DNA from: Vicinamibacterales bacterium
Lineage (GTDB): Bacteria > Acidobacteriota > Vicinamibacteria > Vicinamibacterales > UBA8438
Assembly: GCA_965215105.1 (NCBI GenBank)
Contig: OZ244051.1
Span: 3,074,896 to 3,138,895, forward strand
Direction: 5' to 3'
Length of the DNA: 64,000 nucleotides
The notes under the pieces are model-generated. The model was not told the DNA's origin. It ran no database searches and saw only the letters and a list, made by a program, of their open reading frames with translations. Numbering within the stretch: position 1 is the first letter of the stretch; the number at the start of each line of letters is the position of its first letter. A program made the translations under genes and the position numbers. Below, in pieces: positions 1 through 64,000 of this stretch.

Positions 1-491
1 CACGAGCAGCGCGGCCGGCCCGGCGACGAGCATCACAACGGATCGCTCCGTCCCGGGGTCGAGTGACGGGATCTTCATGTGCTTCCGATCGACGAGTGCT
101 CCTTCCAGCCCCTTCGCTCGCCTTGCCGCTCTCTTGCCGTGGGGGCCGAGGCGAGCTCCCCGCGAACCCGATCCGGCCACTGCCTCGGGAACCATGAGGT
201 CGACGGGAATCCCATCCGGGCTCGACCACGCGCCGGGATGCTCCCCGAGCGAGAAGCCGCGCGCCTCGAGTAGTCCGGGCAGGAGGGGCTCGTCCGTCAG
301 CACTTCCGGCGCTACGCAGAAGTCGACGTCGTGGTGTACTCCGCGACAGCGAAGTCGGCGCGGCCGGTGTGGAGATAGATGGCCTGAGCACCGACGAGCA
401 CGAGCGCATCGAACTGTTCGGTCAGCGCATCGGCGGCGTCGAGCAGCGCAGTGCGGGCGCGGACGTACGGTGGCTCAAGACCGCCAGACAT
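1..491 (-). pseudogene. Nucleotidyltransferase-fold protein (AbiEii/GSU2403-like toxin); runs off the window edge and has an apparent frameshift
   Basis: ATG at 491 overlaps the upstream gene stop (475-477). Translation MSGGLEPPYVRARTALLDAADAL..LVGAQAIYLHTGRADFAVAEYTT hits TAG at 312-314. The motif continues in another frame as (H)DVDFCVAPEVLTDEPLL...IPVDLMVPEAV. The hG..x..T.DVDF nucleotidyltransferase motif spans the break near 320-335. Confidence 0.5.
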
Positions 492-1554
492 GCTCGTTCC
501 TCTTCATCCACGCCAGCATCTCTTCGCCCTGCGATGGTTCCCGGCCGGGTCCGGTCAGCAGGTCGACGGCGAGCTGGCTGGGGGCGACGCAGCGAAGACC
601 GTCTCGTTCGACCGTCCGATCGAAGACGACCGGGTCGAGAGGCTCGAGGAGCACCACGTTGGCGCCGGCTTCGGTCTCGCGGAGATCCAGGCCGTGGATG
701 GCCTGGCTCGGGTCGGTGACGTAGATGGCCGCCAGCCTTGCAGGCGCGATGGGGTCGAATCGCTGAGCCGCGAGAGCGCCGGTCGCGGCGTACGCGAAGT
801 TCATCGCGCGGAGCTTGTTCTCGAGGACCGGCAGGCCCCGCGGCTCAAGCACCGTGGTTGGCCTATTGGAGTCGGTCTGGTCGTAGTCCTCGGCCCACCG
901 GCGAATGGCGGCCTGCCAGTCGACCGTCGAGACGGCGCCGCGGACACGGGTCACGATTGCCTCTCGTTCGAGCAGGTCCAGCACGCGGGACAGGGTCGGC
1001 GCCGACGCGCCGGTCGATTGAGCCAGCTCGCGGACACCGTACGGAGGAGCTGTATCGATGATGGCCCTCATGGCTCGGGCGGCACCCCGACCCCGCAGGG
1101 ACCGGAGCTTGTGATCTCTTGGCCAGGGGTCGCGCTCGGCCCCGTCGGTGGAAACGAACAGCCCCGGCGCAGAGATCTCGATTCGGGCGTTGCCCGTGAT
1201 GTCGACGTAGCCGACCCCACGGGCGCGAAGCAGGGCCCGGGTGCGAGGGGAGAGATAGGCGGACCCCACAACGGGCACGGCGCGCGGCGATGTGTCGGCC
1301 GTGATCGTCGAGAGCCGCTCGACTGCCTGGAGAACGTCGCGCGGCTCGAGCGTTCGCTTGATCTCGACGGCAAGGACCGCGCTCGCGCCCCCTGGTGATG
1401 CGATCTCCGCCAGCAGATCGACGCGGTACCGACCGAGCGCTTCGGCCCGCCGGGCTTGGAGCGACCAGCCGGCCGGAATTCGGTCAGCCAGAAAGCGCTC
1501 GAGCTGGCGCTCGAGCTGCATTCCGGTCGGGGGCTGCTTGTCGGTCACAGGCAT
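475..1554 (-). CDS. AbiEi-like antitoxin/regulator with an N-terminal PD-(D/E)xK-like region and a winged HTH
   Basis: RYRVDLLAEI...LAVEIKR resembles a D..ExK nuclease core. GVRELAQSTGASAPTLSRVLDLLEREAIVTR is a wHTH. ATG at 1554 is preceded by GGAAGAGGA and chosen over the GTG at 1638. The gene overlaps the downstream nucleotidyltransferase gene. Confidence 0.65.
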   Translation of the reverse strand: MPVTDKQPPTGMQLERQLERFLADRIPAGWSLQARRAEALGRYRVDLLAEIASPGGASAVLAVEIKRTLEPRDVLQAVERLSTITADTSPRAVPVVGSAYLSPRTRALLRARGVGYVDITGNARIEISAPGLFVSTDGAERDPWPRDHKLRSLRGRGAARAMRAIIDTAPPYGVRELAQSTGASAPTLSRVLDLLEREAIVTRVRGAVSTVDWQAAIRRWAEDYDQTDSNRPTTVLEPRGLPVLENKLRAMNFAYAATGALAAQRFDPIAPARLAAIYVTDPSQAIHGLDLRETEAGANVVLLEPLDPVVFDRTVERDGLRCVAPSQLAVDLLTGPGREPSQGEEMLAWMKRNEHVWRS

Positions 1555-1584
1555 GAGATCCTCTTCCAGCGCGGCGTTCCGAGT

Positions 1585-1613
1585 ATTGTAGCGTTTCGGC
1601 ATGAGCGAAACAA
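1585..1613 (-). promoter_or_regulatory. Putative sigma70-type promoter for the AbiE-like operon
   Basis: On the minus strand: TTGTTT (1613-1608), a 17-nt spacer, then TACAAT (1590-1585). It sits in a locally AT-rich patch about 30 nt upstream of the RBS and ATG at 1554. Confidence 0.4.
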
Positions 1614-1660
1614 TCTGTTTCAAGAAACGACGTGTCACTCGAGTCCGAACCGACCGGGAG

Positions 1661-2066
1661 CGTGGCCAACGGGAGCCCCCTCAACCCGGCGCGCGACCCC
1701 ACTCGGCCTTCGAGGGACTGGCGGGCGAGACCGTCCTCCTTACGGACTCCTCACGGTGAACGACCGGCCGACGGTAGACGACGCCCGCGAGGTCGTCGTG
1801 ACGACGCTGACGGGCGGAGGCGACGCTCCGGATGCGCGACTGGATCAAGCAGAAACCGCCTGGGTGTCGGCGAGGGGTCGGGCGGCCGCATCGGCCGCAT
1901 CGGCTACGTGTACGGGCGAGCTGACCAAGGGAAACGACTTGCAACTCGACGCCGCGGTCGCGGAGCCCATGCGCCGCATCGGGGAGAATCCCCCGGCCCT
2001 GCCCGCGCCGCCCGCCGACGAGCGCCGGATCGTCACCGACTCCAACGGCGGGGATGGGAACCGTCA
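1661..2066 (+). pseudogene. Degenerate, internally deleted copy of the tricorn protease 3' end
   Basis: It aligns by eye to 6131-6976. The segment matching about 6363-6823 is missing, with the junction near 1914. There are small extra insertions: 10 bp tacggactcc at about 1741 and a 9-bp duplication gccgcatcg at about 1890. No intact reading frame remains. Confidence 0.8.
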
Positions 2067-2294
2067 AACGTCAGCGCCGCCTCTGCGCCACCCCAACGTG
2101 GCAATTCCTGCACCCGTCGGCGCTCGCCACCGGCGTTCCCCGTGCAACTCGGGCCGTTCCGCGTTTGGCCCCGTTCTTGCTCCGTGAAGCACCTCGTCCA
2201 CGGCCTGCCGGCCCCGGGTCGTTCTCGCGCCGCCGAGCACGCCGCACGCCCCGCACGCCGCAGGTGCGGAGTCGGGACGGCACCAGGAGCAGGA

Positions 2295-3320
2295 ATACAC
2301 GACTCCGCCTACAAGCTCTTGTTCTCGCGCCCGCGCATGGTCCGCGACCTGCTCGACGGCTTCGCCGCCCGAAGCTGGAGCGGCGTTTTCGACTTCGAGT
2401 CGCTGGCCCCCCTGCCCGCCAGCTTCGTCGGCCGGGAGCTCCAGCAGCGCCACGGCGACCTCATCTGGCGCGTCCGCTTCCGCAACGACCGCTGGCTCTA
2501 CCTGGTCCTGCTCCTCGAGTTCCAGTCCACCGTCGAACCGGCGATGGCGGTGCGCATCCTGGAGTACACCGCATTGCTCTACCGGCGGCTGGTCGCTCAC
2601 GGCGTGCTCCGAGAACACGGGGCCCTGCCGCCGGTGCTGCCCGTCGTCCTCTACAACGGCCGGCGGCGGTGGACGGCGCCGGTCGAGGTGACGAACCTGC
2701 TGGCGGCGGGAAGCGACGTGCTGGCGCCGTACCAGCCGTCGCAGCGATACTATGTTCTGGACGTGGCGCGCGCGCCGGACGCCGAACTGCCGGCGGGCAA
2801 CCTGGTGTCGGCGCTCATCGGTCTGGAGAAGACGCGCGACGCGGCGGGCCTGCGCGAGGCGCTGAAGGTGCTGTCCGACCTTCTGCGGAAACAGAAGGAC
2901 GATGCGTTGACGCAGGCTTTCGTGACGTGGCTGCACCAGGGGCTGCGGCATGCGGGTCGGCTGCCGGCGGACGGGGAGAACCCGTTGGCGCAGTTGCAGG
3001 AGACGCAGACGATGCTGGAAGAGACCGTGCGGGAATGGACGCGTGAATGGCTCGAGCAGGGCATCGCCCGGGGCATCGAGAAGGGCATCGAGCAAGGACG
3101 CGCCCAAGGCATCGAGCAGGGCCGCCAAGAAGAGCGAGCGCTGCTCTGCCGTCTGGCGGCCCGGAAGTTCGATGCCGGGGCCGCCGAGGGACTGGCCGCC
3201 GCCCTGGCCGGCGTCACCCACCCGGACCGCCTTGCGCGGGTCGGCGACTGGATCATCGAGTGCGCGACGGCGCCCGATCTGCTGGCCCGCGTCCGCGGCG
3301 ACAACGGGCCGGGCGGCTGA
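2295..3320 (+). CDS. Rpn/YhgA-like PD-(D/E)xK recombination-promoting nuclease (putative transposase), copy 1; canonical start codon is ATA
   Basis: AYKLLFSRPRMVRDLL, GDLIWRVRF...LYLVLLLEFQS (D...ExQ core) and a C-terminal GIEQG repeat with a DUF4351-like tail. The position homologous to the copy-2 ATG (7399) reads ATA at 2295-2297. Confidence 0.65.
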   Translation: MHDSAYKLLFSRPRMVRDLLDGFAARSWSGVFDFESLAPLPASFVGRELQQRHGDLIWRVRFRNDRWLYLVLLLEFQSTVEPAMAVRILEYTALLYRRLVAHGVLREHGALPPVLPVVLYNGRRRWTAPVEVTNLLAAGSDVLAPYQPSQRYYVLDVARAPDAELPAGNLVSALIGLEKTRDAAGLREALKVLSDLLRKQKDDALTQAFVTWLHQGLRHAGRLPADGENPLAQLQETQTMLEETVREWTREWLEQGIARGIEKGIEQGRAQGIEQGRQEERALLCRLAARKFDAGAAEGLAAALAGVTHPDRLARVGDWIIECATAPDLLARVRGDNGPGG

Positions 3321-3661
3321 GGCGCCGGCGGCGGGACCCGGCGGCGACGCGGCATCGCCGTCGAACGCGAACGGATCGCGCGTTGGGCGCCCCCGACGAC
3401 AGCTCACTTTTCGACGCGCACCCCCACCGGACCGTTCCCTCTTGCGGCCGGTACGACAACACCGCGGAGCGTGCGGTCGCGGCGCAGCTTCATCGCGGCG
3501 CAGCTTCAATCCGAAACCGGTTCGACAGTCGAGGGAGCTCCGCGGTCGCCCGCTGGTCGTCGGTGCCAGGAGATGAACGAAGCCGGTCGACCGCACGTCC
3601 AAACGGGCACGGAGCAGGAACGAAAACGGGGGCGCGGGGTCCAAACGTCCCAGGGGAAGAG

Positions 3662-6600
3662 ATGCGCTACTTCACCGCTACGCTGACGCTGCTGTTTTCG
3701 CTGGGCGCCACGCTCACGTGGGCCCAGATCGACGCCCGGATGCTGCGCTATCCCGACGTCTCGGAGACGCAGATCGCCTTCGTCTACGCGGGCGACATCT
3801 GGGTGGTGACCAAGGAGGGCGGCTCGGCCCGCAAGCTGAGCTCGCCGCCCGGGGAGGAGTCCTTCCCGCGATTCTCGCCCGACGGCGCGCAGATCGCCTT
3901 CAGCGGCAACTACAACGGCAACAACGACATCTACGTCGTGCCGACCCTGGGCGGCGCGCCGTTCCGCATCACGCACCATCCGGGCGACGACCGGGTCCTC
4001 GACTGGACGCCGGACGGCCGGGGCGTCCTCCTCGCCTCCAACCGGCGGAGCGGGCTGCCCTCCTTCCGGCAGATCTATCGCGTCGCGGCCGAGGGCGGTC
4101 AGCCCGAGCGGCTCGCCGTGCCGTACGGGGAGTTCGGCGCCCTGTCGCCCGACGGACGGCGCATCGCCTACACCCCGGAGACCCGCGGGTTCCGGACGTG
4201 GAAGCGCTACCGGGGCGGGGCGGCGCCCGAGATCTGGCTCCTCGATCTCGAGACGCTCGACGCCGAGAACGTCAGCGACAGCCCGGCCAACGACGCCCAG
4301 CCGATGTGGCACGGCGACACGTTGTACTTCCTCTCGGATCGCGGGCCGGCCCAGCGGTACAACATCTGGGCCCACGACCTGGCGACCGGCTCGAAGCGGC
4401 AGGTGACCACCTTCACCGACTTCGACATCACGTTTCCCGCCATCGGGCCGTCGGACCTGGTCTTCCAGGCCGGGGGCCGGCTCTTTCGCCTGGACTTGGC
4501 CACCGAGCGGGTCTCGGCGGTGGAGGTCGACGTGGTGACCGATCTGGCCGCCCTGGTGCCGCGCACCGCGGACGTGGCGAACCGCATCGCCTCGGCGGGG
4601 ATCTCGCCGACCGGGCAGCGCGCGGTGTTCGAGGCGCGGGGCGAGATCTTCACGGTCCCCGCCCGGCACGGCGCGGTTCGGAACCTGACCCACTCGTCGG
4701 GCGCGGCGGATCGATTCCCGGCCTGGTCACCCGACGGCCGGTGGATCGCCTCGTGGAGCGACAGCGGGGGCGAGTACGAGCTGACGCTGCATCGGGCCGA
4801 CGGCGCCGGCGAGCCGCAGGTCGTGACGGCGCTCGGACCGGGGTTCCGCTACCGGCCGTTCTGGGCCCCCGACAGCACCAAGCTCGCCTTCATCGACCAC
4901 ACGCAGCGCATCTACGTCTTCGACCGCGAGACCGGGGCGCTGACGGAGGTCGACCGGGGGCTGCACATGCTCCATGGCGCGCTGGCCGGCTTCGAGCTGA
5001 GCTGGTCGCACGACAGCCGCTGGGTCGCCTGGTCCCGGGGGCTCGAGACCACCAACAGCGCCGTCTTCCTCTTCGATACCGAGGCCGGAGAGCGGTTCCA
5101 GGTGACCTCCGGCTACTACAACGACTTCCGGCCGGTCTTCGACCCCGCCGGGAAGCACCTCTACTACTATTCGAACCGGACGCTCGCTCCGGTCTACTCC
5201 GATCTCGACGCCACCTGGGTCTACCCCAACGCCACGAACGTCGTGGCGGCGACCCTGCGCGACGACGTGCCGTCCCCCCTCGCGCCCCGAAACGACGAGG
5301 AGCCGGTGGCGGAGGACGACGACGAGGCCGAGCCCGGCGAAGAGGCAGCCGAGGAGGCGGACGACGACGGGCCCGGGTCGGACGGCGAGGACGACGCCGC
5401 GACGACGCCGCTCGACATCGACGTCGACGGCTTCGAGAGCCGGGCCGTGATGCTGCCGGTCGAGGCCGGGAACTTCGGCCGCCTGCGGGCGGTCGACGGC
5501 AAGGTCGTCTTCCACCGGAGACCGCACGCCGGCGGCGCCGGCGATCAGCCGAGCCCCATCGTCGCCTACGACCTCGAGGAACGGGAAGAGCAGACCATCC
5601 TGCCCGACGGAGACAGCTTCGAGATCTCGGCGGATGGAAAGAAGCTGCTCGTGTCGAACGAGCGATCGTGGGCGATCGTCGACGTCGCGCCGGGACAGAC
5701 CCTGGAAGACCGCCTGGCCACCAACGCGCTGACGATGACCCTCGACCCGCCGGCCGAGTGGCGGCAGATGTTCGACGAGGTGTGGCGCACCTATCGAGAC
5801 TACTTCTATGACGACGACCTGCACGGCCTCGACTGGAACGGACTGCGGGCGCAATACGGCGGCCTGATCGACCAGGCGGTCACGCGCTGGGACGTCAACT
5901 TCCTGATCGGGGAGCTCATCGGCGAGGTCAATGCGTCGCACACCTACGTCGGCGGGGGCGACACCGAGACGCCGCGTCGGCGTGGGGTCGGTCTGCTCGG
6001 CGTCGACTGGTCGCTGGAGAACGACGCGTACCGCATCGCCCGGATCGTGCGGGGCGCACCCTGGGACATCGAGGACCGATCTCCGCTCGACGAGCCCGGC
6101 GTCGACGTCGACAAAGGGGACTACCTGCTCGCCGTCAACGGGAACCCCCTCGACCCGGCGCGCGACCCGTACTCGGCCTTCGAGGGGCTGGCGGGCGAGA
6201 CCGTCCTCCTCACGGTGAACGACCGGCCGACGGTCGACGACGCCCGCGAGGTCGTCGTGACGACGTTGAGGAGCGAGGCGACGCTCCGGATGCGCGACTG
6301 GATCGAGCAGAACCGCCTGCGGGTCGACGACGCGTCGGGCGGCCGCATCGGCTACGTGTACGTGCCGAACACGGGGGTCCCGGGCCAGACCGAGCTGGTG
6401 CGGCAGTTCAACCACCAGCACGACAAGGACGGGCTGATCATCGACGAGCGGTGGAACGGCGGCGGCCAGTTGCCGGATCGCTTCGTCGAGCTGATGAACC
6501 GGGAGACGGTCGGCCACATCTACTTCCGGCACGGGGCGACCGCGCGTCACCCGACCATCACCCATCGCGGGCACAAGGCGATGCTGATCAACGGCCAGGC

Positions 6601-6976
6601 CGGTTCGGGAGGCGATGCGTTCCCGTGGTTCTTCCGCGAGATGGACGCAGGCGTCCTCGTGGGCGAGCGCACGTGGGGCGGCCTCATCGGCCCCGCCTCG
6701 GGACATCAGCTCATAGACGGCGGCTTCTACACCGCGCCGCCCGGGCGGCTCTACCGAAACGACGGACGGTGGTTCGCGGAAGGTCACGGGGTCGAGCCGG
6801 ACATCGCGGTGGCGGATCACCCCGGCGAGCTGGCCAAGGGGAACGACCCGCAACTCGACGCCGCCGTCGCGGAGCTCATGCGCCGGATCCGGGAGAATCC
6901 TCCGGCCCTGCCCCCGCCGCCCGGTGACGAGCGCCGGGTCGTCACCGATTCCAACGGCGGGAACGAGGACCGTTAG
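3662..6976 (+). CDS. Tricorn protease homologue (S41-type, beta-propeller + PDZ + peptidase), secreted
   Basis: MRYFTATLTLLFSLGATLTWAQ signal peptide. MLRYPDVSETQIAFVYAGDIWVV is a tricorn N-terminal signature. Repeated SPDG propeller motifs and a C-terminal DERWNGGG peptidase region are present. The upstream part of the 3047 ORF is discarded. Confidence 0.85.
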   Translation: MRYFTATLTLLFSLGATLTWAQIDARMLRYPDVSETQIAFVYAGDIWVVTKEGGSARKLSSPPGEESFPRFSPDGAQIAFSGNYNGNNDIYVVPTLGGAPFRITHHPGDDRVLDWTPDGRGVLLASNRRSGLPSFRQIYRVAAEGGQPERLAVPYGEFGALSPDGRRIAYTPETRGFRTWKRYRGGAAPEIWLLDLETLDAENVSDSPANDAQPMWHGDTLYFLSDRGPAQRYNIWAHDLATGSKRQVTTFTDFDITFPAIGPSDLVFQAGGRLFRLDLATERVSAVEVDVVTDLAALVPRTADVANRIASAGISPTGQRAVFEARGEIFTVPARHGAVRNLTHSSGAADRFPAWSPDGRWIASWSDSGGEYELTLHRADGAGEPQVVTALGPGFRYRPFWAPDSTKLAFIDHTQRIYVFDRETGALTEVDRGLHMLHGALAGFELSWSHDSRWVAWSRGLETTNSAVFLFDTEAGERFQVTSGYYNDFRPVFDPAGKHLYYYSNRTLAPVYSDLDATWVYPNATNVVAATLRDDVPSPLAPRNDEEPVAEDDDEAEPGEEAAEEADDDGPGSDGEDDAATTPLDIDVDGFESRAVMLPVEAGNFGRLRAVDGKVVFHRRPHAGGAGDQPSPIVAYDLEEREEQTILPDGDSFEISADGKKLLVSNERSWAIVDVAPGQTLEDRLATNALTMTLDPPAEWRQMFDEVWRTYRDYFYDDDLHGLDWNGLRAQYGGLIDQAVTRWDVNFLIGELIGEVNASHTYVGGGDTETPRRRGVGLLGVDWSLENDAYRIARIVRGAPWDIEDRSPLDEPGVDVDKGDYLLAVNGNPLDPARDPYSAFEGLAGETVLLTVNDRPTVDDAREVVVTTLRSEATLRMRDWIEQNRLRVDDASGGRIGYVYVPNTGVPGQTELVRQFNHQHDKDGLIIDERWNGGGQLPDRFVELMNRETVGHIYFRHGATARHPTITHRGHKAMLINGQAGSGGDAFPWFFREMDAGVLVGERTWGGLIGPASGHQLIDGGFYTAPPGRLYRNDGRWFAEGHGVEPDIAVADHPGELAKGNDPQLDAAVAELMRRIRENPPALPPPPGDERRVVTDSNGGNEDR

Positions 6977-7398
6977 CTGAACGCGGGTCCATGTGCGCAG
7001 GCTGGGGCAGATCCACCTCGCGCCGGGAGTTCGGGTGTCGTTGATTGAGCAGGGATCGCCGGATCCCCCTTGGTCCCTGCCCGGCACGCGTGGATTTGTC
7101 TTGTCCGACCGCGCGGGTGCTCGACAGTACCCTTGCGCCCCTTGCGCCCTCCAAGGTCCCCGGCACGTTGACGTCAACGCACCTCTGCGCCGCCCCGGCG
7201 TGGCAATTCCTGCACCCGCCGGCCCCCGCCACCGGCTCGTCCCATGCAACTCGGGCCGTTCCGCGTTTGGCCCCGTTCTTGCTCCCTGAAGCACCTCGTC
7301 CACGGCCTGCCGGCCCCGGGTCGCCCCCGCGACCCTCCGAGCGCGCCGCACGCCCCGCACGTCTCGGGTGTGGACTCCGGACGTCGCCGGGAGCACGA

Positions 7399-8495
7399 AT
7401 GCAGGACGCCGCCTACAAGCTCTTGTTCTCGCGCCCGCGCATGGTCCACGACCTGCTCGACGGCTTCGCCGCCCGAAGCTGGAGCGGCGTCCTCGACTTC
7501 GAGTCGCTGGCCCCCCTGCCCGCCAGCTTCGTCGGCCGGGAGCTCCAGCAGCGCCACGGCGACCTCATCTGGCGCGTCCGCTTCCGCGACGACCGCTGGC
7601 TCTACCTGGTCCTGCTCCTCGAGTTCCAGTCCAGGAGTCTGTGCCGTGAAACGGCGCGGATTCCTGGAGGGTTGGTTGGGCGCCCAGCGGAGCCGCAGGC
7701 GACGATGGGCGGGCTACCGTCGACCCAGCGATGGCGGTGCGCATCCTGGAGTACACCGCGCTGCTCTACCGGCGGCTGGTCGACCACGACGTGCTCCGAG
7801 AACACGGGGCCCTGCCGCCGGTGCTGCCCGTCGTCCTCTACAACGGCCGGCGGCGGTGGACGGCGCCGGTCGAGGTGACGAACCTGCTGGCGGCGGGGAG
7901 CGAAGTGCTGGCGCCGTACCAGCCGTCGCAGCGATACTATGTTCTGGACGTGGCGCGCGTGGCGGACGCGGACCTGCCGGCGGGCAATCTGGTGTCTGCG
8001 CTCATCGGTCTGGAGAAGACGCGCGACGCGGCGGGCCTGCGCGAGGCGCTGAAGGTGCTGTCCGACCTTCTGCGGAAACAGAAGGACGACGCGTTGACGC
8101 GGGCATTCGTGACGTGGCTGCACCACGGGCTGCGGCATGCGGGCCGGCTGCCGGCGGACGGGGAGGACCCGTTGGCGCAGTTGCAGGAGACGCAGACGAT
8201 GCTGGAAGAGACCGTGCGGGAATGGACGCGTGAATGGCTCGAGCAGGGCCGCGCCCAGGGCATCGAGCAGGGCCGCATCCAGGGCATCGAGCAGGGCCGC
8301 CACGAAGAACGGGCGCTGCTCTGCCGTCTGGCGGCCCGGAAATTCGACGCCGGGGCCGTCGAGGGGCTGGCCGCCGCCCTGGCCGGCGTCACCGACCCGG
8401 ACCGCCTTGCGCGCGTCGGCGACTGGATCATCGAGTGCGCGACGGCGTCGGAGCTGCTGGCCCGCGTCCGCGGCGACAACGGGCCGGGCGGCTGA
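7399..8495 (+). pseudogene. Rpn/YhgA-like nuclease, copy 2, interrupted by an 83-bp insertion
   Basis: MQDAAYKLLFSRPRMVHDLL...LLLEFQS is followed by a frame break. The remainder (MAVRILEYTALLYRR... to GDNGPGG) is in the ORF 7731-8495. Confidence 0.8.
7633..7715 (+). other. 83-bp insertion of unknown origin inside rpn copy 2
   Basis: Absent from copy 1, which reads gagttccagtcc|accgtcgaacc. It contains the hairpin gccgtGAAacggc and the 10-bp palindrome tgggcgccca. Its length is not a multiple of 3. Confidence 0.8.
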
Positions 8496-8977
8496 GGCGC
8501 CGGCGGCGGGGACCCGGCGGCGGCGCGGCATCGGCGTCGAACGCGACCGGATCGCGCGTTTGAGCGCCCCGACATCTTCTCACCTCTCGACGCGCACCCC
8601 TGCCCGACCGTTCCCCCTTGCGGCTTCTCGGACGACAACACCGCGGAGCGAGCGTCGTGGCGCAGCTTCAACCCAACCGGGCCGCTTGACGTCGATCTCC
8701 AGACGGAGCAGCACACCTCGTCGGGCGTGCGGCCCGCTGCTGAACCACGTGCAAGCGTTGGCGTCTCCCGAGAACGCTGTACCCCCGTTCGTGACGACCT
8801 CGACAGCCGGGAACCCGCGCCCGGCGGTCGACGCATTCGTCGTCGCCAACGTCGCTACGGGAGTCTGACCCCGAACTTCGTCTATCATGACGCCCGCGAG
8901 GTCAAGCCGGCGCTCGCCGGGGGCCTTGCGAGGAAGGCGTCTGGCAGTCAGCGCCAACACCGCGGGATGAGGTGCCG

Positions 8978-9082
8978 CCGGGAACGTCATGACCGTTGAT
9001 TCCAAGTCCCGAAGGACCGCCGCCGCACCGGACTTCCACATCGCGCGGTGCTACCGGGAACGTCATGACCGTTGATTCCAAG
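8978..9082 (+). repeat. 29-bp direct repeat (8978-9006 and 9054-9082) duplicating the SNF2 gene start region
   Basis: ccgggaacgtcatgaccgttgattccaag occurs twice, 76 bp apart. Each copy carries an ATG. Confidence 0.9.
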
Positions 9083-12000
9083 GGGCGCGAGCTCTTCATC
9101 GTCGACAACAGCGTCTCCGGCTGGACCGGACTCCGGTACCTGGAGGAGTGGTGCGGCATCGCGAAGGCGTTCGACATCGCGACCGGGTACTTCGAGATCG
9201 GCGCCCTGCTCACCCTCGACGGCAGATGGCAGGGACTCGACAAGATCCGCATCCTGATGGGGGCGGAGACGACCCATCGGACCCGGAAGGCCATTCTCGC
9301 CGCCGTCCGGGCGCAAGCGCTCGACAGGCTCGACGAGAGCATCGAGGAGGACAAGCAGCCGAACCCCTTCCTGCACGGGGTCCCTGCGATCCTCGACGCC
9401 CTCCGCTCCGGGCAGATCGAGTGCCGGGTCTACGACAAGGACAAGTTCCACGCCAAGGCCTACATCACCCACGCCAAGCTCGAGGTAGTGGGCGCCCAGG
9501 CGCTGGTGGGATCCAGCAACTTCACGCCGCCGGGTCTGACGAAGAACGTCGAACTGAACGTCCAGATCCAGAGCGCGCGCGAGGTCGCGCAGCTCCAGGA
9601 GTGGTTCGAGACGCACTGGCACGAAGCGAGCGACGTCACCGAGGCCGTCATCGAGGCGGTCTCGCGCCATACGCACCTGTACTCGCCGTTCGACGTCTGC
9701 GCGAAGGCCCTGCAGCAGTTCTTCCGGGGGCACGAGCTGACCGCGACCGAGTGGGACGAGAGACGGTCGCGCATGTTCCCGCACCTCGACCGCTATCAGA
9801 GGGAGGCGTACTGGGCGCTCATGAAGATCGCCCGGCAGCATCTCGGCGCGTTCCTCTGCGACGGCGTGGGCCTCGGCAAGACGTTCGTCGGTCTGATGCT
9901 GATCGAGCGGCTCGTCCTCCACGAAGGCAAGCGTGTCGCGCTGTTCGCACCGAAGGCAGCCAAGGAGGGAGTATGGGAGCCCCACCTGCGTCAGTGGCTC
10001 CCGCACATCGGCGGCGTCGGCGGTGGCGCGGACTTCAGCAATCTGGCCGTGTTCAGCCACACCGACCTCGGACGAAGGGGGGACTTCCCGGCGCGTTTCC
10101 GACGCATTGCGGAACTCGCCGACGTCGTCGTCATCGACGAGGCGCACCACTTCCGCAACCCCGGCCGCCGGGAGGACCCCGAAAAGGGAATCGAACCGTC
10201 GCGCTACTACCGCCTGTTCGATCTGCTCGACAACGCGGAACGCCCCAAGACCGTGTTCATGCTGACGGCCACGCCCATCAACAACCGCCTGAGCGACTTC
10301 CGCCACATGACCGAGCTCTTCACCCGTCGCGACGAGGCCTACTTCGCGCGCACGATCGGCGTGAACAACCTGCGGGCCCACTTCAACCAGATGGAGAAGA
10401 CACTTCGCAGCCGTGTCGGGCAGGACGCGGCGGACGCCGCGGAGCACATGACCGACGCTCAGGAGATCCTCCTGACCGACGAGATCTTCCGCCAGCTCGT
10501 CGTCCAGCGGAGCCGCGCGTACGCCCGCGAAAGCCAGATTCGCGAGCACGGCAAAGCGACGGCCTTCCCCGAGCGGAAGGACCCCCAGGTGGCGGCGTAC
10601 TCGATCCGCAAGACCTACGGACGGATACTCGACCTGTTCGAGAGGGCCTTCGCGAAGCAGAACCCGCTCTTCGCACTCCCGATGTACTACCCCCTGCATT
10701 GGTACCGGGGCCCGGACAAGAACATCGACGCGTTCGAGGAGAACCGCCAGAAACAGGTGGTCGGCCTCATCCGGACCAACTTTCTCAAGCGCTTCGAGAG
10801 CTCCGTCGCCGCCTTCGAGCTCTCCTGCGACCGCCTGCTCCGGAAGCTGCTCGCCTTCGTCGAGGTCCACAGCGAGAGCGCCGCCGAGAAGAAGCGCCTC
10901 GAGAGGTGGAAAGCACAGAATGCCGAGGTCCTGGGCTACGCCGTCCAGCGCCAGCTCGATCTCTGGGGCGAGGACGACACAGAGGGGGACGACGAAGACA
11001 TCGTTCCCCAGGAGATGCTCGAAGCCGTCGTGCGCCTCGACCGGGCCGAGTACGACGTCGAGGAGATGATGTCCGAGACCTTCCTCGACCTCGACCAGAT
11101 CGCGCAGTTCCTCGACGAGGCGCGGAAGTTCGAGCCGAAGCACGACGACAAGCTCCGGAAGCTCATCCGCCTTCTCAAGTCGAAGACGCTGGCCGACCGG
11201 AAGATCCTGATCTTCACCGAGTTCGCCGACACCGCCCGCTACCTCAAGCGTCACCTGGACTCGGCCGGTATCGAGGGCGTCGAGCAGGTGGACAGCGCCA
11301 CGAAGAAGAACCGTGCAGACGTCATCCAGCGCTTCGCGCCCTACTACAACGGCCTCTCCTCCCCGGAGCTCGCCGAGCACGGCCGCGAGGAGATCCGCGT
11401 CCTGATCTCCACGGACGTCCTCTCCGAGGGTCTCAACCTCCAGGACGCCTCGCGGATGATCAACTACGACATCCACTGGAACCCCGTGCGCCTCATGCAG
11501 CGCATCGGCCGGGTGGACCGGCGCATGAACCCCGAGATCGAGAAGCGGCTCGTCGCCGACCGTCCCGACGCGGCCGCCTCGCGCGGCAAGGTCTGGTTCT
11601 GGAACTTCCTTCCGCCCGAAGAGCTGAACGACATCCTCTCGCTCTACACGCGGGTCACGCAGAAGACGCTGCTGATCTCCGAAACGCTCGGCATCGAGGG
11701 CAAGAAGCTCCTCACTCCCGAGGACGACTTCAAGGCGCTGAAGGAGTTCAATCACGCCTACGAGGGCACGCGCACGGCCGTGGAGGACATGCACCTCGAG
11801 TACCAGGCGCTGCTCCAGGCCGACCCGGAGCTGGAGGCGCGCCTTGCCCGCTTCCCCGGCGCGATCTTCAGCGGCCGCGAGCGCGTGGTGAAGGGCGTGC
11901 GCGGTGTCTTCCTCTGCTACGCGCTCCCCGCCCTCGACAAGGAGAAGAACGAGTTCACCGAGGAGGCCGGCACCACCCGCTGGTACCTCTACGACCTCGA

Positions 12001-12214
12001 CCGCGCTACCATCCTCGACGAACCGGGCGAGATCGTCGCGAGCATCCGCTCGAAGCCCGAGACGCCCCGACGCTGCGCCATGGAAGAGCAGACGCTCCTC
12101 GACGTCCGCAAGCGGATCGAAAAGCACGTCAAGAACAGCTACCTGAAGCGCGTGGATGCCCCGGTCGGCGTCAAGCCGCGACTGCGCTGCTGGATGGAGC
12201 TGAACGAGAGCTGA
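9065..12214 (+). CDS. PLD(HKD) nuclease - SNF2 family helicase fusion
   Basis: FHAKAYITH...GSSNFT is an HKD motif. The SNF2 motifs DGVGLGKT, VVIDEAHHFRN, LTATPINN and NYDIHWNPVRLMQRIGRVDR are present. ATG at 9065 is preferred to the upstream TTG at 8996. Confidence 0.85.
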   Translation: MTVDSKGRELFIVDNSVSGWTGLRYLEEWCGIAKAFDIATGYFEIGALLTLDGRWQGLDKIRILMGAETTHRTRKAILAAVRAQALDRLDESIEEDKQPNPFLHGVPAILDALRSGQIECRVYDKDKFHAKAYITHAKLEVVGAQALVGSSNFTPPGLTKNVELNVQIQSAREVAQLQEWFETHWHEASDVTEAVIEAVSRHTHLYSPFDVCAKALQQFFRGHELTATEWDERRSRMFPHLDRYQREAYWALMKIARQHLGAFLCDGVGLGKTFVGLMLIERLVLHEGKRVALFAPKAAKEGVWEPHLRQWLPHIGGVGGGADFSNLAVFSHTDLGRRGDFPARFRRIAELADVVVIDEAHHFRNPGRREDPEKGIEPSRYYRLFDLLDNAERPKTVFMLTATPINNRLSDFRHMTELFTRRDEAYFARTIGVNNLRAHFNQMEKTLRSRVGQDAADAAEHMTDAQEILLTDEIFRQLVVQRSRAYARESQIREHGKATAFPERKDPQVAAYSIRKTYGRILDLFERAFAKQNPLFALPMYYPLHWYRGPDKNIDAFEENRQKQVVGLIRTNFLKRFESSVAAFELSCDRLLRKLLAFVEVHSESAAEKKRLERWKAQNAEVLGYAVQRQLDLWGEDDTEGDDEDIVPQEMLEAVVRLDRAEYDVEEMMSETFLDLDQIAQFLDEARKFEPKHDDKLRKLIRLLKSKTLADRKILIFTEFADTARYLKRHLDSAGIEGVEQVDSATKKNRADVIQRFAPYYNGLSSPELAEHGREEIRVLISTDVLSEGLNLQDASRMINYDIHWNPVRLMQRIGRVDRRMNPEIEKRLVADRPDAAASRGKVWFWNFLPPEELNDILSLYTRVTQKTLLISETLGIEGKKLLTPEDDFKALKEFNHAYEGTRTAVEDMHLEYQALLQADPELEARLARFPGAIFSGRERVVKGVRGVFLCYALPALDKEKNEFTEEAGTTRWYLYDLDRATILDEPGEIVASIRSKPETPRRCAMEEQTLLDVRKRIEKHVKNSYLKRVDAPVGVKPRLRCWMELNES

Positions 12215-12218
12215 GCCG

Positions 12219-13271
12219 ATGCCGACCGACCACCGCGAACGCCTCGCCGGCATCCGCCGCTTCGATCAACTCGTCGCCTACCTGCGCGACGAGCTCGGCT
12301 GGCCGATCGACTCGGACGACTTCGAGGAAGCGACCTTCGAGTACACGCCGGACGAGCTCGGGATCGACGCGAAGAACGCGGCCAAGATCCAGGAGATCAA
12401 GCGCCTGCGACCCCTCGCACCGGGCCAGCCCTGGGGCATCTTCTTCGTGAAGTTCGAACCGAAGCGCCTGCCCGTGGTGGCGCTGCGCCGCATCCTCGGA
12501 CGGGTGGCGCTCAAGAAGCGCGGCTCCGCCAACCCGTCCGAGCGCCAGGCCTGGGCCGCCGACGACCTGCTGTTCGTGTCGAACTACGGTGAGGGCGACC
12601 AACGGCGGATCGCCTTCGCCCACTTCTCGAAGCCGCGCGACGGCCACGACCTGCCGGCCCTGAAGGTGCTCGGCTGGGACAACCTCGACACGCCGCTCCA
12701 CCTCGACGCCGTAGCCAGCGAGCTGCGGGACCACCTCACTTGGCCCGACGACGAGAGCGACCCCGACGCCTGGCGCGACCACTGGCGCGCCGCGTTCACG
12801 CTGCGCCACCGCGAGGTCATCACCACGTCGAAGCAGCTCTCCGCGCGCCTGGCCGTGCTGGCGCGCGCCATCCGCGACCGCACCCGGACCGCGCTGGCCA
12901 TCGAGACCGAGACCGGCCCCCTCACGAAGCTCATGAACGCGTTCCGGACCGCGCTCGTCCACGACCTCGACGAGGCCGGCTTCGCCGACATGTACGCCCA
13001 GACCATCGCCTACGGCCTGCTCTCGGCCCGCATCACCGACCCCGGCCGGCGCACCGCCGACGACTTCGCCGCCCACCTGCGGACGAACCCCTTTCTCCGG
13101 GAGCTGATGGAGACCTTCCTCCATGTGGGCGGCCGCCGCCGCCCGGCCGGCGGACCCGGCATCGACTTCGACGAGCTGGGCGCCTCGGACGTCGTGGAGC
13201 TCCTCGACCGGGCCAACATGGAGGCCGTCGTCCGCGACTTCGGCGACCGGAACCCCCAGGAAGACCCGGTG
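12219..13271 (+). pseudogene. N-terminal remnant of a type ISP/IIG (PglX/DrmMI-class) N6-adenine DNA methyltransferase; catalytic domain deleted
   Basis: FADMYAQTIAYGLLSARI ... [12 protein letters not shown] ... RNPQEDPV matches the pre-catalytic helical region of this class. The sequence breaks exactly where the IHFYE.../NPPY domain should start. The frame changes at 13272-13275. Confidence 0.65.
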
Positions 13272-13275
13272 CGTG

Positions 13276-14019
13276 TCCGAGGAGGTCTGGGGCTTCCACA
13301 TCGGCGGCTATCAAGTTTGCCACAAATGGCTCAAGGACCGGAAGGGTCGCACGCTCTCGGACGAGGACGTCGTCCAATACCAGAAGATCGTCGTCGCCCT
13401 GAACGAGACCATCCGGATCATGACCGAGATCGATGAAATCATCGAAGCCCACGGCGGCTGGCCCGACGCGTTCCGGGCGGGTGCGCAGGCGGGTGCGCCA
13501 TCGCACGGGACCGCGGAGGTGCTCCCGTTCCGGCCGCGGACGGTCCAGCCCGCGCCGGAGGACCGCTACGTCACCTGCGTGCCCCTCGTCCCACTCAAGG
13601 CCGCCGCCGGCGCCTTCAGCGACCCGCAACACATCGACGATGACGACGTCGAGTGGGTATCCTTGGAGTCCGGCCGTCGCCTGCGCAAGGGTATGTTCGT
13701 CGCCCAGGTCGTCGGCAGGTCCATGGCGCCCGCGGTCCCCGACGGCGCCTGGTGCCTCTTCCGGGCGCCCGTCGAGGGTACGCGCCAAGGCAAGACCGTC
13801 CTCGTCCAGCTCCGCGACGCCGCCGACCCCGAGACCGGACAGCGCTACACCGTCAAGCGCTACGAGAGCCAAAAGGCGAAGGGGGCAACTTCTTGGCATC
13901 ACCAGAAGATCGTCCTCGAGCCCGTCAACCCGGACTTCGAGTCGATCGTGCTCACCGGCGCGGACGAAGACGAGCTGCGGGTGGTCGCAGAACTGGTCGA
14001 GGTGCTTGGAGGCCGATGA
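13276..14019 (+). CDS. Type ISP/IIG C-terminal motif fused to a LexA-like S24 peptidase domain
   Basis: [50 protein letters not shown] is the conserved C-terminal end of the class. It is followed by [13 protein letters not shown] (LexA-like cleavage-site region), [11 protein letters not shown] (Ser at 13720-13722) and YTVKRY (Lys). Internal ATGs near 13420 could give a standalone S24 protein. Confidence 0.6.
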
Positions 14020-17000
14020 GTGGCTCCGGAGCAGCTCGAACCGCGTCTGGAGCTGCTCCGCGAGGAGTACGTCCTCGTTCAGGCGTGGAAGAAGACCGCA
14101 TCCTACATCCGCTACCACAACTGGTTTTCCGACACGCTGGCCCTCGACCGAGCGGCCGTGAACCTGCCAACGTTTCTCGGCGAACTGCGCGAGCGTCTGC
14201 AGGCTCCGGAGACTTGGCGGAACGATCCGTTGCGCATCGTTCCGGCGCCGAAGAGGCAGCACTGGAGAGTGCGGGAAGGTGCGTGGGAGCCCGTCAAGGG
14301 AGCGCCCTCGGCGCGGCTTCGACCGCTCGCCCACGTCAGCTTGGAGGAGCAGGTGGTGGCGACGGCACTGATGCTCTGTCTCGCCGACCGGGTCGAGACT
14401 CGGCAGGGGGATCCGTGGCGGTCGGTACGTGATCCGGAATCGCGAAGGCAGGTGGTTTCCTACGGAAATCGGCTGTTCTGCGACGCCGTCGGTAGCGAAC
14501 TACGCCATCGGTGGGGATCGTCCAAGCTCTACCGAGCCTACTACCAGGACTACCGTACGTTCCTCTCCCGGCCGGAAATCGCGGCCGAGGCGGTACCGGC
14601 AGCGGAGGAAAAGCGTGTCTACGTCGTCCATGCGGATCTTCGGCAGTTCTACGACCGCGTCCGCCCGGATCTGCTTTCCGCAGCCATCGGCCGCGTTCGC
14701 CGCGACGGAGATAATGCCGGATTCTTCTCTCTGGCGGCGTCGGTGCTCGATTGGCGCTGGGATCCGCGTGATGGAAGAGACGTCCGGATCTACGCAGGGC
14801 AGGCGGAGCTGGAGGACTTCACGCGGGTGGCGTTGCCGCAGGGGCTCGTCAGCGCGGGCTTCTTCGCCAACGTCGCGCTCCTTTCGTTCGACGAAGCGCT
14901 GCGCGCGGCGATCGGGACCGAGATCGCTTTCGGGATCCGCTTGGTGGATTCGTGCCGGTACGTCGACGACTTGCGGATCCTCGTTGCCGTTGACCGGAAC
15001 TCCGCCACCTCGTCGGACGACCTTGAGACCGCCGTCTCCAGCGTCTCCAGATGGCTGAGCAGGGTGCTGCAAGAGCATGCGCCCGGTCTCGCGCTGTCCC
15101 CCGAGAAGACCCAGGCCGCAGCGCTTGGAGGCGACGAACGGCCGCTGGTGCGACAGAGCGCGAAGATGAACCGCATCCAGTCGGCGGTGTCGGGGGGATT
15201 CGACGCGCTCGGGGGCGAGGAGATCCTCGACGCCATCCAGGGGCTGATGCGCGCTCAGGAAGCACTCAGCGTCGGCGACGACAGCGGCTGGCGATTTTCG
15301 CCGGTTCCAGACGTCCGCAACGAGACGGTCGCCAGATTCGGCGCTGCCCGATATCGAACCACGTTCCGTTCCATCAGGCCGCTGCTCCAGGACGATGACA
15401 CGCCGGACGAGTCTGAGGTTGGAAGAGCCGATACCGCGGCTGGCGGGCGACTGCGGGTAGCGCGCACGCGGCGGGAGCTGGACGAGGATGCGAGGGCGTT
15501 TGCGCTGGGTCTGATTCAGCGGTGGATCGACGATCCGTCGAACGTCCGCCTGCTTCGGATCGGCCTGGATCTCTGGCCGGACGTGAAGCTGTTGCAGGAA
15601 GTCCTCTCATTGCTTCGTCCGTTCACGGAAACGGGGGGCCGTCGCAACGCCCCGAGGCGCGTCGCTTGGTACTGCCTCGCTGAAGTCCTGCGCGCAGGAG
15701 CCACGGAGACGGGCCTCGTGGCGGACACCGAATCGCTCCCAGCGGGGGTCGACGTGGGTCGCTACCGGGAGGAGCTCCGTAAGGAGGCCAGTCGCCTGGC
15801 GACGTTGCCCTGGCCGACCATTCCCTGGTACCTCCGACAGCAGGCACTGCTGTTCCTTGCCGCGTTCGATCCCGCCGGGGCGCCGGTCGTGCGCACGGGA
15901 AGAGCGCCGGAGACCAAGCACTACCGGGAGCTCATCCTATTCCTGCGCGGTGGACTGCACCCGCGACCGGCCTCGGAATTCGCCACTTTCGCGATCCTGG
16001 CTAGGCGCGCGTTCGTGGGTCGAGCACGCGCCGTCGAGCTGACGCGCCCGGCTCTCAATCCCTCGGAGAAGCGGCAGATCGCCCGGAGGGACCCGAGTTT
16101 CCTTCTCGAACTCATCCACGCGGAGACGCAGGGTCTACTCTTCGACGATCTTCCGGCGCGCGTGCGCGAGGATCTGTGCAGGATTACTGATAGTTCGGGC
16201 GGAGACTCTGGCACCTTGGCCGACGCGGTCCTGCGCTCTCATCCGACCGGCTCACTCCGCAACGAGCTCTCCCTTCTCCGCTTCGGGAGGGCTTTTCTCG
16301 AACAGTGGCGGCAGCAGGAGTCTCCGTCCGAGGTGATCACGCCAGGGCAGGTCAAGCTCAACGTCGCCGAGGACCACGGGGTCCCAGACGTAGAAGGCCT
16401 ACGGATAACGGGGAGTCTGGCCGACCCATCGGGGTCCCTGTACGAAGTGCCCGCATGGTGTGAAGCCGGCGAGCGGTGGCGCTTCCAGCTCGGATTCTTG
16501 CTGCGGTTCATCCTGTCGGGGCAGCCGGATTTCACGCGTCCGGTACGCCGGGCGAGTTGGAGAGAGACCGAATTGGCCTATCGTCCTGCCGAGAACCACT
16601 GGTACCAGCGGCTGTACGGCCTGTACAACGGGCAGCCGGCCTTCGGAGACGACTGGCTTCCGATCACGGACTGGACGGAAGGATTCCTCCTCGCCCTCCT
16701 GCGCTGGCCGCGGTGCCGTGCTTCCGAGGGGTTCCGTTGGGTCGAACAGGGCATCGAAGAGGCGAGGACGCAGATTGGCCGGAGGATCGCCGCCCTCGAG
16801 AAACGTCGCGGCAGCGCTACCTGCGCGTTGATCCTGCCGCTGCCGGCCAAGCGACCGACCGCCACGAACGCGAATCGACCGTTACGCGCCTGCGTGGTCC
16901 AGGCGGCCGTTCCGGCGGCCGACGACTTTCGGCACACCGACCTGGCGCTCAACGAGTCCGCAATTCGGCGAAGACACCGCAATCACCTGTCGGCGGCCCT

Positions 17001-17757
17001 CGCAGCCGTGGAACGCATGCTGGCCCTGCGGGAGACGCACAAGGAAAGCGAAGGGCGGCTCGATTGGCTGATTCTACCCGAGCTTGCCGTCCATCCGAAT
17101 GACGTTCGTACTCATCTGGTTCCTTTCGCACGGGCTCACAGGGCGCTGATCCTCACCGGGCTGACCTATGAGGAGGTTCTGGTGGGGCAACCGCTGGTCA
17201 ACTCAGCTCTGTGGATCATTCCGGAGTGGTCGGACGCCTACGGGCTGCAGATCAGGACTCGCCGTCAGGGGAAGGCGCATCTCGCCCCGAATGAGCAGGC
17301 GTTCAACGGAGCTGGCGCCCGTATCCTGCAGGGCTTTCGGCCCTGCCAGTGGTTGATCGGCTATCCGTGGTCTGACGCGGAGGATGCCCAGCCTGCCTGG
17401 CTGACGGCGGCCGTCTGCTATGACGCGACGGATCTTGGTCTTGCTGCGGATCTCAGGGATGAGTCGGATATACTGGCGATCCCGGCGCTCAACCAAGACG
17501 TCAAGACGTTCGACCAGATGGCCCTGGCGTTGCACTACCACATGTTCCAGCTCGTGGTCGTCGCCAACAACGGGCAGTACGGCGGGAGCAACGCCTATTG
17601 GCCGAGGAAAGATGTTGTTGTCAGGCAGGTCTTCCATACCCATGGACAGCCGCAGGCCTCGATCTCGTTCCTCGAAATCGATGACATCGGCGCATTTCTG
17701 GAGCGCCACGACGGAGCCGACTGGAAGCATCCGCCTGCAGGTCTGAACCGTCGCTGA
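14020..17757 (+). CDS. Reverse transcriptase - nitrilase (C-N hydrolase) fusion, DRT1/UG1-like
   Basis: RT motifs: RLRPLAHVSLEEQVVATALMLCL, VVHADLRQFYDRV, LPQGLVSAGFFANVAL, YVDD (14959-14970) and LSPEKT. Nitrilase triad context: LILPELAV, QGKAHLAP and AAVCYDATD (Cys at 17416-17418). The GTG start directly abuts the upstream TGA (14017-14019). Confidence 0.85.
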   Translation: MAPEQLEPRLELLREEYVLVQAWKKTASYIRYHNWFSDTLALDRAAVNLPTFLGELRERLQAPETWRNDPLRIVPAPKRQHWRVREGAWEPVKGAPSARLRPLAHVSLEEQVVATALMLCLADRVETRQGDPWRSVRDPESRRQVVSYGNRLFCDAVGSELRHRWGSSKLYRAYYQDYRTFLSRPEIAAEAVPAAEEKRVYVVHADLRQFYDRVRPDLLSAAIGRVRRDGDNAGFFSLAASVLDWRWDPRDGRDVRIYAGQAELEDFTRVALPQGLVSAGFFANVALLSFDEALRAAIGTEIAFGIRLVDSCRYVDDLRILVAVDRNSATSSDDLETAVSSVSRWLSRVLQEHAPGLALSPEKTQAAALGGDERPLVRQSAKMNRIQSAVSGGFDALGGEEILDAIQGLMRAQEALSVGDDSGWRFSPVPDVRNETVARFGAARYRTTFRSIRPLLQDDDTPDESEVGRADTAAGGRLRVARTRRELDEDARAFALGLIQRWIDDPSNVRLLRIGLDLWPDVKLLQEVLSLLRPFTETGGRRNAPRRVAWYCLAEVLRAGATETGLVADTESLPAGVDVGRYREELRKEASRLATLPWPTIPWYLRQQALLFLAAFDPAGAPVVRTGRAPETKHYRELILFLRGGLHPRPASEFATFAILARRAFVGRARAVELTRPALNPSEKRQIARRDPSFLLELIHAETQGLLFDDLPARVREDLCRITDSSGGDSGTLADAVLRSHPTGSLRNELSLLRFGRAFLEQWRQQESPSEVITPGQVKLNVAEDHGVPDVEGLRITGSLADPSGSLYEVPAWCEAGERWRFQLGFLLRFILSGQPDFTRPVRRASWRETELAYRPAENHWYQRLYGLYNGQPAFGDDWLPITDWTEGFLLALLRWPRCRASEGFRWVEQGIEEARTQIGRRIAALEKRRGSATCALILPLPAKRPTATNANRPLRACVVQAAVPAADDFRHTDLALNESAIRRRHRNHLSAALAAVERMLALRETHKESEGRLDWLILPELAVHPNDVRTHLVPFARAHRALILTGLTYEEVLVGQPLVNSALWIIPEWSDAYGLQIRTRRQGKAHLAPNEQAFNGAGARILQGFRPCQWLIGYPWSDAEDAQPAWLTAAVCYDATDLGLAADLRDESDILAIPALNQDVKTFDQMALALHYHMFQLVVVANNGQYGGSNAYWPRKDVVVRQVFHTHGQPQASISFLEIDDIGAFLERHDGADWKHPPAGLNRR

Positions 17758-17840
17758 TTGCCCTTGAGGGTCAAGAATGCCACTGTTTTCCACAGCAGGG
17801 GCGTCGCGGGTCTGAACATGAGATCATCGGGAGGTTCGTC

Positions 17841-20800
17841 GTGACAACCTTCGCCGCTGGCGCGCGCCGCTTGCCGCTCCACCACGTCACCATCCGCGTC
17901 CCCTGGCACGACGGGGGCTGGACCGGGAAGGTGTGCGCCCGACCGCTGGACAACTCGAGCTGCCTGATCCTGCCCCGCATCGGCGAGGGCCGGCGCGACG
18001 ACGTGGAGACGCGTTGCGCGGGCCGGCGGCTCGACGAGCTCGACCGCGCCGACCTGCCACCCTGCGTGAGCGAGCGCGTCTCGTTCATGGCGCCCTTCGC
18101 GTTCCCGCGGACGATGACGCACCCTTACACGGAGTTCTACCCCGAGACCTACGGGCACTTCGCACCCACCCCCTTCGTGCAGCCGGCGTACTCCGCTGCC
18201 TGCGTGCCCTTCCGATGGGTGCTGCGCGAGAAGGTCGAGGGGAGCCCCAAGGACGACGAGATCGGGATCGCCGATCGTCTGAAGATCGGCTGGTTGCCCG
18301 AGCGCGAGCCCGAGATCCACAATCACCGGGGCCATCAGGTCGATACCGCCTGGGTCCAGGAGCGCGGGAACCAGCTCGCGCTGCTCGACACCTTCTTCGG
18401 CGCGCTCCGACCCCAGGAGTCGCTCTGCTTCTTCTATGCCAAGCGCACCCCGCTCTCCGAACAGTCCCGACGCGTGATCGTCGGCGTGGGCCGCGTGCTT
18501 TCCGTGGGCGACGCCACGGAGTACGCATACAAGGTCGAGAACCCGCCGCTCCAATGCGTGCTCTGGGAGCGCAACGTTGGCCACTCCGTCCGACCCGGCT
18601 TCGCGGACGGCTTCCTCTTCCCCTACCGGGAGGCGTTGGAGCTCGCCGACCGCGAGAGGGTCGACCCCGAAGAGTTCGTGGCCTTCGCTCCCGACGAGCA
18701 CTTCGACGCCTACTCCTACGGCTCGGAGCTCCTGACCCACGATGGCGCCGTGGCGTCCCTCGTGGCCTGCGCGGCGGCGCTGCACCGGATCCGCGACCGG
18801 ATAGAGGGACCGTGGGACGAGGCGCTCGCCTGGATCGACACGCAGCTCAACCGCCTGTGGAAGGCGCGCGGCGCGTTCCCCGGCCTCGGCTCGGCGCTCT
18901 CCGCGTTCGGCTACGAGTGGGGCTTCCAGCACGGGAGCCTGCTCGCCTACGAGATCGAACTGCTGCGAGAACGAGACGGCGGCGACCCGTGGGTGCTCGT
19001 GGAAGCCGTGATGGATGCACCCGGGAAGCTCGGCGGCCCCGTGGCGAAGCTCCTCACCGACGGTCTGTGCAGGGGCTGGAAGCGCCTCGCCGACGAGCGG
19101 CGGGCCCTGCTCCAGCTCCTCGGCCGTTGCGCCGTCTCGGAGGATCAGGCGCTGCGCTTCTACGACACTACGGCACGGGCGGAGGCCGGCATCGAGGCCT
19201 GCGACGCCGAGTTGCTGCGCAATCCGTACCTCATATTCGAACGCGACCGGCGCGCCGCCGACCCCATCGCCTTCGGCGCGGTGGACCGGGGCCTGTTCCC
19301 GGATGAGGCGGTGCGGGAGCAGTTCCCCGTGCCGAAGCCGAGTTTCATCGAAGACCCGGCCGACGAACGGCGGGTGCGCGCACGCGTCGTGGACCTCCTG
19401 GAACACGCGGCGGGCGAAGGCCACACGCTGCTTCCCAGGAGCTGGGTCATCCGCAGGGCGCGGGAGCACGCGCTCCAGCCGCCGTGCCCGCTCGGCGAGA
19501 ACGTGCTCGACGCCTGCGAGGAGAGCTTCGATCCGGTGATCGCGCGCGTCGCGACGCGCGCGGGCGAGCCCGCCTACCAGGTGGCGCGGCTCGTAGAGTG
19601 CCGCAAGATCATCCGCCGCGAGGTGCTCGGTCGGAAGAGGGGAAAGCCGCACGCGGCCGATCACGAGTGGCGTGGGCTGGTAGACGCGGGGCTCGATGAG
19701 CCGCTGCCCGCGTATCCCGAAGAGCGCGAGCTGGAGAAGCGTGCGCGGCGCGAGAAAGCTACCGCGCTCGAGCAGCTCTTCCGCTCGCGGCTCTCCGTGC
19801 TGATCGGGCCGGCGGGGACGGGCAAGACGACGCTGCTACGGATGCTCTGCTCGCTTCCCGGCCTCGCCGAGAGAGGGCTGATACTCCTCGCCCCCACGGG
19901 CAAGGCCCGCGTGCGACTGGAAGAACAGACCCGCATGCGAGGCGCCGGCCAGACGCTGGCGCAGTTTCTGATCCGGCGGCAGCGCTACGACGGGAAGACC
20001 GGCGCCTACTTTCCCAAGCCCAGGGCGCCTCGCTGCGGTGACTACCGGACCGTGATCGTGGACGAGTGCTCGATGCTCACCGAAGAGCAGCTCGCCGCGC
20101 TGATCGACTCGCTCAGCAACGTCGAGCGGCTCGTGCTCGTCGGCGATCCGCGCCAGCTTCCGCCGATCGGGGCCGGCCGTCCGTTCGTGGACATCGTTCG
20201 AGGGCTCGAGCCGGAGAACGTCGAGTTGGTCTTTCCGCGCTGCGGGCCGGGCTATGCCGAGCTCACGATCTCGCGACGCCACCAGGGCGAGGCCCGGGCC
20301 GACGTGCTCCTGGCATCGCACTTCAGTGGACGGCCGCTCGATCCTGCCGCAGACGCCGTGCTGGACGAGGGCGAGGAAAGAACGGACGGACGACTGCGGC
20401 TCGTGCGCTGGAACCACCCGGAGGAGCTTCAGGAGAAGCTCGTTGCCGAGCTGGTCCAGACCCTCGGGCTCGCCGGACCGGACGACGAACTGGGCTTCGA
20501 GGAATCGCTGGGCGGCGCGCGCCGCGGGGACAACCCGTGGGCCTTCTTCTTCAACCGGTTCGGCGACAACTCGGGAGCCGCCGCGCAGGCGGAAACCTGG
20601 CAGATGCTCTCGCCCCGGCGCGCCGGGCTCGTTGGGGTGGATGCACTGAACCGCACCCTCCAGACCCGGTTCCGGGTGAAGGTTCGCGAGCTCGCCGAGA
20701 CGGAGGGGTGGGGCCGCAAGGTGCCGCGGCCCTTCGGCCCGCAGACGCTCCTCTACGGCGACAAGGTCATCAACGTCATCAACCAGCGCCGGCGCGACGT

Positions 20801-21662
20801 CTGGCCGAAGCCGGCGGACGAGGCCTACCTCGCCAACGGAGACATCGGCATCGTCGTCGGGCAATACAAGTACCAGAAGAGCAAGTTCAGGGGCCTGCCG
20901 CGGAAGCTCGAGGTCGAGTTCGCGGGGCAACTGGGCCCCAAGTACGGGTTCCACCCCGGCGAGTTCGGAGACGAAGGGCGCAACCCGCTCGAGCGGGCCT
21001 ACTGCCTGACGGTGCACAAGACCCAGGGCAGCGAGTTCGGCGTCACCTTCGTCGTGCTCACCAACCCGTGCTGGCTGCTCTCACGCGAGCTCCTGTACAC
21101 GGCGCTGACCCGCCACAAGGACCGGCTGGTCATCCTGCACGAGGGCCCGCTCGTCGAGTATCGCCGCTATGCGGGCAACCAGCACTCGGAGATCGCCCGC
21201 CGCATGACGAACCTCTTTGCGGATCCGTTGCCGCGCGAAGTAGCCGTCGACGCCCGGCAACGCTTCCTCGAGGCAGGGCTCATTCATCGAACCGAGCGCG
21301 GTGACCTCGTGCGCTCGAAGTCGGAGCTGGTCATTGCCGACAAGCTTCACGCCCGCGGGATCGAGTACGCCTACGAGCAGCCTCTCGTCCTGCCCAACGG
21401 TCGCACGCGTTACCCGGACTTCACGATCGCGGATCACGCGCGGGGCGTGACCTTCCACTGGGAGCATCTCGGCATGGTCGACGACCCGGGGTACAGAGCC
21501 CGATGGGAGAGGAAGCGTGCCGAGTACCTGGAGTGCGGAATCGAGCCTCACGAGAACGGCGGGGGCCCGGACGGCACGCTGATCGAGACCCGCGACGAGC
21601 CGGGCGGGGGGCTGGACGCAGCGGCGATCGCGTCGGTGATTGACGAAGTGATTCTGGGTTGA
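17841..21662 (+). CDS. SF1 (RecD/AAA_30-like) helicase with a large unassigned N-terminal region and a C-terminal PD-(D/E)xK (Vsr/DUF559-like) nuclease motif
   Basis: GPAGTGKTT, VIVDECSM, VLVGDPRQLPPIGAG, TVHKTQGSEF and LYTALTRHKDRLVIL are helicase motifs. The C-terminus reads RSKSELVIADKLHARGIEYAYEQPL...YPDFTI...FHWEHLG. GGGAGG lies 6 nt before the GTG at 17841. Confidence 0.8.
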   Translation: MTTFAAGARRLPLHHVTIRVPWHDGGWTGKVCARPLDNSSCLILPRIGEGRRDDVETRCAGRRLDELDRADLPPCVSERVSFMAPFAFPRTMTHPYTEFYPETYGHFAPTPFVQPAYSAACVPFRWVLREKVEGSPKDDEIGIADRLKIGWLPEREPEIHNHRGHQVDTAWVQERGNQLALLDTFFGALRPQESLCFFYAKRTPLSEQSRRVIVGVGRVLSVGDATEYAYKVENPPLQCVLWERNVGHSVRPGFADGFLFPYREALELADRERVDPEEFVAFAPDEHFDAYSYGSELLTHDGAVASLVACAAALHRIRDRIEGPWDEALAWIDTQLNRLWKARGAFPGLGSALSAFGYEWGFQHGSLLAYEIELLRERDGGDPWVLVEAVMDAPGKLGGPVAKLLTDGLCRGWKRLADERRALLQLLGRCAVSEDQALRFYDTTARAEAGIEACDAELLRNPYLIFERDRRAADPIAFGAVDRGLFPDEAVREQFPVPKPSFIEDPADERRVRARVVDLLEHAAGEGHTLLPRSWVIRRAREHALQPPCPLGENVLDACEESFDPVIARVATRAGEPAYQVARLVECRKIIRREVLGRKRGKPHAADHEWRGLVDAGLDEPLPAYPEERELEKRARREKATALEQLFRSRLSVLIGPAGTGKTTLLRMLCSLPGLAERGLILLAPTGKARVRLEEQTRMRGAGQTLAQFLIRRQRYDGKTGAYFPKPRAPRCGDYRTVIVDECSMLTEEQLAALIDSLSNVERLVLVGDPRQLPPIGAGRPFVDIVRGLEPENVELVFPRCGPGYAELTISRRHQGEARADVLLASHFSGRPLDPAADAVLDEGEERTDGRLRLVRWNHPEELQEKLVAELVQTLGLAGPDDELGFEESLGGARRGDNPWAFFFNRFGDNSGAAAQAETWQMLSPRRAGLVGVDALNRTLQTRFRVKVRELAETEGWGRKVPRPFGPQTLLYGDKVINVINQRRRDVWPKPADEAYLANGDIGIVVGQYKYQKSKFRGLPRKLEVEFAGQLGPKYGFHPGEFGDEGRNPLERAYCLTVHKTQGSEFGVTFVVLTNPCWLLSRELLYTALTRHKDRLVILHEGPLVEYRRYAGNQHSEIARRMTNLFADPLPREVAVDARQRFLEAGLIHRTERGDLVRSKSELVIADKLHARGIEYAYEQPLVLPNGRTRYPDFTIADHARGVTFHWEHLGMVDDPGYRARWERKRAEYLECGIEPHENGGGPDGTLIETRDEPGGGLDAAAIASVIDEVILG

Positions 21663-21791
21663 CGCTCCTGCGAACTTCGACGGCGACTCCCAAACGCGGC
21701 CAACTGTGAGGGGCAGTGGACCGATCGGGTGTCGAAGAGCCGAGTCGAGGCGCCGGAGCGATTGACGCGGCGCGAAGTACGGAGGGCACGC

Positions 21792-22052
21792 ATGCGAGAG
21801 CGAAGCATCGGGATTCAGGAACTCCACGCGAACCTGGGTAGGTGCCTGGATGAGGTCCGGCGCGGCACGACTCTTTTCCTGACGGATGGCAAGCATCGGG
21901 TGGCTCGCCTCATCCCGGAGCCCGACGCGGCCGTCTCGGGGGGCGGACTTCCCATCGCCTGGAGCGGGCGCCGGCTGAAGAAGACCAAGCCGAGGGCCCG
22001 CCTGCGCGGTGGGGGCAGCATGGCCGACATCGTCAGGGAGAACCGCCGGTGA
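21792..22052 (+). CDS. Phd/YefM-type antitoxin
   Basis: MRERSIGIQELHANLGRCLDEVRRGTTLFLTDGKHRVARLIP. GGAGGG RBS is present. A 4-nt GTGA overlap joins it to the PIN gene. Confidence 0.75.
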   Translation: MRERSIGIQELHANLGRCLDEVRRGTTLFLTDGKHRVARLIPEPDAAVSGGGLPIAWSGRRLKKTKPRARLRGGGSMADIVRENRR

Positions 22053-22489
22053 CGCTGCTCTACCTGGACACGAGCGCGCTGTTCAAGCGCTACGTCGAGG
22101 AGGCCGAGTCGGAGGCGCTGCTCGGCCGGATCGAAGACGCCCCGGCGGTGGGCACGGCCTTGATCACGCGGGTCGAGGTGGCGGCCGCGCTGGCGAAGGC
22201 GGTGCGTGATGATCGCATGCCGTCCTCGGAAGCGCGCGAGGCCGAGAGCGATTTCCTCGACGACTGGGCCGACTTCACGAGAATCGGATTGACGGACGAT
22301 GTGGCGGCGCGCGCTGGCCGCCTCGCGTGGAAGCACGACCTGCGAGGCTACGACGCCGCGCAGTTGGCGGCCGCGCTCGCATGGCGCGAGGCCACCGAAG
22401 ACGCGGAGGACCAGGTCGTGTTCGCCTGCTTCGACAACGATCTGCGCCGGGCGGCTGCGGCGGAGGGCCTCGAGACGTGGCCGGCATGA
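22049..22489 (+). CDS. vapC: PIN-domain ribonuclease toxin VapC
   Basis: LLYLDTSALFKRYVEE carries the N-terminal acidic residue. RGYDAAQLAAAL and VFACFDNDL are typical PIN motifs. Confidence 0.8.
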   Translation: MTLLYLDTSALFKRYVEEAESEALLGRIEDAPAVGTALITRVEVAAALAKAVRDDRMPSSEAREAESDFLDDWADFTRIGLTDDVAARAGRLAWKHDLRGYDAAQLAAALAWREATEDAEDQVVFACFDNDLRRAAAAEGLETWPA

Positions 22490-22639
22490 TCGCTGCCGAT
22501 GTGTGGTGCCGGGCGGTTACATGCTGTTGTTGCCGCCCCGCGCGGCGGGACGTATCCCGCTGTCTGGACCGCGCCGCTCGCTGCTCGATGCCTGCCGTCG
22601 TGGATGTGGCCGTCGTCCGCGGTATCCGCTTGGCCGACC

Positions 22640-23689
22640 TCAGAACGTGGCGATCGGGTTGATCGGCGACCCGGTGCCGCGCGTGGGCAGCGGGGCCGCA
22701 GTCAGCAGGAACTCGTACCGGTTCAGCGAGGCGGCCACCTCGCCCACGGCCTCGAGGTCCAGATTGTCGAACAGCGGCATCCCCAGGTAGATGAGCGCGA
22801 ACCGGTGGAGCGGGCGGGGACCGAGGTCGTCCGCCACCGTCACGGCCGGGTCGGCGTCGGCCGGCGCCATGTCCTGGGCGGCCTCGCCCCCCAGTATCGC
22901 GATGTCCCGCTCCCTGAGCCACGGAATGGCCGACGCGTGCAGGCCGGCTGCCGCGTTGGCCACGTCCCAGGGACCGACCTCGGCGCGCCGGGCCCAGCGG
23001 CCGGTGCGGATGACCACCACGTCGCCGGCGGAGACGGTCACCGCCGTCGCCGCCTCCCAGGCCTCGATGTCCTCGACGCGGATCGGCGTGCCGGGCTCCA
23101 GGTAGGGCACGTTCCGGAACCGCGCCATGTCGATCAGCACGCCTCGCGTGACGATGCCCGACTTGGCGTTGTGCACGGTGTTCCTGGCGTGGCCGCCCCG
23201 CGCCGCGACCTCGGCGGGATCCGGCCGGTAACCGTTGTAGGTCACGCCCTCGCCGATGAAGTTGTGGTTCAGGAAGTCGCGGTGCGTGTGGATGAACCCG
23301 TGGTACGAGACCCGGATCTCGTCGGCGGTGATCCCGAGCGGCGTGACCTGGTACGGCCGCGGGCCGTCGATGGCCGCCTCGGTCTCGGCGTCGCGCGCGA
23401 GCGAGACGGAGATGCCCTCCCGCACGAGGGCGGCGGCCTGCCTGCGCTTGGCCGGCGTGATGAGGTTCAGGGTGCCCCTCTCGTCCTCGGCGCCCCACCG
23501 GCCCCAGTTCGTCAGCTCCTGCTTCCACCGCTCGACGTCCGCCAGCGTGACCCGCTGTCCGCCGGCGGCCGGTGCCGAGCCCGGCTGGAAGCCCGGGGAG
23601 CGGGCGGTCTGCCCGAGCAACGGCACCGCCACGACACCCGCCAGCGCGACCAACACAGCCAGACTCGATCGTCTCTTGGTTGTTCCCAT
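22640..23689 (-). CDS. Cyclase-family protein (kynurenine formamidase-like), secreted
   Basis: MGTTKRRSSLAVLVALAGVVAVPLLG signal peptide preceded by GGGAGGGACC. GTLNLITP and HGFIHTHRDFLNH are cyclase-like motifs. Confidence 0.7.
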   Translation of the reverse strand: MGTTKRRSSLAVLVALAGVVAVPLLGQTARSPGFQPGSAPAAGGQRVTLADVERWKQELTNWGRWGAEDERGTLNLITPAKRRQAAALVREGISVSLARDAETEAAIDGPRPYQVTPLGITADEIRVSYHGFIHTHRDFLNHNFIGEGVTYNGYRPDPAEVAARGGHARNTVHNAKSGIVTRGVLIDMARFRNVPYLEPGTPIRVEDIEAWEAATAVTVSAGDVVVIRTGRWARRAEVGPWDVANAAAGLHASAIPWLRERDIAILGGEAAQDMAPADADPAVTVADDLGPRPLHRFALIYLGMPLFDNLDLEAVGEVAASLNRYEFLLTAAPLPTRGTGSPINPIATF

Positions 23690-23882
23690 TGGTCCCTCCC
23701 TGGTGCCGCCCCGTGGTCGATCGCGGCTCCGCGACCCGGAGCCCGAGACGTCCTCCACCGATCGGATCAGACCATTGAACGGTTCCCGGTCCCGCGCTCC
23801 TCACTCCGCGAGGCGCCGTCCCGATGATAGCCCGTCCGACAGTTTGCTCTGCGCGTCGGCGGCGTCGAGCGGCGCCGCGCGA

Positions 23883-24605
23883 GCCCTGCCGCCGGTGCTG
23901 CCCGTCGTCCTCTACAACGGCCGGCGGCGGTGGACGGCGCCGGTCGAGGTGACGAGCCTGCTGGCGGCGGGGAGCGAAGTGCTGGGGCCGTACCAGCCGT
24001 CGCAGCGATACTATGTCCTGGACGTGGCGCGCGCGGCGGACGCGGACCTGCCCGCCGGCAACTTGGTGTCTGCGCTCATCGGTCTGGAGAAGACGCGCGA
24101 CGCGGCGGGCCTGCGCGAGGCGCTGAAGGTGCTGTCCGACCTTCTGCGGAACAGAAGGACGACGCGTTGACGCAGGCGTTCGTGACGTGGCTGCACCGGG
24201 GGCTGCGGCATGCGGGCCGGCTGCCGGCGGACGGGGAGGACCCGTTGGCGCAGTTGCGGGGGGACGCAGACGATGCTGGAAGACGCCGTGCGGGAATGGA
24301 CGCGTGAATTGCTCGAGCAGGGGCGCGCCGAAGGCATCGAGAAGGGGCGCGCCGAAGGCATGGAAGAGGGCATCGAGAAGGGGCGCGTCCAGGGCATCGA
24401 GCAGGTCCGGCACGAAGAGCGGGCGCTGCTCTGCCGTCTGGCGGCCCGGAAATTCGATGCCGGGGCCGCCGAGGGGCTGGCCGCCGCCCTGGCCGGCGTC
24501 ACCGACCCGGACCGCCTTGCGCGCGTCGGCGACTGGATCATCGAGTGCGCGACGGCGGCCGACCTGCTGGCCCGCGTCCGCGGCGACAGCGGGCCGGGCG
24601 TCTGA
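23883..24605 (+). pseudogene. Rpn/YhgA-like nuclease, copy 3; 5'-truncated with two indels
   Basis: Homology to copy 2 begins abruptly at ALPPVLPVVLYNGRRRW. There is a 1-bp loss in ggaaacag at about 24151 and a 1-bp gain in ttgcgggggg at about 24258. The C-terminal part is in the ORF 24210-24605. Confidence 0.8.
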
Positions 24606-24728
24606 GGGACCAGCGCGCCAGGCGCCTCCCGCGCGTGGGCGCGGCCTGCTCGCCGCCGTCCTCACTGCGGACCGAGAGCACGAATCCCGGCTGGAAGGCG
24701 CCAACGGGAACGGGCGAGGATCGAGACC

Positions 24729-25616
24729 ATGCTCACGCTGCTGCCGGACGAGAGAACGTGGCTCGAGCGATACCGGGAAGCGATCAGGCGGGAATGCCCG
24801 GGCGCGGTGCGGGATCTCCTGGTCTACGGTTCGAAGGCACGGGGGGACGCTCACGAGGACAGCGACATCGACATGCTCGTGATCGTGAAGAAGGGCCACG
24901 AGCACGTGACGAACCGGCTGAACGACATCGCGGACGACCTCGCGGTGACGGCGAACGCCGCACCGTCCGCGATCGCACTGACCGAAGACGAGTGGGGGCG
25001 CATGAAGGAGCTGAGACTGCCGTTCCAGCGGAATGTGGAACGGGACGCGGTCTCGGTGTTCTCCGGCCCGATCGAGGAGAGAGGACGGACACGGAGAACG
25101 CACGGCGAGCCGAGCCGGCGGCGGACGGGGTCACCGGCGACGCGAAGCGGAGGGCAGGCCGGCGAGGAGCGCCCGATGAACAAGGAAGCGGTGCTGGCCG
25201 AATGGGGAAGCGCGGCGGATGCGCTGATCGATACGAGGGTGATGAGGGAGCAGGGGCGCGTCAAGGGCACGATCTCTCGGGCCTACTACGCCATCCTGCA
25301 CGCGGCCAGGGCCGCACTGCTCGTCCACGACGTGAGCATGTCGAGCCACGAAGCGGTACGGAAGAAGTTCGGCGAGCACGTCGTGAAGAGAGGCGGGATC
25401 GAAAGGGAATGGGGCAGGATGCTGCACCCCAGCGCCAGGCAGCGGCAACTGGCGGACTACGGAACCTCGACGACGATCAGGTTCACCGAGCAGGACGCCG
25501 ACTCGGCGGCGGACAACGCGGAGAAGTTCGTGCAGCGCACGCGGGGCTATCTGCTGGCGGCGGGGTTGACCGAACGAGAGCTCGATAGCGTCGTCGACGA
25601 ATCGCTTCCGAGCTGA
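24729..25616 (+). CDS. MNT nucleotidyltransferase and HEPN domain in one open frame (type VII TA-like)
   Basis: The N-terminus YGSKARGDAHEDSDIDMLV is an MNT motif. The C-terminal helical part (ISRAYYAILHAARAALL...RQRQLADYG) is HEPN-like. No stop codon lies between them. An internal ATG at 25176 with GAGGAG upstream could also start HEPN separately. Confidence 0.65.
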   Translation: MLTLLPDERTWLERYREAIRRECPGAVRDLLVYGSKARGDAHEDSDIDMLVIVKKGHEHVTNRLNDIADDLAVTANAAPSAIALTEDEWGRMKELRLPFQRNVERDAVSVFSGPIEERGRTRRTHGEPSRRRTGSPATRSGGQAGEERPMNKEAVLAEWGSAADALIDTRVMREQGRVKGTISRAYYAILHAARAALLVHDVSMSSHEAVRKKFGEHVVKRGGIEREWGRMLHPSARQRQLADYGTSTTIRFTEQDADSAADNAEKFVQRTRGYLLAAGLTERELDSVVDESLPS

Positions 25617-25811
25617 CGCCAGGCGATATCGGGACTCTCGCCGGCCCGCCGAACGAGAGCCGGCGCGCTCCCGCCGCCGCAGCCTGTCCAGATCGAGATG
25701 GCGGCTTGCGGGTGTCGCCGCACCACCCATTGCGGATTGCCGTGCAGGCTCCTAGCTAGAATGGACTTCCGACCCCGGTCGGAAACCGCGTTCGCACCGA
25801 GGAGGCCCCGG

Positions 25812-27257
25812 ATGACGACGACGCGAAACCGGCGGCGGACGTTCCCCTGGCAGATCGTGCTCACCACGGCGGTCGCGGCCCTCGCCGCGCTGCCGGCCCC
25901 GGCGGCCGCGCAGGCCGCGGCCACCGACGAGGTCACGTTCACGCGCGACATCGCCCCCATCCTCCAGCGGAGCTGTCAGAAGTGCCATCAGCCGAACTCG
26001 CTGGCGCCGATGTCGCTCATCGACTACGAGGAGGTGCGGCCCTGGGCCCGCGCCATCAAGCTGCGCACGGGGCTGCGCGACAAGCCGGGGGTGATGCCCC
26101 CGTGGTACATCGAGAAGAACATCGGCATCCAGCGGTTCAAGGACGACCCGTCGCTGAGCGACGAGGAGGTCGCCCTGATCGCGCGGTGGGCCGACAACGG
26201 CGCCCCGCGGGGGAATCCCGCCGACCTGCCCCCGCCGGTGCCGTTCATCGACGTCGACCAGTGGGAGATCGGGCAGCCCGACCTGATCGTGTCGTCGCCG
26301 AGCTTCGAGGTGGCGGGTGACGCGCCCGACTGGTGGGGCTCGATCGGCGAGGTGCCGACGGGGCTGACCGAGGACCGCTACGTCGCCGCGATGGAGTACA
26401 AGGAGGTCACCGAGTCGAGCGTGGGCGAGACCCGCAACACGGTGGGCGGCCTCTTCGTGGTGCACCACGCCACCCTCGGCGTCACCGACCCCAACCCCGA
26501 CGAGAACGAGGACGATCCGCTGGCCGCGCAGCGCCGCTGGCCGACCCACGAGGTGGGGCGCAACGCCGACGTCTTCGACCCCGAGGCGGGCAAGATCATG
26601 AAGGCGGGGTCGAGTCTGCAGTTCAACTCGATGCACCTGCACGCGAACGGGGCGGACACGCGGGCCCACCTCGACGTCGGCTTCAAGTTCCATCCCCGCG
26701 GCTACGAGCCGACCCGGAAGTGGGTGCGGATGTCGTTCGGCAACGGCGTCGACCTCGACATCGAGGCGATGGACCCCGACCAGCAGATGGAGGCGTACTT
26801 CACCCTGCCGGAGAACACGCTGATCACCATCTTCGAGCCCCACATGCACGCGCCGGGCGTGCGGATGTGCCTCGACGCCATCTGGGGGCACCACGTCCAG
26901 ACGCTGAATTGCGCCGGCTACGACCACAGTTGGGTGCGGGTCTACAACTACGCGGACGACGCGGCGCCGCTGCTGCCGAAGGGCACCATCCTCCGGATGA
27001 CCGGCTACTTCAACAACTCGCCGTCGAACCCCAACGTGCCCGATCCGCGCAACTGGTCGGGCGGCGGACACCGCTCGGTCGACCAGATGTTCATCAACCT
27101 GATGCGCGGGGTCTACCTGACCGACGAGGAGTTCGCGGCGGAAACGGCGAAGCGGCGCGAGGTCCTCGGGCTCGCCGACGGCGAGGTGGTCCTCGGCTGT
27201 CCGCTCTGCGGAACGCTGAAGCTGGCGCCGGCCGACAACGCCGGAGGCGGACAGTGA
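25812..27257 (+). CDS. Secreted cytochrome c-domain (CxxCH) protein with a possible copper monooxygenase-like C-terminal region
   Basis: Signal peptide, then FTRDIAPILQRSCQKCH. Later H-x-H motifs are MHLHANG and EPHMHAPGVRMC. The functional assignment is tentative. Confidence 0.6.
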   Translation: MTTTRNRRRTFPWQIVLTTAVAALAALPAPAAAQAAATDEVTFTRDIAPILQRSCQKCHQPNSLAPMSLIDYEEVRPWARAIKLRTGLRDKPGVMPPWYIEKNIGIQRFKDDPSLSDEEVALIARWADNGAPRGNPADLPPPVPFIDVDQWEIGQPDLIVSSPSFEVAGDAPDWWGSIGEVPTGLTEDRYVAAMEYKEVTESSVGETRNTVGGLFVVHHATLGVTDPNPDENEDDPLAAQRRWPTHEVGRNADVFDPEAGKIMKAGSSLQFNSMHLHANGADTRAHLDVGFKFHPRGYEPTRKWVRMSFGNGVDLDIEAMDPDQQMEAYFTLPENTLITIFEPHMHAPGVRMCLDAIWGHHVQTLNCAGYDHSWVRVYNYADDAAPLLPKGTILRMTGYFNNSPSNPNVPDPRNWSGGGHRSVDQMFINLMRGVYLTDEEFAAETAKRREVLGLADGEVVLGCPLCGTLKLAPADNAGGGQ

Positions 27258-27415
27258 GAGCCGCGGCCGGGCGCGGCGGGACTCTCGAAGACCGCCCGGT
27301 GCGCGGCGGTCCGTTCCGCGGGACGGTGAGAGCCCCGGCCGGCGGCGGGACTCTCGAAGACTGCCTGATGCGCGGCGGACCGCTCCGCGGGACGGTGAGA
27401 GCCCCGGCCGGCGGC
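27254..27415 (+). repeat. Tandem repeat of 72/69-bp unit, 2.3 copies, spanning a gene junction
   Basis: Units start at 27254, 27326 and 27395, each beginning gtgagagcc. Confidence 0.9.
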
Positions 27416-28312
27416 AGCAGGGCCATTTCGGCGACGGCCGTACTCCTCGCCGGGCTTCTCGTCGTCCTCGCCGTGCACGACGCTGGGGCACAGGGTGCCC
27501 GCCGCGCCTACGACTTCGGCCAGGAGGTCGTGCCGGCCTACGAGGGCTGGGAGCAGAACCCGGACGGCTCGTTCAACCTGGTGTTCGGGACGATGAACCG
27601 GAACTGGGAGGAGGAGCTGCACATCCCCATCGGCCCCGACAACAACATCGAGCCCGGGGGGCCCGACCGGGGGCAGCCGACCTGGTTCCTGCCGCGGCGG
27701 AACCGCTTCCTCTTCCGCATCCGGGTCCCGGCCGACTTCGGGGACAAGGAGCTGGTGTGGACGCTCACCAGCCACGGCGAGACGAAGCGTGCCTACGGCA
27801 CCCTGAAGCCCGACTACTACATGGACGACAACGTCCGCATGGCGAACAACGGGGCCGGCGTCTCCGGCGAGCTGTTCAAGAACGTGGCCCCGACGCTGGA
27901 GGTGCCCGGCGAGTCGACGCGAACCGTGAAGGCGAACGTGCCCGTCACCCTGACCGCGGTCGCGCACGACGAGGACGAGTTGCCGAGGCGGCGGCGCATG
28001 CGCCCCGTCGACCCGGGCCGCCCCACGAGCCTGACGCCGATCGCCGCCACCGGCCTCCGGCTGTCGTGGTTCGTTTACCGGGGGGCGGTGCCGGTGACCT
28101 TCGACCCGGTGCAGACCAAGGTCTGGGAAGATACGCGGGCCAACTCGAACTCGCCGTGGGGCGCGGGCTGGGAGACGCCCGAGCCGCCCCGGGACAACGA
28201 GTGGATGGTGCAGGCGACCTTCACGGAGCCCGGCACCTACGTGCTGCGGTGCATCGCCCACGACGGGGGCCTGGCGACCTACGAAGACGTCACGTTCGTG
28301 GTGACGGAGTGA
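27368..28312 (+). CDS. Secreted hypothetical protein, partner of the upstream cytochrome c protein
   Basis: The region after RAISATAVLLAGLLVVLAVHDAGAQG looks like a signal peptide. The coding-like sequence runs to FVVTE. The start is ambiguous (ATG 27368 or GTG 27395) because it lies in the tandem repeat. Confidence 0.6.
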   Translation: MRGGPLRGTVRAPAGGSRAISATAVLLAGLLVVLAVHDAGAQGARRAYDFGQEVVPAYEGWEQNPDGSFNLVFGTMNRNWEEELHIPIGPDNNIEPGGPDRGQPTWFLPRRNRFLFRIRVPADFGDKELVWTLTSHGETKRAYGTLKPDYYMDDNVRMANNGAGVSGELFKNVAPTLEVPGESTRTVKANVPVTLTAVAHDEDELPRRRRMRPVDPGRPTSLTPIAATGLRLSWFVYRGAVPVTFDPVQTKVWEDTRANSNSPWGAGWETPEPPRDNEWMVQATFTEPGTYVLRCIAHDGGLATYEDVTFVVTE

Positions 28313-28411
28313 GGCGTTCGTGGTGACGGCGTGACAGGCGTCGGAGAGTAATGCAGCTCGCACGAGCGGCGTCCGTGGTGACGACGTGAGGCGTTCGTGG
28401 TGACGGCGTGA
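28293..28411 (+). repeat. Four copies of a 20-bp motif cgt(t/c)cgtggtgacg(g/a)(a/c)gtga that reiterate the gene 3' end and stop codon
   Basis: Copies lie at 28293-28312 (the true gene end), 28315-28334, 28370-28389 and 28392-28411. There is a 22-bp period within pairs and a 77-bp period between pairs. Confidence 0.9.
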
Positions 28412-28450
28412 AGCGGAGGCCGACTGCAGGCCTGCAGCCTGCGTCGCGGC

Positions 28451-29770
28451 CTATGTACCGCTCCGGTCCGCGAAGCGAGCCTCCATCTCGCGCCTCACCT
28501 CGACGGCCATCCCGCTCGGGTCGATCTCCACGTCGCCCCACCTCACGACCTCGCCCGCGCCGATGGCCCGCTTCAGGGTCACCCCGTGGGCGAGGCCGAT
28601 CGGCAGGGCCCCGCGTTCCAGCGACGCCCGCGCCGGCAGCAGCTTCCCGTAGACGGTGAACCCGCCCTCGCCGTCGAGCACCTCCCCCGCGGCGAGATCG
28701 CGCTTCGCCGTCGCCGACACGTCGCCGACGAAATCGCGCGCAGCGCCGGTCGGCTTCCCGAGCAGCCCGGCCGCGAGGACCGACACGTTCAGCTCGAGCC
28801 CGATGAGGTGGAACGGCTTGTACATGGCCGAGTACCGGCCCGAGGCGTCGGTGTTCATGCCGTACTGCCGGAAGCAGCCCGCGGTGTAGTCGTTGGGCGC
28901 CTCGACGACGACGTAGACGCCCCAGCGCAGATCGCCGGGCACCGGCCGGCCGTCGCGCTCGAGCGACGACACCACCTCGACCTGCCCCTTGTGGTGGAGC
29001 TGGCCGCCGGCCTCGGCGGGCCGCAGCACGTGCGCGAGGTCGTCCCGGCCGCAGGGGGGGAACCGCAGGCCGTCGGGTGCGGGCGTGAGGCCGGTCGCGT
29101 TGGCGATGGCGGCCATCTCGATGGCCGACTTCGTGCCGTCCAGGAACGAGTTGAACATGCGGCTGTTCATGCCCGCCGCCCGCGCCTCCTCGGCGGTCAG
29201 CCCGTAGTGGTCCCACACCGTATCCGGCGTCGAGGCGTGGTACGACGGCAGGTACTTGGTGCCCTTCCCCGCCGCCACCACGTCGAAGCCGCACGCGCGC
29301 GCCCACTCCACGAGCTCGCACGTCAGGGCGGGCTGATCGCCGTAGGCCATCGTGTAGACGACGCCGGCCGCGCGCGCCTCGGCCGCCAGCAGCGGCCCCG
29401 CCAGCACGTCGGCCTCGACGTTGACCATCACGATGTGCCGCCCCGCCGAGCATGCCGCGCGCGCGTGCGCGATGCCCGACGCGGGGTCGCCGGTCGCCTC
29501 GACGACGACGTCGACGGCGTCGTCGCGCACCATCTCGATCGCGTCGTCCGTGAACCGCGTCTCGGCGATGCGTGCACCCGTCCAGCCGACGGCGCGGCAC
29601 GCGGCGCGCGCGCGGTCCGGATCGAGGTCCGCGATCGCGCGCACTTCCAGGCCGGTCGTCGACGGGATCTGGCTCAGGAACATCGAGCCGAACTTGCCGG
29701 CGCCGATCAGGCCCACCCGCACCGGCCGGTCGGCCGCGGCACGCGCGCGCAACTCGTCCCATAGATACAT
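28451..29770 (-). CDS. NAD(P)-binding oxidoreductase with a C-terminal SAF-like domain (homoserine dehydrogenase-like fold)
   Basis: VRVGLIGAGKFGSMF is a Rossmann motif. The length and the C-terminal region GEVLDGEGGFTVYG fit SAF-containing dehydrogenases. Confidence 0.65.
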   Translation of the reverse strand: MYLWDELRARAAADRPVRVGLIGAGKFGSMFLSQIPSTTGLEVRAIADLDPDRARAACRAVGWTGARIAETRFTDDAIEMVRDDAVDVVVEATGDPASGIAHARAACSAGRHIVMVNVEADVLAGPLLAAEARAAGVVYTMAYGDQPALTCELVEWARACGFDVVAAGKGTKYLPSYHASTPDTVWDHYGLTAEEARAAGMNSRMFNSFLDGTKSAIEMAAIANATGLTPAPDGLRFPPCGRDDLAHVLRPAEAGGQLHHKGQVEVVSSLERDGRPVPGDLRWGVYVVVEAPNDYTAGCFRQYGMNTDASGRYSAMYKPFHLIGLELNVSVLAAGLLGKPTGAARDFVGDVSATAKRDLAAGEVLDGEGGFTVYGKLLPARASLERGALPIGLAHGVTLKRAIGAGEVVRWGDVEIDPSGMAVEVRREMEARFADRSGT

Positions 29771-29781
29771 CGCGTCCCCGT

Positions 29782-30576
29782 TCAGACCGTCGCGCCCGCG
29801 CGCACGAGCTCGGCGAGGCAGTCGTCGCCCAGCGGCTCGATGGGCGCGAAGTCGCGGTGGGCGATCCACGCCGCGCGCTTGAACCGGCGGATGTGGTTGT
29901 CGACGTGACACAGCGAGAGGTAGACGATGCTGCGGCCGAACGGGCTGATGTTCGGCGGGCTCGCGTGCACGAGGGTCGAGGCGAAGACGATGATGCTGCC
30001 CGGCGGCCCCGTCGGGGCCACGCAGCCGCCCCGCTCGGCGAGGCGGGTCACGGTGGCGCGGTCGAGGGTCCACAGCGGGTAGCTCGTCGTCTCCAGATCG
30101 TGGCCGGCCTCGAACACCCCCTGCCGGTGGCTCCCGGGCAGGAACAGCAGCGGCCCGTTGGCGGCGGTCACCTCGTCGAGGAACACCGCGATGTTCATGG
30201 CCCTCGGCTCGGGCATCTCGTCGTCGCGGTGCCACGTGCCGAAGTCCTGGTGCCACTGCCACACCTCGCCGTCGAACGCGGCCTTGGCGTTCACCTTGTA
30301 CTGGTGCATGTAGACCGGGCCGCCGACGAGCTGCATCACCGGCTCGACGAGGCGCGGGTGGCGCCCGAGGCGGCGGAACGCCTCGTTGTAGGTGTGGGCC
30401 GCGAACGCGGTGCGGGCGACGCCGCTCGACTCGCGCCACACCTCCTGGCGGTCGAGAGCGTAGACCTCGTCGGCGGCGGCCCGCAGCACCGCCGCCTCGT
30501 CGGCCGAGAACCGCGAGGGGAAGAACAGGTAGCCCTGCTCCTCGAACCGGGCGATCTCCTCGGGGGTCAGCTTCAT
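29782..30576 (-). CDS. Phytanoyl-CoA dioxygenase (PhyH)/ectoine hydroxylase-like Fe(II)/2OG oxygenase
   Basis: LTPEEIARFEEQGYLFF, WQWHQDF (HxD) and LVHASPPN (distal His). GAGGAGGAG RBS is present. Confidence 0.8.
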   Translation of the reverse strand: MKLTPEEIARFEEQGYLFFPSRFSADEAAVLRAAADEVYALDRQEVWRESSGVARTAFAAHTYNEAFRRLGRHPRLVEPVMQLVGGPVYMHQYKVNAKAAFDGEVWQWHQDFGTWHRDDEMPEPRAMNIAVFLDEVTAANGPLLFLPGSHRQGVFEAGHDLETTSYPLWTLDRATVTRLAERGGCVAPTGPPGSIIVFASTLVHASPPNISPFGRSIVYLSLCHVDNHIRRFKRAAWIAHRDFAPIEPLGDDCLAELVRAGATV

Positions 30577-30803
30577 GACGGCTCCTCCTCGGGGTCAGGA
30601 ACTCGAGCCGGCACCGCCCCACCCGGCTCGGGCATCCTGCTCCGCCCCCCGGACGCGTACACTGTAGGCCATGACGAGCCCATGGACCGTCACCAAGTTT
30701 ATGCGGAACGGCCTGCCACGCGAACGCGCAACGAACGAGATCGACCGTTGGGGCGTGACCGCGATACCACGATGACCGCCCGAGAATCAGGAGCGACGCA
30801 CGG

Positions 30804-31538
30804 ATGCCCGCACTGACCGACTACCGCGTCCTGACGTTCGACTGCTACGGCACCCTGATCGACTGGGAGTGCGGCATCTGGGATGCGCTGCAGCCCGTGA
30901 TCATGCGCAACCCGGGCAGCGGCGTCACCCGCGACGCCGGCCTCCGCGCCTTTGCGCAAAGCGAGAGCCGGCAGGAGCAGGCCACGCCGGGCCTCCGCTA
31001 TCCGGAGCTGCTCGCGCGCGTGCACCGGCGCATCGCCGACAGCCTGGACCTGCGGACGGACGACGACCTCGACGCGGCCTTCGGCGCCTCCGTGCCGCAC
31101 TGGCCGGCGTTCCCGGACACCGCCGACGCCCTGCGCGTCCTCAAGCGACACTACCGCCTCGTCATCCTGTCCAACGTGCACCGCGACGGCATCGCCGCCT
31201 CGAACCGGAAGCTCGGGGTCGAGTTCGACGCCGTCTACACCGCCGAGGACATCGGGTCGTACAAGCCGGCCGACGCCAACTTCGAGTACATGCTGGGCCG
31301 CCTGAAGTCCGACCTGGGGCTGGAGCGGCCGGACGTGCTGCACACCGCGCAGAGCCTGCACCACGACCACGCGCCGGCGAACCGGTTCGGTCTCGCCAAC
31401 GCCTGGATCGACCGGCAGCGGCTGTCGGAGGGCGGAAGCTGGGGCGCCACGGAGCGCGTCGAGCCCATGCCGTCGACGGACTTCGTGTTCTTCTCGATGG
31501 GCGAGATGGCGCAGGCCGTGGCGGCCGCACGGCCATAG
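30804..31538 (+). CDS. HAD-superfamily hydrolase (haloacid dehalogenase type II-like)
   Basis: LTFDCYGTLIDWE, LVILSNV and SYKPADANF. Confidence 0.8.
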   Translation: MPALTDYRVLTFDCYGTLIDWECGIWDALQPVIMRNPGSGVTRDAGLRAFAQSESRQEQATPGLRYPELLARVHRRIADSLDLRTDDDLDAAFGASVPHWPAFPDTADALRVLKRHYRLVILSNVHRDGIAASNRKLGVEFDAVYTAEDIGSYKPADANFEYMLGRLKSDLGLERPDVLHTAQSLHHDHAPANRFGLANAWIDRQRLSEGGSWGATERVEPMPSTDFVFFSMGEMAQAVAAARP

Positions 31539-31631
31539 CGCGGACGTCGGCGCTTCAGCGATCGTCCGAGAGAGACACCCTCTTCGTCAGGTCCACTCGA
31601 CGCCTCTACGAAGTGCGCGCCCCGGCCTGCC

Positions 31632-32240
31632 TCAGAACGGCGGCTTCCAGACGGCGGCAAGGTCGAGCGAGAACCCCGGCAGGACCGTTTCGCCGGTGAC
31701 GACGTCGGTGCGCGGTTCGAGGCTGCCGTCGGCACGGTAGATGGCGACCTGCCGCCGAGCGGGATCGATGAGCCAGCCGAGGCGGGCGCCGTTGGCGCGG
31801 TACTCCTCCATCTTTCGCCGGGCGGCCGCACGAGAGTCGGACGGCGAGAGCAGCTCGATGACGAAGTCGGGGCACAGCGGCAGGAATCGCTCCTTGTCCT
31901 CGGGAGAGAGCCCGGCAAGCCGGCTGCGGAGGACCCAGGCCGCGTCCGGTGCACGCACCGCGCCGTTGGGAAGCTCGAAGCCGGTCGAGGAATCGAAGGC
32001 GACGCCGGTCCCATCCTCTTCGGCCCAGCGATAGAGGGCGCCGAACAGGAGACCGTTCCGCGCCCCCGTTTCCCCGCCGGCGGGCGTCATCACCGCGATG
32101 CTCCCTTCCGCGTTGCGCTCGATCCGCACGTCGCGATTCAGTTGGCAGAACTGGAAGAACTGCTCCCGGCTCATGTCGATGGCAGGGGCCATGTGCAGCT
32201 CGAAGGCCGCCGGGCCGGGCCGCTGATGGAGGACCGCCAT
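31632..32240 (-). CDS. Uma2 (DUF820) family endonuclease
   Basis: FFQFCQLN...RIERNAEGSIAVMTP and PDFVIELLSPSD match the family pattern. Confidence 0.8.
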   Translation of the reverse strand: MAVLHQRPGPAAFELHMAPAIDMSREQFFQFCQLNRDVRIERNAEGSIAVMTPAGGETGARNGLLFGALYRWAEEDGTGVAFDSSTGFELPNGAVRAPDAAWVLRSRLAGLSPEDKERFLPLCPDFVIELLSPSDSRAAARRKMEEYRANGARLGWLIDPARRQVAIYRADGSLEPRTDVVTGETVLPGFSLDLAAVWKPPF

Positions 32241-32525
32241 GACCTCAGGCTACCGCACGAGCTTCGCGGGAATCAACGGCGCCGGACTGCCCGCGGGCGT
32301 TCGCTACCATGGAGAGCGCTGGGAGCCCGTGGCGAGAGTCCCCGCTGCATTCGAGCGGCGATGCACTCCTCCTGACGGCGTTGTTCGCCAGTTGCATATG
32401 CCCAATATGTGCGCCCCCTCATGCTTGTCAGGCAGGTGCCTCGGCCGTTTGCTGGCCCCTTCCGGCGCGGCGCAACGCGAGGTCACCACGGGCTCCCAGG
32501 CACGCGACCCTTGGCGCCATCCCGG

Positions 32526-33593
32526 TCAACGGGCCGCTCCACCGGTCGCGGCGACGAGCCTCGCCGCGACCGTGGAGAGGCCCAGCCGGTGATCGTCCGG
32601 GTCGATCCAGCGCGCGGCGTCCTCGCGGACCGCGGCCGGCCGGGACTTGAGGCGGACGTAGACCGGCTCGACGTCGAGGTCGTAGTGGGTGAACGCGTGG
32701 CGGAAGACGTCGGCGGCGCGGATCTCGTCGACGAGGCCGGCATCCACGCCGCTCTCGTCGAGGAATCCGTCCACCGTCTCGCGGGCGTCGCGGTCCGGCG
32801 GCGACCAGAGGCCACCCCAGATGCCGGCGGGCGGGCGCCGCTCGACCAGACAGGCGCCGTCGGGGTCCACGAGCACGAAGAACCGGCGCCGCTCCAGGCG
32901 GCGGGGGCGGCGCGGCGCGGCTTCCGGATATCGCTCCGGATCCCCCGCGGCGAAGGCCAGGCAGCCGGCGCGCACCGGGCAGTCGCCGCAGCGCGGCCTG
33001 CGGCGGCGGCACACCGTCGCCCCGAGGTCCATGACGGCCTGGGTGTAGTCGGCCGCGCGGTCCCGCGGGGTGTGCGATTCCGCGAGCCGCCACAGCTCGT
33101 CGAGGGTCGCGGTCGACGACACCGGGCCGGGGACCCGGTGGCGGCGCGCCAGCACGCGCTTGACGTTGCCGTCCAGGATCGGCGCCCGCCGGTCCCAGGC
33201 CTGGGCCACGATGGCGGCGGCGGTGGAACGACCGATGCCCGGCAGGGCCCGCAGCGCCGCCTCGGTGTCGGGGAACGTCCCGTCGTGCTCTCCGACGACG
33301 ATGCCCGCAGCGCGGTGCAGATGACGCGCGCGCGCGTAGTAGCCGAGGCCGCTCCACAGGTGCAGCACGTCGTCGAGGTCGGCCCGCGCCAGGGTCCCCA
33401 CGTCGGGGAAGCGGGCCGTGAACCGATCGAAGTACGGCGCGACCGTGCCGACCTGGGTCTGCTGCAGCATGACCTCGGCCACCCACACCCGGTACGGCGT
33501 GCGCTCCCGCTGCCACGGCAGGTCCCTGCGGCCATGAACCTCCCACCACGCGAGCAGACGGAGGGCGAAAGAACGGGCGGCGGCGGAGGCCAT
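32526..33593 (-). CDS. mutY: A/G-specific adenine DNA glycosylase MutY
   Basis: LLAWWEVHGRRDLPWQ, VWVAEVMLQQTQV, LGYYARARHLH, a Cys cluster CRRRRPRCGDCPVRAGC, and a NUDIX-like C-terminus. Confidence 0.9.
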   Translation of the reverse strand: MASAAARSFALRLLAWWEVHGRRDLPWQRERTPYRVWVAEVMLQQTQVGTVAPYFDRFTARFPDVGTLARADLDDVLHLWSGLGYYARARHLHRAAGIVVGEHDGTFPDTEAALRALPGIGRSTAAAIVAQAWDRRAPILDGNVKRVLARRHRVPGPVSSTATLDELWRLAESHTPRDRAADYTQAVMDLGATVCRRRRPRCGDCPVRAGCLAFAAGDPERYPEAAPRRPRRLERRRFFVLVDPDGACLVERRPPAGIWGGLWSPPDRDARETVDGFLDESGVDAGLVDEIRAADVFRHAFTHYDLDVEPVYVRLKSRPAAVREDAARWIDPDDHRLGLSTVAARLVAATGGAAR

Positions 33594-33822
33594 GGGCTGC
33601 GTCACCCCGACGGCACCCGCGCCGGCGCGAAGTGCTCGACGACGGGGCAGGGAACCGCCGGCGGGGTCGGCCGTCTCTGCGCCACCCTCGGCCGGGTCTC
33701 GACGTCGCGGACGCGGAACCGGCCGGCGCATTCTCGCACCGGCCGACGCCGAAGGCCGGCTCGGCGAGCTGTTCGCCTACGCCGGCAACCACGGCATCGC
33801 GGCGTTTCAGCCATGGGCCGCG

Positions 33823-34536
33823 TCACTCCATCATCACCCGCGCCAGCGCCGCGAAGTCCTCGACGACGAGGTCCGGCTGGTGCGGCGAGCCGCCGAAGGG
33901 GCGTCGCCGCCGGTCGATGAACGCGGTGCGCATGCCGGCCGCCTTCGCGCCGATGCAGTCGAACGCGTGGTTGGCGACGAAGAGCACGCTCGAGGGGTCG
34001 GCGTCGAGTCGCTCGCAGGCCGTCGCATAGGTCGCGCGGTGCGGCTTGAAGTAGCCCGCCTCCTCGACCGAGATGACCGCGTCGAAGTCGAACCCGATGT
34101 GCGGCCGGGCCGCTTCGAGCATGTCGCGGTCGCCGTTCGAGAGGATCGCGAGGCGGTACCGTCCGCGCAGCCGTTCGAGCGCCTCGATCACGTCGGGGAA
34201 CGGCTTGAGCCGCTCGATGCAGCCGACCAGCCAGCGCACCTCGTCGCGGGTGTGGTCGATTTCCGCGCGGCGCATGACCTGCGACACCGCGCGGTGGCCG
34301 ATCTCGCGGTAGGACGTGTGGCCGCGGTCGCACAGCGAATCGATCATCGAGTCTTCGAAGTGCGTGCGCCGCCACCAGGTGACGAACCGGTGGGGATCGC
34401 CGCGCCAGCCCTTGCCGGCCAGGAACGGCGTCACCATCTCGGTCAGCCCGCCCTGCATGTCGACGATGGTGCCGTACTGGTCGAACATCAGGGTCGAGAC
34501 CCTGCTGCGCGGGAGACCGGCCGGGTCGAGGCTCAT
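33823..34536 (-). CDS. HAD-superfamily hydrolase (haloacid dehalogenase type II-like)
   Basis: LMFDQYGTIVDM, LAILSNGD and YFKPHRATY. GAAGGAGAA RBS is present. Confidence 0.8.
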   Translation of the reverse strand: MSLDPAGLPRSRVSTLMFDQYGTIVDMQGGLTEMVTPFLAGKGWRGDPHRFVTWWRRTHFEDSMIDSLCDRGHTSYREIGHRAVSQVMRRAEIDHTRDEVRWLVGCIERLKPFPDVIEALERLRGRYRLAILSNGDRDMLEAARPHIGFDFDAVISVEEAGYFKPHRATYATACERLDADPSSVLFVANHAFDCIGAKAAGMRTAFIDRRRRPFGGSPHQPDLVVEDFAALARVMME

Positions 34537-34629
34537 CGCGTTCTCCTTCTCCTCCGCTGCGCGGCGCAGTCACCGCGCAGACGCCCGCGTCCGCCAGGAA
34601 CGGCAGCACCGCCGGAATCGCGTTCGCCA

Positions 34630-35907
34630 TCAGGCGCGCGGGCGCACTCGGCGCCGCGTCGCCGCCGCGTCCTCGAGGAGCGGCAGCACCGCGGGGGTCG
34701 CGTCCGCCATCAGGCGGGTCAGGTACGCGTCGTCGCCCCGACGGCCCGGGTAGTGCAGGCCGGCCCCCGCATCGAGCAGCAAGCGGACGACCTCGACGTA
34801 GGCATCGGCCCGGTCCCGCGCGCCGCCGGAGTAGCGCGCGCCGTGCACCGCCCACCCGAGCGGCGAGCTGTCGTGGCACGCATCGAAGACGTCGAGCGGC
34901 GCGCCGGCCTCCAGCAGCAGGCGGGCGTTGTCGGGCTGGCCGAACCACGCGGCCTGATGCAGCGGGGTCCCCTCGTCGAGCCCCGTGGCGGTGAGATCCG
35001 CACCCGCGGCAATGAGCAGCGCTACGGGGGCGGTACCGGTTCTCCCGGCCACGTCGGCGAGCAGGCGGTCCTCTTCCGGGTTGCCGGTGCGCGCGCAACC
35101 CGGGTGCGCCTCGAGCAGGCGCCGCGCCTCGTCGAGCTCACCACCGACGACGGCCACGGCCAGCCGGTCGGCGGGGGCGAGGGTGGTGTCGGCCCCGCGC
35201 TCCGCCAGCAGGCTCGCCAGCTCGGAGAACCCGCGGCGCGCGGCGTGGGCGTAGGCGGTCTTCCCGCCCGCGGTGCGCGCGTCGATGTCCGCGCCGTGGT
35301 CCAGCAGACGCCGCACCGCGCCGGCGCGCCGGCGCCGCGCCGCCACGTGAAGCGGGGTCTCGGCGGCGGCGCCCGCCCGCGCCGTCAGGTCCGCACCCGC
35401 CTCGAGCCGGCGCGCGAGCTCCGCGTCGCCGTCCGGGCCGTAGTCGTCGTCGAGGAACTCGTGCAGGCTCGGCTCTGCCCGAGCCCCGCCGGGGGCGAGG
35501 CCCATCTGCGCGAACGCCGCGAGGTTGTCCCACTCTGCCCACGCCTCGACGAGACGTCCCGCCTCGAGGCGGTAGACGGCGAGATAGCGGACCCGCACCG
35601 GCCGGCCGGTGGGGGCATGGTCGCCGAAGGGCCCGGTCTGGGTGCCGGTGAGCAGATGGCGCGCGGCGACGCGGTCGCCCTCGGCGACGAGGTCCTCGAC
35701 CGTCTCCCGCGCGTCGGGGAAGGTGAGGTACTCGTTGCGGAGGAACCACTTGAGATCGTCCCGGCTGCGCACCCCCGGCTCGCCGGCCGCGTCGCTGTGC
35801 CGGACGAACTCCGGGGCCACCAGACGGTCCAGGGCGTCCCAGTCCTGCGCGTTGACGGCGTCGACGAACGCCAGGACGATCCGCTTGTTGCGGTCCGAAT
35901 CGCTCAT
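34630..35907 (-). CDS. SnoaL-like (ester cyclase) domain fused to ankyrin repeats
   Basis: The N-terminus NKRIVLAFVDAVNAQDWDALDRLVAPEFVRH is SnoaL-like. Repeated TPLH..A......V..LL..GAD motifs are ankyrin repeats. Confidence 0.75.
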   Translation of the reverse strand: MSDSDRNKRIVLAFVDAVNAQDWDALDRLVAPEFVRHSDAAGEPGVRSRDDLKWFLRNEYLTFPDARETVEDLVAEGDRVAARHLLTGTQTGPFGDHAPTGRPVRVRYLAVYRLEAGRLVEAWAEWDNLAAFAQMGLAPGGARAEPSLHEFLDDDYGPDGDAELARRLEAGADLTARAGAAAETPLHVAARRRRAGAVRRLLDHGADIDARTAGGKTAYAHAARRGFSELASLLAERGADTTLAPADRLAVAVVGGELDEARRLLEAHPGCARTGNPEEDRLLADVAGRTGTAPVALLIAAGADLTATGLDEGTPLHQAAWFGQPDNARLLLEAGAPLDVFDACHDSSPLGWAVHGARYSGGARDRADAYVEVVRLLLDAGAGLHYPGRRGDDAYLTRLMADATPAVLPLLEDAAATRRRVRPRA

Positions 35908-35917
35908 TGCGCGACGC

Positions 35918-37000
35918 TCACACCAGATAGCGGGCTACCGCCGCCTCGTCCCAGTCCATGCCGAGGCCGGGCCCGCGCGCGGTGACCGCGCCGTCCACCA
36001 CCCGCGGCGGGTCGGCGAGGACGGCGCCGGCGAGGTCCAGGTACTCCAGGTAGTGGGCCAGCGGCGTCACCGGCAGGACGTGGGCGCTGGCCTCGATGAA
36101 GAGGTGGCTGGAGACCGGCACGCTGGCCGCCTCGGCCTGCCCCATCGCGCGCAGCCAGCCCGTCACTCCCCCGATTTTCATGATGTCCGGCATGCAAAGG
36201 TCGCAGGCCCCGGCCGCGAGGGCGCGGGCCATGTCGTGCCCGAACCACCAGTTCTCGCCGGTCTGGACGGGGACCGGAGACGCCTCGCGGATACGCGCGT
36301 GGCCGGCGAGGTCCTCGGCCGGCACCGGCTCCTCGACCCATTCGAGGTCGAACCGGGCCAGCGCGCGGATGCGCCGCAGGGCCTCGGGCGCGGTCAGCGA
36401 CTGGTTGTAGTCGACCATCAGCCGCACGTCCGGCCCGACGATCTCGCGCACCCCGGCGACCCTCGCCTCGTCCCACGCCAGATCGCCGACCCCGATCTTG
36501 ATCTTGATCGCGCGAAAGCCCTGCTCGACGCTCCGCTCCAGCGCGGCCCGGTCCGCCGCCGGATCGACGATGCCGAAGCTGTCGTAGGCCGGCACCGGCT
36601 TCGCCTGCCCCCCGAGCAGCTCGACCACCGGCCGCCGCTGCGCGCGCCCCTGCAGGTCCCACAGGGCCATGTCGAGGCCCGACAGGGCCATGCCGACGAG
36701 CCCCTGGCGCCCCATCAGGCGGAAGCGCGCGGCCAGGTCGTCGTACACCCCCGCGGGAGAAGCCGCGCGTCCCCGCACGACCTCCTCCACGTCCTCGAGA
36801 AACGCCTTCAGCGCCCGTAGCGTGAGCGTGGTGTACCCGAAGACGTAGGCCCTGCCGACCGGCCCCTCCTCCGAGGCGACGTCCACCAGCAGGAGCGGCG
36901 AGACCGGGATGTCGCCCGACGCGGTGCGCAGCGGCCGCGCCAACGGTGCGGCGACGGCGCGCGCCGTCAGCGCGCGTATGGTCAGAGCGGACTCGAGCAT
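35918..37000 (-). CDS. Mandelate racemase/muconate lactonizing enzyme family (enolase superfamily)
   Basis: IKIKIG, LMVDYNQ, LEWVEEP and DLCMPDIMKIGG. Start taken at MLESALTI. Confidence 0.8.
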   Translation of the reverse strand: MLESALTIRALTARAVAAPLARPLRTASGDIPVSPLLLVDVASEEGPVGRAYVFGYTTLTLRALKAFLEDVEEVVRGRAASPAGVYDDLAARFRLMGRQGLVGMALSGLDMALWDLQGRAQRRPVVELLGGQAKPVPAYDSFGIVDPAADRAALERSVEQGFRAIKIKIGVGDLAWDEARVAGVREIVGPDVRLMVDYNQSLTAPEALRRIRALARFDLEWVEEPVPAEDLAGHARIREASPVPVQTGENWWFGHDMARALAAGACDLCMPDIMKIGGVTGWLRAMGQAEAASVPVSSHLFIEASAHVLPVTPLAHYLEYLDLAGAVLADPPRVVDGAVTARGPGLGMDWDEAAVARYLV

Positions 37001-37235
37001 GACAGGCTCCGTAGCGGTCGTCGTTCGTTCCACGCCCGAGGACGTCGCGGACCGCCCACGCAGACGATACGCCGGGGCTGAACGAAGGTCAACGCAGGCC
37101 GGCGACCGCGTCCAGCCGCCCGTCGCAACGGCCCCGCCGCGTTCGACCGCCCCAATGGACCGATTCCGCCCGGTTGGCGGTAGACTCCCATCGAGCGGCG
37201 TCGCGACAATCCCGCGCGCCGCGGGAGGCAAGGCG

Positions 37236-39317
37236 ATGACGATTCCCGGTACCATCCTCGCAGGACCCCGTCGGCGGCTCGGCGTTTGCATGCTGCTCGC
37301 GCTGTTCCTCACGGCGGCTGGCGCTTCCGGCCAGGACGACGGCCGGCGCCACCTGGCCCTCGACGACTACCTCTCTTGGGAGACGGTCGGCAATCCCCGC
37401 ATCTCGCCCGACGGCGAGACCGTCGTCTACGAGCGGCGCTTCGTCGACCCGGTGGCCGACGGCGTCCGCAGCGAGCTGTGGGTCATCGGCGCCGACGGCT
37501 CGCGGAACCGGTTCCTCACCGAGGGCGCCGGTCCCCGGTGGTCGCCGGACGGCACCCGCGTCGCCTTCACGCGGTCGGGCGAGCCGCGGGGGTCGCAGAT
37601 CTTCGTCCGGTGGATGGACGCCGAGGGTGCCGAGAGCCAGATCACGCGGCTCGAGAACCCGCCGTCCCAGATCCGGTGGGCGCCCGACAGCGGCTCGCTC
37701 GCCTTCCGCGCGGTCGTCGCGCCCCCGCCCGACCCGGCCTGGGACATCGACATGCCGAGGGCACCGGAGGGCGCCGACTGGACGGCGCCGCCCCGCATCG
37801 TGACCCGGCTCGGCTACCGCCGCGACGGGTCCGGCTACACCCCGGCCGGCTACCGCCACATCTTCGTGGTCGACGCGGCCGGCGGCACGCCGCGTCAGGT
37901 GACGAGCGGCGACTTCCACCACGACAACCCGCGGTTCACCCCGGACGGCGGCGGCATCGTGTTCTCCGGCCTGCGGGAGCCGGACGCGGAGTACGCCTGG
38001 CGGCAGTCCGAGGTCTACCGGGTCGACTTGGCGACGCGCCAGATCATCGCCCTGACCAGCCGCGACGGCCCCGACGGCGGCGCCGTCCCCTCCCCCGACG
38101 GCCGCGCCATCGCCTACACCGGCATGGACCACACCACCGACACCTACCGCGAGGAGGGCCTCTACGTGATGGCCGCCGACGGCTCGGGGCCCCGGGTCGT
38201 CGCCACCGAGATGGGACGGCGCCCCGGCATCGTGGGCTGGGCCGGGGACGGCAGCGGCGTCTACCTGAACGCGCAGCTCCGGGGGACGAGCAACCTCCAC
38301 TTCGCCTCGGTCGACGGCGAGGTCCGGCAGGTGACGAGCGGCAACCACATGCTCTCGGTGTCGTCGGTCAGCGGCAACGGCGTCGCGGTCGGCGTCGTGT
38401 CCAGCTACCACGTGCCGGGCGACCTCGTGGCCTTCGACGTCGACGATCCGGCGTCGATCCGCACCCTGCACCGCACCAACGCCGGGCTCCTCGCCGACGT
38501 GCGCCTGGGCGACGTCGAGGAGATCTGGTATCAGTCGCCGGACGGGCTCGACATCCAGGGATGGATCGTCAAGCCGCCGGACTTCGACCCGGCGAGAGAG
38601 TACCCGCTCATCCTCCGCATCCACGGCGGCCCCCACGCGATGTACAACGCCGGGTTCGACTTCAAGAACCAGGACCACGCGGCGAACGGCTACGTGGTGC
38701 TGTACACGAACCCGCGCGGCAGCAGCGGCTACGGCAGCGCGTTCGGCAACGCCATCAAGAACGCCTACCCGGGGGAGGACTACGACGACCTGATGGCGGG
38801 GGTGGACGAGGTCATCTCGCGCGGCTACGTCGACGAGCGCAACCTGTTCGTGTACGGCGGCAGCGGCGGGGGCGTGCTGACGTCGTGGATCGTCGGCCGC
38901 ACCGGGCGGTTCACGGCCGCCGTGGTCAAGGCGCCGGTCACCAACTGGCTGAGCTTCGTCGGCACCACCGACGGGTCGGGCTGGTACCGCAACTTCGAGA
39001 AGCTGCCCTGGGAGGACCCCGAGGAGCACCTGCGGCGGTCCACCCTGATGGTCGTCGGCAACGTCACCACCCCGACCCTGCTGATGACCGGCGAGCGCGA
39101 CCTGCGGACGCCGATGGAGCAGACCGAGCAGTACTACCGGGCCCTCAAGCTGCGCAAGGTGCCGACCGCGATGATCCGGCTGACCGACAGTTGGCACAGC
39201 CGCAGCTCGCCCCCGACCAACTTCCTGCGGGTGCAGCTCTACCTGCGGCTGTGGTTCGAGCGGTTCATGGTGGGCGGCGCGGCGGCCACCGACCAGAACG
39301 ACCAGGAGCTTCAGTGA
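37236..39317 (+). CDS. S9 family serine peptidase (prolyl oligopeptidase/acylaminoacyl-peptidase-like), secreted
   Basis: Signal peptide, SPDG propeller repeats, the nucleophile elbow VYGGSGGG, and a C-terminal D..H context. Confidence 0.8.
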   Translation: MTIPGTILAGPRRRLGVCMLLALFLTAAGASGQDDGRRHLALDDYLSWETVGNPRISPDGETVVYERRFVDPVADGVRSELWVIGADGSRNRFLTEGAGPRWSPDGTRVAFTRSGEPRGSQIFVRWMDAEGAESQITRLENPPSQIRWAPDSGSLAFRAVVAPPPDPAWDIDMPRAPEGADWTAPPRIVTRLGYRRDGSGYTPAGYRHIFVVDAAGGTPRQVTSGDFHHDNPRFTPDGGGIVFSGLREPDAEYAWRQSEVYRVDLATRQIIALTSRDGPDGGAVPSPDGRAIAYTGMDHTTDTYREEGLYVMAADGSGPRVVATEMGRRPGIVGWAGDGSGVYLNAQLRGTSNLHFASVDGEVRQVTSGNHMLSVSSVSGNGVAVGVVSSYHVPGDLVAFDVDDPASIRTLHRTNAGLLADVRLGDVEEIWYQSPDGLDIQGWIVKPPDFDPAREYPLILRIHGGPHAMYNAGFDFKNQDHAANGYVVLYTNPRGSSGYGSAFGNAIKNAYPGEDYDDLMAGVDEVISRGYVDERNLFVYGGSGGGVLTSWIVGRTGRFTAAVVKAPVTNWLSFVGTTDGSGWYRNFEKLPWEDPEEHLRRSTLMVVGNVTTPTLLMTGERDLRTPMEQTEQYYRALKLRKVPTAMIRLTDSWHSRSSPPTNFLRVQLYLRLWFERFMVGGAAATDQNDQELQ

Positions 39318-41677
39318 TGTCTGTGACCAGGAGATGCACTGGGGCGGCCGCCGCCGCAGTCCTGACGGTGGCCGGCGCCGCGTGGGCGCAGTCGGCGGCC
39401 GAGATCGGACCGCAGGCGGCGTTGAACGCGATGGGCATCGTGGGGTACGCCGACCGGATGAGCGTGGCGCCGGGCGAGACGATCCGGTTCATGGTGAGCA
39501 GCGAGCTGCCCACGTACCGGGCCGAGATCGTCCGGCTGATCCACGGCGACGCGAACCCGAACGGGCCGGGCATCAAGGAGGAGCTGGTCGAGGCGCCGGC
39601 CAACGGCGACTATCCGGGCCGGCGCCAGGAGCTGCCGCTCGGCTCCTACGTGACGGTGCCGGACGCGGCGCCGCTGCGGCTCGGCGGCAGCTTCACGATC
39701 ACCGCCTGGATCGCGCCGACGCGGCCCGGGGTCGTCGGCTGGGTGGGCGAGCCCGGCGCGCAGGGCGTGGTGACGAAGTGGGCGGCGGACCGCGGATACG
39801 GCCTGATGATCGACGAGCAGGGGCGGCTGTCCCTGTGGCTCGGCGCAGCCGACGGCGAGGTGGCGCGGGTGGCGGCCGAGCCGGCCCTGCGGCGCTGGAC
39901 GCCGGCGATCCCGGGGGCCGGCCGGCCGCGGCCGCACGGCGTGCCGACACAGTGGTACTTCGTGGCCGCGACCTTCGACGCCGACACCGGCGGGGTGACG
40001 CTGTACCAGGAGCCGCTCGACCTCTACGCGAACGACCCGACGCGGGTCGTGGTGGAGCGGACGACGCCGGTGCGGGCGCTGGCGACCCCCGACGAGCCGT
40101 TGCGGATGGCGGCTTTCGGGACCGGCGACGGCGACGTGGCCGGGCATTACAACGGCAAGATCGACAACCCGCGCATCTACGCGCGGGCGCTGAGCCCGGC
40201 CGAGGTGGAGGCGGTCGCGGCCGGCGCGGGACCGACCGACGCGGTGGCGGCGTGGGACTTCGCGGCCGACATCGCGACCGACCGGGTGAGGGACACCGGT
40301 GGGAGCGGGCTCGACGGCCGCACCGTGAACCTGCCGACGCGGGCGGTGACGGGCCACCTGTGGGACGCCACCGAGATGGACTACCGGCGCGCGCCCGAGC
40401 AGTACGGGGCGATCCACTTCCACGACGACGACCTCCTGGACGCGGGGTGGGAGGTCGGCTTCGCCTTCGAGGCGCCGGCCGACCTGCCGAGCGGCGTGTA
40501 CGCGGCGCGGCTGCGGACGATAACGAGCGAAGACTACGTGCCGTTCTTCGTCAGGCCGCCGCGCGGCGCCGCCACCGCGAACATCGCGTTCCTGGCCCCG
40601 ACCGTCAGCTACCTCGCCTACGCCGGGACCGGCGGCACCGGCTTCCAGCCGATGAGCCTGTACTCGACGCATACCGACGGCAGCGGGGTCGCCTACTCGT
40701 CGCGGCTCCGCCCCATCACCAACATGCGCCCGAAGATCGACACGCGCAACCCGTGGCAGTTCATGGCCGACACCCACCTCGTCGACTGGCTCGAGGTCAA
40801 GGGCTTCACCGTCGACGTCGTCACCGACCACGACCTGCACGCCGAGGGGGCGGCGCTGCTCGAGCCCTACAACGTCGTGCTGACCGGCACCCACCCGGAG
40901 TACTACTCGTGGGAGATGATGCAGGGGATGCGGTCGTACCTCGAGCAGGGCGGCCGGCTGATGTACATGGGCGGCAACGGCTTCTACTGGGTGACCCCGG
41001 TCGACCCCACCGGGACCTTCATCGAGGTGCGGCGGCGCGACGGCACCGAGCACTGGCAGGGGGCGCCGGGCGAGAGCCACCACAGCCTGACCGGCGAGCC
41101 GGGCGGGCTGTGGCGCTTCCGGGGCCGGGCCCCGCAGTGGCTGGTGGGGGTGGGTTTCACCGCGCAGGGGTTCGACCGGAACTCCCCGTACCAGCGGACG
41201 CCGGACAGCTTCGCCCCCCGGGTCGCCTTCATCTTCGAGGGCATCGGCGACAACGAGCTCATCGGCAACCACCCGTCGCTGGTGCTCGACTTCGGGGCGG
41301 CGGGGTCGGAGCTCGACCGCGTGGACCTCGCCCAGGGTTCGCCGCCCCACACGCTGGTGCTGGCGCGGTCGTTCGGCCACTCCGACGCCTACCAGCACGT
41401 CATCGAGGAGGTGAACACGAGCAACTCCGAGCAGGGGGGCACGGTCAACCCGCTCGTCTACGCCGACATGGCCTACGTGGAGTACCCCAACGGGGGCGCG
41501 GTGTTCTCGACGAGCTCCATCGCGTGGAGCGGCAGCCTGTCGTTCAACGACTACGACAACAACGTCTCGCGGCTGACCGAGAACGTGCTGCGGCGCTTCG
41601 CCTCGGACGAGCCGCTGCCGGGGCCGACGGGGGCGTCCACGGAGGGCGAGGCCGACGCCGCCGGTGGCGGGCGATGA
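39317..41677 (+). CDS. N,N-dimethylformamidase large-subunit-like protein (LamG-like + GATase1-like domains), secreted
   Basis: Signal peptide with TGATG start/stop overlap. FTITAWI and YNGKIDNPRIY are LamG-like. MYMGGNGFYW is also present. The family call is from memory only. Confidence 0.55.
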   Translation: MSVTRRCTGAAAAAVLTVAGAAWAQSAAEIGPQAALNAMGIVGYADRMSVAPGETIRFMVSSELPTYRAEIVRLIHGDANPNGPGIKEELVEAPANGDYPGRRQELPLGSYVTVPDAAPLRLGGSFTITAWIAPTRPGVVGWVGEPGAQGVVTKWAADRGYGLMIDEQGRLSLWLGAADGEVARVAAEPALRRWTPAIPGAGRPRPHGVPTQWYFVAATFDADTGGVTLYQEPLDLYANDPTRVVVERTTPVRALATPDEPLRMAAFGTGDGDVAGHYNGKIDNPRIYARALSPAEVEAVAAGAGPTDAVAAWDFAADIATDRVRDTGGSGLDGRTVNLPTRAVTGHLWDATEMDYRRAPEQYGAIHFHDDDLLDAGWEVGFAFEAPADLPSGVYAARLRTITSEDYVPFFVRPPRGAATANIAFLAPTVSYLAYAGTGGTGFQPMSLYSTHTDGSGVAYSSRLRPITNMRPKIDTRNPWQFMADTHLVDWLEVKGFTVDVVTDHDLHAEGAALLEPYNVVLTGTHPEYYSWEMMQGMRSYLEQGGRLMYMGGNGFYWVTPVDPTGTFIEVRRRDGTEHWQGAPGESHHSLTGEPGGLWRFRGRAPQWLVGVGFTAQGFDRNSPYQRTPDSFAPRVAFIFEGIGDNELIGNHPSLVLDFGAAGSELDRVDLAQGSPPHTLVLARSFGHSDAYQHVIEEVNTSNSEQGGTVNPLVYADMAYVEYPNGGAVFSTSSIAWSGSLSFNDYDNNVSRLTENVLRRFASDEPLPGPTGASTEGEADAAGGGR

Positions 41678-41754
41678 CGCCCGCGCGCGGCTGAAAAGGA
41701 CGCCAGCCTGCCGAACAACCGGCATCGCCGGGGATGACGCCCCACGCGCGCGGC
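41661..41754 (+). repeat. Direct repeat with 60-bp period reiterating the stop-codon region of the upstream gene
   Basis: gatgacgccc...gcgcgcggc occurs at 41673-41691 and again at 41733-41754. Confidence 0.8.
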
Positions 41755-41770
41755 GGGCGAGGCCGAACCG

Positions 41771-43117
41771 ATGTACCAGGTCGAGGCGTGGTCGGCGCTG
41801 CGTAGGGCCCGGCGCGACGCGGGCGGGGGCCCGGGCTGGCGGCACGTCAGCGGCACCGTCTGGGCGCTCGGCTTCACGAGCCTCTTCACGGACGTCTCGT
41901 CCGAGATGGTGGCGACGGTGCTGCCCGTCTACCTGGTGCTCTACCTCGGGTTGACGCCCTTCCAGTTCGGCATCGTCGACGGGCTCTACCACGGGGTGAC
42001 GGCGCTGCTGCGGCTGGCCAGCGGCGTCGCCGTGGACCGGACCGGCCGCTCGAAGGAGATCGCGTTGGCGGGCTACGGCGCCTCGGCGACATCGCGGCTC
42101 GCCATGCTGGCGGCCGGCGCCTCGTGGCCGCTCATCGCCGGCGTCGTGGCGTTCGACCGGGCCGCCAAGGGCGCCCGCGCGGTACCGCGCGACGTGCTCA
42201 TCTCGCTGAGCAGCCGTCGCGACAGCCTCGCCACGGCCTTCGGCGTGCACCGGGCCCTCGACAGCGCCGGCGCCATGCTGGGGCCGCTGGTCGCGCTCGG
42301 CATACTCGGCGCGCTCCCCAACGCCTTCGACGTCGTCTTCGTCGCCAGCTTCAGCGTGGCCGTCGTCGGCCTCGGCGTGCTGCTGCTCTTCGTCGACAAC
42401 GCCGAACGCCCTTCCGCACCGGCCCCGGCGCCCCTCGCCGTTGCGCCCCTCACCGAGGGGCGACCTCACGGCTTGTCGAGTGGACACTCCGCCGGTCCGC
42501 CGGCGCCCTCGGGGCGCGGTGCAACGCGGGCCATCATCACGGGCATCCTGCGCGTCCCCGGCCTGTTGCGCCTCACCGTGGCGGCGACGCTGCTCGCCGC
42601 CGCCACGGTGAGCGACGGCTTTCTCTACCTGCTGCTGCAGCGTGAGGCCGGCTTCAGTCCTGGCCTGTTCCCGCTGCTCTACGTCGGCACGTCGGGCTGC
42701 TATCTGGCGCTCGCGGTGCCGGCCGGCGGGTTGGCGGACCGCATGGGGCGGCGGCGCGCGTTCCTCGCCGGCTACGGGTTGCTCGCCGCCGCCTACCTGA
42801 CTACCATGCAGTCGGGGATCGGCCTTCCGGGAGTCACGGCCTGCCTCCTGCTGCTGGGGGCCCACTACGCGTTGACCGACGGCGTGCTGATGGCGTTCGC
42901 CAGCGGCCGGCTGCCGGCTGAGCGGCGCGGCAGCGGACTGGCGCTGCTCACGACCGCGGCCGGCCTCGCCCGGCTGATGGGCTCGGTCGGGTTCGGCGCG
43001 CTCTGGACGCGATACGGCGCCGGGACGGCAGTGCCCGTGTTCCTGATCGCCCTCGCGGCGGCGGTCGCGGCCGGGGCGGTCCTTCTGCGGGACACGGGCG
43101 GCAAGGGCGAACGATGA
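41771..43117 (+). CDS. MFS transporter
   Basis: Multiple hydrophobic segments. FTDVSSEMVATVLPVYL and DRTGRSK loop motifs are present. Confidence 0.8.
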   Translation: MYQVEAWSALRRARRDAGGGPGWRHVSGTVWALGFTSLFTDVSSEMVATVLPVYLVLYLGLTPFQFGIVDGLYHGVTALLRLASGVAVDRTGRSKEIALAGYGASATSRLAMLAAGASWPLIAGVVAFDRAAKGARAVPRDVLISLSSRRDSLATAFGVHRALDSAGAMLGPLVALGILGALPNAFDVVFVASFSVAVVGLGVLLLFVDNAERPSAPAPAPLAVAPLTEGRPHGLSSGHSAGPPAPSGRGATRAIITGILRVPGLLRLTVAATLLAAATVSDGFLYLLLQREAGFSPGLFPLLYVGTSGCYLALAVPAGGLADRMGRRRAFLAGYGLLAAAYLTTMQSGIGLPGVTACLLLLGAHYALTDGVLMAFASGRLPAERRGSGLALLTTAAGLARLMGSVGFGALWTRYGAGTAVPVFLIALAAAVAAGAVLLRDTGGKGER

Positions 43118-44316
43118 CGGCTCCGACCGACGATCGGCGGAACGGGCACGCGGCCCGCCGGCCGGTCGAGGCACCGGCGAACCGGCGCACGCCGCCCCGC
43201 GTCGTCGCCTTCGCGCTCCTGTGCGCGGCCTCGCTCGCCCTGGCCGTCGGCTACGCCTGGTGGTCGGCGGCACGACAGGCGGAATTCGTCCGGCACGTCT
43301 CCCTGCCGCCGATCGACAGTCTGGCCGAGGTCGATGCGCCGCCCGCAGCGGCACCGTCCGCACCGCCATCGGCAACGCCGAGCGACCGCACGGCGGCGCC
43401 CCCCACGCCCGTCGCCCGGTCGCCGAAAGATCGGTCCGTTCTCCTGCGCCACACGGGGCTCGACGAGAGCTTCGGCGTGGCCAGCGTCGAGCGGCTGGGC
43501 GAGGCCGGCGGGGGACGTCGCGCGACGCCGCTGCGCTGCGACCGGGTCGACTTCGCCGGGGAGCGGGGCGTCTGCCTGACGACCGACCGCTTCTACACGA
43601 CGCACGCGATCATGGTGTTCGACGGCGCGTTCGAACCGCTGCACCGGCTTCCGCTGCACGGCGTCCCCAGCCGCGTCCGCCTCGCGCCCGGCGGCCGGCT
43701 GGCCGCGGTGACGGTGTTCGTCTCCGGCCACTCGTATCTCGACGAGGGCTTCTCGACCGAGACGAGCATCGTCGATACCTACTCCGGCGAGCGGCGGGTC
43801 GCGAACCTCGAAGAGCTCCAGGTGTACCGGGACGGCGCACCGTTCCGCGCGATCGACTTCAACTTCTGGGGCGTCACCTTCGCGGCCGACGGCGACCGGT
43901 TCTACGCCACCCTGGGCACCGCGGGGACGACGTACCTCGTCGAGGGACGCGTCTCGACGCGCCGCGCGGACGTCGTGGTCGAAGGCGTCGAATGCCCGTC
44001 GCTGTCGCCGGACCAGAGCCGCATCGTCTTCAAGAAGCGCCTGCCCCTCGCGGCCGGGCTCGGGTGGCGGCTCCACGTCATGGACCTGCGGTCGCGCGCG
44101 GTCACGCCGCTCGCCGAGCTCCGGTCGGTGGACGATCAGGCCGAGTGGCTGGACGACTCGACGGTCCTGTACGCGATCCCCGACCCCTCCGCACCCACCC
44201 CGATGGTGACCGACGTCTGGCAGGTCGAGGCGGACGGCGGCGGCGCGCCGGAGCTGCTCCTCGAGGGCGCTTCGTCGCCGGCCGTGCTCCGGCAGGCCGT
44301 GCGGCTCGGGCCATAA
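43114..44316 (+). CDS. Membrane-anchored TolB-like beta-propeller protein
   Basis: N-terminal TM segment VVAFALLCAASLALAVGYAWW. PD40-like motif CPSLSPDQSRIVFKK. ATGA overlap with the MFS gene. Confidence 0.6.
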   Translation: MTAPTDDRRNGHAARRPVEAPANRRTPPRVVAFALLCAASLALAVGYAWWSAARQAEFVRHVSLPPIDSLAEVDAPPAAAPSAPPSATPSDRTAAPPTPVARSPKDRSVLLRHTGLDESFGVASVERLGEAGGGRRATPLRCDRVDFAGERGVCLTTDRFYTTHAIMVFDGAFEPLHRLPLHGVPSRVRLAPGGRLAAVTVFVSGHSYLDEGFSTETSIVDTYSGERRVANLEELQVYRDGAPFRAIDFNFWGVTFAADGDRFYATLGTAGTTYLVEGRVSTRRADVVVEGVECPSLSPDQSRIVFKKRLPLAAGLGWRLHVMDLRSRAVTPLAELRSVDDQAEWLDDSTVLYAIPDPSAPTPMVTDVWQVEADGGGAPELLLEGASSPAVLRQAVRLGP

Positions 44317-44322
44317 TGACCC

Positions 44323-44733
44323 ATGGCTGAGAGACCGACCGACATCCCGCGCGGCGCGCGCGCCCCGGGCTACCCCCGCGCCCCCGGACATCGCGTCGCC
44401 TTCGTGCCCCGCCACGTCCGCGTGCGCGTGGCCGCGAGCGGGACCGAGATTGCCGCGACCACCGACGTCGTGGCGCTCGAGGAGAAGGGATACCCGACGC
44501 GCTACTACCTGGCCCGCGACGGCGTCGACATGTCCCGCCTGGAAAAGACGGGCAAGACGACGTTCTGCCCCTTCAAGGGGCTGGCCACCTACTACGTGAT
44601 TCGCGGCCCCGAAGGCGAGACTCGCGACGCCGCGTGGAGCTACGAGCAGCCGTATCGCGAGGCCGAGCTCGTGCGCGACCGCCTCGCGTTCGATGCGGAC
44701 GCGGTGGAAGAGACGGTCGGCTCGACACCGTGA
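44323..44733 (+). CDS. DUF427 domain protein
   Basis: YPTRYYLARDGVDM, CPFKGLATYY and AWSYEQP. Confidence 0.75.
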   Translation: MAERPTDIPRGARAPGYPRAPGHRVAFVPRHVRVRVAASGTEIAATTDVVALEEKGYPTRYYLARDGVDMSRLEKTGKTTFCPFKGLATYYVIRGPEGETRDAAWSYEQPYREAELVRDRLAFDADAVEETVGSTP

Positions 44734-44845
44734 CGGGGGTGGCCGCGGTGGTCGAGGCGCCGTCACGAACGGGCTGAGCGAGAGCGGCGCCACCGACGGA
44801 TCGGGCCGGGCACCGGCCGCGCGCCCCGCGTGAGAGAATCCGTCG

Positions 44846-45559
44846 GTGCGCTTCGCGACGACGCGCTGGAGCCTGGTGCTCGCGGCCGGCGCCGGTTCGT
44901 CCGAACGGGCCGATCGAGCGCTCGCGGAGCTGTGCGCCGACTATTGGCATCCGCTCTACGCCTACGTGCGGCGGCGCGGCTACGACCCCGACGACGCGTG
45001 CGACCTCACCCAGGCCTTCTTCGCGCGACTCATCGAGCAGCGCAGCATCGCGGCCGCGGACCCCGTGCGCGGGCGGTTCCGCAGCTTCCTGCTCACCTCG
45101 ATGAAGAACTTCCTGGCCAGCGAGTGGCGGCGGGAGTCGGCGGTCAAGCGCGGCGGCGGCGCGGACGTCGTGTCCATCGACGCGACCGATGCCGAGAGCC
45201 GCTATCTGGTCGAGCCGGCCGACAACTGTACGCCCGAGGCGGAGTACGACCGGCGCTGGGCGATCGCCTTGATCAGGCGGGCGGTCGACGACGTGCGGCG
45301 CGTCTACGCCGACCGGGGGCAGCTCGAGGTCTTCGACACTCTCAAGACGTACCTGGCCGCCGACGTCGGCGACGTGCCCTACGACGAGCTGTCCCGGCGG
45401 CTCGATCGGAGCGAGGCGGCCCTGCGGACGGCGCTGTCGCGGCTGCGCGCGCGCTGGCGGACGCGGCTGCGCGAGGTCGTCGCGGAGACCCTGCAGGAGC
45501 AGCGCCTGATCGACGACGAGCTCGCCCATCTCGTCCGGGCCCTCGCGCCGCCCCCGTAA
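44846..45559 (+). CDS. ECF-type RNA polymerase sigma factor (kinase-associated type)
   Basis: GTG start. N-terminal TTRWSLVLAA. LCADYWHPLYAYVRRRGY and DLTQAFFARLIE. The sigma4-like region is VPYDELSRRL. Confidence 0.75.
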   Translation: MRFATTRWSLVLAAGAGSSERADRALAELCADYWHPLYAYVRRRGYDPDDACDLTQAFFARLIEQRSIAAADPVRGRFRSFLLTSMKNFLASEWRRESAVKRGGGADVVSIDATDAESRYLVEPADNCTPEAEYDRRWAIALIRRAVDDVRRVYADRGQLEVFDTLKTYLAADVGDVPYDELSRRLDRSEAALRTALSRLRARWRTRLREVVAETLQEQRLIDDELAHLVRALAPPP

Positions 45560-45737
45560 GGAAACCGTGCAGGAGCAGCGCCTGGTCGACGACGAGCCCG
45601 CCCACCTCGTCCGGGCCCTCGCGCCGCCCCGTAACCGTCGACGTGCACCGGCGCCTGTAACGACCTGTGGCGGCGCCGCTTGGCTCGCTCGGTTCGACCG
45701 CCGAACCGGTGACGTGGACCGGCGCCTGTAACGACCC
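45491..45737 (+). repeat. Two successive tandem duplications (76-bp and 71-bp periods) of the sigma gene 3' end and downstream spacer
   Basis: 45491-45559 matches 45567-45634, including the TAA. gtgcaccggcgcctgtaacgacc (45643-45665) matches gtggaccggcgcctgtaacgaccc (45714-45737). Confidence 0.9.
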
Positions 45738-45761
45738 GCGGGGAATCGCGTAGCAATCGAC

Positions 45762-47229
45762 ATGACCGATACCCGAACGTGTCCGGAATGCCACGCCGAG
45801 ATCCCGGCCGACGCGCCGCCGGGGGTCTGCCCCCACTGCGCGTTGCGCGCGGGGCTCCGCCCGGAGACCGCCGCCGAGCCCGCCCGCGTACCGGCCGCGC
45901 CGAGCCCCGAGGAGCTGAGCCGCCGGCTCCCCGACCTCGACGACTTCGAGCTCATCGGCCCCGGCGGCATGGGGACCGTCTACCGGGCGCGGCATCGCCC
46001 CCTCGACCGTCCCGTCGCGGTCAAGGTGCTCCACGCCCACCTGCAGGACGACGCGTCGTTCGCCGAGCGGTTCACCCGCGAGGCGCGGACGATGGCGCGC
46101 CTCGACCATCCCCACATCGTCCGGGTCTACGACTTCGGTCACCGCGAGGGCCTCTACTACCTGGTGATGGAGCTCGTCGACGGGGTGAGCCTGCGGCAGG
46201 CCCTGGCCGACGGCGGGTTCACCCCGGCCGAGGCCCTCGCCGTCGTGCCGCGGATCTGCGAGGCCCTGCAGTACGCGCACGACCAGGGGGTGGTGCACCG
46301 CGACATCAAGCCCGAGAACATCCTGCTCGACCGGTCGGGCTCGCCGAAGATCGTCGACTTCGGCCTGGCCTTGCTGACGAAACCGGCCGCCGGGACCCGC
46401 CTCACCCGGCAGGCCCGCGTGCTCGGCACCCCGCACTACATGGCGCCCGAGCAGATCGAGCGCCCCGCCGAGGTGGACCACCGCGCCGACATCTACGCCC
46501 TCGGCGTCGTCTTCTACGAGATGCTGACCGGCGAGCTGCCCATCGGCCGCTTCCCGCCGCCGTCGCAGAAGGTCGAGGTCGACGTGCGGCTCGACGAGGT
46601 CGTGCTGCGCACCCTCGAGAAGGAGCCGCGCCGGCGCTACCAGCAGGCGCGCGAGCTGAGCCGCGACGTCGAGCAGACGGCGCGCGGAACCGGCGCGCGG
46701 CGTCATCGCGACCGACCCTCGGACCAGGGCTGGACGCCCACCCGCGGGGGGCGGCGGCGCAGCCCGCGGCGGCGTCCCGACTTCGAGTACCGTTCGACGC
46801 GCACCGTCTGGGGCCTGCCACTGATCCACATCGCCCACGACGCCGGCGGCGAACGGATGGCGCTGGCGCGGGGCATCGTCGCGATCGGCGACATGGCGGT
46901 GGGGCTGGTGGCGATCGGCGGGGATGAACGTCGGCGTCATCAGCCTCGGGGGCCTCGCCGCCGGCCTCTTGCTCGCCATCGGCGGCATGGCGTTCGGCGG
47001 GTTCGCGGTGGGCGCCCTCGCGTTCGGCGTGGTGGCCACCGGTGCGAGTGCGGGGTCGATGCTGGACCTGTCCACCCAAACGATGCAGTGGGCGTCGTTG
47101 GCCGCCTGGGCATTGGCCACCGCCGTGGTGACGGCAATCGTGGCGGGACTGATAATCTGGTGGCGGGATGCCGGAGACGGCGAGTCTCCCATGGAGCGCG
47201 ACGACGCCGAGAGGAAACGAGAACGATGA
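45762..47229 (+). CDS. Ser/Thr protein kinase with an N-terminal zinc-ribbon and a Gly/Ala-rich TM C-terminus; apparent +1 frameshift at 46920-46923
   Basis: CPECHAEIP..CPHC, GGMGTVYRA, VAVKVL, HRDIKPENILLD and DFGLA. The TM repeat GIVAIGDMAVGLVAIGG continues as MNVGVISLGGLAAGLLLAIGGMAFGG in the ORF 46924-47229. Confidence 0.75.
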
Positions 47230-47372
47230 AGAAACGACCGGACGAGGCTGAGCAGCCGGAGGCGCAGGCGAACTGGATGCCGTTCGTCGACCTCGCCTGA
47301 AGAAACGACCGGACGAGGCTGAGCAGCCGGAGGCGCAGGCGAACCGCCTGGACGCGTTCGCCGACTTCGGCC
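47227..47372 (+). repeat. Tandem duplication with 71-bp period starting at the kinase stop codon
   Basis: tgaagaaacgaccggacgaggctgagcagccggaggcgcaggcgaac occurs at 47227 and at 47298. Confidence 0.9.
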
Positions 47373-47481
47373 GACCGCCATCGCCGGCGTTTCCGAACTT
47401 CAAGTCGGCCTCTTGCGAAGCCTTTGCGCACGCGGAGCAGACCCACATCCGCCGTCAACCCCGATCACGCCGACTGACGAC

Positions 47482-47880
47482 ATGACAACCGTACGACTCT
47501 ACGAAGCCGCGTTCCCGTTCGCCGACGACGTCCTGGCTTTGCCGGTCGAGGACATCGACCGGGTCGCGACCTGGTACGGCGAGAGGTTCCGTCTCGTCGA
47601 GGTCGAGCGCCGCGACCACCCCGTGCCCACCGTGATTCTGGAGCGCGACGGCGTGCGAATCGGCTTCGCCGTCAACGGCGGCGACCCCGGCAACGAGGGC
47701 GCCGCGATCCGGGTGACGGACATCCGCCGGGCTCGCGACGAGCTGGAGGCCAACGGCGTCGAGACCGCCAACTGGCGCGTGGACGAACGGGACGGGGAGA
47801 AGTACCAGGTGTTCTTCGTGGTCGCGCCGGACGGCCTCTGCTACTACTTTCACCAACTCCTTGGCCGCGCCGACGAGTAG
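47482..47880 (+). CDS. VOC/glyoxalase-bleomycin resistance family protein
   Basis: About 130 aa with a beta-alpha-beta-beta-beta-like pattern. FAVNGGDPGNEGAAIRV and YQVFFVVAPDGLCYYF. Confidence 0.6.
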   Translation: MTTVRLYEAAFPFADDVLALPVEDIDRVATWYGERFRLVEVERRDHPVPTVILERDGVRIGFAVNGGDPGNEGAAIRVTDIRRARDELEANGVETANWRVDERDGEKYQVFFVVAPDGLCYYFHQLLGRADE

Positions 47881-48001
47881 GCCCGAGCCGGCCGTTGCGC
47901 CCGCGGAGCGCATGACCGAAAGACGCGGCAAGTGTCGACCGGGCACGTTGTCGGCGTCCTCGACCACGGGAGCCGGCGCCGGGCCCGGTCGTGAGCGCCG
48001 C

Positions 48002-48705
48002 ATGCCGCCTCCACGCATCCTCCTGATCTTCGCCCATCCGGACGACGAGAGCTTCATCGCCGCCGGGCTGGTGCGCGGCCATGCCGATCGGGGCGCTCGA
48101 ACCGCGCTCGTGACCGCGACCCGCGGCGACGCCGGACGCGTGGGCGATCCGCCTCTGTGCGACCGGGCAGAGCTGCCGGCCGTCCGCGAGGCCGAGCTCC
48201 GCCGGGCGGCCGCCGTCCTCGGCATCTCCCACGTGCAGTTGCTCGACTACCGCGACAAGCACCTGGCGGAGGCCCCGGCGAACGCCGTGCGTGAAGCCCT
48301 GGTCCGCCGCATCCGAGGGCACCGACCGCACGTGGTGATCAGCTTCGATCCCGACGGGATGAACGGCCATCCCGATCACGTCGCCATCGCCCGGTTCACG
48401 ATCGACGCGGCCGTGGCGGCGGCCGATCCGCGGTGGATGGACGGGGCGGGGCGGCCGTACCGCGTGCCGCGCCTTCTCTGGACCACCCCGGTTCTGCCGT
48501 GGGAGGTGACCCGGCCGCGGCACCTGGACCGCGAACCCGGCGTCGACTTCGTGGTCAACGTGGCGGCGCAGCGGGCGGCGAAGGCAGCCGCGTTGCGAGC
48601 CCATCGCACGCAGCACGTCCCGATCGACCGCTGCTTCTTCAGCAAGCCGGACGTCGACCGAATCCTGAGCGTCGAGGTGTTCAGGCAGGCGTGGGGCCCG
48701 CCGCT
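48002..48705 (+). CDS. PIG-L/LmbE family deacetylase; native 3' end and stop apparently lost
   Basis: ILLIFAHPDDESF, TRGDAG and HPDHVA. Family-like sequence ends near VEVFRQAWGPPL. The frame then stays open to 49234, antisense to the ATPase gene. Confidence 0.7.
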
Positions 48706-49867
48706 GACCCGTTCACCCCCGAACTCGGCCAGACCCACGAGGCGCGTGGTGGCGTCAGGCGCTTTCTCGGTGAGCCAGACCTCGTCGCGGTTCAAGCTGT
48801 TCAGCAGGGACGTGTCGTGGGAAGTGTTGAGCCCCGCGGGTATTGGTCAGGGGATCCTGGAAGATCTCGATCAGGCGGGCCGAGAGCCGGGGATGGAGGC
48901 TCGCGTCGATCTCGTCGAGCAGGAGGATCCGGCCGAATCTGAGCGCCGCGAACGCAGGACCGATCAGACGGAACCAGGTCCGGGTTCCGGCAGATTCTTC
49001 CTCCAGATCGAAAGTGACCGGTTCACCTTCTCCGCGATGCACGAGACCAAGGCGACGACGAGGTCCACCGGGGCGCCCGGAGTCCTCTTCGCTGATCATC
49101 AAATCGTCGATTCCCGGATCCGCAAAGCGAAGCAGGTCCAGGACACGCCTTGGATCCTTGACGGCTGGTCGCTCCTCCGGCGTACCAAAGAGACTCGGCT
49201 GATCGGCCTCATCTGTCTCGACGAGCAAGCGTAGCGTGGGGTCGAGAGGATGCACGCCACCGGCCCCAGGAAACCGTCTCCTTCGGAGCCCCAGGACACG
49301 CATTCTGGCCAGCGATTGCCCGACGTGTGCGAAGTCAGTACCGCTTACTCGCCGGCCAGCGGAGAGCGCCAACGTCGTTGAGGTCAGCAGGTCCCGTATT
49401 CCCCGGGTGCCGTCGAGGCCGCGGCGATAGTCGATTTCACTCCTGCGGCGCGTGAAGAGGTTTCGCCGTCGTCCTTCCGGATAGCTGTCCAAGCTCTCGA
49501 AAAGGACGGCCGAATCGTCCACTTCGAGCCGGTACCCATATCGGACGCCCTTGGCGACCAGATCCAGATCGAACTCCGATGGAGAGACCGGCCCGTTGCC
49601 GAGCCGGTGAGCATCGCGCGGAACGCAGTCCTCCCAGCTTCGAAGCGATGTGGCGACGGCCATCGAGAGCCACGCCAAAGCGTCCAGCACGTTGGACTTG
49701 CCCGACGCGTTGGGCCCGTAGATTCCGGCGACGGTCAGGACGCGCTCCGAGAGGCCGTCGAACCCGCGCGTCGCCGCGCGATCCTCGTCGACGGCGATCA
49801 TCGACAGATCCACCGGCTCGAGAATCGAACGGTGGTTGGCGACCCGGAATCGCAGCAGCACGAACAC
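48700..49867 (-). pseudogene. AAA_21/ABC-type ATPase (abortive-infection-like); frameshifted and 3'-truncated
   Basis: GTG start. Walker A GPNASGKSN and Walker B LLLDEIDASLHP. After GAQ the frame breaks at about 48825-48832. The expected TSHDTSLLNSLNRDEVWLTEK...LAEFGGERV is in another frame and then runs into the antisense of the PIG-L gene. Confidence 0.7.
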
Positions 49868-50011
49868 AGTTTAGCGCAGAACGACATTTTCTCGCCGGTT
49901 CCCGTCGAAGTCGTGCAGAATTGAGTATGAAGGCGCAAAACAGGAGACCTCACGCCCTGCACCGACAGCTCGCGCGGAGCACCTGACGACCACAGTGAGT
50001 CGCTTCATCCC

Positions 50012-51505
50012 ATGCAAACAAGAACCAGCGAGAACAGCCCCCTCTGCATCGCCGCGGTGACCCCGGGGGACGGCCAGGGCCGGATCGGCATCACCCTGTG
50101 TCCCGGCAAGATGAATCCGGACGGAATCTCGGGGCCGTGGGCGCGCAACCTGGACACCGACCTCGACGCGATTCGAGACTGGGGAGCGACCGCAGTGGTC
50201 AGCCTGGTCACCGACCGGGAAATCGATTTCCTGAGGGTGCCTGATCTCGGCGAGGCGGTGCGCGAGCGGCACATGGAGTGGTGGCACACGCCGATACCGG
50301 ACGGGGAACCGCCGGACCCCACCTTCGAACGGCGGTGGGCGGTGGCGAGCGAGGCCATTCGGGACCGGCTGCGCCTGGGGTTCGACGTGCTCGTCCACTG
50401 CAAGGGGGGCCTGGGCCGGGCCGGGACCGTCGCCGCCCGCCTGCTGGTGGAGCTGGGGGCTCGCCCGGACGATGCGATCCGCCGCGTGCGCGAGGTTCGG
50501 CGGGGAGCCATCGAGAACGAGGCCCAGGAAGCCCACGTGGCGAGGTGCCGGCGGCGGCCGCCCGCAGTTCCGCCCCGGAACGCCGACAGCGGCGAAGACC
50601 GCGCGCTCGGGGCCTTCCTCGGCCTCGCGGTGGGCGACGCGGTGGGGACGACGCTCGAGTTCTGCCCCCGCGACACCGCGCCGCGCCTGGAGGACATGGT
50701 CGGCGGCGGCCCGTTCAATCAACCGCCCGGCGGGTGGACCGACGACACCGCCATGGCGCTGGCCCTTGCCGACAGCCTCGCGGCCACGAGGACGCTCGAC
50801 GTCCGCGACCTGATGGATCGCTTCGTCCGATGGTGGCGGCGCGGCGACTACTCGCACACCGGCGAATGCGACGACATCGGAAACACCACCCTCGATGCGC
50901 TCGACCGCTACCGGCAGACCGGCGATCCGCTCGCGGGCTCGACCGATCCGGGCAGCGCGGGCAACGGGTCGCTCATGCGGCTCGCCCCGGTCGCCCTCCG
51001 GTTCTGGAACGACAGGCCGCGGCTGATCGCGACCGCTGCCGAGCAGTCCCGGACGACCCATGGGGCCCAGGAAACGGTGGACGCCTGCCGGGCGTTCGCA
51101 GAGCTGCTCGCCGACGCCATCGCGGGGTCGCCGCGCGCGGCCGTCCTGGCTTCGAGGCCATTCAAGGGGGCCGAAGCGATCGCCCGAATCCTGGCCGGCA
51201 GTTGGCGGGGACGGGCGCGGGACACGATCAGCTCCAGCGGATACGTCGTGCACACGCTGGAAGCGGCCATCTGGTCGGTCGCCCGCACCGGGAACTTCCG
51301 CAACGCCGTGCTGCTCGCGGCCAACCTGGCCGACGACGCGGACACCGTAGCGGCGGTTGCGGGCCAGCTCGCCGGCGCCCTCTACGGCCTGAGCGGTATC
51401 CCCGAACCCTGGCTGGAACGCCTCGTTTGGAGGGATCGACTCCTGGCGGCGGGGCAGCAACTGGTCGAGGAATCGGTCGCCGAGCGGGAGGAGGGTGACG
51501 GGTAG
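50012..51505 (+). CDS. Cys-based phosphatase (HCx5R, DSP/CDKN3-like) fused to an ADP-ribosylglycohydrolase domain
   Basis: VHCKGGLGRAGT is the P-loop. ARH motifs are GAFLGLAVGDAVGTTLEF, GGWTDDTAMALALA and DDADTVAAVAGQLAGALYG. Confidence 0.8.
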   Translation: MQTRTSENSPLCIAAVTPGDGQGRIGITLCPGKMNPDGISGPWARNLDTDLDAIRDWGATAVVSLVTDREIDFLRVPDLGEAVRERHMEWWHTPIPDGEPPDPTFERRWAVASEAIRDRLRLGFDVLVHCKGGLGRAGTVAARLLVELGARPDDAIRRVREVRRGAIENEAQEAHVARCRRRPPAVPPRNADSGEDRALGAFLGLAVGDAVGTTLEFCPRDTAPRLEDMVGGGPFNQPPGGWTDDTAMALALADSLAATRTLDVRDLMDRFVRWWRRGDYSHTGECDDIGNTTLDALDRYRQTGDPLAGSTDPGSAGNGSLMRLAPVALRFWNDRPRLIATAAEQSRTTHGAQETVDACRAFAELLADAIAGSPRAAVLASRPFKGAEAIARILAGSWRGRARDTISSSGYVVHTLEAAIWSVARTGNFRNAVLLAANLADDADTVAAVAGQLAGALYGLSGIPEPWLERLVWRDRLLAAGQQLVEESVAEREEGDG

Positions 51506-51694
51506 CAGCAGCGCCACGACCGGTATCCAGACCGTCGCATGCACAAGCCGTTACCTTGGGAGCGACTCGCCCGCGGCGGTCATCCCGGCCGCGTCGCCCG
51601 GCGGCACTCGGTACGTCCTCAAGGCCAGGACCCACTGGCGAACCGTGCGCTGACCGGCTCTCGCAACCGGAGCCGGACGCGCACCCGAGAAGCG

Positions 51695-52768
51695 CTACTC
51701 CGGCGCCGGCAGGTAGGCGAGCCGGTCGCCTCGGTACGACCCCAGCCACAGCTCGTCGCCGATGCGGAGCGCGGTGGTCGACGAGATGAACCCGTCCATG
51801 GCCGGTTGCACCAGGATGCGCTCGACCTCGAGGGTCTCGGGGTCGATGGCCGCGACGTTGCTCGTCTCCAGGGTCGGCTCGCGGGGGTCGGTGATGGAGT
51901 TGCCGTCCCTGTCGGTGTGGCCGGCCGCGTAGATGACCGAGCCGTCGAGGGCCTTGCGCAGGTTGTCGGGCCGGAAGCCGAGGTCGATGACGTCCTTCCG
52001 CACCGGCTCGACGCCGCGCGACAGGCGGGTCAGCTTCTCCTCGGCCCAGCCGGCGATGTAGAGGGTCTCGCCGTCCTCGGACACCTCGATGCCGTTCGGG
52101 GCGGTGTCCTCGCTCTCGGGCAGCACCGCCCAGCCGCTGTCGGCCTGCCACTCCCACACCCCGATGCCGGCGTTGGTGGTGGCGAAGCCGCCGCCGGGCA
52201 GGGCGACCACCGAGTTGAGGCGGGCGCCGTCGGGGGCGACCGCGCACCCGGTCCAGGCCAGGGTCGGCGGACCGTCGCCGGCGTCGACCTCGAAGAACTC
52301 GATCGACTCGCGGGAACCGTGATGGACGACCAGCAGGGTGTGGGCGTCGCCGGACCCTGGCGCGAGGTAGAGCCCGTGATACACGGACCCGGCGGGGTCC
52401 GCGAGGTCCAGCGGGCCGGGACAGTCGGGCCAGGCCTCGGCGTCGAGCCGCGACTCGCTGTCCGGGGTCGGGAACAGCACGGTCGCGGTCTTGTCGCTCA
52501 CGTTCACGAGGTTTATGCGGCCGCCATCGCGAGCGCCGGAGACGATGGCCCACTCGGCGCCGGGAACGACGACGATGTCCTCGGGGCTGACCATGTCGCA
52601 GATGAACCGCACGTCGCCGACCGGGTCGCAGGGGTGCTCGCCGGTGACCGCGAACTGCGGCGGCTCCGGCGCGGCGTCGGCTTCAGGCTCCGGCGCGGGC
52701 TCCGGGGCGCCGCAGCCCAACGTGACCATCGTGACCAACCCCAACGCCGCCAGCTTCGCCTCGCTCAT
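51695..52768 (-). CDS. Lipoprotein, SMP-30/arylesterase-like beta-propeller
   Basis: Lipobox VTLGC. NGIEVSEDGETLYIA-type propeller motifs. GGGAGGA RBS is present. Confidence 0.6.
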   Translation of the reverse strand: MSEAKLAALGLVTMVTLGCGAPEPAPEPEADAAPEPPQFAVTGEHPCDPVGDVRFICDMVSPEDIVVVPGAEWAIVSGARDGGRINLVNVSDKTATVLFPTPDSESRLDAEAWPDCPGPLDLADPAGSVYHGLYLAPGSGDAHTLLVVHHGSRESIEFFEVDAGDGPPTLAWTGCAVAPDGARLNSVVALPGGGFATTNAGIGVWEWQADSGWAVLPESEDTAPNGIEVSEDGETLYIAGWAEEKLTRLSRGVEPVRKDVIDLGFRPDNLRKALDGSVIYAAGHTDRDGNSITDPREPTLETSNVAAIDPETLEVERILVQPAMDGFISSTTALRIGDELWLGSYRGDRLAYLPAPE

Positions 52769-52832
52769 GACGTCCTCCCGAATCGAATGGCGAACAGGAT
52801 ACCACCGGGCCGCGCACGGCGCCTCCCGGAGG

Positions 52833-54263
52833 TCAGTCCGCTCCCCGCACGCATCCCAGCCGGGCCGCGGCGCCGGCGCTCACCAGCACCACCAGTCCGC
52901 CCAGGACGAGGAGAGGAACGAGCGCGCGACGAGCGACGTCGGCCGGTCCTTCGTCCACGAAGCTGAAGACCGGTACGTCGGGGAGCACCCCGGCGTCCAT
53001 TTGCTCGCTGGCGAGGATCGCCGGCACGAAGAACTGCCGCCACTCCTCGGCGAACGCGCGCACCTGCGACTGGAAGCGGGCGAAGCGCGCGTCGCCGGTC
53101 CCCGCCGCGTCGACGAGCACCTCCTGGGCCAGGAGGGCCGGCGAGAGGAAGCGATAGCGGCGCACCACCGCGACCTGGTCGGCGCGGCGCGCGTCGTGCA
53201 CCGCCGTCACCTCCTCGAGGCGGCTGTTCACGGCGTCGGTGGCGGCCCAGGCGAGGGCGCCGAGGCCGGGCTCTTCGGCCACCACCCCGTCCGCCATCTC
53301 CGGGTGGTCCTCCAGGTACCGCGCGAGCAGCTCGCTGCGGCGGTTGACGGCGTCGTTCGAGGCCTCGCGCTGGGCGGTGATCATCTCCACGCGGGACGGG
53401 AGCGGGTGCAGCAGCCCCGCCGCGATGTTGACGGCGGCCGGCAGCACCACCACGAGGACGAGCCACGCCCCCACGAGGGCGGTGGCGTTCCAGGCCGAGG
53501 ACCGTCGCAGGCCGTTCACCCACGCCGCGAGCGCGAACCAGAAGAGCGCGTACACCGTCACCGTGGCGCACCAGAGGAGCACCCGGCCGGGCGAGCCGAA
53601 GCCCCCGGTGGCGAGGATGCCGAGCAGCGAGACCGCCGCGGCCAGCCCCACCACGAGGACCGCCCGGAACGCGAGCTTCGCGAGCACCACGTCGCGCGCC
53701 GACACCGGCTGCGACAGCATCAGGGCCAGCGTCCCCTGCTCGCGCTCCTCCGAGAGCACGTTGTAGCTGAGGGCGAGGACGAGCAGCGGCAGCAGATAGA
53801 CGGTCACGAAGGCGAGGTCGAAGCGCCCGACCATCAGGTTGAGGGGGTTCTCGACCTCCCCGTTCTGCTGGAAGGTCGCCTCGTTGGTGTAGATGCTGAC
53901 GTCGTAGTAGTACGGGAGGAGATCGCTCTGCCCCACCGCGAGGGCGGTCAGGGGCCCCGGCTCGAGCACCGTGGTGCGGGCGCCCCGGGCCCCGCCGAGG
54001 ACGTTGGGGGCGCGAGGGTCGCGGAAGGGCGACGACGGCTGCCCGCCGTTCGCGATGTCGGCCAGCTCCTGCTCCAGGGCTTCGACGCGTTCCGCGTTGC
54101 CGGTCAGCGCCGCCTCCACCGTCCGCTCCTGGAAGCGCGCCCAGGCCATGCCGTTGGCCAGGGCGTAGACGAAGAGGACGGCGAAGACGCCGAGCACGAC
54201 GCGCAGCGCCCGGTCGGCCGCGAGAAGGCGCCACTCGTTCCGCACGACGATGCGCAGGGTCAT
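52833..54263 (-). CDS. ABC-2 type permease (DUF3526-like)
   Basis: MTLRIVVRNEWRLL, SEEREQGTLALMLSQPVS, and multiple TM segments. Confidence 0.75.
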   Translation of the reverse strand: MTLRIVVRNEWRLLAADRALRVVLGVFAVLFVYALANGMAWARFQERTVEAALTGNAERVEALEQELADIANGGQPSSPFRDPRAPNVLGGARGARTTVLEPGPLTALAVGQSDLLPYYYDVSIYTNEATFQQNGEVENPLNLMVGRFDLAFVTVYLLPLLVLALSYNVLSEEREQGTLALMLSQPVSARDVVLAKLAFRAVLVVGLAAAVSLLGILATGGFGSPGRVLLWCATVTVYALFWFALAAWVNGLRRSSAWNATALVGAWLVLVVVLPAAVNIAAGLLHPLPSRVEMITAQREASNDAVNRRSELLARYLEDHPEMADGVVAEEPGLGALAWAATDAVNSRLEEVTAVHDARRADQVAVVRRYRFLSPALLAQEVLVDAAGTGDARFARFQSQVRAFAEEWRQFFVPAILASEQMDAGVLPDVPVFSFVDEGPADVARRALVPLLVLGGLVVLVSAGAAARLGCVRGAD

Positions 54264-54265
54264 GG

Positions 54266-55678
54266 CTACGCCACCTCCGCGCGCTGCACGCGCCTCGCGG
54301 CGAGCAGCCCCGCGCCGGCCAGCCAGAGCCCCAGCACGAGGAGCGACAGGATCCGGTTGCCGAGGACCCACCCCAGCGTCGGCGCGTCGTACTGCAGGGG
54401 CGGCACCTCCGCCCAGAGCTCGGGCCCGGCGGCGTACGAGAAGTCGCCGCTGCGGGAGTTCTCGGCGAGGTCGAGGTTCATCTGCCGCATCATGTCGCGG
54501 CGGTACGCCTCGGCCGCGGTCGCGAAGTGCCGGTGCTGCTCGACGTCGGTGCCGGCCAGCCCCATCGAGAGCGTGCGCACCGCCAGCAGCGGCGCCGCCA
54601 CCGCGAGGGCCTCGTGCACCACGCCCTGCCGCTCGAAGGTGTCCCACAACGCGCCGTAGTTGCGGTCGAAGATGCGGTTCCCGAACTCCTCGCTCTCCTG
54701 CAGGTAGAGCCCCACGTCGTTGACCGGCAGGTCCTCGGCCCGCTCGACGCCGTACTCCGCGAGGAGGCTCTGGCTGAACGCGGCCCGGTCCGGGCGCTCG
54801 ATGCCCTCGACGCCGGCGGCCATCTCCTGCTCGAGGGTGTGGGCGAACTCGACCGCGGACGGCGTGGGATGGATCCACTTCGACAGGTCCACGGCGGCCC
54901 GCGGGGCCACCAGCCCGTTCACCACCCAGACCCCCAGGAGAACCACCAGCGCGGTGCGCGCCGAGCGGGCCCAGGCCGACACGGCCAGCCCCAGCCCCAC
55001 GAACGCGCCGAAGTAGGCCAGGTAGACGCCGGCCAGGACCGCGCCCCGGGCCAGGGGCGACGCCGCCGGACCGGTGCTGCCGACCACGAGCGCGGCCGCG
55101 CCGACCACCGCCGCCGGCACCAGCAGCAGCGCGAGCGCGCCGGCCACGCCCAGGGCCTTGCCCACGGCCAGCTCGCGCCGGCCGATGCCGGTGGCCAGCA
55201 ACTGGCGCAACGTGCCCTGCTCCCGCTCGCCGGCCAGCGCCCCGAACGTCAGCAGGATGATGAGCAGCGGCACCAGGTTCTGCAGAACCTGCGCCGCCGT
55301 CAGGGCCCCCACGCGCTGGGCGCCCGTCGCGTCCTGGGCCGGGCGCATGAGGAAGTCGTTCTGCCGGTGGGCCTCCAGCCACACCGACGTGCCCGTGTAG
55401 GGGTCCACGCCCTCGTCGACGAACGACAGGGCGAGGCGGGGCTTGAACGCGTAGATGCCGTAGTGAGCGGCCGAATGGGGGTTCTTCTCGCCCTGCGACT
55501 CCCAGTGGTCGCGGGCGGTGGCCTGCGCGGCCGCGAGCTCCTCCTGCGCCTGGCGCGCCTGGACCCAGCCGTGTCCCAGCGAGACCAGGAGCAACGCCCC
55601 CACCAGGGCCGCGCACCAGCGGAAGCGGCCGTCCCGGACCACGTCGGTGAACTCCTTCCGCGCGATGTGCTTGATCAT
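54266..55678 (-). CDS. ABC-2 type permease (DUF3526-like)
   Basis: MIKHIARKEFTDVVRDGRF, AGEREQGTLRQLLATG, and multiple TM segments. Confidence 0.75.
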   Translation of the reverse strand: MIKHIARKEFTDVVRDGRFRWCAALVGALLLVSLGHGWVQARQAQEELAAAQATARDHWESQGEKNPHSAAHYGIYAFKPRLALSFVDEGVDPYTGTSVWLEAHRQNDFLMRPAQDATGAQRVGALTAAQVLQNLVPLLIILLTFGALAGEREQGTLRQLLATGIGRRELAVGKALGVAGALALLLVPAAVVGAAALVVGSTGPAASPLARGAVLAGVYLAYFGAFVGLGLAVSAWARSARTALVVLLGVWVVNGLVAPRAAVDLSKWIHPTPSAVEFAHTLEQEMAAGVEGIERPDRAAFSQSLLAEYGVERAEDLPVNDVGLYLQESEEFGNRIFDRNYGALWDTFERQGVVHEALAVAAPLLAVRTLSMGLAGTDVEQHRHFATAAEAYRRDMMRQMNLDLAENSRSGDFSYAAGPELWAEVPPLQYDAPTLGWVLGNRILSLLVLGLWLAGAGLLAARRVQRAEVA

Positions 55679-55853
55679 CGATGACTCCCTGCCCCGCAAA
55701 CGTCGCCGCAGGAGCTTCGCCCCGGCGGGACTCCAACGTGACCGTAAGGTCGCGCCGCGACATCGAAGGTCGCGCCACGGCCGCCGATGGCCGCCCGACA
55801 GCTTTCCGGGACGCCGCACCGCGCCACGGCGCGGACGCCTTCACCAGTCGCGA

Positions 55854-56618
55854 CTACTCGTGCATGTGCTCCAGGTAGATGCGCTCGAGATCGGCGTGGC
55901 CTATCTCGTCCGTGCTCATCTCGGTGACCAGGCGCCCGTGCCGCATGATGCCGACGCGGGTGCCGGTCTCCTTCGCGCGAAACAGATCGTGGGTCGCCAT
56001 CAGCACCGCGACGCCGCGGTCCCGGAGCCGCTCGAGCAGCTCCGAGAACTCGTTCGAGGCCTGCGGGTCGAGGCCCGACGTGGGCTCGTCGAGCAGCAGC
56101 GCGCCGGCTTCCTTGGCGATGGCGATGGCGATGCCGACCTTCTGCCGCATGCCCTTGGAGTACTCCGACACGCGCTGACCGACCGCGTCGGGGGGCAGTC
56201 CCGCGCCGACGAGGATGTCGGTCAGCCGCTCCGGGGCCAGCGACCCCGTACCGCCCAGGGCGGCGAAGTACTCCAGGTTCTCCAGGCCGCTGAGGTTGCG
56301 GTACAGCATGACCTGCTCGGGGACGTAGGCCAGCCGCCGCTTCGACTCCAGAGGCTCGGCTGCGACGTCGAGGCCCATCACCCGCACGCTCCCCGCCGTC
56401 GGCTCGAGAAAGCCCAGGAACAGGTGAATGGTGGTCGTCTTGCCGGCGCCGTTCGGGCCCAGCAGGCAGTAGATCTCCGACGGCCCGACGCGGAGGTCGA
56501 GGCCGGTGACGGCCTCCGTGCTTCCGTAGCGCTTGGACAGCCCTCGCGCTTCGAGAACGGGCGCCGACGCGCCGGCCGCATCCGCGAACGGCGCGTCCAT
56601 CGTCACAGCTTCGCTCAT
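55854..56618 (-). CDS. ABC transporter ATP-binding protein
   Basis: GPNGAGKTT, the signature YSKGMRQKV, and Walker B LLLDEPTSGLD. Confidence 0.85.
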   Translation of the reverse strand: MSEAVTMDAPFADAAGASAPVLEARGLSKRYGSTEAVTGLDLRVGPSEIYCLLGPNGAGKTTTIHLFLGFLEPTAGSVRVMGLDVAAEPLESKRRLAYVPEQVMLYRNLSGLENLEYFAALGGTGSLAPERLTDILVGAGLPPDAVGQRVSEYSKGMRQKVGIAIAIAKEAGALLLDEPTSGLDPQASNEFSELLERLRDRGVAVLMATHDLFRAKETGTRVGIMRHGRLVTEMSTDEIGHADLERIYLEHMHE

Positions 56619-56828
56619 GGATCTCGATCGGGCCCCCCGGATGGACCACCGGGACTCCCTCCTCCAACTAAAGAGATAAAGCGGAACCGCCGGCGCGCCA
56701 TCGGCACGTCGACACAACCATGCAAGGAGCTGGTCGGAAACCGTCGCCTGCGGCTCGAGTTGCCGCCCGACCAACCCCGTGCCAGGCGTCAGCACCTTGC
56801 GGCGCCCACCTGGGGTGCCGGCGAGTGG

Positions 56829-57098
56829 TCAGGCGGGAGGCGCCCGGGAGGCGTTCCCCTCGATCTCCGCGGCGCGGGCATGCCCGGGCGCATGCGCACG
56901 AGGGCTGCCGCCGGCCGCCGGGTCGGGGTGCTCGTGGACGTTGGAAGCGATGAGCGGCGAACCCTGGACGTGGCACAGGACGCAGGTGTCGTCGCGTCCG
57001 TCCGCCTCGTCGTGGAAGTGAGGCGCCGCCGCAAGAGCCAGCAGCGCAAGCGCGCCGACCGCACCCCACTGCGACAGCCTCGACCCACATCGCCGCAT
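56829..57098 (-). CDS. Small secreted His/Cys-rich protein (possible metal-binding), first gene of the ABC-2 operon
   Basis: MRRCGSRLSQWGAVGALALLALAAAPHFHDEADGRDDTCVLCHV...HEHP. Only composition and position support this call. Confidence 0.35.
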   Translation of the reverse strand: MRRCGSRLSQWGAVGALALLALAAAPHFHDEADGRDDTCVLCHVQGSPLIASNVHEHPDPAAGGSPRAHAPGHARAAEIEGNASRAPPA

Positions 57099-57251
57099 AA
57101 GAGCCTTGTAGCGCGTTCGCGCGACCGCGTCAAGGGCAACCGGCGCTCCGACGCCGGCCGAACGGTCCGGGCATCCCGCAGGGACCCGCGGCCGGCCGGT
57201 CCGGGGCGAGCGGCGGGGAGCGGCCGGCGCCGCGGATGAGATAATCCGGCG

Positions 57252-58532
57252 ATGCGCCATCTCCCGCTCACGAGACGCCAGCTCCTGCGGAGCGCCGCCG
57301 CCGGCATTGCCGTGACCGCTTCGCGCCCGACCGCCGAGACCGCCGCGAGGACGACCGCGCAGGACGCGCCGGGGCCGTACGGGGCAGGCGTGCTGCCGCC
57401 CGGGGTCCGCTCGCGCTTCGTCGCCGGCGTCAACGGCATCCGCATGCACGTGCTCGAAGCGGGGTCGCGGACCGGCGCGCGCGCGGGCGTGCTGCTGCTG
57501 CACGGCTTCCCCGAGCTCGCCTACAGTTGGCGGCGGCTCGTGCCGGCCCTCGCGGCCGAGGGCTACCACGTCATCGCGCCCGACCTGCGCGGCTACGGCC
57601 GCACCGACGGCACCGGCGTCGACTACGACGACGACCTGCGCCCGTTCCGGATGCTGAACGAGGTGCGGGACATGCTCTCGCTGGTGTCGGCGTTCGGCTA
57701 CCGGCAGGTCCACCTCGCCGGCCACGACTTCGGGTCGCTGGTGGCGTCGTGGTGCGCGGTGGCGCGGCCCGACGTCTTCCGCTCCGCCGTCCTCATGAGC
57801 GCGCCGTTCGGCGGCACCGCGACGCTGCCCTTCGACACCGCCGACGCGCCGACGGCGCCGGGCGACGCTCCCGCCGCCGACATCGACGCCGATCTGGCGA
57901 GCCTGGAGCCGCCTCGCTGGCACTACCGCCGCTTCTACGCCACCCGCGGGGCCAACGACGACCTGTGGCGGGCGCCGCAGGGCGTGCACGACTTCCTGCG
58001 CGCCTACTACCACATGAAGAGCGGCGACTGGAGCGGCAACCGCCCCGAGCCGCTCCGCGAGTGGTCGGCGGCCGAGCTGGCCCGGTTGCCCCGCTACTAC
58101 GTCCTCGACCTCGGCCGAGGCATGGCCGAGAGTGTGGCCGAGCACATGCCGTCGGCGGCCGAGATCGCCGCCGGCGAGTGGCTGCCCGACGACGAGCTGC
58201 GGGTCTACAGCGCCGAGTACGAGCGGACCGGGTTCCAGGGCGGGCTGCAGTGGTACCGCAGCGTGGCCTCGGTGTCGTCCATCTTCGGCGGCGGCATCAA
58301 CGCCGACCTCCAGGTCTTCGCCGGGCGCACCATCGACCAGCCGTCGATGTTCATCGCGGGGGCGCGCGACTGGGGCATCCACCAGCGCCCGGGCGCGCTG
58401 GAGCGCATGGACGGAACCGCATGCACCGACCTGCGCGGCCTCCACCTGCTCGACGGCGCCGGCCACTGGGTGCAGCAGGAGCGGTCGGCCGAAGTCAACC
58501 GGCTCGTGCTCGACTTCCTGCGCTCGTTCTGA
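57252..58532 (+). CDS. Alpha/beta hydrolase (epoxide hydrolase-like) with a Tat-type signal
   Basis: TRRQLLRSAAAG, LLLHGFPELAYSWR, GHDFGS and GAGHWVQQE. Confidence 0.8.
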   Translation: MRHLPLTRRQLLRSAAAGIAVTASRPTAETAARTTAQDAPGPYGAGVLPPGVRSRFVAGVNGIRMHVLEAGSRTGARAGVLLLHGFPELAYSWRRLVPALAAEGYHVIAPDLRGYGRTDGTGVDYDDDLRPFRMLNEVRDMLSLVSAFGYRQVHLAGHDFGSLVASWCAVARPDVFRSAVLMSAPFGGTATLPFDTADAPTAPGDAPAADIDADLASLEPPRWHYRRFYATRGANDDLWRAPQGVHDFLRAYYHMKSGDWSGNRPEPLREWSAAELARLPRYYVLDLGRGMAESVAEHMPSAAEIAAGEWLPDDELRVYSAEYERTGFQGGLQWYRSVASVSSIFGGGINADLQVFAGRTIDQPSMFIAGARDWGIHQRPGALERMDGTACTDLRGLHLLDGAGHWVQQERSAEVNRLVLDFLRSF

Positions 58533-58686
58533 CGACGCACGGCAGGCCGCGGCCGGACTGCGGTCCCGGCACCCACGCGCGGCAGGGATGCTCCCCGGCC
58601 CGAGCGTCATCGCGGTCACGCCCCGACGGAACCCGGAACGAGCCCTTCGCGTTGACGCCGGTACGACCAGGTGCTACTTTGCACTC

Positions 58687-58962
58687 ATGACGATGAAGTC
58701 CTCGGTCTCGCTCACCGACGAGCAATACGCGTTCGCCAGGACCCTGGTGGACACCGGACGCTACTCCAGCGTCAGTGCCGTGCTGCAGCAGGGCCTCGAT
58801 CTGCTTCGCGGTCGGCTCGATGGCGAGGAGCTGGAACGCGCCGCGTTGCGCGAGCTTCTCGCCCGTCGGCGGGAGGGCGAGTTCGTTCCCGCGGAAGAGA
58901 TGGACCGCCGGCTGTCCCGCGTCATCGCCGCGAAGCGCCGCTCGCATGGACTTCCGTCTTGA
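58687..58962 (+). CDS. parD: ParD/CopG-type ribbon-helix-helix antitoxin
   Basis: SVSLTDEQYAFARTLVDTGRYSSVSAVLQQGLDLL. It overlaps the toxin gene. Confidence 0.75.
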   Translation: MTMKSSVSLTDEQYAFARTLVDTGRYSSVSAVLQQGLDLLRGRLDGEELERAALRELLARRREGEFVPAEEMDRRLSRVIAAKRRSHGLPS

Positions 58963-59293
58963 ATTCTCGGCAGAGGCCGAGCGGGACTTGGAGCTGATCT
59001 TCGACCATCTGTTCGACAGCTACCGCCGCCTTGGCGAACCGCTGGAAGACACGCTCGATCACGCGGCGGCGCGGGTCATGGGCGTTCGCGCAGCCGCGAA
59101 CCGCATCCCGACGGCGCCGTACAGGGGCAAGAGCCATGAGGACATTCTGCCAGGTCTGCGGCACCTGACCATCGACCGGGCGATCTACTGGTTCGACGTC
59201 GACGAAGGGCGCCGGACCGTCCGCGTGCTGGCGGTGTTCTTCGGCGGGCAGGATCACGTCCGCCGCATGCTGCGCCGACTTCTTGAAGACTGA
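58946..59293 (+). CDS. parE: RelE/ParE family toxin
   Basis: FSAEAERDLELIFDHL and IYWFDVDEGRRTVRVLAVFFGGQDH. Confidence 0.75.
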   Translation: MDFRLEFSAEAERDLELIFDHLFDSYRRLGEPLEDTLDHAAARVMGVRAAANRIPTAPYRGKSHEDILPGLRHLTIDRAIYWFDVDEGRRTVRVLAVFFGGQDHVRRMLRRLLED

Positions 59294-59462
59294 ACCGCAA
59301 TGCGAACGCGGCGCAGCGAGAGAGTCACGGCCCTCAGGCTCCGGTCCCGAGACGGTGTCCAGCCGCATCGGGTCCTCCGCCCGCGCAACTTTCGCCCACG
59401 CGACATCCGCCCTTCACCGTGACGTCGTACGGTTCTCCCAGCATCGTTGCAGGAGGTGTCGG

Positions 59463-60079
59463 ATGATTCGTCTTACGTCGAGGAGGATTGCAGCGGCGCT
59501 CGCCCTCGCCGCCGTGCTGGGGGCGGCCGGCGCAACAAGGGCCCAGAACGCCACCACCGGAACACTGGGCGGCGTCGTGCGCGACGCGCAACTGGGGGTG
59601 CTGCCGGGCGCGAGCGTCGTCGCCGTCCACGCCCCGACGGGAACGCGATACGAGGCCTTCACCCGCGCCGACGGCCGGTTCGACCTGCTGAACGCCCAGG
59701 TCGGCCCCTACGACCTCGAGATCGCCCTGAGCGGCTTCGGCACGCGGGCGTTGTCGGGCGTCGTCGTCACCCTCGGCGAGGCGACCGAGGTCCCGGTGAC
59801 CCTGCAACTCGCCACCATCACCGAGACCGCGGAGGTCACCGCGGAGGCGAGCGCCGTCGCGGACGGGCACGACGGCCGGGGTCGAGTCGGACGTCATCGA
59901 GACCCTGCCGACCCTCGAGCGCAACCTCCAGGACTTCGCGCGCACCACGGAGCGGCCGCTACGTCTACAGCCTCAACACGCCGGCCCGGCCCGGGTTCAC
60001 CGGCGACCGCTTCACGCGCGACGACCTGCGGAGCCGCTGGCAGGCCCAACTGGGGGTGCGCTACTCGTTCGGGCGGTAG
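59463..60079 (+). pseudogene. TonB-dependent receptor remnant (N-terminal carboxypeptidase-regulatory-like domain + plug start + last beta-strands only)
   Basis: Frame 1 has a signal peptide and GGVVRDAQLGVLPGASVVAVH...GRFDLLNAQVGPYDLEI. Frame 2 has VESDVIETLPTLERNLQDFARTT. Frame 3 ends RWQAQLGVRYSFGR*. The deletion junction is near 59951-59960. Confidence 0.7.
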
Positions 60080-60322
60080 GTAGCGTCGCCCGGATCGGTG
60101 TCGAGCCAGGCCCAAAACCGTCGCCTGCGGCTCCGCTCGCCCCCGACCTGCGCCACCTCCGACCGAGTGCCCAGGGATCCGGACCTGACCCCACCCGTCT
60201 TGCGCTGCTCCCCCGGCGATGTCCCGAACCGCGCGCACGTCGCCGCCGCCGACCGCCGTGACGGCCGCCCGAACTGCCATGCCTCTGTGCGGAGCCCTCA
60301 ACGACGGCAGGGTTTATCGTGC

Positions 60323-61137
60323 ATGACCGTGACGCTGGCCGCACACAGCTTGACGGCGGTGACACGCGGAGTCTACTCTTGCTGCCCATTCTGCGTTGCG
60401 ACGCAGTCCAAGGAGATTGCCGATTTGTTCCGATCGCTCGCCGTCCGTGCACTCAAGTACTCGTCGTGTCTCTGCCTCGCTCTCGTGCTCGGCTTGGGCT
60501 CGCCAATCTCGGCTCGATCCCAGCCGGCGACGCCGACACCCGCCTTGGACGGCCTCTTCCTCCCGCTCGGCGGCGGCCTGTCGGCAGAGGTGCGAGGGGC
60601 GATTGCCGAGTCGGTTCAGCGAGGTGGCGTTCCCGCGGGCGTGATCAGATCCCGCCGCGTGGCGATCGACTTCGCCCTCCTCGGCGAGCGGGTGCGGGGT
60701 CTCCTCGGTCGTCCCGAGGCCGACCCCGTTCAGGACCAGGCGCCGCTCGTCCTCAACTTCTTCGACGACGCCTCGGTCGAGGTCCTGGTCGACGCCGTAG
60801 AGCCCGCCGTCCTCGGAAACGGGTACGTGGTGTCCGGATCGCTCCCGGGTCAGCCGGGCAGCGTCGTTCTCGTGGTGCACGCCGACAGCAACGATCGGGT
60901 CACCGCCGTGTCGGGGTCGGCCTCCACGGCAGACGGCTCGTTCCGCGTGTCCACCATCGGCGGGGGCACGTACTCCATCGAAGAGATCGACGCCACCGTC
61001 CCCTGGGTCGACGGTGTTCTGCCGGACGAACCGGAATCGGCCGATCCTCCGCCGCCTCCGTCGCCGGACGCCGGCGGCGCGGCGTTCTCGCTGGTCGATC
61101 CGGCGCTGTCGGCCGCTTCGTCGGGCGTTTCGGATAT
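60323..61137 (+). pseudogene. Secreted zinc metalloprotease (reprolysin/M12B-like), 5' part, interrupted by the IS
   Basis: Signal-like LKYSSCLCLALVLGLGSPISARS, with an alternative TTG start at 60425. The pro-domain-like region ends ...SSGVSDI at the IS target site. Confidence 0.65.
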
Positions 61138-62427
61138 CACTAGTGTCCCACATTTTTGGCGATTTTAGGCCCACGTCAGCGACAACTGGGGGTCGGGAGG
61201 GTCAGAACCCGGTGGCGACGGCGTCGTGAGAAGATCCAGGAGTGGCCGACGTTCAAACAGGTTGAGCTGGAGCACCTGCAGCATCTTGTAAAGGCTCCAA
61301 CTCACTCGCATGAGGAACTTGAGATACGCCAACAGCAGGTACATGCACATCGCCACCCACAACTGCGTCAAGACCGCGTTCTTCGACCGGCCCACGAACC
61401 GCTTCACCTTCAGATGTTGCTTGATCCACTTGAAAAACAGCTCGATCTGCCATCGCGATTTGTAGATGTCCGCAATCGTCTTCGCCACCCACGTCGTGTT
61501 GTTGGTCACGAATACGTACCGATTCTTCGTTTCCGGGTCCTTATAGACCACCCGTCGCAGCGGCTCACCATATGCCTTGCGGCCCCGAGCGCTCGTCAGC
61601 TCCATCGTCTCGTCGCTGATGACCCCGGTCCCGGGGCGGACGGCGTGCGCTTTCGTGACCCGATACCGCACGCCCCGCTTCAGGCGCGTCACAAAGGTCA
61701 CGCCCCGCGCCTGCAACTGATGGAACCACTTGAAGTCCAGATACGCGCGGTCCGCCACGACCACGCTGCCGGCCGGAAACTCCCAGATGCGGGCCGCCGT
61801 GACGTCGGCGGTTTTGCCGTCGGTCACCCTGACGAAGGTCGGCAGATGGCCGCCGTGATCCAGTCCGACGTGCAGCTTGACGGCCGCCTTCGTGCGTCGA
61901 AACGACGCCCACGGGAAGACCGACAGACACAAGTCGATGGTGGACGCATCGACGGAGTACAACTTGTTCCTGAACCGAAAGCCGTGCCTCGGCGCGCGTT
62001 CCTGGCAGCGGCTCAACAGGCGTCCGAACAACGCTTCGTAGAGGGTGTACGGCTGCTCGGTGTTGACCCGCGCCAGCGACGAGCGGCTGACCACCGTCCT
62101 CACGCCGAGGTGATAGAGCTTGCGCCCCTGGGCGCTGAGGTTGCTCACGATGTCCCGCAGGCTCTGTCGGCCCGTCAACTGCGCCACGCCGAGGGCCACG
62201 AACTGCGCCCAGCGGCTCATGACGCGCAGCCCCTGGCCGCACTGGTGCTCGCGCGCCTCGGCGTCGAATTCATGTCTCGGAAGGAACCTGAGGAGTTGCG
62301 CGAAGACTGTGTTATGATGGGCCACGGCTTGGATCTCCTGTCTTTTGAATGACTTGAGGGCCAAATCATTCTACCAGATCTGGAAGGTTCAAGCCGCCTC
62401 TATTTGAAGGTGTGTGGGACAGTAGTG
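61138..62427 (-). mobile_element. IS4-family insertion sequence, 1290 bp
   Basis: The 15-bp terminal inverted repeats are cactagtgtcccaca and cactactgtcccaca (14/15 match). The 9-bp target-site duplication ttcggatat lies at 61129-61137 and 62428-62436. It is visibly less GC-rich than its flanks. Confidence 0.9.
61165..62325 (-). CDS. IS4-family DDE transposase (DUF4372-type N-terminus)
   Basis: (V)AHHNTVFAQLLRFLPRHEFD, VADRAYLDF and YKSRWQIELFFKWIKQHLK (the Y-R-E-K signature). GTG at 62325 is preferred. The track starts the ORF at a TTG at 62364. Confidence 0.85.
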   Translation of the reverse strand: MAHHNTVFAQLLRFLPRHEFDAEAREHQCGQGLRVMSRWAQFVALGVAQLTGRQSLRDIVSNLSAQGRKLYHLGVRTVVSRSSLARVNTEQPYTLYEALFGRLLSRCQERAPRHGFRFRNKLYSVDASTIDLCLSVFPWASFRRTKAAVKLHVGLDHGGHLPTFVRVTDGKTADVTAARIWEFPAGSVVVADRAYLDFKWFHQLQARGVTFVTRLKRGVRYRVTKAHAVRPGTGVISDETMELTSARGRKAYGEPLRRVVYKDPETKNRYVFVTNNTTWVAKTIADIYKSRWQIELFFKWIKQHLKVKRFVGRSKNAVLTQLWVAMCMYLLLAYLKFLMRVSWSLYKMLQVLQLNLFERRPLLDLLTTPSPPGSDPPDPQLSLTWA

Positions 62428-64000
62428 TTCGGATATCGACGTGCTGGTCCTGTACACGCCCGCCGCAGCGGCGTACGCGGGGGGCAAGGCCACCATGCGC
62501 GCTGAGGTCGAGCGACTGTTCGGGGAGACCAACGCGGCGTTCAGGAACAGCGGCGTATCCGCGCGCGTCAGTGGTTGGACGCGGGCGGTGTCGTACCTAG
62601 AGCGTCAGGACGTGGGCGCTGATCTTGACCTCCTTGAGGACAAGTTCGACGGCTACCTCGACGATGTTCATTCGATGCGTTCTGATCTGGGCGCCGATCT
62701 CGTCCATCTCCTCGTTGCGTTCACCCCGATGTCGTCGTCCGACGGCCGTATCACTTGCGGCATCGCCAACCTCGGCCCGCACCCAAGCGCAGCGTTTGGA
62801 GTTACGCTCTTCTATCCCCCGTGCGAATATACGTTCACCCACGAACTCGGTCACAACCTCGGTCTCCGCCACGATCGTTACGAGAATTTCACGTACGGCA
62901 GTTCTCGGACTGCGCACATCCCGTACGCGTACGGCTACAGCAACGCCGAGACCTTCAGTCCGGCGGCCGGCGGGCAGTGCTGGCACACCGTGATGGCGTA
63001 CGAGACGCACTGCCTCGACGTCCCTTGGCCGTTTGCCACCCCAGTTCTCCAGTTCTCGAGTCCGTACCGCCGGCATCCGTCGTCTGGCGAACCCTTGGGC
63101 GTCTTGGGCGAGGTGGAGACCTACAGCGTCTACGGCCCAGCGGACGCCGCGCGCGCTCTGGAGCTCACCCGCGCCCAAGTTGCAGCGTACTACCACCGGC
63201 CCGACCCACCGAGCATCACCGGGGTCGATCTCGCGGTCTCGCCGGGTACCGTGTCGGTACGTGTCGGTCTCCCCGGTGGTCGTCGACGTCGGCGAATCCG
63301 TGTTCGTGCAGGCGTCGGTCGCCAACCTCGGCGCCGGGTTCGTCAGCTCGTCCAGGGTGTTCTTCTGGAGTCGGTACGACGAGTCGGGCGCCGAGTGGGT
63401 CCGCCGTGCATCGCGGACGCCCGGCGGGCTCTCCGCCGGCTCGTCGAAGACGGTTTCATGGCGGGGAACCGGCGGAACCAGCCCGGGCGCGGAGTTCTGG
63501 GCCGTTTGCATCGGCGCCGACAACGACGTGGCCCCCGACAACGACTGCGGCGTGGCTGCCGAGACTGTCGTGATCCGCGACCCCGACGCCATCGACGGTG
63601 GCGAGTTGGTCGCCGACTCATCAGGCGACCTTGCCGTCGGCACCACCGGCGAGATCGAGTTCACGGTCAACGACATAACCGGTGAGGAGTTCCAGATTCA
63701 GCCGCACTGGTTCCTGCTGGGCTACGAGCCGGTCGACGAGGTCGTTTGGGGGGAGATCTCGCGCTGGAGGTGCTTCGAGGACGTGCGGAGTGACTGTTGG
63801 AACGACGACGGCACGGAGAACACCGACGCCGACTGGGACTGGGGCCCGCGTGCCTGGGGATTCGGTTCCGACGGGTCGTTCCTTGCCCTCCTCGGTCTCG
63901 AAGCGTACTCCTGGTCGGACGCCGACAAGTGGCGGTTCACGTTCGGGGAAGCCACCACCGCCAGCGAAGAACCTGACGCCGAGATCACTTGGCGCTTCGG
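62428..64000 (+). pseudogene. Zinc metalloprotease, 3' part (catalytic domain + CARDB-like domain); frameshifted, continues past the window end
   Basis: (SDI)DVLVLYTPAAAAY and the zincin motif HELGHNLGLRHD. After a 10-bp duplication at 63250-63269 the sensible frame shifts to VSPVVVDVGESVFVQASVANLGAG..., which stays open to 64000. Confidence 0.75.
63250..63269 (+). repeat. 10-bp tandem duplication (cgtgtcggta / cgtgtcggtc)
   Basis: Read directly from the sequence. Removing one unit restores VSPGTVSVSPVVVDVGES in a single frame. Confidence 0.85.

Follow-up and report, generated by a model that had tools for sequence, protein, structure and literature searches.

PDC-S68 is listed as a single-gene 'phage defence candidate' and was defined among genes embedded in BREX, DISARM and RM systems (Payne et al., bioRxiv 10.1101/2024.01.29.577857); our literature search on the name PDC-S68 returned no paper mentioning it. 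The RT-nitrilase DRT1 functions as a single gene and produces protein-primed ssDNA adducts, which maintain it as a dormant filament, and a 2026 study reported that its firing in T4 infection needs the phage SF1B helicase Dda (PMC13275509). The sole partner earlier reported for UG1 was transmembrane (PMC9226505).

Here we have analysed a PDC-S68 gene in the window, that is, the whole 64,000-nucleotide stretch of Vicinamibacterales DNA presented above, for which an earlier note had proposed a single-protein helicase-nuclease with an unassigned N-terminal region of ~600 residues.

Genomic context and family identity

The locus comprises the following features, in window coordinates.

6977..21787, no strand: strain-specific island between a tricorn protease gene and a cyclase gene (blastn against genome G110)
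14020..17757, + strand: upstream Drt1a, a DRT1 RT-nitrilase and operon partner in this lineage (PADLOC Drt1a, 1233 bits)
17749..17817, + strand: insertion of 69 nt (comparison with relatives)
17829..17834, + strand: Shine-Dalgarno-like GGGAGG, 6 nt ahead of the GTG (sequence)
17841..21662, + strand: PDC-S68 family gene (GTG start, 1273 aa plus stop)

The ORF is a real conserved gene rather than a chance ORF, because it is intact in the sequence and translation of the window, has a GC3 of 0.88, which is usual for real genes in the 70% GC window, is preceded by a ribosome-binding site and has many relatives. The GGGAGG motif and start codon are the same in these relatives. The strings quoted in the earlier note are all present and in place (HHVTIRVPWHDGGWTGKVCARPLDNSSCLILPRIGEG at residues 14-50, FFYAKRTPL at 197-205, RVIVGVGRV at 211-219, SKSE at 1159-1162, PDF at 1192-1194 and WEH at 1207-1209). 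The PADLOC PDC-S68 model PDLC05065 matches the protein over its full length with 1506.6 bits (residues 12-1271 against HMM positions 4-1219 of 1221), and also matches relatives from B. cereus, V. fluvialis and loci L107 and L111. Judged from these matches, the window gene is a typical member of an already catalogued candidate family.

The island is 14.8 kb long and is absent from the same-genus genome G110, where blastn showed the flanks to be contiguous. It contains an Rpn/YhgA-like element, PLD-SNF2, a deleted Type ISP-like MTase-S24 gene, Drt1a and PDC-S68, so that the defence context suggested earlier holds, with Drt1a directly upstream. PDC-S68 closes a horizontally acquired defence operon of PLD-SNF2, the now-deleted Type ISP-like MTase-S24, DRT1 and PDC-S68. 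The Drt1a of the window has the YVDD and nitrilase E-K-C residues. Its stop codon and the PDC-S68 start are parted by the 69-nt insertion, flanked by a 9-bp direct repeat (ggtctgaac at 17740-17748 and 17809-17817), in the window only; relatives have a GTGA overlap.

Domain architecture

The protein was divided into five parts.

17841..18335, + strand: N-terminal subdomain a, residues 1-165 (AF2 pLDDT 82-96; invariant columns)
18336..18740, + strand: N-terminal subdomain b, residues 166-300 (conservation; DSSP of the AF2 model)
18741..19700, + strand: helical region with RecD2-type HhH and winged helix, residues 301-620 (HMM, BFVD, PDB)
19701..21215, + strand: SF1B helicase core, residues 621-1125 (Pfam, Foldseek, invariant motifs)
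21216..21560, + strand: predicted PD-(D/E)xK-type (Vsr/DUF559-like) nuclease, residues 1126-1240 (motif, AF2, weak HMMs)

The RecD/AAA_30-type SF1 helicase that had been proposed for the centre of the protein is supported. Pfam places AAA_30/AAA_19 at 638-794, SH3_13, and UvrD_C_2 at 1053-1098 and gives no significant match ahead of residue 630 or past residue 1100. The helicase motifs (Walker A G656-T664, Ia APTGKAR 684-690, Walker B D741-E742, III GDxxQLPPI 768-776, SH3 insert ~964-1012, V T1057-S1064 and VI Y1086-R1091) consist of residues that are all invariant across 76 sequences, and Foldseek matches the core to RecD2 (3gpl, E 1.4e-24), RecD (5ld2_D, 4.5e-24), Dda (3upu, 2.8e-16) and also Pif1. 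Motifs and model indicate that the motor is a complete SF1B helicase of the RecD2/Dda class. RecD2 and Dda have 5'->3' polarity, and we infer 5'->3' ssDNA translocation by the PDC-S68 protein from family membership only.

Residues ~300-620 resemble the usual HhH/winged-helix N-region of RecD2, a DNA-binding region that precedes the motor. In BFVD, the helical region best matches a protein with a RecD2 HhH domain (E 3.7e-3 over 274 columns), winged-helix matches were found in PDB, Pfam HHH_RecD2 was matched weakly in 25 of 64 members, and the TIGR01448 RecD2 alignment begins at residue 506. Consequently, the claim of ~600 unassigned residues stands for residues 1 to ~300 and fails for ~300-620: the Foldseek and profile check that the earlier note had proposed for residues 1-600 returned RecD2-type and winged-helix matches for the latter part and no match for 1-300.

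Residues 1-300 have a confident predicted fold (AF2 pLDDT ~90) and no match in Pfam, PDB or BFVD. Subdomain a, for which searches of Pfam, PDB, PHROG and Foldseek gave no match, has invariant H15, VPWHD (20-24), W27, G29, C32, P35, N38, C41, E78, H94 and W126, and a Cys/His metal site is possible. Subdomain b, for which a PDB sequence search gave no match, runs in the DSSP assignment from a helix through an FFYAK / VIVGVGRV beta-hairpin to a W242-E-R..H248 strand. Within the N-terminal half it is the best conserved stretch, with a mean pairwise identity (0.59) close to that of the nuclease (0.60). Over the whole N-terminal domain, mean pairwise identity is 0.49-0.59 and 12-15% of columns are invariant in the alignment of 76 sequences, and this region alone is matched by 1620 clusters at 50% identity. 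The N-terminal ~300 residues are thus under strong purifying selection and conserved as highly as the catalytic domains, a level of conservation like that of an enzyme or a nucleic-acid binder. By these comparisons, the analysis shrinks the uncharacterised part of the protein to ~300 residues with enzyme-like conservation and without detectable relatives.

The C-terminal domain is a probable PD-(D/E)xK-like nuclease. Its invariant residues are S1159, K1160, E1162, P1192, D1193, F1194, W1207, E1208, H1209, G1211 and K1225, and AF2 predicts the element order alpha-beta-beta-beta-alpha, which would fit the alpha-beta-beta-beta-alpha-beta core of PD-(D/E)xK nucleases; the Foldseek matches listed were taken up by helicases. 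PHROG 29037 'endonuclease' (E 1.4e-4) and the PADLOC PDC-S69 model (E 9e-5) match this domain, and Pfam gives weak matches to TPD (18 of 61 members, best E 0.002), Uma2 (0.065) and Vsr (0.11). In hhalign, DUF559 aligns with its motifs in register at a non-significant P of 0.35, and a PDB profile search with the domain found nothing. The position of the (D/E)xK lysine, +2 from E1208, holds leucine L1210, so K1160 or K1225 would need to supply the catalytic lysine. The nuclease claimed in the earlier note therefore has the motif, the predicted secondary structure and weak HMM matches on its side, but no significant fold match.

Distribution of the family

Relatives of PDC-S68 occur in at least 574 species-representative genomes of bacteria and archaea, as well as on large plasmids of Bacillus cereus, Rhizobium and Vibrio, where the gene is monocistronic, and the architecture is the same in all relatives examined. 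The gene is carried by one of the 251 genomes sampled from the phylum, and copies with 74-90% identity are spread across Acidobacteriota, Binatia, Proteobacteria, Planctomycetota, Chloroflexota and archaea. Most members are standalone; about a quarter come after a split Type ISP-like restriction operon, ~30 of 114 loci have an RM MTase or PLD-SNF2 upstream, and DISARM adjoins the gene on a B. cereus plasmid. Neighbours include restriction MTases, PLD-SNF2, DISARM, NACHT and DRT1. The absence of the island from G110, the scarcity in the phylum, the copies in distant taxa and the defence neighbours mark PDC-S68 as apparently accessory, mobile and defence-linked. Among 78 loci no neighbour was common to all, which, with the monocistronic plasmid copies, suggests autonomy. 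Several relatives are pseudogenes, which indicates that selection on PDC-S68 is not uniform.

Association with DRT1

The co-occurrence with RT-nitrilase genes raised in the earlier note is real: PDC-S68 or a remnant lies directly downstream in 19 of 71 informative Drt1a loci. Conversely, ~13% of PDC-S68 members are directly downstream of a DRT1 gene (Drt1a in about 15 of 119 loci in PDC-S68-ascertained samples; the clade-B sample gives 5 of 55), and the co-occurrence is obligate on neither side. In two PDC-S68 clades with 48% identity to each other, the stop and start codons at the junction overlap (GTGA/ATGA) or are parted by a spacer of 10-19 nt. Within clade B, the PDC-S68 proteins are 82-91% identical and their Drt1a partners 58-80%. 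These patterns suggest that Drt1a and PDC-S68 lineages were re-assorted while the junction was kept, and that PDC-S68 is translationally coupled to DRT1 in a subset.

One explanation of this pattern is that DRT1 has a functional partner in PDC-S68, at least where a lineage has the genes coupled, a reading that we consider improbable though worth pursuing. A host Dda/RecD2-class helicase-nuclease made from the same mRNA would strip, trim or load on the DRT1 ssDNA adducts, and would be a built-in activator or second effector. The recurrent junction, the re-assortment of partners, the occurrence of the pair without restriction genes too, the adducts, dormant filament and Dda requirement of DRT1 and the solely transmembrane partner reported for UG1 are all in keeping with it. 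However, most Drt1a genes lack PDC-S68, DRT1 suffices as a single gene, and linked Drt1a proteins retain every RT and nitrilase catalytic residue. The upstream slot may instead hold a LeoA-like GTPase (L001, L017) or an MTase directly, and intact PDC-S68 is found beside Drt1a remnants (L016), as is intact Drt1a beside PDC-S68 remnants (L091, L106, L117). Moreover, Drt1a and PDC-S68 are both often carried as cargo in the same Type ISP-like operon, which could by itself explain their adjacency. The joint form of this reading, to which we give a similarly low probability, would make Drt1a and PDC-S68 a real two-gene module in an ssDNA-centred operon (PLD-SNF2, Type ISP-like MTase with a LexA-like S24 tail, DRT1 and PDC-S68), acting on or loading from DRT1 adducts, with the orphan N-domain as a new signal-reading fold and with the host helicase-nuclease replacing or amplifying the phage helicase signal.

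Proposed function and alternatives

The window gene is an intact PDC-S68 member which, in our view and with somewhat better than even confidence, most likely acts as a self-contained anti-phage or anti-mobile-DNA effector. On foreign DNA that is invading or replicating, the protein would load at ssDNA or 5'-tailed ends, the motor would translocate 5'->3' with ATP, and the DNA would be cut by the tethered predicted nuclease. The N-terminal domain may gate or target this activity by recognising an unvarying feature of nucleic acids, for example a DNA end, a DNA structure or a modified base; the domain is so conserved that a variable phage protein is unlikely as its ligand. The trigger is a guess, because the N-terminal domain has no assignable function.

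A more specific proposal, which we think doubtful, would place PDC-S68 among modification-dependent (Type IV-like) restriction enzymes, with an EVE/PUA-like reader in the second half of the N-domain, and a modified base (e.g. N6-methyladenine or hypermodified cytosine) would license the helicase-nuclease on foreign DNA. Methylation-based systems often surround the gene, and high N-domain conservation would suit a small invariant ligand. The predicted order of residues 166-317 (beta, helix, beta-hairpin, beta, helix, beta, helix) fits EVE in our comparison of the AF2/DSSP order with the EVE alignment, and hhalign sets W171, N177, the FFYAK/VIVGVGRV hairpin and W242 against W..RN, FYHS/VGIAEV and W of EVE. 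However, the hhalign score of 18.9 (P 0.03, residues 166-310) is equalled by 2 of 23 real-protein decoys and approached by a reversed EVE profile at 18.5, Pfam scans of 64 members gave no EVE, ASCH or SRA match, none of the top 50 Foldseek matches is PUA-like, the PDB sequence search was likewise without match, and residues 20-165 would become a 145-residue insertion. Thus the modified-base reader suggested in the earlier note, tested with an EVE profile, scored no better than decoys, and its sensor idea is still speculative. Least probable is a housekeeping or element-maintenance repair and recombination helicase-nuclease (a RecD2 paralogue or AddAB-like end processor) with no immune role. 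The RecD2-like core does resemble true repair helicases and copies on large plasmids could serve plasmid functions, but the protein, at 191 bits, falls short of the 500-bit RecD2 equivalog cut-off, the phylum's genomes have a separate ~730-aa RecD2 while PDC-S68 is in one of 251, the syntenic site of the same-genus genome lacks the gene, the phyletic pattern reflects horizontal transfer and the neighbours are defence genes.

The widespread candidate family PDC-S68 now has a domain map and named residues to mutate. The Drt1a coupling of a subset, the junction of which has survived repeated partner exchange, is an interesting lead: since the firing of DRT1 depends on a phage helicase of the Dda class, a host helicase-nuclease of that class coupled to DRT1 offers a way to probe the DRT1 trigger. 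If the two are independent, PDC-S68 is still a single-gene defence candidate with an orphan domain.

Comparison with known systems

PDC-S68 shares with RecD2 (Deinococcus radiodurans, 3gpl/3e1s; TIGR01448) the SF1B motor, SH3 insert, HhH N-region and all helicase motifs, and 3gpl is the best structural match of its core. In contrast to RecD2, the window protein reaches 190.9 bits on TIGR01448, below the curated cut-off of 500 bits, and is extended by ~300 residues at the N-terminus and by a nuclease-like domain of ~150 residues at the C-terminus; RecD2 is a core gene, whereas PDC-S68 is patchy and horizontally transferred.

Like Nhi and Hhe, PDC-S68 joins an SF1 helicase to a (probable) nuclease in one polypeptide within defence islands, and to this extent the 'Nhi/Hhe-like logic' of the earlier note stands. 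Membership of either family does not: the Nhi model covers the P-loop region only (residues 649-772, E 0.005), and no Hhe model is among the PADLOC matches. We take the Hhe architecture to be DUF4011, Upf1-like AAA_11/AAA_12, Vsr and DUF3320, whereas Pfam shows RecD-type AAA_30/UvrD_C_2 in PDC-S68; its helicase is RecD-type rather than Upf1-like, and the domain order and N-terminal domain differ.

The DUF559 pattern T-x-x-E ... DF ... E-x-D-G aligns with alpha(S-K-S-E), beta, beta(PDF), beta(W-E-H-x-G), alpha of PDC-S68, as it does with the invariant acidic residues. Unlike Vsr/DUF559/Uma2-type nucleases, PDC-S68 lacks the lysine two residues past E1208, and the profile match is non-significant at the P given above.

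The core of PDC-S68 is Dda-class, whereas T4 Dda itself comes from a phage, is ~440 aa long and has neither nuclease nor N-terminal domain. T4 activation of DRT1 needs Dda (PMC13275509), and PDC-S68 is translationally coupled to Drt1a in the lineage of the window, although most PDC-S68 and Drt1a copies occur apart. Finally, the full-length HMM match, architecture and RM/DISARM-type context liken the window gene to PADLOC PDC-S68, and no feature sets it apart from that family.

The gene and its family assignment

The reading frame under study was confirmed as a gene of 1273 codons with a GTG start, whose third-position GC of 0.88 is like that of other real genes in this window of ~70 % GC. All peptide strings quoted for it in the earlier note were found at their places in the protein, and the gene directly upstream is an RT-nitrilase, PADLOC Drt1a (DRT1), at 1233 bits. 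The features are:

8996-12214: PLD-SNF2 helicase-nuclease gene, still open
12219-14019: Type ISP-like adenine methyltransferase (MTase) remnant, internally deleted and frameshifted
14020-17757: Drt1a
six bases 5' of the PDC-S68 GTG start: GGGAGG motif, read from the sequence
17841-21662 (+): PDC-S68 gene

The PADLOC model PDLC05065 (PDC-S68) covers the protein end to end with 1506.6 bits; within this candidate family, which had been catalogued before, the gene is typical. The letters PDC abbreviate 'phage defence candidate', and such families entered PADLOC without experimental test (bioRxiv 10.1101/2024.01.29.577857). A full-text literature search for the name PDC-S68 found no paper.

A RecD2-type motor and a nuclease-like domain

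We aligned 64 N-terminal and 61 C-terminal halves from related loci and predicted the structures of both halves of the PDC-S68 protein. Pfam detected AAA_30/AAA_19 at residues 638-794, a weak RecD SH3 domain at 964-1012 and UvrD_C_2 at 1053-1098, with nothing significant in the first 630 or last 170 residues. The model of the C-terminal 675 residues (pLDDT 88) matched RecD2 3gpl in Foldseek (E 1.4e-24) as well as RecD, Dda and Pif1. Across 76 PDC-S68 sequences, no variation was seen in Walker A and B, motifs Ia, III, V and VI or the SH3 insert. These results bear out the earlier assignment to the RecD/AAA_30-type SF1 helicases.

The fold of the N-terminal 630 residues was predicted with a mean pLDDT of 91 and a pTM of 0.87. 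The 50 PDB matches listed by Foldseek for this model were winged-helix proteins and the RecD2 N-region, none below E 0.1, and the best match in BFVD was a RecD2 HhH-domain protein (E 3.7e-3, 274 columns). Pfam HHH_RecD2 matched weakly in 25 of 64 family members and the RecD2 HMM alignment begins at residue 506. This identifies residues ~300-620 as the helical region, with HhH and winged-helix parts, that lies ahead of the motor in RecD2 enzymes, so that of the ~600 residues previously described as unassigned only the first ~300 remain unplaced. The protein has an intact SF1B motor with a RecD2-type DNA-binding front end.

Beyond the motor, a helix with S1159-K1160-x-E1162 is followed by strands with P1192-D1193-F1194 and W1207-E1208-H1209-x-G1211 and by a helix with K1225, and all of these named residues are invariant in the alignments. 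The order and spacing of the motifs indicate that this is probably a PD-(D/E)xK nuclease of the Vsr/DUF559 kind, although the lysine expected in such enzymes two residues after E1208 is a leucine here. Weak matches were obtained with PHROG 29037 'endonuclease' (E 1.4e-4) for this domain, with the PDC-S69 model (E 9e-5) for the protein, and with Pfam TPD in 18 of 61 members (best E 0.002); Uma2 and Vsr were weaker still, and a PDB profile search with the domain gave no match. In a profile comparison with DUF559 the motifs fall in register, but at a non-significant P of 0.35. The C-terminal nuclease proposed in the earlier note is probable, with weak support from the database matches.

The orphan N-terminal domain

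Nothing was found for residues 1-300 in Pfam, NCBIfam, PHROGs, PADLOC or PDB sequences; these searches, which covered 64 family members in Pfam and included PDB profile searches, returned only noise (NDUF_B12) before residue ~430. The earlier failure to place this part was repeated with structure, as residues 1-300 had no fold match among the 50 matches listed when the whole 630-residue model was compared with PDB and BFVD by Foldseek. A homology search limited to short proteins gave only fragments of the same family, which argues that no other architecture carries the domain.

Pairwise identity averages 0.49 over residues 1-175 and 0.59 over residues 176-300, versus 0.60 for the nuclease-like domain and 0.64 for helicase domain 1A, and 12-15 % of N-terminal columns are invariant. 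These include H15, V20-P-W-H-D24, W27, C32, N38, C41, E78, H94, W126, N177, Y199, K201, R211, W242, H248 and R251, with C75 nearly so. As read from the alignment, this pattern fits a domain that is catalytic or binds an invariant ligand, perhaps through a Cys/His metal site, and does not fit a fast-evolving sensor of phage proteins.

An alternative is that the domain is a modified-base reader, because a helix, the FFYAK / VIVGVGRV hairpin and a W strand resemble the core of EVE/PUA-like folds. When an EVE profile built from 30 genomes was compared with the domain by hhalign, precisely this hairpin was selected, and greedy extension paired W171, N177 and W242 with EVE motifs. However, of 23 decoy windows from real proteins two reached the score of 18.9, and reversing the EVE profile still gave 18.5, so that the match is not significant against decoys and speaks neither for nor against the idea.

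Proteins 27-28 % identical to the N-terminal domain are encoded by two short, unannotated contigs from human faeces labelled 'Bacteriophage sp.' (H23, MT839248.1; H24, MT837260.1).

Mobility and distribution

A same-genus genome, G110, lacks the island at 6977-21787: at the syntenic site its tricorn protease gene adjoins the cyclase gene (blastn). Within the phylum, the family occurs in one of 251 sampled genomes, that of the window, with housekeeping RecD2 of ~730 aa accounting for the remaining matches; a search of the 251 genomes with PDLC05066 for divergent sub-families gave only housekeeping RecD2 and the window's gene. Copies of 74-90 % identity are found in Acidobacteriota, Binatia, Thermodesulfobacteriota, Alpha- and Gammaproteobacteria, Planctomycetota and Chloroflexota, archaeal copies are about 67 % and 43 % identical, and the protein tree is discordant with taxonomy. 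Homologues also reside on large plasmids of Bacillus cereus (beside DISARM and an integrase), Rhizobium phaseoli (beside a NACHT protein) and Vibrio fluvialis, each as a separate gene with long intergenic spaces. Absence from G110, patchiness in the phylum, the discordant tree and the plasmid copies indicate that PDC-S68 moves horizontally, as accessory genes of the defence type do. The family also decays often: copies at nine loci (L017, L024, L041, L046, L047, L071, L074, L077 and L153) have several stops, frameshifts or insertions, and those in L071 and L077 are interrupted by several kb.

A scan of the island for promoters and terminators was uninformative. Three copies or fragments of a YhgA/Rpn-like 'Transposase_31' element (2237-3363, 7341-8539 and 23883-24607) all match one single locus in the same-genus genome, and one of them forms the left end of the island. 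G110 (L174/L175) has two copies of the last 1.4 kb, at the 3' end, of the tricorn protease gene (window 5533-6977), with the second copy adjoining the site that the island occupies in the window; this duplication may be a recombination scar.

The restriction operon and the link to DRT1

Clustering of all ORFs from 78 PDC-S68 loci detected no neighbour common to all. The partner genes met most often encode a PLD-SNF2 helicase-nuclease and a large Type ISP-like adenine MTase; the MTase has a specificity domain and, at its C terminus, a LexA-like S24 peptidase domain. The two together look like a split Type ISP restriction system. One or both lie upstream of PDC-S68 on the same strand in about 30 of 114 loci (PDC-S68-ascertained, with at least 2.5 kb of upstream sequence), and in five loci only 18-50 nt separate the end of the MTase from the start of PDC-S68; Type I or Type III MTases stand beside PDC-S68 in other loci. 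Intact versions of the MTase have ~1125-1300 aa (L005, 727-4233; L026, 3927-7301), whereas the window's gene has lost about 2.4 kb and retains the N-terminal ~350 codons (12219-~13270) and, in another frame (13123-14019), some 50 residues from the end of the Type_ISP_C specificity domain, fused to the S24 peptidase domain. A 242-aa ORF at 13433-14161 was discarded as an out-of-frame artefact.

Co-occurrence with RT-nitrilase genes, a check suggested in the earlier note, was found from both directions. Drt1a or a remnant lies directly upstream of PDC-S68 in 10 of the 78 loci of the first PDC-S68 sample, and PDC-S68 or an N-terminal remnant lies directly downstream of Drt1a in 19 of 71 informative Drt1a loci. 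The order is always Drt1a then PDC-S68, with the stop and start codons either overlapping (GTGA or ATGA) or 10-19 nt apart, and the pair is also found without restriction genes. The PDC-S68 proteins of five Drt1a-ascertained pairs (L108, L111, L119, L120 and L147) are only 48 % identical to that of the window and form a separate, well-supported clade. Within this clade the helicase genes are 82-91 % identical and the Drt1a partners, 58-80 % identical, are scattered over the Drt1a tree, indicating that the lineages have re-paired.

DRT1 is described as acting as a single gene, with protein-primed ssDNA adducts keeping it in a dormant filament, and its trigger requires the T4 SF1B helicase Dda (PMC13275509); for UG1, a transmembrane protein is the sole partner in earlier reports (PMC9226505). 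Given these two points, a host Dda-class helicase-nuclease coupled to DRT1 is a suggestive lead, and no report of such coupling was found in the literature searched. A specific functional interplay of PDC-S68 with DRT1 nevertheless seems improbable to us: when the second clade is sampled without bias only 5 of 55 loci have Drt1a, the upstream slot is sometimes filled by a LeoA-like GTPase gene or by the MTase itself, either gene may be intact beside remnants of the other, and linked Drt1a proteins retain every RT and nitrilase catalytic residue, which rules out loss of their own effector. Joint carriage on one restriction operon accounts for much of the adjacency.

Other arrangements were observed at individual loci. 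In the window, a 69-nt insertion with a 9-bp direct repeat (ggtctgaac) at both ends (17740-17817 including both repeat copies) parts the Drt1a stop from the PDC-S68 start and alters the last Drt1a residues, where relatives overlap stop and start as GTGA. In L001 (5497-7980) and L017 (5641-7980), the slot next to PDC-S68 that Drt1a holds in the window is taken by the gene for an 828-aa protein with a weak match to LeoA (dynamin-like GTPase); this gene stops 20 nt upstream of the PDC-S68 start. L107 has the same three gene families in a different order: a PDC-S68 member of only 33 % identity (838-4473, -) divergently upstream of Drt1a (6064-9735, +), with a Type ISP-like MTase downstream (9827-13453, +). 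L164, a further independent case of both families in one neighbourhood, has a member of the other PADLOC sub-model, PDLC05066 (4-3081, 1437 bits), 2.9 kb upstream of a Drt1a (6049-9651) only 51 % identical to the window's. A 784-aa ORF after Drt1a in L115 and L091 was rejected as an antisense artefact.

Proposed function and comparison with known systems

Both the nuclease-like residues and the orphan domain of the protein are conserved, and the gene is mobile and belongs to a defence island. It would load on ssDNA or 5' tails of foreign DNA and travel 5'->3', with DNA being cut by its own putative nuclease and the N-terminal domain perhaps licensing or targeting this action.

Here we have provided a domain map that reduces the unknown part to ~300 residues, mutational targets, island boundaries, and a quantified and phylogenetically tested link of PDC-S68 with both DRT1 and a split Type ISP-like operon. 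Among known systems, the NCBIfam RecD2 equivalog gives 191 bits, below its cut-off of 500, the Nhi model matches the P-loop region only (E 0.005) and the Hhe models gave no match in the PADLOC search. The protein therefore has a RecD2-like core, yet is not RecD2, Nhi or Hhe; of the resemblance to Nhi and Hhe that had been proposed, the single-protein helicase-nuclease logic is shared, but the gene is a member of neither family.
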